Below the pieces are notes generated by a model. The model did not search any database. It worked only from the letters and a program-made list of their open reading frames with translations, and was not told the origin of the DNA. A stretch of 64,000 bases of DNA from positions 64,001 through 128,000 of the forward strand of contig AL929603.2 in assembly GCA_000002445.1 (NCBI GenBank). Reading direction: 5' to 3'. Positions 1-64,000 of this stretch are shown in pieces. The stretch's first letter is position 1. The number at the start of each line of letters is the position of its first letter. Source of the stretch: Trypanosoma brucei (taxonomy: Eukaryota). Position numbers and translations under genes: made by a program.

Positions 1-3000
1 ACATATGAGATTCCTCAATATCGTTCACAAAATAAAAATAATTTCATTTCCTTCTGCATTCAGTTTCTCGTGTAGCAGTGTGTACACTAATCATCCATAA
101 AGTTTTTAATTTGCCAAATACATCATTACGAAACTATTTTCCACAAATAAACAAACAAACATTCCATTGGGACAATATCTTTGAGGAATTTCCTTCACTA
201 TATTTGCAGTTCAGTAGTGATTAAAAGAAACTTTCTGTATAATTCAACACATGGTGGAATTGCACAGAAATGTGATGGTACTTATAATCAACAAGTTCCC
301 AATTTTCCTCACATGGTCTCCTTTTTATGCCTTTACATCCTTATATAATTCACAGAGAATTACTGCAATTTCTTTCATATGCTTTCAGGATTCCATATGT
401 CACAACACAAATAATATATACATTTACACATATATATAATTTGGACATAATATTGCTTAACATATAAATTATCACAAACCTATGACTTTACACTCCTCCT
501 AAGAATAATAGAATCAAATTATTTCTATTTTGCATCATTACATGAAGCTTTGGAAAAGGAAAAAAAAGAATAAAACAAAAGGTAATGTAAAGAAAATAGT
601 TTTTTAATACAGAATATAACTTGTTTGTGAGTTTCAGATGCAAACACGAAATGTTCAAACAGGGAAACAGTAAAGGACGTTACTGGTGATGTAAGCACAA
701 ATTAACCAAAAATAGAAACATAAATAAAATTTAAAACTTATAAAAACACAAATATATATGACACAAATATTTACCACATATTATAATTCGCCACCCTCAC
801 ACTTGAATTACAAAAAGTACATAACACACATATGTGCCATCTTCTTAACATAATCATTCCAATATTTACTCAGTATGTGTGTGTGTGTAGAAATGATGAA
901 ATGTAATTGTAACAAATCAGGCACAACACAAACAAAATATATGCATTATATTATTCTCTAAAAAGTAGAAGAATAAAAATCAAGAAATATTACGCAGCTT
1001 TTCTCACAAGTAATTTTGTTTCTGTATACATATAACACGACAGCTAACAACATTAAACTCTCAATTCCATAATATCTGACACCTGAAGTGATAATTAGCA
1101 GCGGATGCCTTTAACAAAAAACAACAGAAATAACAACATCAAAGCATGTTTTGAAAGCTTAAATAAACTTCCTCATGGATAAACCATTTGTACAAAGTTT
1201 GAGTGCCAAGTAGGAGGAACAAAGAAAAATAAAAAAAGAATTAAATGGTAAAAGAATTGCGTGTGATATAACTAAAGGATTTGTTAGGCACTACACTCAT
1301 TAAACTCCAGTTTCATAAAAATACTGTAAGGCATAATATTTACTGCTTTACCGGTTATGTGCCTCCAGCAAGCAATAATAAATACTTCGAGTATTATTCG
1401 ATTTCTGATGCTATGAAGTGTGTAATAAATTAGTCCATGAGTAAAATATTCAAATGTTGGTGTTCACTTCAGATTATAAACTCTGCACTATGAATGTCTC
1501 TCGATGTTTATAATTTGAGAGAGCAAAAGTGACGGCGCTACTATTTATTTCTTCCAGTTCATGAATATATAAATATATTTATACATATATAATCAGATGT
1601 GACATGCAAAAGCGTTTAAACATCAGGCATGAACATCTTTCCATCCATTTAAAGTAAGACGATACAATAAGGTAAGTTTAGGATGAAGTGAAGGTATCAT
1701 AATGTTAATATCTTCCTTCAAGCGGAGGATTCAATTTAAATAGGCGTACTTCACAAACAATAGTAAAATAACTGAGAAAACTTATATCACTTAATCGTTA
1801 TTTCCTTCAATTCTTATTTTGAATCGCTCTGTACCGTCACACCTTCAATAAAGTATATAGTGACGCATTTCATACATCCTCCCTAAGCCATATCTCATAG
1901 TCATAGCTCTCAACAGAAATAATAACAAATAATGAATAGTTTAGTTCTTACCTTCCCTTTTTTACTACCCACAAGAAAGATATACGAAACAATTATCATA
2001 CTGAATAAACAGTAAGGTTTCCTCATCATCCTACGCAAAATATGAATTGAAACGATAATTTACTAACGAAGCGAAAGTGTCTGAAAGCGTCTTTAACTCG
2101 TCTCCTGTGCGGGGCGAAGAGGGTTGTGTTGTGTGGGCTTTCTAAAAATTTCACTCTCTTGCAGACAGCTGTGTAAATAAACGGGGAGTACAGGTGTGTT
2201 TAGAGAAATGTAACCGTACAAAATAATACTCTGCACTCCTAAGTCCAAAGCCATTCATAATGCAGGCTTTCATTAAAAAAATAAGTAGCAGTAGTAGTAG
2301 TAAGGAGAAAGCTATTGTTTTTCCCTCACTCCTGCTGCCACGTACATCATGCATGATACAACAGTTTCCATTTATTTTATGGTAGTTTTTTTCACATAGC
2401 AAGGGATACTCGGAATTGTTGTATCACTTTCGTTGTCCCAGCCATACTGTCTGCTTTTCATGGTTAAACTAAAACTCCAATGAAATCACATTGTTGTGTC
2501 ATCTTTTGTGAGTCACCAATAATGGTTGTGCCCCACATTTCTTCATGCTGGTAACTATTTTGTTTCCACGACATTTAACCACGTCATGCGCCTCACACTG
2601 ATACATATGTTGCATATCCATGTTTGAGTCCTCAATATTTCAGGGTTCGCCTGCTCCAGCCTCACGACATCGGCGTCTTCTAAAAAGAGCTTTGTAATGG
2701 TGTGTGAAACTCCAGGATTCTCCTTTATTAACTGATGGGGAGTTGATTCAAATTCAATAGTTCCTCATTTTCGCTAACGTATCGGAACCCCAGCCGAATA
2801 TCTTCAGGCAACTTCACTTGAGAGAGAAATGACTTTAGATCAAACAATGCTGCAGACTCGCCATGGAGAGTATTTAAATACTGGGAAAAGTGACCCAATG
2901 GGAGATATGCCTCATAATCATCCCTGCTCTTTTTAGCCTTTGGTCATGCAATAAACCAACGCCTTCTTCCAATTCTGTTTTTCCTCCATCACAAATAATG

Positions 3001-5903
3001 GCACACAACCCATCCTGTCGTATGTCTCTTTGAAACTGGGCTAATGATACGCGGCTGCTTCATTATTTGGGCATACTTTTCTACAATGCGCAATTCTGAC
3101 TCCTTCTTTGATACTTTCTCTCTTTGTTTCTTTCTGCATCATCTGTGCTATTCTTAATGCTCCAACCCTCATCAAATCGCTTACTCGCTGCTTGCATCAT
3201 CCTCTGTCAAATCCACGGAAGGGAAATCATTCCCACATTCATTTCCTATTGGAGAGGTGAAGTCTTTTTTTTTCCTCATCCCGTGAGGTCACCTTTGTTT
3301 TCCCTTGTGAGTGTCAAGGAATGCTGTGCAATCGATAATTTGGGAAAGTTATTCACCGTTATAAGTCCCGGCTTCCCTCACACTGGGGCCGCACATTCCT
3401 TCCAATTGTATCTTACATCAAAAACACCCAAAGAATCGACTTGCTGACGGCAGTTGTCACACATCTGAGATACCACACTGTGCTTCGTGGGAGTTCCATT
3501 GTGTAGATGTGCTTTCCCAATTGTATTAATAATATGTTGTCAATGTCGTGCTTCCATTGCAACTACTGCCGCTCCGCGTGTCAGCAGTGCTCTTCTCTTT
3601 ATGGAATGTTCTATCATTACGTATGGTCTTTTCAGTATGGTGTCACATTTTCCCTTTGTGGTAATCGTTATGAACTTCTTCCCCTTTCCTCCAGAGGTTC
3701 CTCCCTATGACTTTTCTCACACTGGCAATGTCCTTTTCCCAGTTGATAATTACGCATCGTATGACTCTGTGGGTATCGCTTTTGAATTTCTTTGGAAGGT
3801 TCCCCCCAAAATCCACTATTGAGGCTTGCCTGCCGTGTGAGTGTGGTATAACATTTTTCTCTTTTTTTTCGGAGCTGTGTAATTTCTTTTTGCCATCGCA
3901 TGGCTGGGTGTAATTCAGGTCACTACTCATATTGCAACTGGATACCACTCTGGACGGAACTTCCTGCAAGATATTATCGAATCACCATTACAACATGTGT
4001 TGTGTTTGTTTGATGGGTTCACCTGTTACCGTATTGTAAAGACGGACCCCAAAAACAACATCCGCGTCGGTGTGTCCAATAGAAATGATGAAAGAGTTCT
4101 CCTGTACTGAAATGGCGTTGCTCTCTGAGAGTCGTAAACTTACAAAAACAAATAAAAGTGCAGTTGCATCCCATGCTGGCATGCGGTAATGATTTTCAGC
4201 CAATGCATAAAAACACCGCATGATGAATTCCCTGTTCCTCACATGTTTTAGTCCTCAGCCACATTCACTTTCCTATTCTATTGGCTCCTGAAACCATTGC
4301 CATGATGTACGGATGGCTTTGTGTGTGGGAACTGCAATAAAATAAAAATAATAATAATAACTCCTTTCACCAATGAGTTTACTATTGGTTGTAAAAGTGC
4401 TCTTGGTGCCACTCCATTATTCTTTTTGAGTCCCCAGCTTTTGAGGGGCTACTGTATTTTTTAAAAAGAGTGATGCACCGTTTTATTCTCCACCCCTTTC
4501 AGGTGAATTTCTCCTGCACAGTTTTTACTCTCCCATTGTAGAATGTTTCTCAAGGTGTTTCCTTTGTGAAGCTTTGGTTATGCTATAATTAAAGACCACT
4601 CAACTCCCTGCTTCAGGGACCTGCTGTTGCATTTATTCCCCTTTAGTTGCTGCAAATTTGTTCACTTGACAAGTTGTAGTGCAATACTTCACTTGACCAT
4701 ATGTGTAACATCGTGTCTCGTTGCTTTATAAAAATTCAAAAAAAAAACACATCAGGTGATATTCTTCTGTTCTTACTTCGTACATTCACATCTCTTCCCG
4801 TCAGTTCGGAAACTCCCACACAAACTCACCACTCCGTGAAGATTTGTAGTTTCCGTTAGTGATGGACGTACTGAAGTGGACATGTTTGGCACTTTAAAAC
4901 TAATTTTTTAAACTTACACCTTCCTTCTTTCATAGAGCTTCAGTGCGAGAGTAAAAGAATAGTTGAGTATCATGAGAAAACATAAGCCTAAAACATTCTC
5001 AACGCAAGCTTTCAATAAAAGCAAACGCATTAAGATGGTTTAGTGAACACATGCAGTATCGTCCATAGCAAAGGTATTATTTACACCCAATAAACAACTC
5101 AAACAAATAACACCAGCATACATATCGCAGACATATAAATTGCACCTACACAAACAAATAAAAACTGCTGTAACTCATCATGTGTAAAATATTATGAGCA
5201 CAAAAACATAAATGTCCTTGATCTTCCATGAATGTATAGCACAATATTATTTTGCATTATCATCGGAAAAAAAATGTATATTGATATATATATTCAGCCA
5301 AAAGTCAAGAGTGTGCTCTGGCCTTGTAGAACTGTAAATGCGTGCATGTTCTGTTATTATTGTTTCCCATTTTAAAATAAAGATACTTGCAGATGTGGAG
5401 AAACGTCTCCCTTAATGCTTATGATGCACCAAATAATTCTCTCGCAAAGAAAGGAGAGAACAAATGCTCAGTACACGCGTCCCTATTTGTATCTTTCAAT
5501 GAAGGTTCTCTTGAGTGGAGTAAAGAAAAAACAAATAAAAAGCAAGAAGTATATGATGTGAGTGATAATACATAATGAAATGACCCAACAAGAGGGAAAG
5601 GAAGTTACATGCCTTCACTACAGTCATACAAATAAAGCCAGACCCTTCACACTCGTTTTACAATGTTCTGTCGTATCGCTCTGCATAAACAAAAAATTAC
5701 TAATAGGAAATGGAAATGTAAGAATAGAGTAAAAAAGTATCAAGTAGCTTGAGGATTATCGACACTCAGCTACGTGGAATGATACGTATCGCAAATTTGT
5801 GTTTGAAATGCTCACCATCCTAATGAACTTACTCGTATGTTACTTAATCCTAGGAAATACTTCTCTGTGCGCTCAAGTTACCCGACAACTTTCCTTCCAC
5901 ACC
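1..5903. repeat. A-type segment, copy 1, truncated at the window edge: 5.9-kb 3' flank of type-1 RHS with no ORF above about 110 aa. Near-identical to 15931..21853.
   Basis: Direct comparison: 1..440 matches 15935..16400 and 37125..37560. The short ORFs at 3124..3447 recur at 19071..19394. RHS1a at 5904 has its counterpart at 21854. Confidence 0.85.
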
Positions 5904-8405
5904 CTATGCATTGTTACCACCTCTATTGTTAACTCCGTTGTTATTTTCACCTCTTGTTTTCAATTCAACGTATAGTGCAATAATGTGTTTATAAAGTGAG
6001 ACCGCGAACTGACGCACTTCCCTTTTCCAAAATCTTTCCTCAACCTCATTATTTTGCCCTTCATCTCTGTCAGTCCTTTCACAGCACTGCGGCTTCGTAA
6101 TTTTTTCGCTGTCAACCCTTTGGACATAAATTATTTCCCATACCATATCATTGGAAAAATTGTCCCAACCTTGGAAGTAACTTCGCAAATACCTCTTCAT
6201 CTTAAATAACCCACCGGTGCTGCAGGGATGTCTACCGGAAACTGTGTACTGCAGTCCCACAAAAGTCTTCGGGCTCTCAACGAAAAAGAACGCATCAACA
6301 ACTGGGAAACTCCTTGATTGCGGCTTGTACAATTTCATATATTGAATTTCAGCTCCAGCTACAATTGGAACATCCTCAGGAACCACAATCGAAGGACCAA
6401 TGAGTCTTGGTTCTTGCAGCACCTGCAGCACACTTTGTGGAATTTGATTCCTAGCAAATGAAAGGCCCTGTAACTCCCTTGCCAACTCAGTTAGTGTATT
6501 CTCATGCGACAATGCTTCAATGCCACTCTTCTCAAACATGTAGGCGGCGATAGCGCGGTTAGACAGCAGAGCAGACATTGCAGCATATTTATCCGTTAGC
6601 CAAGGTATCAGAAAGTCTAAAATAGCTTGTCCCGTGTAAGATGAAAGCGGTCTGCAGCGATACATTTCACACAGGAGCTTCTCCTCCTTCACTCGAACAA
6701 CCCCTACTAACTTGTGTGATACTTCATCTGTTTGCCACATAGCTGCGTTTTGGAAATATTTAGCGTAATCATTCATATCATCATCTTTCATTTTGCCAAT
6801 GGCTTCCTGAACCTTTCCCTCCTGCCTGTTATACGAACTAAGACGACCAATATGACGAAGCAGTGGACCAACGATACGAATGCGACCTTGAATTTCTTGC
6901 CATTCACTTTCAATTTTCTCCTTTGCAACTGGAGGACTCCACTTGTAAGCAGGAGCAATTTTCCCCCATCTCGATATGTGTATGGCTTCCAAATCCTTCA
7001 ATGTATCACAGTTCATGTAAATATCTGAGGCGGTGTTTTGCTTGGACCATTCATGGAATTGCTTGACGTTTGGAGAGCTCAAAGCAATACCGGCACAACC
7101 AGCAGGTGGTTTCGTCGGAGCAGGATGGTCCTTGTCCACATCGAATATAACGTATCCCTTGATATCCTCACCGCTACGTGATCCTCCGATTATTTGCTCA
7201 ACAACTGTAAATGCATTCCCATAATCATTGTAAAACGTAACATATCCTGCTCGACCACCTATGGGTTTGTGAAACACATACGCCTTACCCCTCACAACGT
7301 ATATGATAATCTGAAGCTGACTCGCTTCATAATGCAGTAGTTTGTATAACAGTAGGGATCCCACGGAAAACGATTTACCAATACCAGGTGTACCAATAAG
7401 AACATTAGACGCATCGTCAACAATCACTTCATCCATAAGCCACCGGTTAAGCACATTCTCCACCTTGTACCACACCCTCAGTGCTTCCCTGCGGATATAA
7501 ACATCACTTTTAAAAACATACTCCACTCCCTTCTCATGATTAATATCATAATCATTTGGGTTCTTTTCGAAAGACGTGTATGGCCAACCCATTTGAGATG
7601 TAAGCACAGCAATCTCCAAGTTACCGTGACGGGGAAGTGGTTCGTTCATAGTTTCCGGAGTGTGACTGACATCAACCTCCTCCTTCGTCCACATGTGTGG
7701 CGGTCTTCCATTGAACACTTTCATGCCAAGTGGCTCTTCATCATAACCCGACTCCACATAACCCCACGTCGCATTGTATATAGAATCATATACTCCTTTA
7801 AGTTCGCTACCATCAGCTGTTTGGGCAGCTCGCTTTTCCGCTCTCTTGGCGGCCGTCACCGCTCCATCCAACCTTCCCCTCGCCACGGGACCAACAAATT
7901 CTCTTATTTCCACTGTCCCCTTCTCCTCCCACTGACTGAGGTAGTAAATTTCTTTTTCGTCAAGGTAGTCTACCTTCTCAGACAGATCAATAGCTGTCTT
8001 CACTGTTTTAAACTCATTAGTGCCTTGTATATCCTCAAGAATCTCAGCATCAACAATATATTTTCTGGGATTCTTAACAAAAATGGGCATCCTAACATTT
8101 TCTGCCTCAGCCACCGCAAAAGTCCCGCCAACGAACTTCTGAATAAAGTCGTTCACTGTCATATCCCTCAAACCCGCATAATCATCCAGCAGCACATCCC
8201 TCACCTTACTATCCATTGTCCAGTTGGGCCCCCCTTCAGTTCTCTGCCGTATTTGTGGAGGCTGAGCAGCAGCAGCAGCAGCAGGAGGAGGAGGCGGCGG
8301 TACATTTTCATCCCGTGGCCTCCTCATGGGCCCTTCAAAATTATCTGCCACTTGTTGATTTTCATTATTTCCTTGTGGAGCTGCGGGACTATTTGCTCTT
8401 GACAT
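5904..8405 (-). CDS. RHS: Retrotransposon hot spot (RHS) protein, type-1 copy a, 833 aa, intact. N-terminal Pro/Ala tract and P-loop (GTPGIGKS).
   Basis: The 2502-nt ORF opens with ATG (cat on the plus strand at 8403..8405). Its N-terminus (MSRANSPAAPQGNNENQQVADNFEGPMRRP...) is shared by all RHS copies in the window. A Walker-A motif LIGTPGIGKS lies near 7365..7390. It is 99.8% identical to 21854..24355. Paralogs in the window are disrupted by ingi at the homologous position, which is characteristic of the T. brucei RHS family. Confidence 0.8.
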   Translation of the reverse strand: MSRANSPAAPQGNNENQQVADNFEGPMRRPRDENVPPPPPPAAAAAAQPPQIRQRTEGGPNWTMDSKVRDVLLDDYAGLRDMTVNDFIQKFVGGTFAVAEAENVRMPIFVKNPRKYIVDAEILEDIQGTNEFKTVKTAIDLSEKVDYLDEKEIYYLSQWEEKGTVEIREFVGPVARGRLDGAVTAAKRAEKRAAQTADGSELKGVYDSIYNATWGYVESGYDEEPLGMKVFNGRPPHMWTKEEVDVSHTPETMNEPLPRHGNLEIAVLTSQMGWPYTSFEKNPNDYDINHEKGVEYVFKSDVYIRREALRVWYKVENVLNRWLMDEVIVDDASNVLIGTPGIGKSFSVGSLLLYKLLHYEASQLQIIIYVVRGKAYVFHKPIGGRAGYVTFYNDYGNAFTVVEQIIGGSRSGEDIKGYVIFDVDKDHPAPTKPPAGCAGIALSSPNVKQFHEWSKQNTASDIYMNCDTLKDLEAIHISRWGKIAPAYKWSPPVAKEKIESEWQEIQGRIRIVGPLLRHIGRLSSYNRQEGKVQEAIGKMKDDDMNDYAKYFQNAAMWQTDEVSHKLVGVVRVKEEKLLCEMYRCRPLSSYTGQAILDFLIPWLTDKYAAMSALLSNRAIAAYMFEKSGIEALSHENTLTELARELQGLSFARNQIPQSVLQVLQEPRLIGPSIVVPEDVPIVAGAEIQYMKLYKPQSRSFPVVDAFFFVESPKTFVGLQYTVSGRHPCSTGGLFKMKRYLRSYFQGWDNFSNDMVWEIIYVQRVDSEKITKPQCCERTDRDEGQNNEVEERFWKREVRQFAVSLYKHIIALYVELKTRGENNNGVNNRGGNNA
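8264..8300. repeat. (CAG)6(GAG)3GGCGGCGG trinucleotide tract encoding the Pro/Ala run in the RHS N-terminus. Length varies between copies.
   Basis: gcagcagcagcagcagcaggaggaggaggcggcgg. The same tract recurs at about 13774..13810 and 24214..24250, and in shorter form at about 34944..34970. That copy encodes PPPPAAAAA where the others encode PPPPPPAAAAAAA. Confidence 0.8.
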
Positions 8406-10440
8406 AACTCTCTTAATATTATTAACTTAACTTCCTTTCCTTTTCTTTTTTCTCTGAAATTATAAATAACTGAAGTAAAATAATAGATAAGAAAACAATA
8501 GCGGGTGAACAGTGTAACATAATATCAAATGTAATAGAGCGCGTTAATGTTTATTCACTATAGTTTGCAGAATATGATATCATAATGTATTTGGTATTGA
8601 GAGGAACAATTTCAAAATATAGCAGCTGTAAATAAATATTTCCCTTGCTTCATTATCATGTGCTAAATATAATGAACTTCATACATCATTTCTTTAACTA
8701 TGAATAACATGCAGACAAAAAATATTACTGCCTCATATACCTGCATAAACACTTCGTATATATAATCAATATTTAAAGAGAGTCAAATTCTATTGATTAA
8801 AATCAAGTAAAACAATAAACAAAAAATTTATGGATATTAATGAAGCGAAGAAAAAGAGTATCGGCACAACACATAGATATACACACACATGAATACACAC
8901 CACACAACTACACAACTGTTCCACTGGAGTTTCCTCACTTCTGTCAATACGTAACATTCACTTGCATTGAATAAACTCATTGAAATATAAATCACTTATC
9001 CCCTCCCCCGTGTATTCACTTACTTCCAAAGGAGAATATTAAATAATGTCTGTAGGACAGGTAAAAAAAAACTGATAGTCTTTTTGCATCAGATAACCAG
9101 AGAGTATTTCTGTTTACTTTCATAATAAATAAAAACATTCTTTCACCTTCAGTTAAAATAAAATTTAATTACTTGCCTCCTCATTGTTCACAACTATCAA
9201 CAACTAATTCAGCGACACAAATTCATATGTATTTTATGTGCCATCGTTGTTTGATTCATTCACACACCTTTTATGATAGCGATAATACAACATATGGAAA
9301 ATAATTGGAATAAAATTAATACAATTAATTGAGGAAACCGTAAAAGATTATCATAACATATCTTTTATTTTCCCTCCTTTCATTTACACTGATTAATTAT
9401 GTAATGAGACAATTCCTTTTCAGTACGTGTCCACACTTATTGTATCATCATTGTAAGTTTCCTATTGCTCATATACACAAAGTTATTGGAATAACAAAAA
9501 AATAAAACAACACATCTAAATAACTTGAAAAAATATATAACAAATAAAGGTAATAAAGAAAATAAGCGTGAACAGACAGATAATAAAATGAAACACGTCT
9601 CGCACTTTCCTTCTAAATATTCAATAGTTGTATGTTACAAATAAAAACAATTACACATTATAGAAAAGAAGAGATATAATTACATTATACACCTGTATGT
9701 GGATATGTAACAGTGAGTCATAGTAGAAATAAATTGTCTAAACACAATAGTTATGGAAGATAAAATAATTCAAAATATCAATAATATTATTCTATCAACA
9801 TTCCCTTCCTTCTCCATTAAGTTTTCAAATGGTTTCAAATAATAATTCACATAATCTCATACATATGTTATGATGGGTTTTGCATGCAGTACAATTTAAA
9901 GGAAGTGTAGCTCATATAACATTTTCAAAAATAGGTATTGAATGACTGTTTGCTACCATCAATTACATTTCCAATGCCTGATTACACTTTTATATGCATG
10001 AAGGAAGTTACTGATGATAACTTTGACATGCTCGAGAATTCATAACACAAAGCGACTGCTGCATGCAATAAAAAATAAAAATAAAAATAACATCCGAATT
10101 CATTTACTGACAGATGAGTGCAATTCATTCACCCAAACTTCATAGCTGCAAATATAAACTCGCTGCTGCCAATAGGAAATAATCCCGCATAAATATTGAG
10201 TATCTGAAAATGATAGCAACGGGTTTCCATTTTTGAAATATATACATAAACTACATGAGGTATATGAAGCCATATTGGTAAAGTGTCACTACGCATGTTG
10301 CAATTTACTATCAGAAGTGTCTGCCTTATTTTATTTCTTGTGTTAATGTAACTCATGAGTATTATTCATTATTCTTTACAATACAACTGTAAGTCATTTT
10401 GCATTTTTACATATTTTCTTATTCCCTCATACTGGAAGTG
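8406..10440. repeat. B-type segment copy 1: approximately 2.0-kb conserved 5' flank of RHS genes (upstream in the sense of minus-strand transcription).
   Basis: Begins aactctcttaatattattaacttaacttcctttcc. The segment recurs at 13916, 24356 and 35082. Copies 1 and 3 are near-identical over 2 kb. Confidence 0.8.
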
Positions 10441-11423
10441 TTCCACATATAATATTCCTCAATATCGTTCACAAAATAAAAATAATTTTATTTACTTCTG
10501 CATTCAGTTTCTTGTGCAGCAGTGTGTACACTAATCATCCATAAAGTTTTTAATTTGCCAAATACATCATTACGAAACTATTTTCATACACAAACACAAA
10601 CACATACAAATAAACAACCAAACATTTTTAAATGTTGTTGTGAAACGGAAATTGAATCACGGAAAATTGTGGGGCGCACACGTAATGGGCACCATGAATG
10701 CCTCTTTGGATATTCCTCTATGGATTTTCACCAGCATCATCAACTTACTTTTTGTGTAAAAAAAAACAAAAAAGAAATAAAGGTACAAATGCATTAATAA
10801 ACCCAACTCCTCAGCAGGAAATCAAGAACAGGAAGCCACGAAAAGCGTATGGCACATATGATTTTCACCTCTCAGTTACTTGAGGTGGATCGCATGATTT
10901 ACCCACCTTCTAAGAGCACACCCTCCGAGAGGCCCGATTAAAAGAAAAAAAAACGCTATGACGGTTGAAAAGACGTTTTTCATAAACCTTCACTTTATAC
11001 GTGAGGATGCATGAATAAACAATGATAACGATGAGAATGCTAACGGAAACAATGACGAACCGTGAGGATCCTAGAAAAAAAAATAAAATAAAATCATCAC
11101 GTACCTTCGCAGTAGGGAAACTTAATAAATAACAAAATATAAATATTCCCTACACAGAGGTATAGGGAGTGTTCGTCAACTTCGTAATTCTAATCAAAAA
11201 GTCTTCAAATGTATCGATCATTCGTGTAGTCAATCAAATAAGAAGTAACATGTACTACACGCACAAAAGCACACTTACAAAGCCTACAAACCCACTTGCC
11301 CCCTTTTAGAGAATACCACTCTCTAGTCAGTGATAGGAGAGGTGATATTAAAAGCATTCCCTTTATAATTATTTCTGACTCCTCAATTCGTTGCAACATA
11401 ACATAACATGCAAAGATGTTGCA
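10441..11423. repeat. C-type segment copy 1: approximately 1-kb 3' flank specific to type-2 RHS. Begins with the roughly 160-bp junction motif shared with A segments.
   Basis: Matches 26391..27364, including aaatgttgttgtgaaacggaaattgaatcacggaaaattgtggggcgcacacgtaatgggcacc. Confidence 0.75.
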
Positions 11424-13915
11424 TCAGGCAGCGGGGCCACCAGCAATAGCGTTTGGTTCATCCTGGGTGATCTCCTTAACAATATTCCCTTCCATCTTCA
11501 CTTGAAACTGGTTGATTCTATTCCACAACTCTGTAGTATAATCGCCTCTGCCCCCAACTGGTTCGCACTTCTGCCTCTCCTCGATTGGCTTGCTGTCACT
11601 GTACTGTATGTAAATCAGCTCCCATTTCAAGTTTCTTGCGAGCTTATCCCATTCACCAAACAATTGTTTCATTGCCTTGATAAACTTATCTACCTTCTCT
11701 CGTGTCGTGTGATGCGTTGGTGCCACTGTCGGCTGGAGCAGAACAATTGTTCTTGTAATGATCGCTCTTCCTTCTCTATCAACAGCTGGCTCAGTTACAA
11801 AGAAAAAGGCGTCCACAACGGGGAAATTTCCCTGTACAGGTCGGTAAAGGCACCCAACCTCAATGTCTTGGCCTGTCGTTTCGGGTAAATATGACGAAGT
11901 GAAGTTGGAACACGTCCCACGGCATTACCACTTGCCAGAGCGGATACATTTGAATCCATTTCTTCTCCAACGCGAGGGAGATACCGCAGGTGCGTCACAA
12001 TCGTCTGCACAACATTTCCCATCGTGAAGGCATATATGCCCACATTTTCAAATTCATCAGCGGCCTGCTCTTTTTTCCCACGAAAAACCTTTCGAAGGTA
12101 ATTGTCTCGCATACATGCTGTGTCCGCCCACTCTCTCAATTTCTGCTCAATATCAATGGAAACAGCTCTGTTTCTGCATTCTTCTCCATTCTCAGTTACA
12201 ACCCGGACCAACTTAGCCAACCTGTATGTAGTCCCGTCCTCGCGCCATTCAACTCGACTATTCAGCACCTTCATGTAGTGTTCAGCATCGCCTCTACTGA
12301 TTTCTGCCAGTGCCTCATTTATTTCTCTAACATGGTCACAATAGGGTTTGTCACCTTCCAGTACGTGGCGGGGCAGTGGGCCCACCTTCTTAATCCATCC
12401 TTCTATTTTCTGCCATTCATTCTCAAGGTTTATGATGTGAGCTTCGGTGATTTTACTTTCGTCCAACTTCGACAGCCGCCTCCACGCAACCGCAGCCTTC
12501 AGTTCCACCTCTTCATAGCAATTGATGCAAAAGCGCTCGCAAGCCCGTGGCCGCTTCCAGCGTCTGTAGTTATTTGGATCTGGAGATGTCAACACAATTA
12601 CGGGCCACGTTTCCGGCAATTTTGTCGGTATGGGTTCATCTCTCTCTTTCGCAAAGTCGTATATAATGTAACCAAGACCTTCTTCATCAGCCAAGTCATT
12701 GACAGCATCCACTCCATCTTTTTCTTCTTCATAAAATACAACCTTTCTCGGATGATCATTTGTCGCCCTGAAGAAAATATATGCCCTACCCTTCACAAAA
12801 TAAGCGATAATCCGCAACAGCTCCGAATCGTAATGCAGCAACCTTTGGAGCAGAAACGAGCCAACACCAAATGATTTCCCAATACCTGGAGTGCCAACGA
12901 GGACGCAAGGTATCTTTTTTTTATTCACGCCTGGCCCTAACCACAAATCCAGCCTCTGCTTCACAAGATACCACACTCTCATTACCTCTCGACGAATGTA
13001 CACATCCCGGTCAAACACGTAGTCTCCTGGTTCCTCCGCACCCTCTTGAATTACACTTCGCGGAATGCGGAAACGGTTATACGGCCAACCCTTCTGCGAG
13101 GTGAGCACAGCAATCTCCAAATTACCGTGACGAGGCAGTGGGTCGCACAAGTCATAAGGCGTGTGACTGACATTCACCTCCTCTTCTGTCCACAACTCGG
13201 GCTCGCCGTCACAATTACCCACAACCTTCATGCCAAGAGGTAAATCATTGTGACCCGACTCCACATAACCCCACGTCGCATTGTATATGGATTCATATAC
13301 TCCTTTCAGTTCGACACCATCAGCTTTTTGGGCAGCTCTTTTCCTTGCTTCTTTGGCGGCCGCCAACGCTCCATCCAACCTTCCCCTCGCCATGGGACCA
13401 ACAAATTCTCTTATTTCCACTGTCCCCTTCTCCTCCCACTGACTGAGGTAGTAAATTTCTTTTTCGTCAAGGTACCTTGCTTTCCGCTTCATTTCAGAGA
13501 ATTGGTTATATAATTCTTTATATTCCTCAAACTCATCAAGCCGCCGTATCCTTCCTAGAATCCCGGCATCCAAAATATAATCCTCCGGGCTCTGGACAAA
13601 CACATCCATTGCCACATTCTCTGTGTCATACGTATTAGAGAATTTTTTCAGCAAAAAGTCATGCACTGTCATATCCCTCAAACCCGCATAATCATCCAGC
13701 AGCACATCCCTCACCTTACTATCCATTGTCCAGTTGGGCCCCCCTTCAGTTCTCTGCCGTATTTGTGGAGGCTGAGCAGCAGCAGCAGCAGCAGGAGGAG
13801 GAGGCGGCGGTACATTTTCATCCCGTGGCCTCCTCATGGGCCCTTCAAAATTATCTGCCACTTGTTGATTTTCATTATTTCCTTGTGGAGCTGCGGGACT
13901 ATTTGCTCTTGACAT
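11424..13915 (-). pseudogene. RHS: RHS type-2 copy a. Full length of 830 codons, but frameshifted by a 1-bp deletion in a G/C homopolymer (GGG at 11883..11885, where the paralog at 27824..27827 has GGGG).
   Basis: The 706-aa ORF (11795..13915) and the 130-aa ORF (11424..11816) together are collinear with the paralog 27365..28843 plus 34052..35081. The downstream ORF matches the paralog C-terminus (FFFVTEPAVDREGRAI...AIAGGPAA) in the -1 frame. Confidence 0.8.
12845..12856 (-). other. Unoccupied (empty) ingi hot-spot target TTCTGCTCCAAA (minus-strand sense) in RHS2a. It is identical to the TSD flanking ingi-1.
   Basis: Plus strand 12845..12856 reads tttggagcagaa, followed by acgagccaacacc. Exactly this 12-mer is duplicated at 28786..28797 and 34052..34063. 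Confidence 0.85.
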
Positions 13916-15930
13916 AACTCTCTTAATATTATTAACTTAACTTCCTTTCCTTTCCTTTTTTCTCTGAAATTATAAATAACTGAAGTAAAATAATATATAA
14001 GGAAACAATAGCGGGTGAACAGTGTAACATAATATCAAATGTGATAGAGCAATATAATGTTTACTCACTATAGTTTGTATAATATGATATCATAATGCAT
14101 TTGGTATTGAGGGGAACAATTTCAAAATATAGCAGCTGTAAATAAATATTTCCCTTGCTTCATTATCATGTGCTAAATATAATGAACTTCATACATCATT
14201 TCTTTTTAAACCATGAATAATATGGAAACAAAAAATATTACTGCCTCATATACCTGCATAAACACTTCGTATATATAATCAATATTTAAAGAGAGTCAAA
14301 TTCTATCAATTAAAATCAAGTTAAACAAAAAACAAAAAATTTATGGATACTAATGAAACGAAGAAAAAGAGTATCGGCACAACACATAGATATACACACA
14401 TGGATACGCACTACACAACTGTTCCACTGGAGTTTCCTCACTTCTGTCAATACGTAATATTCACTTGCATTGAATAAACTCATTGAAATATAAATCACTT
14501 ATCCCCTCCCCCGTGTATTCACTTACTTCCAAAGGAGAATATTAAATAATGTCTGTAGGACAGGTAAAAAAAACTGATAGTCTTTTTGCATCAGATAACC
14601 AGAGAGTATTTCTGTTTACTTTCATAATAAATAAAAACATTCTTTCACCTTCAGTTAAAATAAAATTTAATTACTTGCCTCCTCATTGTTCACAACTATC
14701 AACAACTAATTCAGCGACACAAATTCACATGTATTTTATGTGCCTTCGTTGTTTGATTCATTCACACATCTTTTATGATGGTGATTATACAACTTATTGT
14801 AAAAAATTGGAATAAAATTAATACAATTAATTGAGGAAACCGTAAAAGATTATCATAACATATCTTTTATTTTCCCTCCCTTCATTTACACAGATTAAAT
14901 ATGTAATGATAAAATTCCTTTTCAGTACGTGTCCACACTTATTGTATCATCATTGTAAGTTTCCTATTGCTCATATACACAAAGCTATTGGAATAACAAA
15001 AACATAAAACAACACATCTAAAGAACTTGAAAAAATATATAATAAATGTAAAAGAGGATGTATGAACTGACAGATAATAAAATGAAACACGTCTCGCATT
15101 TTCCTTCTAAATATTCAATAGTTGGCGGATTACAAAACAATTACACATTATAGAAAGGAAGGAATATAATTACATTATACATCTGCATGTGGATATGTAA
15201 CAGTGAGTCATAGTAGAGATGAATTGCCTAAACACGATAGTTATGGAAGATAACATAATTCAAAATATCAAAAATATTATTCTATCAAAATTCCCTTCCT
15301 TCTCCATTAAGTTTTCAAATGGTTTCAAATAATAATTCACATAATTCCATACATATGTTATGATGGGTATTGCATGCAGTACAATTTAAAGGAAGTGCAA
15401 CTCATATAACATTTTCAAAAAAAGGTATTGAATGGTTGTTTGCTACCATCAATTACATTTCCAATGCCTAATTACACTTTTATATGCATGAAGGAAGTTA
15501 CTGATCATAACTTTGACATGCTCGAGAATCCATAACACAAAGCGACTGCTGCATGCAATAAAAAATATAAATATAAATAACATCCGAATTCATTTACTGA
15601 CAGATGAGTGCAATTCATTCATCCAAACTTCATAGCTGCAGAAATAAACTCGTTGCTTCCAATAGGAAATGATCGCGCATAAATATTGAGTATCTGAAAA
15701 TGATAGCAACGGGTTTCCATTTTTGAAATATATACATAAACTACATGATGTATATGAAGCCATATTTGTAAAGTGTCACTACGCATGTTGCAATTTACTA
15801 TCAGAAGTGTCTGCCTTATTTTATTTCTTGTGTTAATGTAACTCATGAGTATTATTCATTATTCTTTACAATACAACTGTAAGTCATTTTGCATTTTTAC
15901 ATATTTCCTTATTCTCTCATACTGGAAGTA
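13916..15930. repeat. B-type segment copy 2 (5' flank of RHS2a).
   Basis: Same start sequence and body as 8406..10440, with a few indels and substitutions. Confidence 0.8.
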
Positions 15931-18900
15931 TTCCACATATAAGATTCCTCAATATCGTTCACAAAATAAAAATAATTTTATTTACTTCTGCATTCAGTTT
16001 CTCGTGTAGCAGTGTGCACTAATCATCCATAAAGTTTTTAATTTGCCAAATACATCATTACGAAACTATTTTCCACAAATAAACAAACAAACAAATCATT
16101 GGGACAATATCTTTGAGATATTTCCTTTACTACATTTGCAGTTCAGTAGTAATTAAAATACACTTTTTGTATAATTCAACACATGGTGGAATTGCAAAGA
16201 AATGTGATGGTACTTATAATCAACAAGTTCCCAATTTTCCTCATACGGTCTCCTTTCATGCCTTTACATCCATATATAATTCACAGAGAATTACTGCAAT
16301 TTCTTTCATATGCTTTCAGGATTCCATATGTCACAATACAAATAATATATATATATATATCCTCCTACATAATTTGGACAGAATATTGCTTAACATATAA
16401 ATTATCACAAACCTACGATATTACACTCTTCCTAAGAATAATAGAATCAAATTATTTCTATTTTGCATCATTACATGAAGCTTTGGAAAATGAAAAAAAA
16501 GAATCAAACAAAAGGTAATGTAAACAACACAGTTTTTTAATACAGAATATAACTTGTTTGTGAATTTCAGATGCAAACACAAAATGTTCAAACAGGGAAA
16601 CAGTAAAGGACGGTACTGGTGATGTAAGCACAAATTAATCAAAAATAGAAACATAAATAAATTTGAAACTTATAAAAACACAAATATATATGATACAAAT
16701 ATTTACCACATATTATAATTCGCCACCCTCACACTTGAATTACAAAAAGTACATAACACACATATGTGCCATCTTCTTAACATAATCATTCCAATATTTA
16801 CTCAGTATGTGTGTGTGTGTAGAAATGATGAAATGTAATTGTAACAAATCAGGCACAACACAAACAAAATATATGCATTATATTATTCTCTAAAAAGTAG
16901 AAGAATAAAAATCAAGAAATATTACGCAGCTTTCCTCACAAGTAATTTTGTTTCTGTGCATATATATATACATAACACGACAGCTGACAACATTAAACTC
17001 TCAATTCCATAATATCTGACGCCTGAAGTGATAATTAGCCGCGGATGCCTCTATCAAAAAACAACAGAAATAACAACATCAAAGCATGTTTTGAAAGCTT
17101 AAATAAACTTCCTCATGGATAAACCATTTGTACAAAGTTTGAGTGACAAGTAGGAGGAACAAAGAAAAAATAAAAAAAGAAGAATTAAATGGTAAAAGAA
17201 TTGCGTGTGATATAACTAAAGGATTTGTTAGGCACTACACTCATTAAACTCCAGTTTCATAAAAATACTGCAAGGCATAATATTTACTGCTTTACCGGTT
17301 ATGTGCCTCCAGCAAGCAATAATAAATACTTCGAGTATTATTCGATTTCTGATGCTATGAAGTGTGTAATAAATTAGTGCATGAGTAAAATATTCAAATG
17401 TTGGTGTTCACTTCAGATTATAAACTCTGCACTATGAATGTCTAGCGATGTTTATAATTTGAGAGAGCAAAAGTGACGGCGCTACTATTTATTTCTTCCG
17501 GTTCATGAATATATATAAATATATTTATACATATATAATCAGATGTGACATGCAAAAGCGTTTAAACATCAGGCATGAACATCTTTCCATCCATTTAAAG
17601 TAAGACGATACAATAAGGTAAGTTTAGGATGAAGTGAAGGTATCATAATGTTAATATCTTCCTTCAAGCGGAGGATTCAATTCAAATAGGCGTACTTCAC
17701 AAACAATAGTAAAATAACTGAGAAAACTTATATCACTTAATCGTTATTTCCTTCAATTCTTATTTTGAATCGCTCTGTACCGTCACACCTTCAATAAAGT
17801 ATATAGTGACGCATTTCACACATCTTCCCTAAGCCATCTCTCATAGTCATAGTTCTCAACAGCAATAATAACAAATAATGAATGGTTTAGTTCTTACCTT
17901 CCCTTTTTTACTACCCACAAGAAAGATATACGAAATAATTATCATGCTGAATAAACAGTAAGGTTTCCTCATCATCCTACGCAAAATATGAATTGAAACG
18001 ATAATTTACTAACGAAGCGGAAGTGTCTGAAAGCGTCTTTAACTCATCTCCTGTGCGGGGCGAAGAGGGTTGTGTTGTGTGGGCTTTCTAAAAATTTCAC
18101 TCTCTTGCAGACAGCTGTGTAAATAAACGGGGAGTACAGGTGTGTTTAGAGAAATATAACCGTACAAAATAATACTCTGCACTCCTAAGTCCAAAACAAC
18201 CATTCATAATGCAGGCTTTCATTAAAAAAATAAGTAGCAGTAGTAGTAGTAAGGAGAAAGCTATTGTTTTTTCTCACTCCTGCTGCCACGTACATCATGC
18301 ATGATACAACAGTTTCCATTTATTCTATAGTAGATTTTTTCACATAGCAAGGGATACTCGGAATTGTTGTGTCACTTTCGTTGTCCCAGCCATACTGTCT
18401 GCTTTTCATGGTTAAACTAAAACTCCAATGAAATCACATTGTTGTGTCATCTTTTGCAAATCACCAATGATAGTATGCCCTACATTCCTCCATGCTCGTA
18501 ACTATTTTGTTTCCACGACATTTAACCACGTCATGTGCCTCACACTAATAAATATGTTGCATATCCATGTTTGAGTCCTCAATATTTCAGGGGTCGCCTG
18601 CTGCAGCCTCACGAGAAGTGCATGTCCTGAAAAGACCCTTGTGATGGTGTGTAAAACTCCAGGGTTCTCTTTATTAACTGATGGGGAGTCGATTCGAATT
18701 CAATAGTTCCTCATTTTAGTTAAGGCATCGGAACTCCAGCCGAACATCCTCAGGCAACTTCACTTTGGAGAGGAATGACTTTAGATCAAACAATGCTACA
18801 GACTGGTCATGGAGAGTATTTAAATACTGGGAAAAGTGACCCAATGGGAGATATGCCTCATAATCATCCCTGCTCTTTTTAGCCTTTGGTCATGCAATAA

Positions 18901-21853
18901 ATCAACGCCTTCTTCCAAATCTGTGTTTCCCCCAATCACAAAGAATAGCACATAACTCATCCTGTCATATGTCTCTCTGAAACTGTGCCAATGATACGCG
19001 GCTGCTTCATTATTTGGGCATACTTTTCTACAATGCGCAATTCTGACTCCTTCTTTGATACTTTCTCTCTTTGTTTCTTTCTGCATCATCTGTGCTATTC
19101 TTAATGCTCCAACCCTCATCAAATCGCTTACTCGCTGCTTGCATCATCCTCTGTCAAATCCACGGAAGGGAAATCATTCCCACATTCATTTCCTATTGGA
19201 GAGGTGAAGTCTTTTTTTTTCCTCATCCCGTGAGGTCACCTTTGTTTTCCCTTGTGAGTGTCAAGGAATGCTGTGCAATCGATAATTTGGGAAAGTTATT
19301 CACCGTTATAAGTCCCGGCTTCCCTCACACTGGGGCCGCACATTCCTTCCAATTGTATCTTACATCAAAAACATTAAAAGAATCGACTTGCTGACGGCAG
19401 CTGTCACATATCTGAGATACCGCACTGTGCTTCGTTGGAGTTCCATTGTGTAGATGTGCTTTCCCATTTGTATTAATAATATGTTGTCAATGTCGTGCTC
19501 CATTGCAACTACTGCCGCTGCGCGTGTCAGCAGTGCTCTTCTCTTTATGGGATGTTCTATCATTACGTATGGTCTTTTCAGTATGGTATCACATTTTTCC
19601 TTTTGTGGTAATGGCTATGATTTTTCCTCTTTCCTCCAGAGGTTCCTCCCTATGACTTTTCTCACACTGGCAATATCCTTTTCCCAGTTGATATTTACGC
19701 ATCGTGTGACTCTGTGGGTATCGCTTTTGAATTTCTTTGGAAGGTTCCCCCCAAAATCCACTATTGAGGCTTGCCTGCCGTGTGAGTGTGGTATAACATT
19801 TTTCTCTTTTTTTTCGGAGCTGTGTAATTTCTTTTTGCCATCGCATGGCTGGGTGTAATTCAGGTCACTACTCATATTGCAACTGGATACCACTCTGGAC
19901 GGAACTTCCTGCAAGATATTATCGAATCACCATTACAACATGTGTTGTGTTTGTTTGATGGGTTCACCTGTTACCGTATTGTAAAGACGGACCCCAAAAA
20001 CAACATCCGCGTCGGTGTGTCCAATAGAGATGATGGAAGAGTTCTCCTGTACTGAAATGGCGTTGCTCTCTGAGAGTCGTAAACTTACAACAACAAATAG
20101 AAGTGCAGTTACATCCTATGCTGGAATGCGGTAATGATTTTCCGCCAATGCATAAAAACACCGCATGATGAATTCCCTGTTCCTCACATGTTTTAGTCCT
20201 CAGCCACATTCACTTTCCTATTCTATTGGCTCCTGAAACCATTGCCATGATGTACGGATGGCTTTGTGTGTGGGAACTGCAATAAAAATAATAATTATTA
20301 TTATAACTCCTTTCACCAATGAGTTTACTATTGGTTGTAAAAGTGCTCTTGGTGCCACTCCATTATTCTTTTTGAGTCCCCAGCTTTTGAGGGGCTACTG
20401 TATTTTTTAAAAAGAGTGATGCACCGTTTTATTCTCCACCCCTTTCAGGTGACTTCCTCCTGCATCGTTTTTACTTTCCCATTGTAGAATGTTTCTCAAG
20501 GTGTTTCCTTTGTGAAGCTTTGGTTATGCTATAAGTAAAGACCACTCAACTCCATGCTTCCGGGACCTGTTGTTGCATTTATTCCCCTTTAGTTGCTGCA
20601 AATTTGTTTATTTGACAAGTTGTAGTGCAATACTTCACTTGACCATATGTGTAACATCGTGTCTCGTTGCTTTATAAAAATTCAAAAAGAACACATCAGG
20701 TGATATTCTTCCGTTTTTACTTCGTACATTCACATCTCTTCCCGTCAGTTCGGAAACTCCCACACAAACTCACCACTCTGTGAAGATTTGTAGTTTCCGT
20801 TAGTGATGGGTGTACTGAAGTGGACATGTTTGGCACTTCAAAACTAAGTTTTTTTAAACTTACACCTTCCTTCTTGCATAGAGCTTCAGTGCGAGAGTAA
20901 AAGAATAGTTGAGTGTTATGAGAAAACATAAGCCCAAATATTCTCGATGCAAGTTTTCAATAAAAGCAAACACATTAAGATGGTTCAGTGAACACATGCA
21001 GTATCGTCCATAGCAAAGGTATTATTTACACCCAATAAACAACTCAAACAAATAACACCAGCATACATATCGCAAACATATAAATTGCACCTGCACAAAC
21101 AAATAAAAACTGCTGTGACTCATCATGTGTAAAATATTATGAGCACAAAAACATAAATGTCCTTGACCTTCCATAAATGTATAACACAATATTATTTTGC
21201 ATTATCATCGGGAAAATATTTATATATATATATATATGTATATTCAGCCAAAAGTCAAGAGTGTGCTCTGGCCTTGTAGAACTGTAAATGCGTGAATGTT
21301 CTGTTATTATTGTTTCCCATTGTAAAATGAAGATACCTGCAGATGTGGAGAAACGTCTCCTTTAATGCTTATGATGCATCAAATAATTCTCTCGTAAAGA
21401 AAGGAGCGAGCAAATGCTCAGTACACGTGTCCCTATTTGTATCTTTCAATGAAGGTTCTCTTGAGTGGAGTAAAGAAAAAACAAATAAAAAGCAAGAAGT
21501 ATATGATGTGAGTGATAATACATAATGAAATGACCCAACAAGAGGGAAAGGAAGTTACATGCCTTCACTACAGTCATACAAATAAAGCCAGATCCTTTAC
21601 ACTCGTTTCACAATGTTCTGTCGTATCGCTCTGCATAAAAAAAAAAATACTAATAGGAAATGGAAATGTAAGAAGAAAGTAAAAAAGTATCAAATAGCTC
21701 GAGGGTTATCGACACTCAGCTACGTGGAATGATACGTATCGCAAATTTGTCTTTGAAATGATCACCATCCTAATGAACTTACTCGTATGTTACTTAATCC
21801 TAGGAAATACTTCTCTGTGCGCTCAAGTTACCCGACAACTTTCCTTCCACACC
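15931..21853. repeat. A-type segment copy 2, complete (5.9 kb).
   Basis: Collinear with 1..5903, including the (GT)n at about 16806 versus 865 and the TAG/TAA trinucleotide run at about 18236 versus 2286. Confidence 0.85.
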
Positions 21854-24355
21854 CTATGCATTGTTACCACCTCTATTGTTAACTCCGTTGTTATTTTCAC
21901 CTCTTGTTTTCAATTCAACGTATAGTGCAATAATGTGTTTATAAAGTGAGACCGCGAACTGACGCACTTCCCTTTTCCAAAATCTTTCCTCAACCTCATT
22001 ATTTTGCCCTTCATCTCTGTCAGTCCTTTCACAGCACTGCGGCTTCGTAATTTTTTCGCTGTCAACCCTTTGGACATAAATTATTTCCCATACCATATCA
22101 TTGGAAAAATTGTCCCAACCTTGGAAGTAACTTCGCAAATACCTCTTCATCTTAAATAACCCACCGGTGCTGCAGGGATGTCTACCGGAAACTGTGTACT
22201 GCAGTCCCACAAAAGTCTTCGGGCTCTCAACGAAAAAGAACGCATCAACAACTGGGAAACTCCTTGATTGCGGCTTGTACAATTTCATATATTGAATTTC
22301 AGCTCCAGCTACAATTGGAACATCCTCGGGAACCACAATCGAAGGACCAATGAGTCTTGGTTCTTGCAGCACCTGCAGCACACTTTGTGGAATTTGATTC
22401 CTAGCAAATGAAAGGCCCTGTAACTCCCTTGCCAACTCAGTTAGTGTATTCTCATGCGACAATGCTTCAATGCCACTCTTCTCAAACATGTAGGCGGCGA
22501 TAGCGCGGTTAGACAGCAGAGCAGACATTGCAGCATATTTATCCGTTAGCCAAGGTATCAGAAAGTCTAAAATAGCTTGTCCCGTGTAAGATGAAAGCGG
22601 TCTGCAGCGATACATTTCACACAGGAGCTTCTCCTCCTTCACTCGAACAACCCCTACTAACTTGTGTGATACTTCATCTGTTTGCCACATAGCTGCGTTT
22701 TGGAAATATTTAGCGTAATCATTCATATCATCATCTTTCATTTTGCCAATGGCTTCCTGAACCTTTCCCTCCTGCCTATTATACGAACTAAGACGACCAA
22801 TATGACGAAGCAGTGGACCAACGATACGAATGCGAGCTTGAATTTCTTGCCATTCACTTTCAATTTTCTCCTTTGCAACTGGAGGACTCCACTTGTAAGC
22901 AGGAGCAATTTTCCCCCATCTCGATATGTGTATGGCTTCCAAATCCTTCAATGTATCACAGTTCATGTAAATATCTGAGGCGGTGTTTTGCTTGGACCAT
23001 TCATGGAATTGCTTGACGTTTGGAGAGCTCAAAGCAATACCGGCACAACCAGCAGGTGGTTTCGTCGGAGCAGGATGGTCCTTGTCCACATCGAATATAA
23101 CGTATCCCTTGATATCCTCACCGCTACGTGATCCTCCGATTATTTGCTCAACAACTGTAAATGCATTCCCATAATCATTGTAAAACGTAACATATCCTGC
23201 TCGACCACCTATGGGTTTGTGAAACACATACGCCTTACCCCTCACAACGTATATGATAATCTGAAGCTGACTCGCTTCATAATGCAGTAGTTTGTATAAC
23301 AGTAGGGATCCCACGGAAAACGATTTACCAATACCAGGTGTACCAATAAGAACATTAGACGCATCGTCAACAATCACTTCATCCATAAGCCACCGGTTAA
23401 GCACATTCTCCACCTTGTACCACACCCTCAGTGCTTCCCTGCGGATATAAACATCACTTTTAAAAACATACTCCACTCCCTTCTCATGATTAATATCATA
23501 ATCATTTGGGTTCTTTTCGAAAGACGTGTATGGCCAACCCATTTGAGATGTAAGCACAGCAATCTCCAAGTTACCGTGACGGGGAAGTGGTTCGTTCATA
23601 GTTTCCGGAGTGTGACTGACATCAACCTCCTCCTTCGTCCACATGTGTGGCGGTCTTCCATTGAACACTTTCATGCCAAGTGGCTCTTCATCATAACCCG
23701 ACTCCACATAACCCCACGTCGCATTGTATATAGAATCATATACTCCTTTAAGTTCGCTACCATCAGCTGTTTGGTGAGCTCGCTTTTCCGCTCTCTTGGC
23801 GGCCGTCACCGCTCCATCCAACCTTCCCCTCGCCACGGGACCAACAAATTCTCTTATTTCCACTGTCCCCTTCTCCTCCCACTGACTGAGGTAGTAAATT
23901 TCTTTTTCGTCAAGGTAGTCTACCTTCTCAGACAGATCAATAGCTGTCTTCACTGTTTTAAACTCATTAGTGCCTTGTATATCCTCAAGAATCTCAGCAT
24001 CAACAATATATTTTCTGGGATTCTTAACAAAAATGGGCATCCTAACATTTTCTGCCTCAGCCACCGCAAAAGTCCCGCCAACGAACTTCTGAATAAAGTC
24101 GTTCACTGTCATATCCCTCAAACCCGCATAATCATCCAGCAGCACATCCCTCACCTTACTATCCATTGTCCAGTTGGGCCCCCCTTCAGTTCTCTGCCGT
24201 ATTTGTGGAGGCTGAGCAGCAGCAGCAGCAGCAGGAGGAGGAGGCGGCGGTACATTTTCATCCCGTGGCCTCCTCATGGGCCCTTCAAAATTATCTGCCA
24301 CTTGTTGATTTTCATTATTTCCTTGTGGAGCTGCGGGACTATTTGCTCTTGACAT
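21854..24355 (-). CDS. RHS: RHS protein, type-1 copy b, 833 aa, intact.
   Basis: ATG-initiated 2502-nt ORF. It differs from 5904..8405 at two codons (A to H in RAAQTADG and G to A in EIQGRIRIV) plus a few silent changes. Confidence 0.8.
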   Translation of the reverse strand: MSRANSPAAPQGNNENQQVADNFEGPMRRPRDENVPPPPPPAAAAAAQPPQIRQRTEGGPNWTMDSKVRDVLLDDYAGLRDMTVNDFIQKFVGGTFAVAEAENVRMPIFVKNPRKYIVDAEILEDIQGTNEFKTVKTAIDLSEKVDYLDEKEIYYLSQWEEKGTVEIREFVGPVARGRLDGAVTAAKRAEKRAHQTADGSELKGVYDSIYNATWGYVESGYDEEPLGMKVFNGRPPHMWTKEEVDVSHTPETMNEPLPRHGNLEIAVLTSQMGWPYTSFEKNPNDYDINHEKGVEYVFKSDVYIRREALRVWYKVENVLNRWLMDEVIVDDASNVLIGTPGIGKSFSVGSLLLYKLLHYEASQLQIIIYVVRGKAYVFHKPIGGRAGYVTFYNDYGNAFTVVEQIIGGSRSGEDIKGYVIFDVDKDHPAPTKPPAGCAGIALSSPNVKQFHEWSKQNTASDIYMNCDTLKDLEAIHISRWGKIAPAYKWSPPVAKEKIESEWQEIQARIRIVGPLLRHIGRLSSYNRQEGKVQEAIGKMKDDDMNDYAKYFQNAAMWQTDEVSHKLVGVVRVKEEKLLCEMYRCRPLSSYTGQAILDFLIPWLTDKYAAMSALLSNRAIAAYMFEKSGIEALSHENTLTELARELQGLSFARNQIPQSVLQVLQEPRLIGPSIVVPEDVPIVAGAEIQYMKLYKPQSRSFPVVDAFFFVESPKTFVGLQYTVSGRHPCSTGGLFKMKRYLRSYFQGWDNFSNDMVWEIIYVQRVDSEKITKPQCCERTDRDEGQNNEVEERFWKREVRQFAVSLYKHIIALYVELKTRGENNNGVNNRGGNNA

Positions 24356-26390
24356 AACTCTCTTAATATTATTAACTTAACTTCCTTTCCTTTTCTTTTT
24401 TCTCTGAAATTATAAATAACTGAAGTAAAATAATAGATAAGAAAACAATAGCGGGTGAACAGTGTAACATAATATCAAATGTAATAGAGCGCGTTAATGT
24501 TTATTCACTATAGTTTGCAGAATATGATATCATAATGTATTTGGTATTGAGAGGAACAATTTCAAAATATAGCAGCTGTAAATAAATATTTCCCTTGCTT
24601 CATTATCATGTGCTAAATATAATGAACTTCATACATCATTTCTTTAACTATGAATAACATGCAGACAAAAAATATTACTGCCTCATATACCTGCATAAAC
24701 ACTTCGTATATATAATCAATATTTAAAGAGAGTCAAATTCTATTGATTAAAATCAAGTAAAACAATAAACAAAAAATTTATGGATATTAATGAAGCGAAG
24801 AAAAAGAGTATCGGCACAACACATAGATATACACACACATGAATACACACCACACAACTACACAACTGTTCCACTGGAGTTTCCTCACTTCTGTCAATAC
24901 GTAACATTCACTTGCATTGAATAAACTCATTGAAATATAAATCACTTATCCCCTCCCCCGTGTATTCACTTACTTCCAAAGGAGAATATTAAATAATGTC
25001 TGTAGGACAGGTAAAAAAAAACTGATAGTCTTTTTGCATCAGATAACCAGAGAGTATTTCTGTTTACTTTCATAATAAATAAAAACATTCTTTCACCTTC
25101 AGTTAAAATAAAATTTAATTACTTGCCTCCTCATTGTTCACAACTATCAACAACTAATTCAGCGACACAAATTCATATGTATTTTATGTGCCATCGTTGT
25201 TTGATTCATTCACACACCTTTTATGATAGCGATAATACAACATATGGAAAATAATTGGAATAAAATTAATACAATTAATTGAGGAAACCGTAAAAGATTA
25301 TCATAACATATCTTTTATTTTCCCTCCTTTCATTTACACTGATTAATTATGTAATGAGACAATTCCTTTTCAGTACGTGTCCACACTTATTGTATCATCA
25401 TTGTAAGTTTCCTATTGCTCACATACATAAAGTTATTGGAATAACAAAAAAATAAAACAACACATCTAAATAACTTGAAAAAATATATAACAAATAAAGG
25501 TAATAAAGAAAATAAGCGTGAACAGACAGATAATAAAATGAAACACGTCTCGCACTTTCCTTCTAAATATTCAATAGTTGTATGTTACAAATAAAAACAA
25601 TTACACATTATAGAAAAGAAGAGATATAATTACATTATACACCTGTATGTGGATATGTAACAGTGAGTCATAGTAGAAATAAATTGTCTAAACACAATAG
25701 TTATGGAAGATAACATAATTCAAAATATTAAAAATATTATTCTATCAACATTCCCTTCCTTCTCCATTAAGTTTTCAAATGGTTTCAAATAATAATTCAC
25801 ATAATCTCATACATATGTTATGATGGGTTTTGCATGCAGTACAATTTAAAGGAAGTGTAGCTCATATAACATTTTCAAAAATAGGTATTGAATGACTGTT
25901 TGCTACCATCAATTACATTTCCAATGCCTGATTACACTTTTATATGCATGAAGGAAGTTACTGATGATAACTTTGACATGCTCGAGAATTCATAACACAA
26001 AGCGACTGCTGCATGCAATAAAAAATAAAAATAAAAATAACATCCGAATTCATTTACTGACAGATGAGTGCAATTCATTCACCCAAACTTCATAGCTGCA
26101 AATATAAACTCGCTGCTGCCAATAGGAAATAATCCCGCATAAATATTGAGTATCTGAAAATGATAGCAACGGGTTTCCATTATTTAAATATATGCATAAA
26201 CTACATGAGGTATATGAAGCCATATTGGTAAAGTGTCACTACGCATGTTGCAATTTACTATCAGAAGTGTCTGCCTTATTTTATTTCTTGTGTTAATGTA
26301 ACTCATGAGTATTATTCATTATTCTTTACAATACAACTGTAAGTCATTTTGCATTTTTACATATTTTCTTATTCCCTCATACTGGAAGTG
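24356..26390. repeat. B-type segment copy 3.
   Basis: Near-identical to 8406..10440. Confidence 0.8.
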
Positions 26391-27364
26391 TTCCACATAT
26401 AATATTCCTCAATATCGTTCACAAAATAAAAATAATTTCATTTCCTTCTGTATTCAGTTTCTTGTGCAGCAGTGTGTACTAATCATCCATAAAGTTTTTA
26501 ATTTGCCAAATACATCATTACGAAACTATTTTCCACAAATAAACAAACAAATAAACAACCAAACATTTTTAAATGTTGTTGTGAAACGGAAATTGAATCA
26601 CGGAAAATTGTGGGGCGCACACGTAATGGGCACCATGAATGCCTCTTTGGATATTCCTCTATGGATTTTCACCAGCATCATCAACTTACTTTTTGTGTAA
26701 AAAAAAACAAAAAAGAAATAAAGGTACAAATGCATTAATAAACCCAACTCCTCAGCAGGAAATCAAGAACAGGAAGCCACGAAAAGCGTATGGCATATAT
26801 GATTTTCACCTCTCAGTTACTTGAGGTGGATCGCATGATTTACCCACCTTCTAAGAACACACCCTCCGAGAGGCCCGATTAAAAGAAAAAAAAACGCTAT
26901 GACGGTTGAAAAGACGTTTTTCATAAACCTTCACTTTATACGTGAGGATGCATGAATAAACAATGATAACGATGAGAATGCTAACGGAAACAATGACGAA
27001 CCGTGAGGATCCTAGAAAAAAAAATAAAATAAAATCATCACGTACCTTCACAGTAGGGAAACTTAATAAATAACAAAATATAAATATTCCCTACACAGAG
27101 GTATAGGGAGTGTTCGTCAACTTCGTAATGCTAATCAAAAAGTCTTCAAATGTATCGATCATTCGTGTAGTCAATCAAATAAGAAGTAACATGTACTACA
27201 CGCACAAAAGCACACTTACAAAGCCTACAAACCCACTTGCCCCCTTTTAGAGAATACCACTCTCTAGTCAGTGATAGGAGAGGTGATATTAAAAGTATTC
27301 CCTTTATAATTATTTCTGACTCCTCAATTCGTTGCAACATAACATAACATGCAAAGATGTTGCA
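26391..27364. repeat. C-type segment copy 2.
   Basis: Matches 10441..11423. Confidence 0.75.
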
Positions 27365-28785
27365 TCAGGCAGCGGGGCCACCAGCAATAGCGTTTGGTTC
27401 ATCCTGGGTGATCTCCTTAACAATATTCCCTTCCATCTTCACTTGAAACTGGTTGATTCTATTCCACAACTCTGTAGTATAATCGCCTCTGCCCCCAACT
27501 GGTTCGCACTTCTGCCTCTCCTCGATTGGCTTGCTGTCACTGTACTGTATGTAAATCAGCTCCCATTTCAAGTTTCTTGCGAGCTTATCCCATTCACCAA
27601 ACAATTGTTTCATTGCCTTGATAAACTTATCTACCTTCTCTCGTGTCGTGTGATGCGTTGGTGCCACTGTCGCCTGGAGCAGAACAATTGTTGTTGTAAT
27701 GATCGCTCTTCCTTCTCTATCAACAGCTGGCTCAGTTACAAAGAAAAAGGCGTCCACAACGGGGAAATTTCCCTGTACAGGTCGGTAAAGGCACCCAACC
27801 TTGATGTCTTGGCCTGTCGTTTCGGGGTAAATATGACGAAGTGAAGTTGGAACACGTCCCACGGCATTACCACTTGCCAGAGCGGATACATTTGAATCCA
27901 TTTCTTCTCCAACGCGAGGGAGATACCGCAGGTGCGTCACAATCGTCTGCACAACATTTCTCATCGTGAAGGCAAATATGCCCACATTTTCAAATTCATC
28001 AGCGGCCCGCTCTTCTTTCCCACGAAAAACCTTTCGAAGGTAATTGTCTCGCATACATGCTGTGTTCGCCCACACTCTCAATTTCTGCTCAATATCAATG
28101 GAAACAGCTCTGTTTCTGCATTCTTCTCCATTCTCAGTTACAACCCGGACCAACTTAGCTAACATGTAAGTAGTCCCGTCCTGGCGCCATTGAACTCGAC
28201 TATTCAGCACCTTCATGTAGTGACTATCATCGCCTCTACTGATTTCTGCCAGTGCCTCATTTATTTCTCTAACGCGGCCCTTGTAGCGTTTTTCACCTTC
28301 CAGTACTTGGCGGGCCAGTGGGCCCACCTTCTTAATCCATCCTTCTATTTTCTGCCATTCATTCTCAAGGTTTATGATGTGAGCTTCGGTGATTTTACTT
28401 TCGTCCAACTTCGACAGCCGCCTCCACGCAACCGCAGCCTTCAGTTCCACCTCTTCATAGCAATTGATGCAAAAGCGCTCGCAAGCCCGTGGCCGCTTCC
28501 AGCGTCTGTAGTTATTTGGATCTGGAGATGTCAACACAATTACGGGCCACGTTTCCGGCAATTTTGTCGGTATGGGTTCATCTCTCTCTTTCGCAAAGTC
28601 GTATATAATGTAACCAAGACCTTCTTCATCAGCCAAGTCATTGACAGCATCCACTCCATCTTTTTCTTCTTCATAAAATACAACCTTTCTCGGATGAACA
28701 TTTGTCGCCCTGAAGAAAATATATGCCCTACCCTTCACAAAATAAGCGATAATCCGCAACAGCTCCGAATCGTAATGCAGCAACC

Positions 28786-28797
28786 TTTGGAGCAGAA
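28786..28797. repeat. Target-site duplication, 3' copy, of ingi-1 (plus strand tttggagcagaa; element sense TTCTGCTCCAAA).
   Basis: Immediately follows the element poly(A), which is a plus-strand T10 at 28798..28807. It is a 12/12 match to 34052..34063. Confidence 0.85.
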
Positions 28798-29069
28798 TTT
28801 TTTTTTTGAATTTTCTTCGTGCCTTCGTGAGAGTTTCTCCCAACTGGCGCGGCCATCAGCCATCACCGTAGAGCCCTGAGATGCTATCGGTCTGGCGACT
28901 GTGGCAGAGTCTCCCTTTTTTATTCATCCTAACACACCCTCTATAATTTTTGTTGTAGCTCCGCATATGAACGGAATACAGTAGATGGGGCGAGAAGCCC
29001 CCCTCACCCCGGACTCTCCCAAAGATGTCAATTAGCAATCCTTTTGTTTTGATTTTTGTTATTCGTTTA

Positions 29070-32000
29070 TTATTCTCTCCCCCTCTTTCTGTTTCTGTTG
29101 CTTGTTGACTGCATACCTCCTCTGTCTCTGAGGGTGTCTGGACTATTCCTGCGTCCGGTGCTTTTCCTGCTAGCTCCACATTCGGCAATAAGGGGGGAAG
29201 TTGCAGAAGGGAGAGTGGGTTGTATGACTGTTACCTTAGGTGAGGACTTCACCTGCGGCCGGCTCCGTTCAACCGCAATGAGAAACTGCGCCAGCCTTTT
29301 GGAGAAACATACATCCTGCACACACTCACCTTCTACCGCAAATCTGACACGTAACTCCTTCAAACCGGGACAGCTCATCAAGTGCAGCGACGTTTCTTCG
29401 CAGTCGCCGCGTTGGCTGGTAACAGCGCGCTCTACCTTCATACCGTGCATCTTCTTTTGATGTAGGGTGAGGCCAGTTTTGCTAGCACACTGCCTTCCGC
29501 ATGTCGGGCACACCAACATGGATGTGTTTGTATGCGGGGAATCAGTGGCACACAATTTTGTGCTTTTGCTGCATTTAAGCTCGACTCCCTCACCTTTGTG
29601 GAAAGCCTTACAGTGTCGGATGAGGGAGTCCCTGCAACTGAGCACTTTTTGGCACACACCACACTGCACCTCGCCCTTCCCCGGGACGTCAACGTTTCCC
29701 TCACGGGCACGCTTACGAGGGAATTGCACCAACACCACGGTACCGTCCTCCGTCACTATGCTTTTATGTTTGAATTTCTTGTGTAGTGTCAGGGAAGAAC
29801 GTGTACCGAAGCTCGCCTCGCACAGGTCACATTGAAACGGCAGCTTCCGTGTATCCTGAGAGGCTGGCGCTGCTGGGGCTTTACCATCTCCTTGCACTGA
29901 GTCCTCGTTCTCTCGCCCCCTTTTCACGCGGCAACTGCCGCTGCCTATGCCATGTATTGTTCTAAGGTGGTGTAGTAGTCTGCCTGGCACTGCGAATTTG
30001 GAGGCACAGATGGTACAATGAAGCACCTGCGGTCTCATCGGGACTCGTGTGCTCGATGGTAGGGGAACGATCGCCACCACTGGAGGGGGCTCCGGGGGGA
30101 TATCCACTGCAGGTGTTGCATCGCCGTATTTGATCCTCCGGAGGGCATCAGCTCGCACAAAGCCATGTTTGTTTACCATATGCGTTACAGCACTCGAGCG
30201 GCATTGGTATGTGGCATCACATTCCGTACATTTGGTCGGTTCGGAGGTTCTTTGAAGAGTGCGTGTCGCAACAGTTGGGGCTGTTTGTATTGTTGGCCCT
30301 ATCTCTGCATGTTGCGGGTTGCACCATCGGCACTGTGGAGGCACACTCGGGTTAATCTTTCGCAACATCCATCCATAGTGTCTTGAAGACCCAACCCGAA
30401 AGCGTGCCAGTGCCGTTTCTTCTTCCCTCGTCAGTTCTTCCTTATGTTTTGTTGGAAAGTGGTTGCCCGTGATACCAAACCTATGAGTGTTCTCATGGAC
30501 TTCTTCCGACCTAAGCACTCGCTTCGCATAAGCAATGATGTCGGGGATCCATGTGTCTCGCAACTGTGGTAAATCTGCGGCCTTTTTGGCCATGTCATCG
30601 CAAACCTCATTCCGTTTCACGCCACAATGGCCAAACACAAATTGCAGTCGGATACGTATCTTCCTTCTCTGAACTTGAAGCAGAAGCCTCCATAGTCGTC
30701 TTAGAATTGGGTCCGTTACGGCTAGGGGGCCTGTCTGCAGTGCTGTTAACATTGACAGCGAGTCAGAGAAGATGGACAACCTGCTCGGTGTGGTTCTGTA
30801 TGCCGGAAGCCATTTCAGCAGCCGTTGCAGTCCTATCTCTAATGCTACGCATTCCGCTCTGTAACTGCATGAAAGTTCCCCTGCTCCTGTCTTAGGTGCA
30901 CAAATCAGCGTGTTGTTTCTATAGAGCAGGGCAGCTGCTCCGGACTTCTCACCGAGGGACACGGATCCATCAGTCCACAATTCGTAGTGCTCTCGCCGCG
31001 GTGGCTCCTTCCCCCTCCGTGCAAAATGTCGTTCAATCCACTTTTCGGAAGCCTCCCTTTTGACATCGTCAGGGTCATCAGCGCACACAGGCTTTATCTG
31101 CGTGTGAAATATCGGTCGGCAGCTGTGGCGGAGCGTCGATGTCTCTAGTGGGTGCTCGCGTGGCTCAATGCGGAGGTGGGGGTAGGACCGCATGATACGG
31201 GAATGTAGGGCTCTGACTGGGTGTTTGCTGTGGTATACTTCTTCAGCACTGCGCCGCAAACATCCGCCTCGTGACTCACACATCAGCATGAATTTCATGC
31301 TGCGCACAAGAGTGGCCGTCTTGAGTGGCAGGAGGTTTGCTTCCAGCAGAGAGTCCTCTTTGCGCGTCCCATGCGGTATGCCGGCTATGATGCGACTGGC
31401 TTTGTGTTGTGCTGATGCAAGGAGGTCGCGACTTCGTTCCGAAGCGTCCCAGTACCATACCTCAATGCCATACATGGTGTGTGCCTGTACGAGTGCTAGA
31501 TAAAAAGTTCTCAGTACTTGTCGTCTTGGCCCCCATGTAGAAGCTGAGATGGCTGCTATCTGCAGTAGTCGGAAGTCCATCTTGCGTCTCGTTTCGGCCG
31601 CATGTGTTGCCATCCCCTGCAGACACTGGAATGTTACTCCTAGAAGCTTCGGTGTCCTGTCAGCTCCTATTCTTTCACCGTCCAGTTGTAATGTAAGGGG
31701 GTGGCGCTCTATACACCCGAAGAGTGTGCACTTTGTTTTCGCTACGTTGACAGACATGAAGTACTCTTTTGACCACTGTAACACCACGTTTAGACCGCAT
31801 TGTAGTGTGTGGTTGATGACATCCCTCTCTGTGTGCCTCGCAAGTAGCGTTAGGTCGTCTGCAAAGAATCCGTGCTGCAGTAACGGCACCTCTGCAAGGC
31901 GTTGGCTCAACGAGTTCATGACAATAATGAACATGATTGGGCCAAGGACAGTTCCTTGTGGCACTCCTCGCTCAAATGTTCTGCTTCTGGAAAGCTTCTC

Positions 32001-34051
32001 CTTGAATCTCACTCTGCCAGTTCGGTTACTCAGAAATGATACGCACCACTTCACAATGTGGGGTGATACCTTCATTCTGTGCATTTCCCTCGCAATTTTG
32101 TCGTGGTCTACTGTATCAAATGCCTTCTCGTAGTCAACGAATACAGCACCCGTACGATATTGGTGCGTGGGACGGCAGAGGGCAGCGCGGACGTGCAGGA
32201 GTTGTTCGAGCGTTGAGCATCCGGGGCGAAAGCCTGATTGCTGCGGCGTCAGCTGGGACTCAACAGTGTCTCTAAGTCTCGCGGCAATTATGCGCTCCAT
32301 GACTTTGCAGAGACAGCTCGTGAGCGTCACAGGCCTGTAAGAATCGAGGTCCTCCGCCTTTTTTCCGGCCTTCAGGATGGGGATGATAACACCAGTCTTC
32401 CATGCAGGCGGCACGACTCCCGTTCGTAGGCTCTCATTGAATAGCCTCAGAACAACATTCAGCGCTGTTCTGCCGAGATGTTGCAGTGCCTCGTTGTATA
32501 AGCAATCAGGTCCGGCTGCGGATCCACTCGGTAGCAGTTTGATCGATCTCCGTAGTTCAGCCATCGTGATGGGACTGAACTCACTCGCTATCGTCTTTAT
32601 TGGTGCCGGTGGGTGTGAGTCGGGGTGCCTTCTTGCGCGGGACGAGTACAGTTTACTGAACCTCTCAGCTTGACGGTAGTCCGTGATGGCCGCGTTATCT
32701 ACAAGTACAGCCGGTGTGGTTAGTGGTCGTGGCGCATATACCTTCTTGACAATGTGCCAACTGCAGCGGTCTGACACCGCAAGTCTGGAGCATAGCGTGC
32801 TCCATCTCTTCTTTGTGGTACGGTCCAGGATCTGCTTACGCGTGGCTACCAACTTTTCCCTTCGGTGGGAGGGTCCGCATCCAGCGATCTCTTCATCGAG
32901 TTTCGCGAGCTCAGGTGTCCAATGTGGTGGCGTTGCTCTGCAGCCACGGGGGACGGAGACCTTCGTCGCAATGCGGATGGCGGAGCTCAATTTCTGTTCC
33001 AGGGTGTTGACGTTCTTCTCTCTACCAATTTTCCTGCAGAGCTCGTCAACCTTGAGACGGAAATTCCTCCAGTTAGCTTTTAGCCATGCGTACATGGGCT
33101 TTTGAAGCCGCGGGCAACTCAGTGCATCTGTGTCGTCTCCAACGATAACGTCGAAAAATATGTGATGGTGATCGCTATCGGGAGAATACAGCGATGTCCA
33201 CGTGTACACTGTGCAATTCCTTGACAGTGTCACATCAGGGGTGGACTCCCCGTGGTGGCGCGCGTACCTGGTGCACTCACCAGTGTTGCAGACCAGAAAC
33301 TGGTTGTCAATGCACCACTGTGTGAGGGTTTCACCCTTGGTATTTGGTGGGCTCGCGCGATCCCATGCCAACGCGTGTGCGTTAGCGTCTGCACCGATGA
33401 GCTGGGCACCGTCAGTCGTCAGAAGCGTATCTAGGTCAGTTGCCGTGAAGGTGTGTTTTGGTGGGATGTATGCCGACGTGACAGTCAGCGCCGTTCCACG
33501 TGCAAGGTGAATTGTTGCATGCACTTGTTCAATGCGACCAATAACGGCCATACCGGTCTCGACTGGTAGGTCCTCCCTCACTAGTATTGATACACCACCT
33601 CCTTTGCAGTTACGAGCTATTCCGTGATGTTGGTAGCCAGCAACGCTAAAGCAAGCCGCCTCTCCAGGCGTCATCCTTGTCTCGCTCAACAGACAAAAGG
33701 CGATCCGCTCATCAACAAGGGTTTTGTGGAGTGCTAATCTCTTTCCTTGAGATAGCCCGGCGCAGTTCCACTGCATCCCGCGCAACGACGGGCCGGGATT
33801 CTCTTCCACATCACCGGACAGCAGCATCTTAGTGCGGATGATACTGCTGATGGCACGCTGGCACGTGCCCAGGGACCGACAAATGAAAGACGGTGTCCCA
33901 GCAAGACGCTGCTGATCCCTGTGCTGTATGATGCCGTAGCCGGAGCACAGCAGTGTTCCCCATGAAAGGAACGCTGCTGGCTCTTGGCTTCCCCCGATGA
34001 TACGGGGTACTGGACCCTGGCACCACGTTGAGGTGGCCGGCATCGCCAGGG
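29070..34051 (-). CDS. ingi polyprotein ORF of about 1660 codons with no stop or frameshift. Domains in protein order: leader with 2A-like motif; APE-type endonuclease (about 33132..33776); reverse transcriptase (about 31752..32534, FADD motif); RNase H (about 30582..30989, HYELWTDGS...); five C2H2 zinc fingers (about 29442..30227). The stop codon is at 29070..29072.
   Basis: This is the ingi-derived portion of the 2003-aa ORF 29070..35081. Domain motifs were read from the translation: MQWNCAGLSQ...FFDVIVGDD for the endonuclease; PQGTVLGPIMF...GFFADDLTLL for the RT; CTECDATYQCRSSAVTHMVNKHG and CPTCGRQCASKTGLTLHQKKMHG for the fingers. It is in frame with the upstream RHS codons. The element's own first ATG is at nt 9..11. 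Confidence 0.8.
33789..33812 (-). other. 2A-like co-translational 'self-cleaving' motif DVEENPGP, in the context IIRTKMLLSGDVEENPGP|SLRGMQWNCAG. It lies about 80 codons into ingi-1, upstream of the endonuclease domain.
   Basis: Codons 424 to 431 of the 2003-aa ORF; plus strand cgggccgggattctcttccacatc. It matches the D(V/I)ExNPG|P consensus of viral 2A and of 2A-like sequences reported in trypanosomatid L1Tc/ingi elements. Confidence 0.85.
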
Positions 34052-34063
34052 TTTGGAGCAGAA
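34052..34063. repeat. Target-site duplication, 5' copy, of ingi-1 (tttggagcagaa).
   Basis: These are the last 12 nt of the RHS 5' part (codons F-L-L-Q plus A) abutting the ingi 5' end at 34051. Confidence 0.85.
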
Positions 34064-35081
34064 ACGAGCCAACACCAAATGATTTCCCAATACCTGGAGT
34101 GCCAACGAGGACGCAAGGTATCTTTTTTTTATTCACGCCTGGCCCTAACCACAAATCCAGCCTCTGCTTCACAAGATACCACACTCTCATTACCTCTCGA
34201 CGAATGTACACATCCCGGTCAAACACGTAGTCTCCTGGTTCCTCCGCACCCTCTTGAATTACACTTCGCGGAATACGGAAACGGTTAAACGGCCAACCCT
34301 TCTGCGAGGTGAGCACAGCAATCTCTAAATTACCGTGACGAGGCAGTGGGTCGCACAAGTCATAAGGCGTGTGACTGACATTCACCTCCTCTTCTGTCCA
34401 CAACTCGGGCTCGCCGTCACTATTACCCACAACCTTCATGCCAAGAGGTAAATCATTGTGGCCCGATTCCACATAACCCCACGTCGCATTGTATACGGAT
34501 TCATATACTCCTTTCAGTTCGACACCATCAGCTGTTTGGTGAGCTCGTTTCCTTGCTTCTTTGGCGGCCGCCAACGCTCCATCCAACATTCCCCTCGCCA
34601 CGGGACCAACAAATTCCCTTATTTCCCCTCTTCCCTTCTCCTCCCACTGCCGGAGGTAGTAAATTTCCTTCTCAGACAGATAAATAGCTGCCCTCACTGT
34701 TTTAAATTCATCAAGCCGCCGTATCCTTCCTAGAATCCCGGCATCCAAAATATAATACTCCGGGCTCTGAACAAACACATCCATTGCCACATTCTCTGTG
34801 TCATACGTATTAGAGAATTTTTTCAGCAGAAAGTCATGCAACTTCATATCCCTCAAACCCTCACAGCGTTGCAGCAATACATCTTCAATAGAACTATTCA
34901 TCGTCCAGTTGGGCCCCTCTTCAGTTCTCTGCCGTATTTGTGGAGGCTGAGCAGCAGCAGCAGCAGGAGGTGGCGGTACATTTTCATCCCGTGGCCTCCT
35001 CATGGGCCCTTCAATATTACCTGCCACTTGTTGGTTTTCATTATTTCCTTGTGGAGCTGCGGGACTATTTGCTCTTGACAT

Positions 35082-37119
35082 AACTCTCCTAATATTATTA
35101 ACTTAACTTCCTTTCCTTTTCTTTTTTCTCTGAAATTATAAATAACTGAAGTAAAGTAACATATGAGGAAAATAATAGCGGGTGAACAGTGTAACATAAT
35201 ATCAAAAGTGATCAAGCATGCTAATGTTTATTCACTATCATTTGTATAATATGATATCAAAATGTATTTGGTATTGAGAAGAGCAATTTCAAAATATAGC
35301 AGCTGTAAATAAATATTTCCCTTGCTTCATTATCATGTGCTAAATATAATGAACTTCATACACCATTTCTTTTTTAAACCATATATAATATGGAAACGAA
35401 AAATATTACTGCCTCATACACCTGCATCAACACTTCGTATATATAATCAACATTTACAAAAAGTCAAATTCTATTGATTAAAATCAAGTAAAACAATAAA
35501 CAATAAAAATATATGGATATTAATGAAACGAAGAAAAAGATTATCGGAACAACACATAGATACATACACACATGAATACGCACTACACAATTGCTTCTTT
35601 GTATATCCTCCCCATTTTTACAATTCATAATATTCACTTGCATTGAATAAACTCATTGAAAATATAAATCACCTATCCCCTCCCCCGTGTATTCACTTAC
35701 TTCCAAAGGAGAATATTAAATAATGTCTGTAGGACAGGTAAAAAAAAACTGATAGTCTTTTTGCATCAGATAACCAGTGAGTATTTCTGTTTACTTTCAT
35801 AATAAATAAAAACATCATTTTGCCTTCAGTTAAAATAAAATTTAATTACTTGCCTCCTCACTGTTCACAACTGTCAACAACTAATTCAGCCCCACACATT
35901 CATATGAATCTGATGTGCCATCATTGTTTGATGAATTCACACACCTTTTATGATAGCGATGATACAACACATTGTAAAAAATTGGAATAAAATTAATACA
36001 ATTAATTGAGGAACCCATGAAAGACTATCATAACATTTTTAAAATTTACCTCCTTTCATTTACACAAATTAAATATGTAATGAGACAATTCCCTTTCAGT
36101 ACCTGTCCACACTTATTGTATCATCATTGTAAGTTTCCTATTGCTCACATACACGAAGCTATTGGAGTAACAAAAAATAAAACAACACATCTAAACAACT
36201 TGAAACTATATATAATAAATAAATAAAGGTAATAGAGAGAATGAGCGTGAACTGACAGATAATAAAATGAAACACGTCTCGCACTTTCCTTATAAATATT
36301 CAATAGTTGGTATGTTACAAATAAAAACAATTACACATTATAGAAAGGAAGGGATATAATTACATTATACACCTGTATGTGGATATGTAACAGTGAGTCA
36401 TAGTAGAAATAAATTGCCTAAACACAATAGTTATGGAAGATAAAATAATTCAAAATATCAATAATATTATTCTATCAACATTCCCTTCCTTCTCCATTAA
36501 GTTTTCAATGGTTTCAAATAATAATTCACATAATCCCATACATGTGTTACGATGGGTATTGCATGCAGTACCATCTAAAGGAAGTGCAACTCATATAACA
36601 TTTTCAAAAAAAGGTATTGAATGGTTGTTTGCTACCATCAATTACATTTCCAATGCCTAATTACACTTTTATATGCATGAAGGAAGTTACTGATGATAAC
36701 TTTGACATGCTCGAGAATTCATAACACAAAGCAGCAGCTGCATGCAATAAAAAATAAAAATATAAATAACATCCGAATTCATTTACCGACAGATGAGTGC
36801 AATTCATTCACCCAAACTTCATAGCTGTAAACATAAACTCGCTGCTTCCAATAGGAAATAATCCCGCATAAATATTGAGTATCTGAAAATGATAGCAACG
36901 GGTTTCCATTTTTGAAATATATGCATAAAATACATGAGGTATATGAAGCCATATTGGTAAAGTGTCACTACGCATGTTGCAATTTACTATCAGAAGTGTC
37001 TGCCTTATTTTATTTCTTGTGTTACTGTAACTCATGAGTATCATTCATTATTCTTTACAATACAACTGTAAGTCATTTTGCATTTTTACATATTTTCTTA
37101 TTCTCTCATACTGGAAGTA
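35082..37119. repeat. B-type segment copy 4 (5' flank of RHS2b).
   Basis: Same start sequence and body as the other B copies. It is the most diverged of the four. Confidence 0.75.
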
Positions 37120-38078
37120 TTCCACATATAAGATTCCTCAATATCGTTCACAAAATAAAAATAATTTCATTTCCTTCTGCATTCAGTTTCTCGTGTAGCA
37201 GTGTGTACTAATCATCCATAAAGTCTTTAATTTGCCAAATACATCATTACGAAACTATTTTCCACAAACAAATAAACAAACAAATCATTGGGACAATATC
37301 TTTGAGGAATTTCCTTCACTATATTTGCAGTTCAGTAGTAATTAAAATACACTTTTCTGTATAATTCAACACATGGTGGAATTGCAAAGAAATGTGATGG
37401 TACTTATAATCAATAAGTTCCCAATTTTCCTCATACGGTCTCTTTTCATGCCTTTACATCCTTATATAATTCACAGAGAATTACTGCAATTTCTTTCATA
37501 TGCTTTCAGGATTCCATAAGTCACAATACAAATAATATATATATATATTTGCTTCTACATAATTTGGACATAATATTGCTTAACATATAAATTATCACAA
37601 ACCTATGATATTACACTCCTCCTAAGAATAATAGAATCAAATTATTTCTATTTTGCATCATTACATGAAGCTTTGGAAAAGGAAAAAAAAGAATCAAACA
37701 AAAGGTAATGTAAAGAACACAGTTTTTTAATACAGATTATAACTTGTTTGTGAATTTCAGATGCAAACACAATATGTTCAAACAGGGAAACAGTAAAGGA
37801 TGTTACTGGTGATGTAAGCACAAATTAACCAAAAATAGAAACATAAATAAAATTGAAACTTATAAAAACACAAATATATATGATACAAATATTTACCATA
37901 TATTATAATTCGCCACCCTCACACTTGAATTACAAAGAGTGCATAACACGCATATGTGGTAAAGCTAATACAACTCGAATATACGTATGCGCCATCTCCT
38001 TAACATAATCATTCTAATATTTAGTATGTATGTCTGTGTGTGTGTAGAAATGATGAAATGTAATCGACAGTCCCTTGA
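37120..38078. repeat. A-type segment copy 3, partial: first approximately 0.95 kb only. Homology ends after gaaatgatgaaatgtaat.
   Basis: Collinear with 1..900 and 15931..16850, then diverges into unique sequence at about 38079. Confidence 0.7.
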
Positions 38079-41000
38079 CTCGGAATGCGGTATTAACGTG
38101 TCTCAGATTTTAAGCATTCTTGTTCTACAAGGGAAGTCATTCGCCTTTTTTTTCCTTTTTGCGCAAACAAAAAATAAAAAGAAGAATACAGGGGTTGTAG
38201 CGGATAACTAGCTTTTTGAATCGTAGGAATATATTATGAAGCATCTACTAAGGCACAATCGTCGTTATTTCACTTTCAACACTTCTTCTGACTCTATCTA
38301 CTTTTATCCATGTTTATAAATGATACTTTTTTTTGTGAAAGTTATAACAAGAAACTAACTCGTATTTTTACTCACCGTCTTCCTTATTTCTATATTTCGC
38401 AATTGTACCATGGCAAAATATCATTCTTGTTTCCTATTTCATTGAGCAGTTATGCTTGCAGAAGAAAACAGGATGAAAATAATCAAGACCTCACCAACAG
38501 GGTCCAGACATCCTTCAAAAAAGAACGAACAAAGAAGTTAACAACGCAACCCTTCCCACAAATGAGCGTCTGTCACTGTGCAAGAAAAAACAATGGCTCT
38601 TCAACTGCACACAACACGAGAAACGATATCAGCGGCTTCAATCCCACAGTTAAAGTCACTTGACGAAACACTCCGCATATGAGACCTTTGCAAAGCAATG
38701 TATTTGCTATTAAAAAAGAAAACGCATTCCTTCACGTGCCGTTTCAACAAACTGCTAGCCAAGAACTAAGAGTATCAACACACACAGGTGATATCTACGC
38801 GTCGAATATTTGCTGCCCAGCTGACTCCAAACTCACAAAGAGGAAACAACACGTAACCACTTACAGCCCAGCTGCTAGTGTCCTTTAAGTACATACAAAT
38901 ACACAACAGCAATCATTGTCACACCACTAACTTTAGGTATCATTTAATGCGTATTTAACAAACATGATGCCCGACTCCAAATGTGAAAGGCACTTGTCAC
39001 GCACCCGCCCCGCCCCCCTCCCCACCAATTCCACAGAATGGTGGAAACAGAGCGGCAAAGGAGGAGCGGCGCGGCACTGTTAAAATAGAGCAGCTGCGCA
39101 TCAGTTGCATTGATTTTGTGGAATGCAGAGAAACCACCAGTTGAGTTTAGAGTAAAGGATGCCTCCCATAGAGCCGTGACGGCAGAATATGATGTAGACG
39201 TCGCGATTCTTTTTTTTTGTTTTGCTGCAACCTCCCGAAATGCGTTGAAACGCCAAGCGCTACCGTCACCCCCAGAGCAAAAACGTTGGGGAGAAAAAGC
39301 GGAACAATGCGTGGGTTGTGGCGCTGAAACCACAATTACCAACTGGCAAGGTGGATGGACCGCGACAGGTGAGCGGGCAAGGGGAGGTATCGCGATATGT
39401 TTGTGAAATGTGGGGAAATGTAAGAAAAGAGACCACTAAATATGATAACGATGTCAGAGCAACGAATATGAATGGCGTACAATTCCGTTCAGAAACACTG
39501 TCTGGAAACTCTGTCCGTAAAACAACAACCGGCAGCACCGACGAATTCGTAACAGAAGGTTGCGGGATGCCAGCCAAAAAAAAAACCATCAATAGGCCAC
39601 AACCACACCGAATCAGAAAGTCCATGTAAAAGTAACCAAATACACGCAGCTCAAACGCTCGAATGTTGGATACGCGGCAGGTGACACGACGGAAGGAATA
39701 TTATCCGGCGCTTGGAAGCATGTCACCACCGCAACGAATCCTCAGAAACTGGACAACTTCAAGTGTGGAGTGGCGGCTTGCATATGAACGCAGTTAATGT
39801 CAGAAAAGGGGTGAAAGGCACAGCGGGAGGAATGGCGGAGTAAAAAAGGCAGGGAGGCGGTGCCAAGACTCCCGAGCAGCCATCCGCTAAAACCTACGGC
39901 ATATGACATGTGTGTTATGGCCATCGCAGCGCAGGAGGAACTGTTGCAACAGATCAGACATGACTGTTATGGGCCCGTCACTGCCTTCAGAGGCTTTTCC
40001 AAACGAAAGGAAAGAGCGCAATGAAACAGAGTGATGCTGACGTGTGCAGAAGTCTGAAGGCATTATATCAGCGAGGTCTGTGGTGACTAAAAGCCTGAGT
40101 TGGATGCATGGTTGGAAGGGTGGTGGATCCTGCGAATAGTTGAAAGTAGGGTGCCTGTACTTTATTTCTCATATACTCGCGTGCTCCGTATACAAAATAT
40201 AAATGCGAAATGGAGCTAACAAACGCGCCAGCAAAGTGACTCTGTTCCTTTACAATGTCCAGACAATTCTTACTAAGACTCTTAAAGCTACTGGACCGAA
40301 GGAACCTCACGACCATGTGCAGCCGGCAAACGTACGAAAATGAGGAGCTGGCCGGCATCCCACCCTCTACTTGATAGCTGCTCTCAACTGGAATATCGGG
40401 GATTATGGATGGTGCAGAAAGCTCACCATTTCGTAGATTCTCCTGAATAGCAATGGAGTCTGAAGGTTAACCCAAAGAATTAAACTGTTGAACAGACCTG
40501 GTGACCCACATAGTCTTTTTTTGTGTGAAGAGTGTCGGACTGCCTTACTGCATCCCTTCGCGTGCATGCAAACTGAGCACAACGCAATGTCTCCTTTATT
40601 ATTTGAAGCATGAAAGCTCATGGATCATAGCCATGTGACAGAACGCCTTGATTACGTTAGACTGATAGGACCGCTGTGTATTTTTATCGTTTATGTTGGG
40701 ATGTGCATTTGATAGTAGCATCTGTTAATGTACAATTATTTTGATGGATTTGGCACATTACAGTGATTTCTTTTGAGAGTTTCTCTTCCCCCTCACTCTG
40801 AGTAGATGTGGGGTAACTGGTTACCTTTCTGACGTTAACATGGTTTGCCAGCTCTGTTTGGAAATGTTACGGTTTCCTCATAGACAGTTTCGAAAATTGT
40901 CCGTAAAGCTGTTTTGAATCCATGTTGCGGTTGTCACGAATCAGAAAAATTATAACGAAGACGGGTCTGCAACAAGTGATTGTGAGTAAGCGGCAATACT

Positions 41001-43974
41001 GCGTATCAAGTAATGTCACATCATGATGATTACAGTGCTGCTTCACAACTTCAGCATAGGGGAATGGCGGAATCGTTTCAAATGCGGAACAAATAATGAG
41101 AGTTCAATTCTTCCTTATTAAATTCCCGTGGCCGCATAAACTGTATGCAGGTGAAACATTTATCAAGGAAACTGTATTTACGAGACTTAATTCAAGGAGA
41201 GATTAGGAATGCAGATACTTCATGCTTTCACTGAACAGCCGTACATCAGACCTGTCAACTCCATTAAGTGACTGAGGAGTTAACCCATTGTAAGGTGTAT
41301 GAACATGGAGACATGGTTTGAGCAACCAACAACCAGTATTCAGTATAGTTGGCTTATGTGAAACCAAAACATCTGCATTCGTGTATGTTCAACCTGACAG
41401 CTTCGCTTACCCTTTTGTTAAGCTATAAGACACTCTTCCAGGTGTATGCAACAAAATACAGTTATGCGCGTGATCTTGCGAGTGAGGATGATAGTCTACA
41501 GGAAACATGCGAAACAGGAAAAATATATATTGAGCTGATCTGAATCCATTTGATGCAGAATGTAAGAGCACAACCCAGCTGATATTTTCGTATTAACCAA
41601 CACACTAAAGAATGATTTAAGAAGCAGGAAAAAGTTGATCCAAACAGCACTTAGCCTGGAGTTGTTTCCAATGCTCCTAGATAATAATGTGTATGATGCG
41701 TATGGGGGTTCATTACTTTTTGAGGGAGTATGAAAAAACGATGATGGGCAGAAACTGTTCGGAAGATGACAATCTTTACCATTCTTATTATTAGGTTGAC
41801 ATCCATTTTGTGATGGTTTAATGGTTTAGTATGTATGAGTGCTTTATGCTCGCTTTATTTGAACACAAACTCATGCATGCGCGAAAATTGTGAAGCTGCA
41901 TACCCACAGATATCAATTAAGGGCATCAAACTTTTGGTGTAAAGCAGTCATTTTCATATGAAGTTAGCATTCCGAAACAGTTACTTGGGAAAGGAAATTG
42001 AAGGTCCACCACCCTTACCAACATGCATTTTATCTGTATTTGTTGTCAAAACGGAGGTCACATATAGTCGCTGCGTAATATATTCCCTTACTTATACTCA
42101 TTAATATCCACTGACGCCTCTCTTTTCTCTCTTCGTGTGCGGGAGGCACTGCCGTCATACAGAGAGAATCGCAACATTGGATAAGAGAATGGATCTCGAG
42201 TGTGTTAGAAGGCAGTCAGAGACGATAGCAGTTGTGACGGTTGTGGTGTTCCGGGTGAATTTGGATTTGATTAATGATGAACCGCTTCGTGTAGCGGTAA
42301 GAGACCCTGATGAAACTGCATGTAAAGAAACTGGAGGAAGGGTTCACAATGGTCATAAACACGTCTTATGGATGTGATAATGTATGAAGTGAAAGTGTGG
42401 AAACAAGGTTGAGAGAAATCATGTGTGAGACTGTATTGGCCAATTTTTACAAAATGGGGATGAATTCTCTCCGTGTATGAATGCTGCGTTGGAGAGTGCA
42501 AATGATGCGTTACATGTACAAGCTGGAGAGGATGGCGACTGACGTCTGAAATTGGAATGGATGTAAAAGGCATAAAGCATTGTACCGATGCGAAAGCAAA
42601 GGGCGCATGCATGTCAACGATAGGAAACTAGTTTAGACTCTTTTTGTTCGGATATGCTTTGGCGGAAACAGTGTGCATGCAGGACCCCCGAGCATCCGAC
42701 AAAGGGATATAGAAGCGTTAACGATAGTCTCCAACTCATGGAAATCCGGCGGACATCAACTCCTCTCAATTATAAGTTACTTCGAGCTTATCAATTTCTT
42801 CCTTATGAGGTCCCATTTCCTCCACACACTTTTGCATCACAACAATGGAGAGAAGGAGAAAATGTTGAAGCGCATTATGCACTGTATCAAACTTGTTTGT
42901 GTATGTATTTGGTCTCTTCTGATATGAGTCTAACCGTTACCAACATGTTACCGGCTCTAGGAATCCATGAGCATGATGTACATAAAGTATCACGAACTTT
43001 GTGCGCGGCCCGATGTTCCACTTAGTGAGCGTCATCAAACTCAATGAGCAGAACCACATGAAAGGAGGAAATTGTGTATTTGTATGCATACATGTGTGTC
43101 AATATGTTGGTTTGTAACACTGTGGTGAGAGTAAATGGAAGTATCTTTTAATATGGAGAACACCACACATAAACACACCTCAGTGTATCGCCAAGAAATA
43201 ATGGCGGAAACGGGTCAGACAATGTTGCAAAGATATCAGTCTCAAATATATACATATGACAGTAGCCATTCTCTGGTCACACAACAAGGAAGAGCAAGGT
43301 GTAGCGTTGATTGGATGTAACGGCAGGATGAATCATTTCCTTTAGAGGACAAATGAGCAGATGCGCGTGTGCAGTCCGAACCGGCTAACTGTGAATTGCA
43401 TTTCATTGAGAAATATTTTGTTAATTCAGCAGGAAGAACGCCTTCTTTTTTCACTCTCATTTTACGCAGACATGACGGTCGATAGAGGTTTGTACCAGCT
43501 GATGCATTTACAACCGTGCACAGTGATAAATGTTAACTGATTATTCCTGTCATGTGACTCTCGAGACGTTACCAGGTGACCATGGAATTATCTTAAAGAT
43601 GTTTGGATAGAAGGGCGTCTGATAGGTGCCGGTCTTCTAATACGGCGAAAAGCTTGTAATGCATGCGTATGTTTGGTAAGATGCGAGGAAGCCATTGATT
43701 GTACTGTTGTAGTTAGCTGTTGCGCGCCGGATTGACTGGGTGTGGTTGTAGCACATCTCAGTAATGAAGTGCAGAAACCTCTCATCCATCGCAGTGATCG
43801 GCAAATATGTCTTAATTAAGTTGAATGGCAGGTGGTGTCTATGCATATGCTGGGTTGCTCGACTGCCAGAAACATGGATTAAAGCAGCAAAAGGTGTTGT
43901 CGTTTGTTTTTATCCATGCATTTGTTCAAACTATCTGTGCATCAATGAGAACTATCATTGTCTTTCAGTACAAC

Positions 43975-44027
43975 CAACCTTTCTATACCATCACTAACAA
44001 CTCTCCTCTTCCATCCATCATTGCTAG
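43975..44027 (+). promoter_or_regulatory. Polypyrimidine tract plus AG upstream of the adenylate cyclase ATG; a putative trans-splice acceptor.
   Basis: ctttctataccatcactaacaactctcctcttccatccatcattgctag lies 45 to 95 nt upstream of the ATG at 44072. Kinetoplastid mRNAs are trans-spliced downstream of poly-Y tracts. This is inference only. Confidence 0.3.
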
Positions 44028-44071
44028 ACAAGATAACTTTCTCGATTAATTTCATTCATGATCGCACGCGT

Positions 44072-46958
44072 ATGCCGGCTGACGAAGCACAGCAAGCTCC
44101 ACCACCTCTCCCAATTACCTTTACGACACCAACACTTTTCCTGTTGCTGTTAGTGTTACTTCAACTTTATCAAATATGTGTTCTTGTTAACGCAGATGAC
44201 AGTAGGAAAGTTACGGTGAAGGCAATATCTCTGTTATACAGTCGAAAATGGGACCTACAAGTTATCAATGCCGTGAATGCCGGTTTCAATGCCTCCCTGG
44301 TTGCTCGGAACTGGACGGTGGCACCCGGGGTGAATGTTGAAGTTGCCCGCTCCCCCTCATACGGCATCGATTCGGTCCAGTTTCTGAATGATTACTTGAA
44401 GCCACTAAATGGCGATGACGCGAACAAGCTGTGCAATACATTAGAAGGGAACCAACTTGTTGGATTCGGTCCCATAACTGAGTGTCGATGGGGCATGAGG
44501 GATGTCTGCCGCATTTTTACTTCCTGCTCCTTGAGGCCACTGGCGAACTTATTACCCCAGTACGTTATGCAGTGAGTCACTTACATGTGCTAAAGCAGGG
44601 TTTCATGTATCTTGATGGGCTCCCGGGAGGTAGTGAGGCATATAATCAGGCAGTGGATTTCATATAGCGCATGGGGTACAGTTTCTGTTGTGTTTTCACG
44701 GGGGAAGACAAAGCGGGTGGCCAAGGTGGATCACCTGAGGAATTCGACGCCGTATGGGATGAGTTTGCTGGGGGAAATCCACAGGCTGTGATTATGTTTG
44801 CCGCCATGAAGCCTGATGCCAAAAAAATATCTCGTGAGGTTGGTGTCTGATCCGCGTACGGAAGATACGTTCGTGCTAACTCCGATCTTCTTGCAGAAAT
44901 CAATTGTGAGCATCTGGAAGGAGACATTGGAGGAAGCGAATGTTCCGTTTGTTCCCCATCGTGTGATTCAGACGGGGTCAAATCCTCTCACTAAGGAAGA
45001 TTATATCGACGCGGTAAAACGCTTTCAGACTGAAATGAGGAACTACTTGACTGAATACAAGGAGTGGAGTGGCTTCAATGATGCAGATCACTTTCTAAAG
45101 AGTGACGCGCACGGGGAGCTGACGATTAATGGCTGGATTACTGGAGAGGTGTTGGCGCGGGCACTGCGTAGCCATGGCTGGATGAAAAATCGCACAGCCT
45201 TCATTGAGTCGCCGTTACGTGGTTGATGGCATAGTGATCGGTGATTTTGGAGGTGAGTGCGATAGCTTTACCACTGCAAATGATGCCACTTGCCGCTGCA
45301 ACCGTGGCAGGAAGGACGTCTACATGAGGGAGATTGCTGAGAATTACCGCCTGCAGCCGCTTGTTGGCAGGCATATTATGACAACTTCCCTACAGTGTTA
45401 TATCGATCCCTCATTCCTATAGATACCACTCACCGGCCTCACCGTTGATATGGAAGATCACGAGGAGCTTCTGAGATGTTCCACACAGTTTGAAACTGGT
45501 GTGTCCACCACGACCTCATCTGGGAAAGCTGGCGAGATGAACAGTTTCTTCCTTCAGAAGGTTGTTACGGATATGCAGAAGGTTTCCGACGAGCTCAACA
45601 CATTACGACGGGAAAGGATAGTCGCTGCTGTGTTCGGCATCGTGACAAAAGCGGTGCTCGGTCTGACATTCATTGACCCTATGACACCAATCCCCCATCT
45701 GAACAGTTTCAGCAGGAATGTGATCCACTTGTCCCCAACAATGGAGCAGCAGCTATGCATGTTAGCGAGCTCCCTCTCCAGCATTCGTGCTGACTTCCAC
45801 CAATCGCGTTGTAAGGGGCGGTGAGGCGTCCGCTTTCATTGATGTGCTAAGAAAGACACTGCTCACATTTGGCTTGAACCTCAGCTCTACCGTTGTGTTG
45901 ACTGCAGGGGACTCTGTTGGAGAGTATCTTTCGAAAAGTGGTAGCACTTTTATCATTGGACTTGCTGTTGATGGCATTGTGGTAACTGAAGAGCATCTAC
46001 GTACTCGCAACAAGGTGCGCGTATTTGTCCAGTTCTCTGGCATTGCGCTGCTGTAAAATGAGTTTGTGCAAGCCTTCAACAGTAGCGACGGCGCCAAGCA
46101 CCTTTTGTTCGCAACAAGTTTGCTTTGCTAGCCAGACATCAACACGACATCGTAGACTGTGCAACGGTTCCACGAGGCGGTACGTGAGGTGGAAAAGTGG
46201 ACGCCGCTGTCGGTGCTGGGTTTCGCCACGGGTAGACTAATACAAGAGAATCTGCAAAACATGGAAAGGGTAACGTCCGGCCTGCTGCTCGATTTTTTCT
46301 TCAACCAAACAGTAATCACCATTGATGACATGCATTATATGGGCCGTACAAACATTATGATTGCATAATCAACGTTGTTGTTGCCGCTGATGACTGCGTG
46401 ACAAACTTCGGTGCTACGGATATAAGTCTGTGTGTGTGTGTGTGATCAATGGCACGTGCGCTACGGTCAGATGCACCAACACTACAGAATGCGATGTCGC
46501 CGTCGTTGATGTGCGCTGTCCCCAACGGTAATGCCCTCAACCCCTCACAACTTGCTGGTGTGGTTGATGACTCTTTATTCGTTGTGGCTCTCGCAATATG
46601 TCTAAGCTTACTTGCGTCATTCCCTCTCCGTGGCACCCGTGATAACGACAGCGCGCCGAAGGAGCCAACGGACCCTGTGACACTAATATTTACTGACATT
46701 GAGAGCAGGACTGTGTTGTGGGCTGCACACCCTGACCTGACGCCTGATGCCGTTGCAACACATCACCGTCTGATTCGTTCACTGATTGGGAGGTATGACT
46801 GCTACGAGGTGAAAACTGTTGGTGATTTGTTCACAATAGCGAGCAAGAGTCCCTTCGCTGCCGTCCACCTCGCACAGGAACTACAGCTGTGTTTCTTGCA
46901 TCATTCCTTCCGAAGGGGCTGCACAATTTCTGACAGCGCCGAATGGACAAATGCATAA
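44072..46958 (+). pseudogene. GRESAG4: Receptor-type adenylate cyclase (GRESAG4/ESAG4-like) pseudogene. Retains the signal peptide, the extracellular domain (with at least 4 frameshifts), the transmembrane helix and the first approximately 100 aa of the cyclase catalytic domain. Truncated after ...LQLCFLHH.
   Basis: The N-terminus MPADEAQQAPPPLPITFTTPTLFLLLLVLLQLYQICVLVNA is a signal peptide. Later pieces are read in shifting frames across ORFs 43958..44575, 44816..45226, 45450..45824, 45787..46056 and 46159..46368. ORF 46449..46958 carries a hydrophobic helix (LFVVALAICLSLLASFPL) followed by VTLIFTDIESRTVLWAAHPDLTPDAVATHHRLIRSLIGRYDCYEVKTVGDLFTIASKSPFAAVHLAQELQLCFLHH. This is the characteristic N-terminal half of the trypanosome class-III cyclase domain. 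It then diverges (SFRRGCTISDSAEWTNA*) and stops. Confidence 0.75.
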
Positions 46959-49022
46959 TATTACTGAGCGCTGCTTACGCACGCAGCTTATATAATGTCA
47001 CATGCGTTGTGATTTGTAGAGGGGAGTGGGCCACCAGAAATTAGGTCATTTTAATGTCAATAAGTTTTTACCGCTTGTTGGAGCCGTCATTCCCCGCACT
47101 TAACCTTTTCGAACCGAGGAGTTGGTAAAAGACGGCCAATCAACGGTATCGTCGACACCATGGCCATCAGTACGGGATTTTACATACGGTAACGAAGCGT
47201 GGGCATATGTTTTTCTTTAAACGTCATTTTTATTTTATTTTTCTGTACATTGTTGCTGTCACTTCTATGAAGTATAGCCAGAATGTCAGAGTAGTGCATT
47301 TGTGTGCAAAACAAAGAAAATAATACTCCCTTTGTTTTTCTCTCCCTCTTGGGTTGTATGAAAAGAGGGGGCTCCTGTTTGTAGGATGACAAGAGCTGTT
47401 TTGTTTCTTTCCTCAAAAAAAATTACATGCTCCATAGTTGCTCCAATATTCCCATCCCTTCATTGGAAAATGACCCGACGGCTCCGTCCATGTGAGTGAA
47501 GCGGTGTCCCTGATATTTGCCCTGATGCTTTTTCTTTTTTCCACCGTGGAACCTGCACTGCACTGCACTTGCGTTCCCTCATCCCCTCTTACAGTTATCC
47601 GTTTCACTTCCCCTGTTGAGGAATGCGTATTTCCAACCGTGCGAGATATCAAACAGTAAATCTGTCGGACAAACAAAAGGCTGAGAAATTCTTCACATAA
47701 ACTTATGAGCTTCCACCACTGAGGCACGCACGCTCACCAACACCAACAAAGTCAAGCAAAAGTCGCTGCATATTAATACTCAATGGCGCCATAATGTTCC
47801 CTTTTCCTTTTTCCTTCCGTTGGGGTTACACAACACTTGTGGGAACCCGCTTCACTTCGTCCTTTTCCAATTATGAAGGTAACTGTGTTTTGTTTGCCAC
47901 ACTTCCGCTTGTTATTTCTCCAACTGGTTTCACTTTCAGAAGTCGCGTGTACACCACTTGTGGAGGAAATATTACATTAAGCAAAACCAACAACGAAAAA
48001 AATGGCAATACATTCTAAAACATTCCCTCAACATTGCAGAACTCATGAAAGGAACCATGGTTACTGCCACCAGGCTAAGCAAAGACCAAAAGGCTTTTGA
48101 AATGTGTTTTCGAATCGAATGTACCACTGGTATTTCTTTAACATGCAAACACAACACAAATCACTGCATACACAAACACGAGTGCCAAGCTTCTTATAGA
48201 GATATTTCAATACCTGAAAAAGGGACCGGGACGCAAAGTTTGGGAATGGAATTTCCCCACCCGTAACGGTGATTATCTAAGACGCTCAATCAACACATTT
48301 CCGCCTGTCCACAGTTAATCGGAAACCGTAGTGCCCATATGTCTCCCTAATTACTGTTGTCCCTTCAGTTTTCACAGTAGATGTTTCAATTGGTTTCTGC
48401 GGCCGAGGTAAATAAAGCTTATGTGTCATATCCGGGAGGTGTTTCCATGTGTCTTCGCTTTCCGTTTTGTCACTGCGTTTGGGCTCACGCAATGACATTA
48501 ATTGAAATTTCAGGCCACTACCATATATGGGTGGCTCGTGGAGAGAGTGAGGATTGGGATTATTCTAACAGCTTTGTGGTTGTGTGTGTCGTGCTTTTGG
48601 AAAATATTGCAACCAATGAAAGGGAAGGCAAGTGTCACCTTACTTTCCATGCTGCGACATCAATGCATAAGAATTATATGCTAGTTGCTCTGCGAGGGAA
48701 GGCCGTGAAGGCGAAGGTTAGCTTCCGGTTTAAGGAAGTGTAGAGACTTCCTGATACTACTGTCAGAAACTACTGTTGCTGCGTGCTTCAGGCACTGGGT
48801 CAGTAATTCATAAATACAACAACGAGAATAAAATTAATCCCTTGTGGCTGCTAAGCGTGTAAGCAACTGAGAATAATAAACAGTATATTTTTGCCACACT
48901 TTATTGATTTCTTTATATATACAAAAAACCTCATTACATTTATCATTTCTTTTGTGCCCAAAGACTGCTGAATGAAGGTTAGGATTACTGACCATAACAC
49001 ATTTTGGCATGCACCTCAATTA

Positions 49023-49055
49023 CTTCCTTATAACACTTCCCCCCCTCGTTTGATT
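49023..49055 (+). promoter_or_regulatory. Polypyrimidine tract upstream of the LRR gene ATG; a putative trans-splice signal.
   Basis: cttccttataacacttccccccctcgtttgattc followed by AG dinucleotides at 49062 to 49090. The ATG is at 49137. This is inference only. Confidence 0.3.
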
Positions 49056-49136
49056 CATCGCTTAGCTCTATTATTAAAAAAGAAAAAGCATTTCCTCAAC
49101 ACTCAGCACCTCAAGGAATCGGAAACGGGAACTACA

Positions 49137-52100
49137 ATGTCAGGAAACCAAGGAAGAAAGCGACAGCGCAGCTCATCACCTGAGCAGTCAGAAGCTTTAA
49201 AGGAACCATCAACTACTGAACAAAATAAACTCACCACCGTTACAATCACCGAAGAGACGCGTGACGCCGGTAATGATGAAACTGTGATATCATTACTGAA
49301 TGAGCATGAGAAATTGATTAAACAAACGACACGGCTGGAAAGCAGTGTGAAGGCACTTAAATGTTTCATGAGTAATCTCACAGCTATGAGTGGCGAAAGG
49401 CAAGGTGGTGTGTGTGATGACACCGAATGCATACATAGAGTAACATTATATAATGCTGCTGATAATGCCTTCAGTGACGAAGGACTATATGAAGGTGCTC
49501 TTTCCTCACTCTGTGGCCGTATTCAAGCTAAGAAATTAACCATCACGTTATCAAAGGGTTGGAAATTTAACTCACGACAAGTCAGTAAGCTAAAGCAGTT
49601 AGAAGAGTTACGCATTGAATATCCGCGTGGAAAACTTGTGAATATGATATCTTTGAAGAGACTGCAAATGTTGAAAAGGCTTTGTCTCAGGAGCAACAAT
49701 ATTGACAACAATGACGGTCGTCACTTATTCAATATTGGAACATTGGAGGAGTTGGCTATTACTGATACCATGCAACTGACAAATATCAGAGGAATCTCTC
49801 GCTTGACTAACCTGAAGTGTCTTGAGTTAAATTCCACAAATATTGACGACAGCTGTGTGGAGGAAATAAGTGCATGTGCTAAACTGTCCAAACTGTGTAT
49901 ATCTAAATGCAACAATATCACAGACGCGACACCAATTTCACAACTTGCAGCGCTGGAAGAGTTGAATCTAAGCAATTGCCACATAACGAAGGGAATAGGA
50001 ACACTTGGCATGTTGTTGCGACTGCGTATGCTTGACTTGAGTGGTGTTCCTGTGGAAGATAATTGTCTGAAGGATTTGTGTGACTGTGGGTCTCTTGAAA
50101 GGCTGAACATTTCTTATCGTATTCAGCTGACAGATATCAATCCACTCTCCAATGCCACTGCTATTGAGGAATTGAACCTTAACGGTTGTCGCCGAATAAC
50201 ACGGGGGATAGGCGTTGTGTGGGCATTACCAAAGCTCCGTGTATTGCACATGAAGGATGTGCACCTGAGCGAGCCATCTCTCGATTCAGTTGGGACTGGT
50301 GGACCACTTGTAAAGGTCAGTCTTGATAACTGCGCAGGCTTTGGTGATATGACACTCTTATCCAGCATTGTTACACTCGAGGAGCTGAATATTCAAAAAT
50401 GTGCTGACATCATTAGTGGTGTGGGTTGCCTTGGTACACTGCCATACCTGCGTGTGCTTAACATAAAGGAGGCACACATCTCGTCCCTTGACTTTACTGG
50501 TATTGGTGCCTCAAAATCCCTTTTACAGCTCAATATGGAGAGTATCACGGGACTGAGTAATGTGGAAGCACTCGCCAACATTTTGACTCTGGAAAAACTA
50601 AGCCTTCACGGCTGCACGGGTATTGACGCAGGAATTGGATGTCTTGGAAACCTGCCACAGCTTAAAATGTTGGACCTGTCTGGCACAAATACCGACAATG
50701 AGTCTCTCAGAAGTTTATGCCTATCGCAGACAGTGGTGTCCCTCAACCTTTCCCATTGTTGGAAAATGACAAATGTGTCCCATATTTCAAGCCTCGAAGC
50801 ATTGAATGAACTGAATCTGAGCAACTGTTTTGGAATAAATGCAGGATGGGAAGCACTTGAAAAACTTCAGCAGCTACATGTGGCAATCCTCTCGAATACA
50901 CATATTACTGATAGAGACATATCCCATTTCAGCAACTGCAAAAACCTTATTACGCTTGATCTTTCTTTCTGCAATAAGTTACTTGATGTTACAGCTCTCT
51001 CTAACATCACTACGCTTGAGGAGTTGAATCTTGATAGTTGTTCAAACATCAGAAAAGGGCTGAGCGTTCTTGGAGAGTTGCCACGGCTTTGTGTGTTGAA
51101 CATAAAGGGTGTACAGTTGGAAGACTCAGTTATTGTTTCACTAGGGAATGGTAACTCATTTGTAAGGCTCAGTCTTGAGAACTGCAAAGGGTTTGGTGAT
51201 GTCGCGCCCCTCTCGAACCTTGTTACACTTGAGGAACTGAATCTCCACTACTGTGACAAAGTAACCTCTGGAATGGGAACACTGGGCAGGCTACCGCAGC
51301 TTCGTGTACTGGATTTGGGACGGACACAAGTTGATGATAATTCCCTTGAGAATATCTGCACATGCTCAAGCCCACTTGTATCATTAAATCTTTCGAATTG
51401 CAAGAAAATAACATCTATTTCTGCAATAGCTTCCCTTACAGCATTGGAGGAACTCAACATTGACAACTGCTGTAATGTAACATCCGGCTGGAATGTATTT
51501 GGTACACTTCACCAACTGCGTGTAGCCACACTGTCGAATACACGCACTAATGATGAAAACGTACGGCACGTTAGCGAGTGCAAGTCTTTGAATACACTCA
51601 ACCTTGCGTTTTGCAAAGATATAACAGACGTCACAGCACTTTCTAAAATTACCATGCTTGAGGAGTTGAACCTTGATTGTTGCCATAACATCAGAAAAGG
51701 TATTGAAACTCTTGGAACGCTTCCCAAGGCACGTATCCTAAGCATGAAGGAATGTTACATGGGAGACGGATATGCGCAACAATGTTCCATCCTTGGGAAT
51801 AGTAAGTCACTTGTGAAACTGAATCTTGAGAGGTCAAGAGGGCGCATATCTGTGAAAGCTCTGTCTAACGTTGCGACGTTGGAGGAATTGGTACTCGATC
51901 ATGCACGGAAAGTATGTTGTATACCGTCATTTTCCTGTCTACCGCGCCTTCGAGTACTGAATCTGAAATATACGGATATCAATGGTGATGTAACTAAAAA
52001 TATTTCCGAATCAAAATCGCTGCGATCACTCAACTTATCACATTGCAAATGGGTAACTGATATATCAGTATTATCTTCCTTATTGACACTGGAGGAGCTG

Positions 52101-53318
52101 AATGTTAACTGCTGCAATGGAATACGAAAAGGCTGGGAGTCGCTCGGAAAGCTGCCTCTACTACGTGTGGCAATTCTATCTGATACTAAAATCACCGCTA
52201 AAGATATAGCTTGCCTCAGCAGTTGCAAAAAGCTGGTGAAACTAAAGTTCTTCCAGTGTGAGAAGTTGTCAGATGTTACGGTGGTGTATAAAATTCAATC
52301 ACTGGAGGAGCTGATAGTTACGAGCTGTTCAGACGGCCTCAAGGGACTGAATGCCCTTGGTACACTCCCACGGTTGCGTTTTCACCATCTGCGAAATGTG
52401 AGAGGTAGTGATATATCTGTTGAATCTATTGGGACGAGCAAATCTCTCGTGAGGCTTCATATTGAAGTGGGCGAGGAGTTGACAGATATAACACCCCTCT
52501 CCAACATCACGTCCCTTGAGGAATTGTCATTGCGGGATTACCGTAAACCCCCGGAAGGAGTCGGGACACTTGGGAAACTGCCACGGCTTAAATCGCTGGA
52601 TCTCGGTTTATCTCGCATTAGCGATAGCACACTTTATTGTATTTGTCTGTCTCGATCAATTACGTCACTTAACCTAGACTCCAGTTGGAAACTAACAGAC
52701 ATATCTCATATATCAAATCTTACGGCACTGGAGGAATTGAATCTGGGAGGATGTTACTACATAACTTCAGGCTGGGAAGCACTAAGCGAATTACCACGAC
52801 TTCGTGTGCTCAACTTGGAATTCACCAGAGCTACGACGCGTGACGGTGGATACTATATCAGCAGATGCAAATACCTCGTCACACTCAACCTTGAATTGTG
52901 TGATATGACCGATGCTTCATGTCTTGCTAATATCAAGACACTGGAGGAGTTGCATATAGGAGGATGCGACGAGCTAACGCAGGGGTTTAGTGCACTTTTC
53001 ACTCTTCCACAGTTGCGCATTCTTAACTTGATTTGTTCTCTTATTACAGATGAAGATCTCAGGGAAATTCAACCACCCCATACCATTGAGGAGCTCAATC
53101 TTTCTTATTGTGTGGAGCTTAATGATATTACACCACTTGGGAGGATAAAATCAATTAAAAAATTGCATCTCCGTCAGAGACATGATGTCAGAAGGCCTAC
53201 AGAAGGATTCAGGAGTCTTTTGGAATTGCCATGTCTTTCTTGGGTTGACCTAGACAACGTGTATGGCTGGTCTGATGTTTCTTGTGAACTGAGAAAAAGG
53301 AGAGTACATATCCGTTAA
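49137..53318 (+). CDS. LRRP: Leucine-rich repeat protein (LRRP-like), 1393 aa from the ATG at 49137. The ORF-track start at 48972 gives 1448 aa. A basic N-terminal region (GNQGRKRQRSSSPE, NLS-like) is followed by about 50 LRRs arranged in super-repeats of about 70 aa. There is no RING finger.
   Basis: A continuous 4.3-kb ORF. The L..L.L..C..ITD...LS.L..LEELNL periodicity runs from about 49614 to the C-terminus. The higher-order unit (LEELNL.NC..I..G...LG.LP.LRVL.L..T.I.D..L..I...KSL..L.L..C..ITD...LS...T) recurs about 17 times. The first in-frame ATG after the poly-Y tract is 49137. Confidence 0.8.
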   Translation: MSGNQGRKRQRSSSPEQSEALKEPSTTEQNKLTTVTITEETRDAGNDETVISLLNEHEKLIKQTTRLESSVKALKCFMSNLTAMSGERQGGVCDDTECIHRVTLYNAADNAFSDEGLYEGALSSLCGRIQAKKLTITLSKGWKFNSRQVSKLKQLEELRIEYPRGKLVNMISLKRLQMLKRLCLRSNNIDNNDGRHLFNIGTLEELAITDTMQLTNIRGISRLTNLKCLELNSTNIDDSCVEEISACAKLSKLCISKCNNITDATPISQLAALEELNLSNCHITKGIGTLGMLLRLRMLDLSGVPVEDNCLKDLCDCGSLERLNISYRIQLTDINPLSNATAIEELNLNGCRRITRGIGVVWALPKLRVLHMKDVHLSEPSLDSVGTGGPLVKVSLDNCAGFGDMTLLSSIVTLEELNIQKCADIISGVGCLGTLPYLRVLNIKEAHISSLDFTGIGASKSLLQLNMESITGLSNVEALANILTLEKLSLHGCTGIDAGIGCLGNLPQLKMLDLSGTNTDNESLRSLCLSQTVVSLNLSHCWKMTNVSHISSLEALNELNLSNCFGINAGWEALEKLQQLHVAILSNTHITDRDISHFSNCKNLITLDLSFCNKLLDVTALSNITTLEELNLDSCSNIRKGLSVLGELPRLCVLNIKGVQLEDSVIVSLGNGNSFVRLSLENCKGFGDVAPLSNLVTLEELNLHYCDKVTSGMGTLGRLPQLRVLDLGRTQVDDNSLENICTCSSPLVSLNLSNCKKITSISAIASLTALEELNIDNCCNVTSGWNVFGTLHQLRVATLSNTRTNDENVRHVSECKSLNTLNLAFCKDITDVTALSKITMLEELNLDCCHNIRKGIETLGTLPKARILSMKECYMGDGYAQQCSILGNSKSLVKLNLERSRGRISVKALSNVATLEELVLDHARKVCCIPSFSCLPRLRVLNLKYTDINGDVTKNISESKSLRSLNLSHCKWVTDISVLSSLLTLEELNVNCCNGIRKGWESLGKLPLLRVAILSDTKITAKDIACLSSCKKLVKLKFFQCEKLSDVTVVYKIQSLEELIVTSCSDGLKGLNALGTLPRLRFHHLRNVRGSDISVESIGTSKSLVRLHIEVGEELTDITPLSNITSLEELSLRDYRKPPEGVGTLGKLPRLKSLDLGLSRISDSTLYCICLSRSITSLNLDSSWKLTDISHISNLTALEELNLGGCYYITSGWEALSELPRLRVLNLEFTRATTRDGGYYISRCKYLVTLNLELCDMTDASCLANIKTLEELHIGGCDELTQGFSALFTLPQLRILNLICSLITDEDLREIQPPHTIEELNLSYCVELNDITPLGRIKSIKKLHLRQRHDVRRPTEGFRSLLELPCLSWVDLDNVYGWSDVSCELRKRRVHIR

Positions 53319-56300
53319 TATTTGATCCATTGCTTCACTTTGTATAATTTAGCAACTTATTGCTGAGAATACGTTATTAAATTTAACAGCCAGTTTGAGT
53401 GGTTCGCTCACTGTAGGCACTATTACTCAAACAGATACCAGTAACAATTCATACGGATGATATTGTATGTTACACTATCTTAAATACGAGAAATACGAAG
53501 ATCTCATTACAGTCATGTAAGCGTTTAACAAATTAGTAAGTCATACCAATCATATATTGTGAAGAATAAAGAACAGTTAGGAAGGTGCGTGTGCGTGTAT
53601 GTGACAAGCTTTTTTCTCAATGGAAATTTTGATTTTAGTTGTAAGCGTAGTAATTATTGTATTATTCTCGTTCATATTACAACTATACCAAATGAACATA
53701 TCATTATATTGTATGCCATTCTAACTTTATGACTACACATCCACACACATATATATTGAATTATTATTACTATTTCTATCGTTCTTATTGTTATTACATG
53801 AAACACAACATTCACATTTAATTTTTACTCATAGCCACACCTGAAAAGTAAAAGCACTCAACATTCTGCAGTACTGTATACCTTTCAATGATATGAGGAG
53901 GTGAAGTTTATATACCATTAAAGTATAGTGAATATATTTCATTATTCTTATTATTATTTGCTTTACTGAAAGAAATGACAGAGTGACTTTACAATAAATT
54001 ATATCAGAGCAGCATCTTAACCACCAATTTGCTACACAGGAAGAGGATAATACAACACATCACGTGTCTCGTGATTCTTTTTTACACTTGCCACTGGTAT
54101 ATCTACATTCTCAAACAGTGCGATTGAATATTCTCGTTTCATTAAAATATTATATTATAACTTGTTGTATTTGTTTGGTTTTTTAATAACATAATTTATT
54201 TTATTACATTTCCTTTCAGAATTATTTGGGCCAAACTTTTGTGAAGATGTCATACAATCTGAATTCCCTTGCGCAGCAAAGGGTTGTGTACCGCCTTAAC
54301 CCATTAACATTTGTGCTACATGTGCATGGGAAAGTGTATTAAACATTTCACTGGTTTTGGGAAATATTATTTTCTTTCTTACAACATGATGCCTCAGAAG
54401 AACTGAAGGCGAGAGCAGATCCTTTCATTCATTTTATTTTCCTTTTCTCACCGTATCCGTATATGTTTATGACTTTCCAGAAAACACTGCTGGGGTAAAT
54501 TATGTATTTCTTCATATTTACTTTTTATTTGACAACAACAAGAAAGGGATTTCCTCCTCACACACTTAAATTAATTAGACACTGCTGTTAACTGATAAGT
54601 TACAGACAGCCGCACATTTAAGTTACACAAATCCACACCGATTCGAAATAGTAAAATATCAAATATTATGTATTTATTTGAGAAAAAAAAGAGACGAAAA
54701 GAAGCGCTGCATCTGAAGCAAGATGCATGTGAGTTCGAAGAACAACTGTCATTTGAATATCATATCCCCAAATTGTTTTGATTACATTATTAGCAGTAAA
54801 TGCTTACGGAACTTGGGAAGTGAATGACTACTGAAATTAGAAGCATGAGGACGCACCGCGATGGCACATGAAAGTAACATTGGTGGGATTTTTATATATT
54901 GGAAAGTGGAGTGGCTTTAAGGTGTTTTACATGATGTTTAGTTGGAGATTGAAATAATTCAAAAAGCAGTGAAAGACTGTTATGATACAGGAATCTTTTC
55001 GTTTACTAATTTCAAGCTCACTCCCGCGACGCACTATTTTCGGTTTGCATTGCAGGAGGTGGTATGATATATGCAACCGCTTATTTCTTATTTATTTATT
55101 TTTGCGAGTTTATATAAGTGTGGTTTGGTGGCGTGGAAAATTTTAGCATGTGGTTAATGTCTTTATGACAAGAAACTGCTCTGCTCGAGCGATGGTATTG
55201 GAAGGTTAAATATAAATTATATGTTTTATGAGTTAATCAAATGCTGAATGCTTCAACTGACTCACTCTTCAAACCAAAACACTTTCTCAGCTTTTCCACT
55301 CTCAGCTAAAAATGTAGTTCAGTTTCCAAACAGCACACCACATCTCATTCACCATCGGGTAAAGAGATATTTGTATGGGCAACACGAAAGTGGAGAAGTG
55401 CAGAAAGTAGAAATAAAGAATATATATATATATATCGAATTATGTTGGAACTGCAGGTATCATTCAACCTAAGAGTAAAAACACCCTTCCTTCTGTTGTG
55501 AGCCGCAACCATGCCGTGATGAAGTTACAAGTGGAAGGAGTTGACTCAAATCATTCATCACCTAATCTCTGTAATGTGAATATGTTTGTTGAGAGATATT
55601 CGTATGTTAATGAGAGACCATTATGCAGAGGGAAGAACAGCCGACGACTGCAACCTAAAACCCGTAATTTGCGGACTGTGATAAACTTTAATAGTTTCAT
55701 TTTATTATGTAAAGATGGCATCAGCAGATTATACTTGTAAGCTGTTTGAAGTCAAAACAACGATACACGGAAGGGAATGTACAAGTGGTGATTTAAATCG
55801 TATGTTTATGAGAAATTTGTAGTGTGAATCAACTGTTGAAATATGTTGTGCGACATTAACACCAGATTTTTTTTTTTCATATTATTCTTCTTTTCTTTTT
55901 TTTTTTGCTTGTCTGTCGAACAATCTGAGGTTTAGTTGATATATTCCTGAGTTTCATCACATGTGTTGCTGTTTATATAATACTAATCGTTACAAACTAA
56001 ATATCTGCAGTAAGTATATTAAAAGCATACGATTTGTCACCACCTCTTGTTTAATTTCTCTTTATTCAAACGGCACTTTCTTTTAATCTTGTAAATAATT
56101 TTTTTATCGTTGTTTCATTTGTTTGTACCCTTCATCCTCTGCGCACAGTGTTGTATTTATTTGCTTCTACACGCTCGCAAAAAAAAAAATATATATATAT
56201 ATATATCATTTTTAAACAAATCGCTTTTGTGACTGATGTTTGTTCGGTTTGCATCGTATTATAAGTGGAATGTAAGATTCGTTGATTAAACATTTCATGG

Positions 56301-57989
56301 CGCATCATTACCAATTTGTTTGCTATGAACTCACAATTAACCATGAGAAAGGTTTTTACGACTCATACTCCCTGCATAAGTGCAATGCACTGAAGGAATG
56401 TAATTTAATTAATTAATCTATTTATTTTTTATTACTATCATTTTTATTACCATTATTATTGTCAGTATTAATATTCAGGTTTTCATCCATCACTATTTTA
56501 TTATTTATATTTTCTTTCCAACATCTGTTTCAAGAAACATGGTCGATTGGAAATAATGTAAACATCAATGGTTAGAGAAACTTTGATTTGCCTTGAGCGT
56601 GCAGATGCGCACAGTTCAAAAGGTTTCAGAAAGGTGATGGGGAACTTTAACCATATTTTTTATTACTGAATTCTTTCTCTCAAATGTTTTTGTTCTTTTG
56701 TATTGCACTTACATTCAAAACCAATTGGGCAGCGCTTCGAAGACAGTCAAGTGGCGTATGGAAATATTTGCGTATTGGTGGTTCTTTAAATTGTGATGAT
56801 TACGTTCCTAACGGTGATGGAAAAAAATTAACATATGAATGTGTGTTCAATAATAATAATTATTATTAAATGCCAAGTTCCCTTACATTTTGTATCAAAT
56901 AGTGAGTCTTTTTTTTAATCTCATTTTTTTAAAATGCGTATCGAGGTTTAGGAGGCACAATGTTGCTTAAAACTCAACTCTCACGAAAATGACACAAATT
57001 AAGGGAAGCTTCTATCGCAGCCACCATTTCCATGTGTGCAACAGTAATCGAGTCATTGTAACAATATATTTTTTGCGCGTGTGAAGTGTGAAATCCTCAT
57101 GAGAACTCAAAATTTACTACAATAATACTCATTATGCAAGGTGCTTTGAGTGGGTAAGGCGGCGCAGACTCAAATATCCAAAACAATTTATTTTCCCATA
57201 TGGCGGAACGAACGGAAACTGTAGTGAAACACACACTGCAAAGCGAGAAAAGTATATCTCCTGGTGCCGACACTCTCCAACGATGTGAACACAAACTCTT
57301 CATTTACGAACAGGAGGCTTCAGTTTGTTTATTTGTTTGTTTGTTTTTGAATCCATTCCTCACACCAGCGTCCAACATTAAATACAGGGAATTCAGAAAC
57401 TTTATCATGACCATTATTGTTGTGTCTTGTAAGATGATGCATATTTTATGATAGGAACTTACTGGGCACCAGCAGCCAACAAAGAAATACGAAAGAATAC
57501 AACAGTGATAAACATATATTACCTTGAAGTTACATGTGTACATTTGCGCGGAATTAGCTCAGTGGTGTTTGCGAACTCAGAGAATGAGGAAAACCAACAG
57601 TCAGATGAAATGAATAAAATACCAAATGTCGTGCATTCCTTGGAGGCATGAAAATAGATTCAATAACGCTAAGGTGTGACAGCAATGAGGCATGCCTCTG
57701 CTTGTAAACATGCGTTAAAAAGAGGGGAAATGTCAGTGAATACCTGAGGCAGCGCCAAAACTATTTTTTTTAATGGCCACCATGCTGCAGTAGAGCACTG
57801 TGGAAATATTTTCATTGGATAGAAAAATGTGTGTGGAAAGCTTATTAAAATTATTTGAAATTTATAACTGTTCTATCTGAGTAACCATGTGCGTCCTTTA
57901 GTATAGGAATCCCTTTGCGATAAAGCTTTTGTATCCTTTAAAAGGAAACACTAAGAAGCCGAATTAGTTAGAAAAGTAAAGCAAATATT

Positions 57990-58517
57990 TTAATCAAGAA
58001 CAATACTCAACATTTTGCTTCAGGACACCAGACACTTATTCTGGGAGAAAAGCGTCTGAGGGAACGTGAAGCAAGAGGTGATAATGTTTTCAGTTTATAT
58101 GGCTCCGTATGCAATTCAAAGTGGAGTGACATTATAATGGACAATGGAACTCAAATGCTGGGCATGAAGTTTGTTGATGGAACGCGTGCTGATGATATAA
58201 TGTGGAAAGATGAAGAAGTTAATGTCGTCCCCAAAATTGAGGAAACTTTTGAACATAAGCCGGAACGCACGGGAAGGAGGTGAAGCAACGGTTCCAACAT
58301 CTTAAATGGAGTGGTCGTACTCACAGTTTAATATTTAAATTCACAATGACATTCTCATTCAGAGAAAGGACTGGAGACTGAAATGTTGTGGAAAGAAAGC
58401 TCTGCGCTTGGCCAGCTGAGGAAACTCGAATACTAAGACACGCACCAAATCCTTACATTGTGATTGGAAACTCCAGAATCAGTAAGTCACTGGCCATCGG
58501 CTCACTTCTCCTTCACA
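57990..58517 (+). pseudogene. RHS: Highly degenerate RHS pseudogene, 5' fragment up to the hot spot (…YIVIGNSRISKSLAIGSLLLH).
   Basis: Weak but collinear similarity to the RHS region ...LKGVYDSIYNATWGYVESG...LGMKVFNG...WTKEEVDVSHTP...LIGTPGIGKSFSVGSLLLY. The window has YGSVCNSKWSDIIMDNGTQMLGMKFVDG...MWKDEEVNVVPKIEE...IVIGNSRISKSLAIGSLLLH. The reading frame is broken by stops. Confidence 0.55.
58506..58517. repeat. Target-site duplication, 5' copy, of ingi-2 (ttctccttcaca).
   Basis: These 12 nt precede the ingi 5' end (ccctggcgatgcc at 58518). They are a 12/12 match to 63724..63735. Confidence 0.85.
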
Positions 58518-61500
58518 CCCTGGCGATGCCGGCCACCTCAACGTGGTGCCAGGGTCCAGTACCCCGTATCATCGGGGGAAGCCAAGAGCCAGCAGAGTTC
58601 CTTTCATGGGGAACACTGCTGTGCTCCGGCTACGGCATCATACAGCACAGGGATCAGCAGCGTCTTGCTGGGACACCGTTTTTCATTTGTCGGTCCCTGG
58701 GCACGTGCCAGCGTGCCATCAGCAGTATCATCCGCACTAAGATGCTGCTGTCCGGTGATGTGGAAGAGAATCCCGGCCCGTCGTTGCGCGGGATGCAGTG
58801 GAACTGCGCCGGGCTATCTCAAGGAAAGAGATTAGCACTCCACAAAACCCTTGTTGATGAGCGGATCGCCTTTTGTCTGTTGAGCGAGACAAGGATGACG
58901 CCTGGAGAGGCGGCTTGCTTTAGCGTTGCTGGCTACCAACATCACGGAATAGCTCGTAACTGCAAAGGAGGTGGTGTATCAATACTAGTGAGGGAGGACC
59001 TACCAGTCGAGACCGGTATGGCCGTTGTTGGTCGCATTGAAAAAGTGCATGCAACAATTCACCTTGCACGTGGAACGGCGCTGACTGTCACGTCGGCATA
59101 CATCCCACCAGAACACACCTTCACGGCAACTGACCTAGATACGCTTCTGACGACTGACGGTGCCCAGCTCATCGGTGCAGACGCTAACGCACACGCGTTG
59201 GCATGGGATCGCGCGAGCCCGCCAAATACCAAGGGTGAAACCCTCACACAGTGGTGCATTGACAACCAGTTTCTGGTATGCAACACTGGTGAGTGCACCA
59301 GGTACGCGCGCCACTACGGGGAGTCCACCCCTGATGTGACACTGTCAAGGAATTGCACAGTGTACACGTGGACATCGCTGTATTCTCCCGATAGCGATCA
59401 CCATCACATATTTTTCGACGTTATCGTTGGAGACGACACAGGTGCACTGAGTTGCCCGCGGCTTCAAAAGCCCATGTACGCATGGCTAAAAGCTAACTGG
59501 AGGAATTTCCGTCTCAAGGTTGACGAGCTCTGCAGGAAAATTGGTAGAGAGAAGAATGTCAACACCCTGGAACAGAAATTGAGCTCCGCCATCCGCATTG
59601 GACACCTGAGCTCGCGAAACTCGATGAAGAGAGCGCTGGATGCGGACCCTCCCACCGAAGGGAAAAGTTGGTAGCCACGCGTAAGCAGATCCTGGACCGT
59701 ACCCCAAAGAAGAGATGGAGCACGCTATGCTCCAGACTTGCGGTGTCAGACCGCTGCAGTTGGCACATTGTCAAGAAGGTATATGCGCCACGACCACTAA
59801 CCACACCGGCTGTACTTGTTGATAACGCGGCCATCACGGACTACTGTCAAGCTGAGAGGTTCAGTAAACTGTACTCGTCCCGCGCAAGAAGGCACCCCGA
59901 CTCACACCCACCGGCACCAATAAAGACGATAGCGAGTGAGTTCAGTCCCATCACGATGGCTGAACTACGGAGATCGATCAAACTGCTACCGAGTGGATCC
60001 GCAGCCGGACCTGATTGCTTATACAACGAGGCACTGCAACATCTCGGTAGAACAGCGCTGAATGTTGTTCTGAGGCTATTCAATGAGAGCCTACGAACGG
60101 GAGTCGTGCCGCCTGCATGGAAGACTGGTGTTATCATCCCCATCCTGAAGGCCGGAAAAAAGGCGGAGGACCTCGATTCTTACAGGCCTGTGACGCTCAC
60201 GAGCTGTCTCTGCAAAGTCATGGAGCGCATAATTGCCGCGAGACTTAGAGACACTGTTGAGTCCCAGCTGACGCCGCAGCAATCAGGCTTTCGCCCCGGA
60301 TGCTCAACGCTCGAACAACTCCTGCACGTCCGCGCTGCCCTCTGCCGTCCCACGCACCAATCTCGTACGGGTGCTGTATTCGTTGACTACGAGAAGGCAT
60401 TTGATACAGTAGACCACGACAAAATTGCGAGGGAAATGCACAGAATGAAGGTATCATCCCACATTGTGAAGTGGTGCGTATCATTTCTGAGTAACCGAAC
60501 TGGCAGAGTGAGATTCAAGGAGAAACTCTCCAGAAGCAGAACATTTGAGCGAGGAGTGCCACAAGGAACTGTCCTTGGCCCAATCATGTTCATTATTGTC
60601 ATGAACTCGTTGAGCCAACGCCTTGCAGAGGTGCCGTTACTGCAGCACGGATTCTTTGCAGACGACCTAACGCTACTTGCGAGGCACACAGAGAGGGATG
60701 CCATCAACCACACACTACAGTGCGGTCTAAACGTGGTGTTACAGTGGTCAAAAGAGTACTTCATGTCTGTCAACGTAGCGAAAACAAAGTGCACACTCTT
60801 CGGGTGTATAGAGCGCCACCCCCTTACGTTGCAACTGGACGGCGAAAGAATAGGAGCTGACAGGACACCGAAGCTTCTAGGAGTAACATTCCAGTGTCTG
60901 CAAGGGATGGCAACACATGCGGCCGAAACGAGACGCAAGATGGACTTCCGACTACTGCAGATAGCAGCCATCTCAGCTTCTACATGGGGGCCAAGACGAC
61001 AAGTACTGAGAACTTTTTATCTAGCACTCGTACAGGCACACACCATGTATGGCATTGAGGTATGGTACTGGGACGCTTCGGAACGAAGTCGCGACCTCCT
61101 TGCATCAGCACAACACAAAGCCAGTCGCATCATAGCCGGCATACCGCATGGGACGCGCAAAGAGGACTCTCTGCTGGAAGCAAACCTCCTGCCACTCAAG
61201 ACGGCCACTCTTGTGCGCAGCATGAAATTCATGCTGATGTGTGAGTCACGAGGCGGATGTTTGCGGCGCAGTGCTGAAGAAGTATACCACAGCAAACACC
61301 CAGTCAGAGTCTTACATTCCCGCATCATGCGGTCCTACCCCCACCTCCGCATTGAGCCACGCGAGCACCCACTAGAGACATCGACGCTCCGCCACAGCTG
61401 CCGACCGATATTTCACACGCAGATAAAGCCTGTGTGCGCTGATGACCCTGACGATGTCAAAAGGGAGGCTTCCGAAAAGTGGATTGAACGACATTTTGCA

Positions 61501-63723
61501 CGGAGGGGGAAGGAGCCACCGCGGCGAGAGCACTACGAATTGTGGACTGATGGATCCGTGTCCCTCGGTGAGAAGACCGGGGCAGCTGCCCTGCTCTATA
61601 GAAACAACACGCTGATTTGTGCACCAAAGACCGGAGCAGGGGAACTCTCATGCAGTTACAGAGCGGAATGCGTAGCATTAGAGATAGGACTGTAACGGCT
61701 GCTGAAATGGCTTCCGGCTTACAGAAGCACACCGAGCAGGTTGTCCATCTTCTCTGACTCGCTGTCAATGTTAACAGCACTGCAGGCAGGTCCACTAGCC
61801 GTAACGGACCCAATTCTGAGACGACTATGGAGGCTTCTGCTTCAAGTTCAGAGAAGGAAGGTGCGTATCCTAATTCAATTTATGTTCGGTCATTGTGATA
61901 TGAAACGGAATGAGGTTTGTGATGAAATGGCTAAAAAGGCCGCAGATTTACCACAGTTGCGAGACACATGGATCCCCGACATCATTGCTTATGCGAAGCG
62001 AGTGCTTAGGTCGGAAGAAGTCCATGAGAACACTCATAGGTTTGGTATCACTGGCAACCACTTTTCAACAAAATATAAAGAAGAACTGACGAGGGAAGAA
62101 GAAACGGCACTGGCACGCTTTCGGGTTGGGTCTTCAAGACACTATGGATGGATGTTGCGAAAGATCAACCCGAGTGTGCCTCCACAGTGCCGATGGTGCA
62201 ACCCGCAACATGCAGCGATAGGGCCAACAATACAAAAGGCCCCAACTGTTGCGACACGCACTCTTCAGAGAACCTCCGAACCGACCAAATGTACGGAATG
62301 TGATGCCACATACCAATGCCGCTCGAGTGCTGTAACGCATATGGTAAACAAACATGGCTTTGTGCGAGCTGATGCCCTCCGGAGGATCAAATACGGCGAT
62401 GCAACACCCGCAGTGGATATCCCCCCGGAGCCCCCTCCAGTGGTGGCGATCGTTCCCCTACCATCGAGCACACGAGTCCCGATGAGACCGCAGGTGCTTC
62501 ATTGTACCATCTGTGCCTCCAAATTCGCAGTGCCAGGCCGACTATTACACCACCTTAGAACAATACATGGCATAGGCAGCGGTAGTTTCCGCGTGAAAAG
62601 GGGGCGAGAGAACGAAGACTCATTGCAAGGAGATGGTAGCGCTCCAGCAGCGCCAGCCTCTCAGGATACACGGAAGCTGCCGTTTCAATGTGACCTGTGC
62701 GAGGCGAGCTTCGGTACACGTTCTTCCCTGACACTACACAAAAAATTCAAACATAAAAGCATAGTGACGGAGGACGGTACCGTGGTGTTAGTGCAATTCC
62801 CTCGTAAGCGTGCCCGTGAGGGAAACGTTGACGTCCCGGGGAAGGGCGAGGTGCAGTGTGGTGTGTGTGCCAAAAAGTGCTCAGTTGCAGGGACTCCCTC
62901 ATCCGACACTGTAAGGCTTTCCACAAAGGTGAGGAAGTCGAGCTTAAATGCAGCAAAAGCACAAAATTGTGTGCCACTGATTCCCCCCGTACAAACACAT
63001 CCATGTTGGTGTGCCCGACATGCGGAAGGCAGTGTGCTAGCAAAACTGGCCTCACCCTACATCAAAAGAAGATGCACGGTATGAAGGTAGAGCGCGCTGT
63101 AACCAGCCAACGCGGCGACTGCGAAGAAACGTCGCTGCACTTGATGAGCTGTCCCGGTTTGAAGAAGTTACGTGTCAGGTTTGCGGTAGAAGGTGAGTGT
63201 GTGCGGGATGTATGCTTCTCCAAAAGGCTGGCGCAATTTCTCATTGCGGTTGAACGGAGCCGGCCGCAGGTGAAGTCCTCACCTAAGGTAACAGTCATAC
63301 AACCCACTCTTCCTTCTGCAACTTCCCCCCTTATTGCCGAGTGTGGAGCTAGCAGGAAAAGCACCGGACGCAGGAATAGTCCAGACACCCTCAGAGACAG
63401 AGGAGGTATGCAGTCAACAAGCAACAGAAACAGAAAGAGGGGGAGAGAATAATAAACGAATAACAAAAATCAAAACAAAAGGATTGCCAATTGACATCTT
63501 TTGGAGAGTCCAGGGTGGGAGGCTTCTCGCCCCATCTGCTGTATTCCGTTCATATGCGGAAATACAACAAAAATTATAGAGAGTGTGTTAGGATGAATGA
63601 AAAAGGGAGACTCTGCCACAGTCGCCAGACCGATAGCATTTCAGGGCTCTACGGTGATGGCTGATGGCCGCGCCAGTGGGGGGAAACTCCCACGAAGGCA
63701 CGAAGAAAATTCAAAAAAAAAAA
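58518..63723 (+). mobile_element. ingi: ingi non-LTR retrotransposon copy 2, full length at 5206 bp but degenerate. The ORF is split into 58518..59674, 59668..61695, 61741..63084 and 62856..63452. Poly(A) at 63713..63723.
   Basis: Same 5' terminus and domain order as ingi-1 (about 98% aa identity where alignable). Lesions relative to copy 1: (i) an internal deletion of about 50 bp near 59600, causing a frameshift; (ii) a CAA to TAA nonsense codon at 61693..61695 (LEIGL* where copy 1 has LEIGLQ); (iii) a +2 (GT) expansion at about 62861..62869, causing a frameshift. Confidence 0.9.
58757..58780 (+). other. 2A-like motif DVEENPGP in ingi-2, identical to the one in ingi-1.
   Basis: gatgtggaagagaatcccggcccg; codons 124 to 131 of ORF 58388..59674. 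Confidence 0.85.
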
Positions 63724-63735
63724 TTCTCCTTCACA
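63724..63735. repeat. Target-site duplication, 3' copy, of ingi-2 (ttctccttcaca).
   Basis: Immediately follows the A11 run at 63713..63723. Confidence 0.85.
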
Positions 63736-63890
63736 AACTAAAGCATGATGCCAGAGTATTGCCTGTTACCGCATATTTTATAGGAGGTCATGCATGCATA
63801 TATATATGTATATGTATATATGTCTGTGTTGTATCTTGGAACGTTGCGCCCATATGGCAAATGGATTGGAAGACTGCTGCTGCATAAATT
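63724..63890 (+). pseudogene. RHS: Degenerate RHS pseudogene, 3' fragment resuming after the hot spot (KLKHDARVLPVTAYFIGGHACIY...).
   Basis: Collinear with RHS KLLHYEASQLQIIIYVVRGKAYVF. It then decays into a TA/TG-rich microsatellite and stop codons. Confidence 0.5.
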
Positions 63891-64000
63891 CATCAACCTT
63901 GGTCGCATCTATCGTACAGGAGATTCCGAAACGTATGTGTGCACGCTGCACTTTGAATCCGCATTGAGGGTGGTAACTTTCCAGTCGCGCAGAGACGTTG

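What the first reader, a model, noticed from the sequence alone, without database searches (positions are those of the whole stretch)
49137..53318. LRR protein with an unusually regular higher-order repeat of about 70 aa (3 LRRs) reiterated about 17 times, and a basic NLS-like N-terminus.
What the sequence shows:
- Almost the entire 4.2-kb ORF is a periodic array.
- Successive units keep conserved Cys positions (…LS.C..ITD…, …L..C…) and LEELNL cores, while they diverge at the nucleotide level.
- The first 200 aa are non-repetitive. They carry RKRQR and a predicted coiled segment (EHEKLIKQTTRLESSVKALK).

This regularity suggests expansion by unequal crossing-over followed by purifying selection. 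The cysteine-containing LRRs resemble the F-box/LRR (cysteine-containing, CC-type) class rather than extracellular LRRs.
Basis: partly seen in the sequence, partly recalled or inferred. Interest (0 to 1): 0.5.

Follow-up and report, generated by a model that had tools for sequence, protein, structure and literature searches.

The report
Known trypanosome LRRP gene, nested repeats
This is an already annotated Trypanosoma brucei gene for a giant leucine-rich-repeat protein (LRRP family, relatives of ESAG8); its very regular 71-residue triple repeat is real and is itself nested in a 213-residue repeat, but the gene and its family are known and its function is still only inferred.

Summary
ORF 48972..53318 (+) is intact. 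It gives 1448 aa, or 1393 aa from the ATG at 49137. [quoted passage not shown]

- **Periodicity:** lag 71 aa is far above both shuffle controls. A unit HMM finds 16 full units plus 2 degenerate N-terminal ones.
- **Unit anatomy:** each unit holds three distinct LRR types, a/b/c, of 23/24/24 aa.
- **Further repeat level:** units U6-U17 form a 3-unit, 213-aa (9-LRR) super-repeat (permutation p about 1.5e-4).
- **Age:** the repeats are ancient. Unit DNA identity averages 45%, synonymous sites are saturated, and TRF finds nothing. Unit number is fixed in all long paralogs. The 71-aa unit and the N-terminal module also occur in shorter T. brucei, T. congolense and T. vivax LRRPs.
- **CC-type label:** only partly right. 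Cys sits at the Asn position and a CxxITD motif is present. However, LRR_6 fails its threshold, repeats are 23-24 aa, and there is no F-box or RING.
- **Function:** probably a soluble, possibly nuclear, protein-binding solenoid, by analogy with nucleolar ESAG8. This is inferred, not shown.

Verdict: already known, low interest.

The parts
48972..53318 (+). Complete LRRP ORF from the first ATG (1448 aa including a 55-aa possible 5' extension). Identical to XP_846398.1 / CAB95328.2.
49137..53318 (+). ORF from the second ATG (1393 aa, MSGNQGRKRQR...). This is the start used for chromosome 2 paralogs and for clone CAD21866.1 (99% identical).
49155..49169 (+). RKRQR basic motif (aa 7-11 of the short form). 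It fits the monopartite K-K/R-x-K/R NLS pattern. Relatives also have basic N-termini.
49275..49376 (+). Amphipathic helical segment (aa 47-80) with a heptad-like hydrophobic spacing. It is conserved in kind in T. congolense and T. vivax LRRPs. Model confidence is low.
49437..49877 (+). Degenerate N-terminal LRR rungs (aa 101-247), including the weak unit-HMM hits and unit U1.
49878..53291 (+). Sixteen regular 71-aa units, U2-U17 (aa 248-1385). Each is a-b-c = 23+24+24 aa: LxxLxLSxCxxITDIxxLSxLxx / LEELNLxxCxxIxxGxxxLGxLPx / LRVLxLxxTxIxDxxxxxIxxxKS.
50727..53291 (+). Region with the 213-aa (3-unit, 9-LRR) super-repeat: U6-U8, U9-U11, U12-U14, U15-U17.
53292..53303 (+). C-terminal basic cluster RKRR (aa 1386-1389).
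48381..48743 (+). DUF1181 ORF (120 aa), 229 bp upstream of the LRRP ORF. The same pairing and spacing occur at a T. b. gambiense long-LRRP locus (L002 7208-7771 and 8001-12346).

Best explanation
This is the annotated LRRP gene of Trypanosoma brucei brucei TREU927 chromosome 1. It belongs to the 'long' (about 1400 aa) subfamily of the African-trypanosome LRRP family, to which the expression-site gene ESAG8 is related.

Shown here:
- It encodes a soluble protein with no signal peptide, transmembrane segment or GPI-type tail.
- It has a short low-confidence N-terminal module: a basic RKRQR motif, an acidic/Ser-Thr-rich stretch and an amphipathic helix.
- That module is followed by one uninterrupted solenoid of roughly 54 LRRs.
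- The solenoid is built hierarchically. Three distinct LRR types (23/24/24 aa) form a 71-aa unit. There are about 17 units. The last 12 units form four 213-aa blocks.
- The duplications are old, and unit number is now fixed among the long paralogs.
- Core positions are conserved. Substitutions among paralogs concentrate at the positions flanking the Cys/Asn site of each repeat and in the C-terminal units.

Inferred, not shown:
- The terminal basic motifs may take the protein to the nucleus, as for its nucleolar/cytoplasmic relative ESAG8.
- The solenoid may act as a protein-protein binding scaffold whose variable flank sets partner specificity.
- The N-terminal helix may mediate dimerisation.
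For: Identity:
- The exact 1448-aa sequence is XP_846398.1/CAB95328.2 on a 1,064,672-bp contig.
- Paralogs at 91-92% identity lie on chromosomes 1 and 2.

Repeat architecture.

Family-wide N-terminal module and 71-aa period:
- They occur in the T. brucei 836-aa and 610-aa LRRPs, the T. congolense 536-aa and 722-aa proteins, and the T. vivax 706-aa protein.

Structure:
- The AlphaFold2 model of aa 1-1200 has a beta-strand plus short helix every 23-24 aa from about aa 133.
- 866 of 1200 residues have pLDDT of 70 or more. Residues 1-130 are below 50.

Soluble protein:
- The maximum Kyte-Doolittle 19-residue window is 1.48, and both termini are hydrophilic.

Selection:
- dN/dS is 0.30-0.35 at scaffold positions and 0.43-1.33 at positions +1/+2 after the Cys.
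- Paralog variability peaks at unit positions 10, 12, 32, 33, 35, 36, 57 and 59, and in units 10-16.

Nuclear analogy, from the literature:
- Its nucleolar signal lies at aa 48-79 (PMC3166288).
- ESAG8 descends from chromosome-internal LRRP genes (PMC3605285).
Against: - No localisation, expression or interaction data for this gene were found in the searchable literature.
- The N-terminal 130 aa are modelled with very low confidence.
- The start codon is unresolved.
- Whole-gene dN/dS of 0.43-0.60 is only moderately constrained.
- Both T. b. gambiense copies examined are frame-shifted, so the subfamily may be partly dispensable.
- The gene lies among RHS genes, ingi elements and a cyclase pseudogene. 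Published chromosome-region definitions group LRRP, RHS, ESAG and VSG genes as subtelomeric markers (PMC5359979).
- The ESAG8 analogy is weakened because this protein lacks the RING finger that is diagnostic of ESAG8.
- Automated annotation of T. b. equiperdum homologues calls them 'paraflagellar rod component'. That points to a different location, if it means anything.
Confidence: 0.75

Rival explanations
1. Decaying or silent family member. The ORF is a recently duplicated copy in an RHS/ingi-rich, subtelomere-like region. It is kept open by gene conversion or youth rather than by function.
For: - Neighbours are RHS genes, an ingi-disrupted RHS, a degenerate ingi and a fragmented adenylate cyclase pseudogene.
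- Two T. b. gambiense long-LRRP copies carry frameshifts. They are annotated 'pseudogene' and 'LOW QUALITY PROTEIN'.
- Whole-gene dN/dS is 0.43-0.60.
Against: - A 4.3-kb ORF is open here, in at least four other TREU927 paralogs and in an independent clone at 99% identity.
- Substitutions avoid the hydrophobic core: scaffold variability is 0.086 against 0.136-0.259 elsewhere (p = 3e-8), and scaffold dN/dS is 0.30-0.35.
- The pseudogene partners in those comparisons inflate dN/dS.
Confidence: 0.15
2. Substrate-recognition subunit of a ubiquitin ligase, as in F-box/CC-LRR proteins such as SKP2, FBXL and Zer-1.
For: - SKP2 is hit at E 3.8e-7.
- Pfam LRR_Zer-1, LRR_At5g56370 and LRR_At1g61320_AtMIF1 match.
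- The repeats contain a CxxITD motif.
- The ESAG8 relative carries a RING finger (PMC3605285).
Against: - No F-box, RING, BC-box or other ligase-docking domain was found by Pfam in the whole protein or the N-terminal 181 aa.
- The N-terminal region has only four Cys, and His100 is not conserved among paralogs.
- LRR_6 is below threshold.
- Plant NLR and internalin LRRs match as well or better.
Confidence: 0.07
3. Surface or secreted LRR receptor or adhesin.
For: - Foldseek's best PDB matches are long extracellular LRR ectodomains such as GSO1, FLS2 and TLR7-9.
- Internalins are hit by sequence.
Against: - There is no hydrophobic N-terminus, no segment reaching a transmembrane-like hydropathy, and no C-terminal hydrophobic tail.
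- Cys at the Asn position and the absence of Cys-rich capping motifs are intracellular LRR traits (established LRR classification, from my own knowledge).
- The Foldseek hits simply reflect solenoid length: TM scores are 0.27-0.57 and identity is 14-22%.
Confidence: 0.03

Closest known systems
T. brucei LRRP family, long subfamily (XP_846398.1, XP_846402.1, chromosome 2 copies, Tb11.53.0001, clone 'LRRP1' CAD21866.1)
   Same: Identical to XP_846398.1. It is 91-92% identical to the chromosome 1 and 2 paralogs, 99% to CAD21866.1, and 73-74% to the Tb11.53.0001 group. All have the same N-terminal module and the same 18 unit-HMM hits.
   Different: Nothing essential; it is one of these genes. Paralogs differ mainly in units 10-16 and at positions flanking the Cys of each repeat.
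ESAG8 (expression-site-associated gene 8) and the RING-bearing LRRPs Tb927.1.3670 / Tb927.3.580
   Same: ESAG8 is an LRR protein of the same trypanosome lineage, and the literature derives it from chromosome-internal LRRP genes. It carries N-terminal basic targeting signals and is nucleolar/cytoplasmic. Here, as in expression sites, an adenylate-cyclase (ESAG4-like) sequence lies upstream of the LRR gene (PMC3605285, PMC4027811, PMC2567434).
   Different: From my own knowledge, ESAG8 is about 630 aa, much shorter. According to PMC3605285 a RING motif is diagnostic of it. No RING is found here. No ESAG8 sequence could be retrieved, so whether ESAG8 shares the 71-aa unit was not tested.
Short LRRPs of T. 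brucei (836 aa XP_951500.1; 610 aa Tb09.211.4980), T. congolense (536 and 722 aa) and T. vivax (706 aa)
   Same: They share the N-terminal architecture (basic start, amphipathic helix, degenerate LRRs). In all of them 71 aa is the top autocorrelation lag.
   Different: They give only 6-8 unit-HMM hits against 18 here. N-terminal identity is only 26-31%. No 213-aa super-repeat was examined or seen in them.
Cysteine-containing (CC) LRR class of F-box proteins (SKP2, FBXL, GRR1)
   Same: Cys at the conserved Asn position, a CxxITD motif, an intracellular setting, and weak but significant sequence matches.
   Different: Repeat length is 23-24 aa rather than about 26. LRR_6 is below threshold. One repeat in three lacks Cys. 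There is no F-box.
LRR proteins with super-motifs (ribonuclease inhibitor/NLR 28+29 aa pairs; small leucine-rich proteoglycan three-repeat super-motifs)
   Same: Higher-order repeats made of several non-identical LRR types, produced by duplication of multi-LRR blocks (my own knowledge; super-motif literature listed).
   Different: Different LRR classes and unrelated proteins. Here there are three nested levels (about 24, 71 and 213 aa) and about 54 repeats in one array.

Membership tests
African-trypanosome LRRP family | Significant full-length sequence similarity to annotated LRRP proteins | tested here: met
   Exact match to XP_846398.1. 73-92% identity to other long LRRPs.
African-trypanosome LRRP family | Shared N-terminal module (basic motif, amphipathic helix, degenerate LRRs) outside the generic LRR region | tested here: met
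   Exhaustive phmmer with aa 1-221 finds T. brucei and T. congolense LRRPs aligned from about aa 13-47 onward, with E 3.9e-19, 3.3e-13 and 2.5e-5. T. vivax P0086 has the same layout.
African-trypanosome LRRP family | 71-aa a-b-c triple-LRR unit | tested here: met
   Lag 71 is the top autocorrelation lag here and in all five relatives tested. Unit-HMM hits are spaced about 70-71 aa apart.
ESAG8 proper | RING (C3HC4) zinc finger near the N-terminus | tested here: not met
   No Pfam zinc-finger or RING hit in aa 1-181 or in the whole protein. There are only four Cys before the LRRs.
ESAG8 proper | Location in a telomeric VSG expression site | tested here: not met
   The window holds RHS genes, ingi elements and a cyclase pseudogene. 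No ORF of 120 aa or more resembling a VSG or another ESAG was seen upstream, and there is no second LRRP fragment. Telomeric or 70-bp repeats were not searched for.
ESAG8 proper | Nucleolar localisation and PUF1 binding | not testable with these tools
   Known for ESAG8 only from the literature (PMC4027811, PMC3166288).
CC-type LRR / F-box-LRR proteins | Match to the canonical CC/RI-type repeat profile (Pfam LRR_6) above threshold | tested here: not met
   12.4 bits, E 0.18, gathering cutoff 23.4.
CC-type LRR / F-box-LRR proteins | Cys replacing the conserved Asn, with a CxxITD-like motif | tested here: met
   10/17 a-type and 14/17 b-type repeats have Cys at that position. c-type repeats do not.
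CC-type LRR / F-box-LRR proteins | Repeat length about 25-27 aa | tested here: not met
   a = 23 aa (15/17), b = 24 aa (13/17), c = 24 aa (13/17).
CC-type LRR / F-box-LRR proteins | F-box or other ligase-docking domain | tested here: not met
   Only LRR families are reported by Pfam, even at E up to 10.
Hook-complex/bilobe protein TbLRRP1 (Tb927.11.8950) | Same gene or protein as the cytoskeletal 'LRRP1' of the literature | not tested
   Inferred to be different from the gene identifier alone. TbLRRP1 is Tb927.11.8950 on chromosome 11 (PMC12222847), whereas this gene is on chromosome 1. No TbLRRP1 sequence was compared. The shared name with clone CAD21866.1 'LRRP1' appears to be a coincidence.

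The most novel reading that the evidence does not exclude
The long LRRPs could be an intracellular, diversifying recognition family. In this reading a rigid ~54-LRR multi-turn solenoid, with three nested repeat levels, displays paralog-specific hypervariable residues. These lie on the flank next to the Cys/Asn position, where dN/dS is about 1.2-1.3 in the closer comparison. The family is co-amplified with RHS genes and retroelements. It might act in the nucleus on variable partners such as RNA-binding proteins or retroelement products, loosely analogous to plant NLR LRR domains, which are its best PDB sequence match.
Probability: 0.1. Interest if true: 0.55.

Novelty: already known. Interest (0 to 1): 0.2.

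Why it matters
As it stands, this matters little. The gene is in the reference annotation, and the family and its link to ESAG8 are published.

The useful residue is descriptive:
- A precise repeat grammar, a-b-c = 71 aa and then 3 x 71 = 213 aa.
- Evidence that the 71-aa unit is shared by T. brucei, T. congolense and T. vivax.
- Fixed unit number in the long paralogs.
- A map of conserved versus variable positions.

These give clean boundaries for truncations. They also suggest which face to mutate if anyone studies this functionally uncharacterised family. That family sits beside RHS genes and is the presumed source of ESAG8.

Tried and rejected
- **DNA tandem repeats:** Tandem Repeats Finder on 48900-53400 found nothing. 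The repeat finder over the whole window found no repeat of 300 nt or more inside the gene.
- **ESAG8 sequence:** three word-indexed protein searches failed to return one. The queries were the full protein, the N-terminus and the 610-aa LRRP. A direct ESAG8 comparison was therefore impossible. The N-terminal word search returned only one fragment. The exhaustive representative search was needed to find the short LRRPs.
- **Primary papers not held:** Hall 2003 (chromosome I), Revelard 1990 and Bringaud 2002 were tried by guessed identifiers.
- **Other literature:** the remaining LRRP hits concern other genes, namely Tb927.7.7110, Tb927.7.7180, Tb927.3.580 and the bilobe LRRP1 Tb927.11.8950.
- **Paralog DNA:** The look-up of encoding contigs had no record for the TREU927 paralogs P0001, P0003 and P0004. 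dN/dS could only be computed against two frame-shifted T. b. gambiense copies.
- **Foldseek against PDB:** only generic long-LRR hits, with no specific relative.
- **RING remnant:** I considered C93-x4-C98-x-H100 and rejected it. His100 is not conserved among paralogs and the short LRRPs lack these Cys.
- **Signal peptide or transmembrane segment:** rejected by hydropathy.
- **Caveat on selection:** the 'hv8' site class was chosen after seeing protein variability that included one of the compared copies. Its omega above 1 is therefore circular and is not evidence of positive selection.


Full report
**1. What is at the coordinates**

The window has a single long ORF at 48972..53318 on the + strand (1448 aa). 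The finding's start, 49137, is the second in-frame ATG and gives 1393 aa beginning MSGNQGRKRQR.

An exact-sequence look-up shows the 1448-aa product is NCBI XP_846398.1 / CAB95328.2. [quoted passage not shown]

- Close paralogs (91-92%) lie on chromosomes 1 and 2.
- An independently deposited clone, CAD21866.1 'hypothetical LRRP1', is 99% identical and also intact.
- T. b. gambiense copies are 88% and 73% identical.

Either ATG could be used. Each is preceded by a pyrimidine-rich tract and an AG (48900-48963, and 49022-49064). Database annotations use both.

**2. The periodicity**

- *Signal strength.* BLOSUM62 autocorrelation gives one dominant lag of 71 aa. The score is 0.60-0.62 with 24.5% identity, followed by 142, 213 and 284. 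Single-LRR lags (23, 24, 47) score below -0.4.
- *Controls.* Residue shuffles give -0.82 +/- 0.05. Shuffling the order of the 45 individual LRRs, which keeps LRR periodicity but destroys their order, gives -0.46 +/- 0.14 with a maximum of 0.14. The three-LRR unit is thus real.
- *Profile test.* An HMM built from units 2-8 alone finds all later units (E 5e-9 to 5e-27) at 70-74-aa spacing. It also finds two weak N-terminal hits at aa 135 and 195.
- *Repeat types.* Splitting units into repeats gives three types:
  - a, 23 aa: LxxLxLSxCxxITDIxxLSxLxx
  - b, 24 aa: LEELNLxxCxxIxxGxxxLGxLPx
  - c, 24 aa: LRVLxLxxTxIxDxxxxxIxxxKS
- *Type distinctness.* Within-type identity over the first 20 residues is 26-41%. 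Between-type identity is 15-21%.

**3.

The unit-by-unit identity matrix shows that units three apart are the most alike. U6/U9/U12/U15 are 44-54% identical and U7/U10 are 54%, against about 33% for out-of-phase pairs.

Permuting unit order gives p of about 1.5e-4 for U5-U16, and none of 20,000 permutations reached the observed value for U2-U16. The same pairs have the highest nucleotide identity, 55-61%.

The hierarchy is therefore about 24 aa, then 71 aa, then 213 aa (9 LRRs). There are four such blocks in U6-U17.

**4. Age and mode of expansion**

- Units are 32-61% identical at the DNA level (mean 45.5%).
- Third codon positions match 33% of the time.
- Identical residues share a codon in 37% of cases, against 32% expected from the gene's codon usage.
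- The longest exact internal repeat is 15 nt, and TRF finds nothing.
- All seven long paralogs examined (six plus P0059) give the same 18 HMM hits.
- Shorter relatives give 6-8 hits, and 71 aa is their top lag. These are the T. brucei 836-aa and 610-aa proteins, the T. congolense 536-aa and 722-aa proteins, and the T. vivax 706-aa protein.

The 71-aa unit is therefore shared by T. brucei, T. congolense and T. vivax. The long form arose later, partly by 213-aa block duplication, and there is no sign of ongoing unequal crossing-over.

**5. LRR class**

Pfam reports LRR_4, LRR_14, the plant-NLR-type LRR_R13L1-DRL21, LRR_Zer-1 and two F-box-associated plant LRR families. The canonical CC/RI profile LRR_6 reaches only 12.4 bits (E 0.18; cutoff 23.4).

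Against PDB sequences, the best hit is the RPP1 TIR-NLR LRR (1.2e-10). SKP2 (3.8e-7) and internalins (5e-7 to 1e-6) follow.

The repeats have Cys at the Asn position and a CxxITD motif, as CC-LRRs do. They are 23-24 aa long, however, and every third repeat lacks Cys.

No F-box, RING or other non-LRR domain is detected. 'Intracellular Cys-type LRR' is fair. 'CC-type F-box/LRR class' is not established.

**6. Structure and topology**

An AlphaFold2 model of aa 1-1200, built with a 7-sequence paralog alignment, has mean pLDDT 74.6 and pTM 0.53.

- It shows a beta-strand plus a 4-9-residue helix every 23-24 aa, from about aa 133 to the end of the model. Isolated strands appear already at aa 101.
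- This extrapolates to roughly 54 rungs over the full protein.
- Residues 1-130 have pLDDT below 50, with helices predicted at 47-61 and 67-80.
- The global shape is not trustworthy at this pTM.

Foldseek against the PDB returns only generic long LRR domains such as GSO1, FLS2, TLR7-9, Roco, SHOC2 and internalin A.

Hydropathy shows no signal peptide, transmembrane segment or hydrophobic C-terminus. Basic clusters sit at both ends: RKRQR at aa 7-11 and RKRR at aa 1386-1389.

**7. Constraint**

- *Variability among the eight aligned long-LRRP sequences.* It is lowest at core positions (0.086). It is highest at the two positions after the Cys/Asn site (0.259) and at unit positions 10, 12, 32, 33, 35, 36, 57 and 59. 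It is also higher in units 10-16.
- *Invariant residues.* The EE of LEELNL and the R of LRVL are almost invariant across units and paralogs. This suggests a structural role, possibly an inter-rung charge ladder. That is my inference.
- *Whole-gene dN/dS.* Against the two T. b. gambiense copies, Nei-Gojobori dN/dS is 0.60 and 0.43.
- *dN/dS by site class.* It is 0.35/0.30 at scaffold positions and 1.33/0.43 at the post-Cys positions.
- *Caveats.* Both gambiense copies are frame-shifted. The variable-site classes were also defined after looking at the data. This shows purifying selection on the scaffold but does not demonstrate positive selection.

**8. Function**

Nothing specific to this gene was found in the searchable literature.

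- It has a 32-aa basic nucleolar signal at aa 48-79 (PMC3166288, PMC2424140).
- It is thought to derive from chromosome-internal LRRP genes that carry an NLS and a RING (PMC3605285).
- The present protein has basic motifs but no RING.

My best reading is a soluble, probably nuclear-targeted protein-binding solenoid, with the N-terminal helix possibly mediating self-association. Everything beyond 'soluble LRR solenoid' is inference.

The bilobe/hook-complex 'LRRP1' (Tb927.11.8950) appears to be an unrelated gene that shares the name. I base this on its chromosome 11 gene identifier, not on a sequence comparison (PMC12222847).

**9. Context**

- The window holds a 15.9-kb tandem duplication of an RHS gene cluster.
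- It holds an RHS gene interrupted in frame by an ingi retroposon (29070-35081, -), with the rest of the RHS at 27365-28843.
- A degenerate ingi lies at 58388-63084.
- Directly upstream of the LRRP, on the same strand, lie a fragmented receptor-type adenylate cyclase pseudogene (43958-46958) and a DUF1181 ORF (48381-48743).
- The DUF1181-LRRP pair recurs with the same 229-230-bp spacing at a T. b. gambiense locus, where a 610-aa short LRRP follows downstream.

**10. Verdict**

The object is an already annotated member of a known, functionally obscure family.

Noticed in passing
window 43958-46958 (+): A fragmented receptor-type adenylate cyclase (ESAG4/GRESAG4-like) pseudogene lies just upstream of the LRRP on the same strand. 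Pieces match PF25495, PF25493 and Guanylate_cyc. The order cyclase then LRR gene mirrors the ESAG4 then ESAG8 order of bloodstream expression sites described in PMC2567434.
   Followed up: partly
window 48381-48743 (+); L002 7208-7771: A DUF1181 ORF (Pfam PF06680, 273 bits) sits 229 bp upstream of the LRRP ORF. The same pairing, with a 230-bp gap, occurs at the T. b. gambiense long-LRRP locus on record FN554972.1. Only the C-terminal two thirds are conserved between the two loci (dN 0.26, dS 0.34). It is absent upstream of the other T. b. gambiense copy (L001, record FN554974.1). It may be a conserved LRRP 5' flank rather than a real gene.
   Followed up: partly
window 1-12200 and 15940-28100: A tandem duplication of about 15.9 kb (95-100% identity) carries RHS genes: 833-aa ORFs at 5904-8405 and 21854-24355, and RHS ORFs at 11795-13915 and 27365-28843. 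Shorter shared segments recur at 14566-15612 and 34052-37827.
   Followed up: partly
window 27365-35081 (-): This is a textbook 'retrotransposon hot spot'. A 2003-aa ORF fuses an RHS N-terminus (RHS_N plus the first 22 positions of the P-loop domain) in frame to a full ingi (endonuclease, reverse transcriptase, RNase H, zinc finger). The remainder of the RHS P-loop domain (profile positions 18-312) continues in the next ORF, 27365-28843.
   Followed up: partly
window 58388-63084 (+): A degenerate ingi-like non-LTR retroposon downstream of the LRRP is split into three ORFs (endonuclease; reverse transcriptase; a third without a Pfam hit).
   Followed up: no
L001 3001-7201; L002 8001-12346: Both T. 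b. gambiense DAL972 long-LRRP copies are out of frame relative to the window gene. Their lengths are not multiples of 3, and stops follow aa 148 and aa 496 when read straight through. This agrees with their 'LOW QUALITY PROTEIN' and 'pseudogene' labels. Whether this is real decay or assembly error is unknown.
   Followed up: partly
L002 16199-18031 (+): At the T. b. gambiense locus on record FN554972.1, a 610-aa short LRRP lies 3.9 kb downstream of the long LRRP. By its length it is probably the Tb09.211.4980 orthologue, but this was not checked. Long and short family members are thus neighbours there. No second LRRP fragment occurs in the present window.
   Followed up: no
database entries for homologues: T. 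b. equiperdum fragments in the same 90% cluster are named 'paraflagellar rod component'. This conflicts with 'LRRP' and probably reflects automated name transfer. No supporting literature was found.
   Followed up: partly
window 53292-53303 (+): A second basic cluster, RKRR, lies seven residues from the C-terminus. It is conserved in most long paralogs, so the solenoid is bracketed by NLS-like motifs at both ends.
   Followed up: no

What the first reader, a model, noticed from the sequence alone, without database searches (positions are those of the whole stretch)
58506..63735. A second, independent ingi insertion at the homologous RHS codon of a different, very degenerate RHS pseudogene. It is again same-sense and in frame, and its TSD is related in sequence.
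What the sequence shows:
- The TSDs are TTCTGCTCCAAA (copy 1) and TTCTCCTTCACA (copy 2). They share the pattern TTCT.CT.CA.A.
- Both targets encode the (F/L)LL(Q/H) just after the P-loop.
- Both elements are oriented with the RHS and continue its frame.

Established knowledge: the RHS family was named for this insertion hot spot.

Inference: the ingi endonuclease recognises a short sequence or structural motif that is preserved even in this decayed pseudogene. The host copy of ingi-2 is barely recognisable as RHS, yet it retains the motif and a perfect 12-bp TSD.
Basis: partly seen in the sequence, partly recalled or inferred. Interest (0 to 1): 0.55.

Follow-up and report, generated by a model that had tools for sequence, protein, structure and literature searches.

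The report
Second ingi at RHS hot spot
This is a decayed copy of the Trypanosoma brucei ingi retrotransposon, inserted at the published "retrotransposon hot spot" of a degenerate RHS pseudogene on chromosome 1; the description is correct, but it is a textbook case and not a new finding.

Summary
A 5,206-bp ingi element lies at 58518..63723 (+). It has the Pr77 5' hallmark and an A11 tail. It is flanked by a perfect 12-bp duplication, TTCTCCTTCACA, which occurs only at these two places in the window.

With the element removed, the flanks join into a peptide that passes Pfam's RHS thresholds across the junction. The duplicated codons occupy RHSP profile positions 17-20, five codons after the (degenerate) P-loop. 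That is the same nucleotide, orientation and codon phase as ingi-1 in this window.

The two insertions are independent. Their duplications differ at 3 of 12 bases between loci but are perfect within each locus. ingi-1 also has an empty paralogous site in the window.

The window is T. b. brucei TREU927 chromosome 1. Both the hot spot and a target signature for the ingi endonuclease are already published. Host 2 matches that signature at 8 of 10 positions, and ten non-RHS ingi/RIME sites I sampled match at 4-9 (background mean 2.6).

Two corrections are needed. The signature lies mostly upstream of the duplication, so the resemblance between the two duplications mainly reflects homologous RHS codons. 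Being in frame follows automatically from inserting at the same nucleotide.

Verdict: already known, low interest.

The parts
58038..58268 (+). Relic of the RHS N-terminal domain of the host pseudogene. It is in a different frame from the P-loop relic.
   Evidence: tblastn to the window's RHS proteins, E 1e-4 to 7e-5. Pfam RHS_N PF20445 26.1 bits against a cut-off of 21.
58382..58505 (+). Relic of the RHS P-loop domain upstream of the insertion. The Walker A is degenerate (GNSRISKS) and is followed by five codons, LAIGS. The frame is closed upstream by TGA at 58379-58381.
58484..58517 (+). Target site of the ingi endonuclease: 22 nt upstream of the first-strand nick plus the 12 nt that become duplicated. 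It matches the published ingi4 signature at 8 of 10 positions.
   Evidence: Signature taken from PMC3820030, section 3.3. Background P(score>=8) = 6e-4.
58506..58517 (+). 5' copy of the 12-bp target-site duplication, TTCTCCTTCACA.
58518..63723 (+). ingi-2: a full-length but inactivated Tbingi non-LTR retrotransposon (5,206 bp).
   Evidence: 98.1% identical to ingi-1. Pfam endonuclease and reverse-transcriptase domains on its ORF pieces. tblastn shows its coding capacity is split over three frames.
58518..58596 (+). 79-bp 5' hallmark (Pr77) shared by ingi and RIME. The element's own ATG is at 58526-58528.
   Evidence: Literature: PMC1874656, PMC4035085.
58757..58780 (+). 2A-like ribosome-skipping motif DVEENPGP, intact.
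   Evidence: Sequence read. The same motif was found in ingi-1. The ingi 2A is reported to be active (PMC3708506).
59595..59596 (+). Site of a 49-bp deletion (frameshift) relative to ingi-1 and to the T. b. equiperdum orthologue.
61693..61695 (+). Premature stop TAA. The codon is CAA in ingi-1 and in the T. b. equiperdum orthologue.
62861..62862 (+). 2-bp insertion (frameshift) relative to ingi-1.
63713..63723 (+). Poly(A) tail, A11.
63724..63735 (+). 3' copy of the 12-bp target-site duplication, TTCTCCTTCACA.
63736..63803 (+). Continuation of the RHS P-loop-domain relic after the insertion (KLKHDARVLPVTAYFIGGHACIY).
28786..34063 (-). Comparison copy: ingi-1 (28798..34051) with its duplications TTCTGCTCCAAA (28786-28797 and 34052-34063). 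It lies inside an uninterrupted 2003-aa RHS::ingi ORF (29070..35081).
12844..12855 (-). Empty paralogous site of ingi-1 in an intact 706-aa RHS ORF (11795..13915). It matches the signature at 10 of 10 positions.
7343..7354 (-). Empty homologous 12-mer TACTGTTATACA in the 833-aa RHS ORF. A twin lies at 23293-23304. Both match the signature at 9 of 10 positions.

Best explanation
ingi-2 is an ordinary retrotransposition event of the Tbingi element (ingi4 subclade) into the hot spot that gave the RHS family its name.

**Mechanism (target-primed reverse transcription; established for this class of element, inferred here)**
1. The element's APE-type endonuclease binds a degenerate, strand-specific signature. 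Its core, GTxGGxT, lies 4-10 nt upstream of the nick. In RHS genes this core is encoded by the (V/I)-G-S codons after the P-loop.
2. The endonuclease nicks the bottom strand at the upstream edge of what becomes the duplication.
3. The freed 3'-OH primes reverse transcription on the poly(A) tail of the ingi RNA.
4. The top strand is cut 12 nt further on, and repair produces the 12-bp duplication.

**What the sequence shows**
- The host was already a decayed RHS relic that still carried 8 of the 10 signature bases.
- The event was separate from the one that produced ingi-1.
- The target motif is asymmetric and the element inserted full length. Orientation and reading frame relative to the old RHS frame are therefore fixed by geometry.
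- The two duplications look alike because they are homologous RHS codons.
- The insertion predates the split between the TREU927 haplotype and the T. b. equiperdum haplotype.
- The TREU927 copy later lost coding capacity through a 49-bp deletion, a nonsense codon and a 2-bp insertion.
For: **Element anatomy**
- The hallmark 5' end, A11 tail, exact 12-bp duplication and 98.1% identity to ingi-1 are all present.
- Endonuclease and reverse-transcriptase domains are found on its ORF pieces; RNase H was found only on ingi-1, and the rest of the ingi-2 coding sequence aligns to the ingi-1 ORF.

**Host is RHS, insertion at the homologous nucleotide**
- Supported.
- The position agrees with PMC7563717, which places the P-loop motif five codons upstream of the hot spot.

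**Target signature**
- The published signature comes from PMC3820030.
- The only perfect matches in the window are the ingi-1 target and its empty paralogue.
- Host 2 scores 8 of 10.
- Ten ingi/RIME 5' junctions from T. b. gambiense and T. b. equiperdum score 4-9, median 7. None lies in RHS-like sequence.
- Background: mean 2.6, P(>=7) = 0.005, P(>=8) = 0.0006.
- The per-position counts reproduce T-26, G-22, T-21, G-19, G-18 and T-16.

**Independence of the two insertions**
- The duplications differ at 3 of 12 bases between loci but are 12 of 12 within each locus.
- The hosts share only about 39% amino-acid and 51-65% nucleotide identity, while the elements share 98%.
- ingi-1 interrupts one copy of a 97.5%-identical segmental duplication. 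The alignment break overlaps by exactly the 12-bp duplication.

**Age and decay**
- The orthologous T. b. equiperdum locus (L010) carries ingi at the same junction.
- Flank divergence (2.3%) and element divergence (2.0%) are similar.
- The equiperdum copy lacks the deletion and the stop codon.
Against: - At a score of 8 or more, the 10-base signature is met at about 75 positions in this 64-kb window. On its own it does not explain why both ingi copies here sit in RHS sites. An extended recognition sequence, chromatin or transcription state, or survival bias (insertions in pseudogenes are tolerated) must contribute. None of these was tested.
- My external sample is small (n = 10), and nine of those ten sites lack an intact duplication.
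- The endonuclease's preference is inferred from insertion-site statistics. I found no nicking assay for the ingi enzyme in the papers I could read.
- The two primary papers (Bringaud 2002 and 2004) are not held in the library. They were used only through citing papers and from memory.
Confidence: 0.9

Rival explanations
1. Single ancestral insertion. One ingi entered an ancestral RHS gene, and both loci inherited it through gene duplication, so the two copies are not independent.
For: Both loci share the nucleotide position, orientation and frame. BLAST extends the ingi-1/ingi-2 alignment 19 nt into the 5' flank.
Against: - Each locus has a perfect duplication of its own that differs from the other's at 3 of 12 bases. 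This would need three parallel substitutions in both copies of each pair.
- The hosts are about 39% identical in protein, while the elements are 98% identical in DNA.
- An empty paralogue of host 1 lies within a 97.5%-identical duplication.
Confidence: 0.02
2. Arrival by recombination. ingi-2 reached the relic by ectopic recombination or gene conversion with another RHS::ingi locus, not by retrotransposition.
For: Most ingi copies I sampled in VSG arrays lack duplications, which shows that ingi copies do get rearranged. The three ingi copies compared are all about 98% identical to one another, so conversion between copies cannot be excluded for internal parts.
Against: The duplication is perfect and specific to host 2. 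It is embedded on both sides in host-2-specific degenerate sequence that rejoins into one continuous RHS alignment. No conversion tract from another RHS copy is visible in the flanks.
Confidence: 0.03
3. The recognition motif lies inside the duplicated 12-mer, as the first reader implied with TTCT.CT.CA.A.
For: The published signature includes T at duplication positions 2, 4 and 7. In my sample T at position 7 and A at position 10 each occur in 7 of 10 non-RHS sites. Two non-RHS 12-mers share 6 of the 9 pattern positions.
Against: The positions with the strongest conservation (9 of 10 sites) are all upstream of the nick.
Confidence: 0.1
4. The in-frame geometry is selected. ingi targets this phase of RHS so that its proteins can be translated from trans-spliced RHS mRNA, with the 2A peptide releasing them from the RHS N-terminus.
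For: - ingi-1 lies in an uninterrupted 2003-aa RHS::ingi ORF with 2A at aa 424-431.
- Transcripts driven by the element's own promoter are unspliced and poorly translated in the related L1Tc (PMC1874656, PMC3383444).
- The ingi 2A is reported to be active (PMC3708506).
Against: - Frame is a 1-in-3 by-product of a fixed insertion point.
- In host 2 the RHS frame is open for only 45 codons.
- In T. b. equiperdum the same locus has lost one base of the duplication, which breaks the fusion frame, yet its ingi ORF is still open.
- The 5' hallmark of this clade acts as an HDV-like ribozyme that cuts co-transcripts at +1, which would separate RHS from ingi RNA. PMC4035085 reports this for relatives; Rfam found nothing here.
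Confidence: 0.08

Closest known systems
Tbingi / RIME insertions in RHS pseudogenes of Trypanosoma brucei (Bringaud et al. 2002, Eukaryot Cell 1:137; cited in PMC7563717)
   Same: - Same organism and chromosome. The window's LRRP ORF is exactly XP_846398.1 of TREU927, on a 1,064,672-bp contig.
- Same element and same insertion point, five codons after the P-loop.
- Same orientation.
- RHS halves flank the element on both sides.
   Different: Nothing of substance. The host copy is more decayed than typical RHS pseudogenes: only about 110 codons are recognisable and its Walker A is degenerate.
Relative site specificity of ingi/RIME: the ingi4 target signature AxxxxxxxTxxxGTxGGxTxxx^xTxTxxTxxxxx with a 12-bp duplication (Bringaud et al. 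2004, Mol Biol Evol 21:520; quoted in PMC3820030)
   Same: - The duplication is 12 bp.
- The nick position relative to the signature is the same.
- Host 1 matches at 10 of 10, host 2 at 8 of 10, and the empty RHS sites at 9-10 of 10.
   Different: Host 2 lacks T-26 and G-22. It keeps T-21, G-19, G-18, T-16 and the three T's inside the duplication.
L1Tc/NARTc of T. cruzi, which also insert in RHS genes and show relative site specificity (Bringaud et al. 2006; PMC1874656, PMC5814959)
   Same: Same clade, with the Pr77 hallmark, a 2A peptide, a single ORF encoding APE, RT and RNase H, and a 12-bp duplication.
   Different: The target signature is different: the ingi6 type, TTTTxxxxxA^A (PMC3820030).
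Strictly site-specific non-LTR elements (R1/R2 in rDNA; SLACS/CZAR in spliced-leader genes)
   Same: Repeated independent insertion at one nucleotide of a multicopy host gene, in a fixed orientation.
   Different: ingi is only relatively site-specific. It also inserts outside RHS, as in the ten non-RHS junctions, and it uses an APE-type rather than a restriction-like endonuclease.

Membership tests
Tbingi (ingi4 subclade) non-LTR retrotransposon | Conserved 77-79-bp 5' hallmark (Pr77) shared with RIME | tested here: met
   The 40-mer matches with 0 mismatches. 78 nt are 100% identical to ingi-1. The same hallmark heads ten elements in other T. brucei genomes.
Tbingi (ingi4 subclade) non-LTR retrotransposon | About 5.25 kb long, with RIME-like ends and a 3' poly(A) tail | tested here: met
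   5,206 bp, or 5,255 bp if the 49-bp deletion is restored. The tail is A11. The 5' and 3' terminal 80 nt also flank a 0.5-kb RIME in L009. The size agrees with PMC3447711.
Tbingi (ingi4 subclade) non-LTR retrotransposon | [quoted passage not shown] | tested here: not met
   - The endonuclease and reverse-transcriptase domains are present, but the ORF is split over three frames with one premature stop. The element is therefore a member by descent but not autonomous.
- RNase H and the zinc finger were detected by Pfam only on ingi-1.
- ingi-1 in the same window does meet this feature, with 1,657 aa from its own ATG, and the T. b. equiperdum orthologue is called with an open 1,656-aa ORF.
- The 2A motif is intact in ingi-2.
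Tbingi (ingi4 subclade) non-LTR retrotransposon | 12-bp target-site duplication | tested here: met
   Exactly 12 bp, 12 of 12 identical, and found only at these two places in the window.
Tbingi (ingi4 subclade) non-LTR retrotransposon | Preceded by the ingi4 target signature | tested here: met
   8 of 10 specified bases match. Background P = 6e-4 per position.
RHS (retrotransposon hot spot) gene family: host of the insertion | RHS N-terminal domain followed by the RHS P-loop domain (Pfam PF20445, PF07999) | tested here: met
   RHS_N scores 26.1 bits (cut-off 21). RHSP scores 28.8 bits (cut-off 25) on the peptide rejoined across the insertion. The two pieces are collinear but in different frames.
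RHS (retrotransposon hot spot) gene family: host of the insertion | Intact ATP/GTP-binding (Walker A) motif and an open reading frame | tested here: not met
The motif reads GNSRISKS instead of GTPGIGKS. Stops and frameshifts lie upstream, and no similarity is found beyond about 110 codons.
RHS (retrotransposon hot spot) gene family: host of the insertion | RIME/ingi insertion point five codons downstream of the P-loop motif | tested here: met
   SKS-LAIGS|LLLH in host 2 and GKS-FGVGS|FLLQ in host 1. Both fall at RHSP profile positions 17-20. The literature statement is in PMC7563717.

The most novel reading that the evidence does not exclude
The in-frame RHS::ingi geometry, together with the N-terminal 2A peptide, may be a selected way for ingi to have its proteins translated from trans-spliced RHS mRNAs. 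In trypanosomes, transcripts from the element's own promoter carry no spliced leader. The intact 2003-aa RHS::ingi ORF of ingi-1 in this window is the kind of copy that could do this. ingi-2 would then be a dead relic of the same geometry. The two 2A papers I could read (PMC3708506, PMC3894237) contain no occurrence of 'RHS', but I could not read the primary RHS papers.
Probability: 0.08. Interest if true: 0.5.

Novelty: already known. Interest (0 to 1): 0.1.

Why it matters
It matters little as a discovery. The RHS hot spot, the 12-bp duplication and the endonuclease target signature were described in 2002-2004, and this window comes from T. b. brucei TREU927 chromosome 1. From my memory of Bringaud 2002, that chromosome's RHS cluster was part of the data that defined the family.

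The locus is useful as a clean teaching and benchmark example. One 64-kb window holds:
- a filled site with its empty paralogue (ingi-1 and 12844-12855);
- a second independent filled site in a decayed relic (ingi-2);
- two further empty sites.

The one open point it highlights is quantitative. The 10-base signature alone is met about 75 times in the window, so it does not by itself explain the concentration of insertions in RHS.

Tried and rejected
**Searches that led nowhere**
- **Primary papers.** Bringaud 2002 and 2004 and the 2009 ingi-subfamily paper are not held under DOI or PMC id. I used citing papers instead.
- **Protein-database survey of RHS::ingi junctions.** Two searches, one with the ingi N-terminus and one with the junction peptide, returned only short ingi/RIME ORFs and no RHS fusions, because pseudogenes are not translated in the databases. 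The hits were still useful as handles to fetch ten non-RHS ingi/RIME loci.
- **Exact look-ups.** Neither the window's LRRP nor P0019 was on record in the contig index. The source was identified through the cluster listing instead.
- **Rfam scan.** A scan of 58300-64000 for the HDV-like ribozyme reported at the Pr77 hallmark found no hit at E <= 0.1.
- **Tandem repeats.** None were reported in 53000-64000.

**Hypotheses rejected**
- **Structural (hairpin) target motif.** DNA folds of 12 target sites give 0 to -3.8 kcal/mol, a mean z of -0.26 and no common stem.
- **Motif specially preserved in the relic.** The target region is 20/34 and 22/34 identical to two RHS copies, against 80/155 and 77/152 for the rest of the alignable relic. 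That is no clear excess.
- **Single ancestral insertion, or arrival by recombination.** See the rival explanations.
Full report
**1. What is at the coordinates**

- The 12-mer TTCTCCTTCACA occurs exactly twice in the window, at 58506-58517 and 63724-63735. Shuffled sequence gives 0.01 expected matches.
- The bases before the two copies differ, so the repeat is exactly 12 bp.
- The 5,206 bp between the copies start with CCCTGGCGATGCCGGCCACC..., the hallmark 5' end of T. brucei ingi/RIME. The 40-mer has 0 mismatches and only two copies in the window.
- The element ends ...GAAGAAAATTC followed by A11.
- It is 98.1% identical to the other ingi in the window, ingi-1 at 34051..28798 on the minus strand. 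It differs by a 49-bp deletion and two 2-bp indels.
- Pfam finds the endonuclease and reverse-transcriptase domains on its ORF pieces.
- tblastn with the ingi-1 ORF shows the coding capacity spread over three frames. There is also a CAA->TAA nonsense codon at 61693-61695.
- ingi-2 is therefore a full-length but dead ingi.

**2. The host and the position**

- Removing the element and one repeat copy gives ...IVIGNSRISKSLAIGSLLLH|KLKHDARVLPVTAYFIGGHA.
- This aligns without interruption across the junction to aa 315-378 of the window's 833-aa RHS protein (39% identity, E 5e-6).
- It scores 28.8 bits on Pfam RHSP (gathering cut-off 25), covering profile positions 1-44.
- An upstream piece in another frame scores 26.1 bits on RHS_N (cut-off 21).
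- Nothing else RHS-like is detectable in 54000-58038, or in the last 200 bp of the window.
- The Walker A is degenerate (GNSRISKS). The local frame is closed 45 codons upstream by TGA at 58379-58381.
- In both hosts the repeat begins at codon position 2, five codons after the P-loop, at RHSP profile positions 17-20: SKS-LAIGS|LLLH and GKS-FGVGS|FLLQ.
- This is the position given in the literature for the RIME/ingi hot spot (PMC7563717, citing Bringaud 2002).

**3. Independence of the two insertions**

- The two repeats differ at 3 of 12 bases between loci, yet each is 12 of 12 within its own locus.
- The hosts are about 39% identical in protein and 51-65% in alignable DNA, whereas the elements are 98% identical.
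- ingi-1 has a direct control inside the window.
  - Segments 1-12855 and 15935-28797 are a 97.5%-identical segmental duplication.
  - The alignment stops at the ingi-1 repeat and resumes as 12844-13459 = 34052-34667. The overlap is exactly the 12 bp.
  - 12844-12855 is therefore the empty site, lying in an intact 706-aa RHS ORF.
- A single inherited insertion is excluded.
- Arrival by recombination is very unlikely, because the repeat and both flanks are specific to host 2.

**4. Source and age**

- The LRRP ORF at 48972-53318 is exactly XP_846398.1/CAB95328.2 of T. b. brucei TREU927, on a 1,064,672-bp contig. That length is chromosome 1 (my inference).
- From memory, the chromosome I RHS cluster was part of the data set that defined the RHS family (Bringaud 2002; the paper is not held).
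- The orthologous locus of T. b. equiperdum (L010, CM010672.1) has ingi at the same junction. Its flank reads ggctcacTTCTCCTCACA|CCCTGG, with one T of the repeat missing. This may be real or an assembly error.
- Flank divergence (2.3%) and element divergence (2.0%) between the two genomes are alike. The insertion therefore predates the split of these haplotypes.
- The equiperdum copy lacks the 49-bp deletion and the nonsense codon. It is open over all 1,602 codons visible, and the gene call is 1,656 aa. The lesions of ingi-2 therefore arose later, in the TREU927 lineage.

**5. The target motif**

- PMC3820030 (section 3.3, citing Bringaud 2004) gives the Tbingi/TbRIME signature as AxxxxxxxTxxxGTxGGxTxxx^xTxTxxTxxxxx. 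The arrow marks the first-strand nick, and the last 12 positions are the duplicated bases.
- In the window the only perfect matches are the ingi-1 target and its empty paralogue. The two empty RHS1-type sites have one mismatch. Host 2 matches at 8 of 10.
- As an independent check I fetched nine loci around ingi/RIME-encoded ORFs from T. b. gambiense and T. b. equiperdum.
  - Their ten 5' junctions lie in no RHS-like sequence.
  - They score 4-9 of 10, median 7.
  - The background mean is 2.6, with P(>=7) = 0.005 and P(>=8) = 0.0006.
  - Position counts reproduce T-26, G-22, T-21, G-19, G-18 and T-16. Inside the duplicated 12-mer there is only weak preference: T at position 7 and A at position 10, each in 7 of 10 sites.
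- Three conclusions follow.
  - The endonuclease-preference inference is right, and it is already published.
  - The informative bases lie mostly upstream of the repeat. In RHS they are the (V/I)-G-S codons.
  - The similarity of the two repeats is mainly homology of RHS codons.
- The empty RHS1 sites are good targets, not poor ones.
- The motif is not better conserved than the rest of the alignable relic.
- The targets share no hairpin.

**6. Frame and orientation**

- The signature is strand-specific and the element is full length, with its own ATG at nt 9-11. Insertion at the same nucleotide therefore forces the same orientation and frame. These are not additional coincidences.
- At the equiperdum orthologue the frames no longer coincide, yet the ingi ORF is intact. 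This argues against selection for the fusion at this locus.
- A speculative reading remains. The 2A peptide (DVEENPGP, 58757-58780; reported active for ingi in PMC3708506) could free ingi proteins translated from RHS mRNA. The uninterrupted 2003-aa RHS::ingi ORF of ingi-1 fits this reading.
- The HDV-like ribozyme reported for this clade's 5' hallmark (PMC4035085) would cut such co-transcripts. I rate this reading at about 8%.

**7. What remains unexplained**

- Sites scoring 8 or more on the signature occur about 75 times in the window, yet both ingi copies sit in RHS sites.
- If all sites scoring 8 or more were equally likely, the rough chance of that would be (5/75)^2, about 0.004.
- A longer recognition sequence, the local chromatin or transcription state, or tolerance of insertions in pseudogenes must contribute.
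- This is the known 'hot spot' phenomenon, not a new one.

**8. Verdict**

- The feature is already known and of low interest.

Noticed in passing
window 29070..35081 (-): ingi-1 lies in an uninterrupted 2003-aa ORF. It consists of 343 aa of RHS N-terminus, the junction residues T-L-A, and the canonical 1,657-aa ingi ORF, with the 2A motif at aa 424-431. It is a potentially translatable RHS::ingi fusion and a potentially autonomous ingi copy.
   Followed up: partly
window 1-12855 vs 15935-28797, and 12844-13459 vs 34052-34667: A segmental duplication of about 12.9 kb (97.5% identity) carries two RHS genes. One copy is interrupted by ingi-1, which gives a clean empty/filled pair that overlaps by the 12-bp duplication.
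   Followed up: yes
L010 18494-23309 (T. b. equiperdum CM010672.1): The orthologue of ingi-2 has an open ingi ORF (gene,656 aa), without the 49-bp deletion or the stop codon. One T of the 5' duplication is missing, which may be real or an assembly error. The 3' junction lies outside the fetched locus.
   Followed up: partly
L001 9993, L002 2486, L004 9777, L005 9993: Full-length ingi copies in VSG-array regions of T. b. equiperdum have both ends but no matching 12-bp duplication. This suggests exchange between elements after insertion. Among the sampled elements only the RIME in L009 (10116-10619) has a perfect duplication, TGAAAAAAGATT.
   Followed up: partly
window 63790-63830: A short TA/TG-rich simple-sequence stretch (catatatatatgtatatgtatatatgtctgtgt) interrupts the RHS relic just after the recognisable part. 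It scores below the threshold of Tandem Repeats Finder.
   Followed up: no
window 48972-53318 (+): An intact 1,448-aa leucine-rich repeat protein, identical to XP_846398.1 of TREU927. Paralogues 90-92% identical exist on chromosomes 1 and 2. The T. b. equiperdum orthologue is annotated as 'paraflagellar rod component', which looks like a misnaming.
   Followed up: partly
proteins P0015 and P0018 (T. b. gambiense, T. theileri): Annotated ORFs read from non-RHS host sequence straight into the RIME/ingi frame (...SLA|MPATSTW). One of them follows a GP63 peptidase domain in T. theileri. Read-in fusions are therefore not restricted to RHS hosts.
   Followed up: no
window 58518-58596: Rfam (E <= 0.1) reports no ribozyme on the Pr77 hallmark, although HDV-like ribozyme activity is published for this clade's 5' ends.
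   Followed up: no
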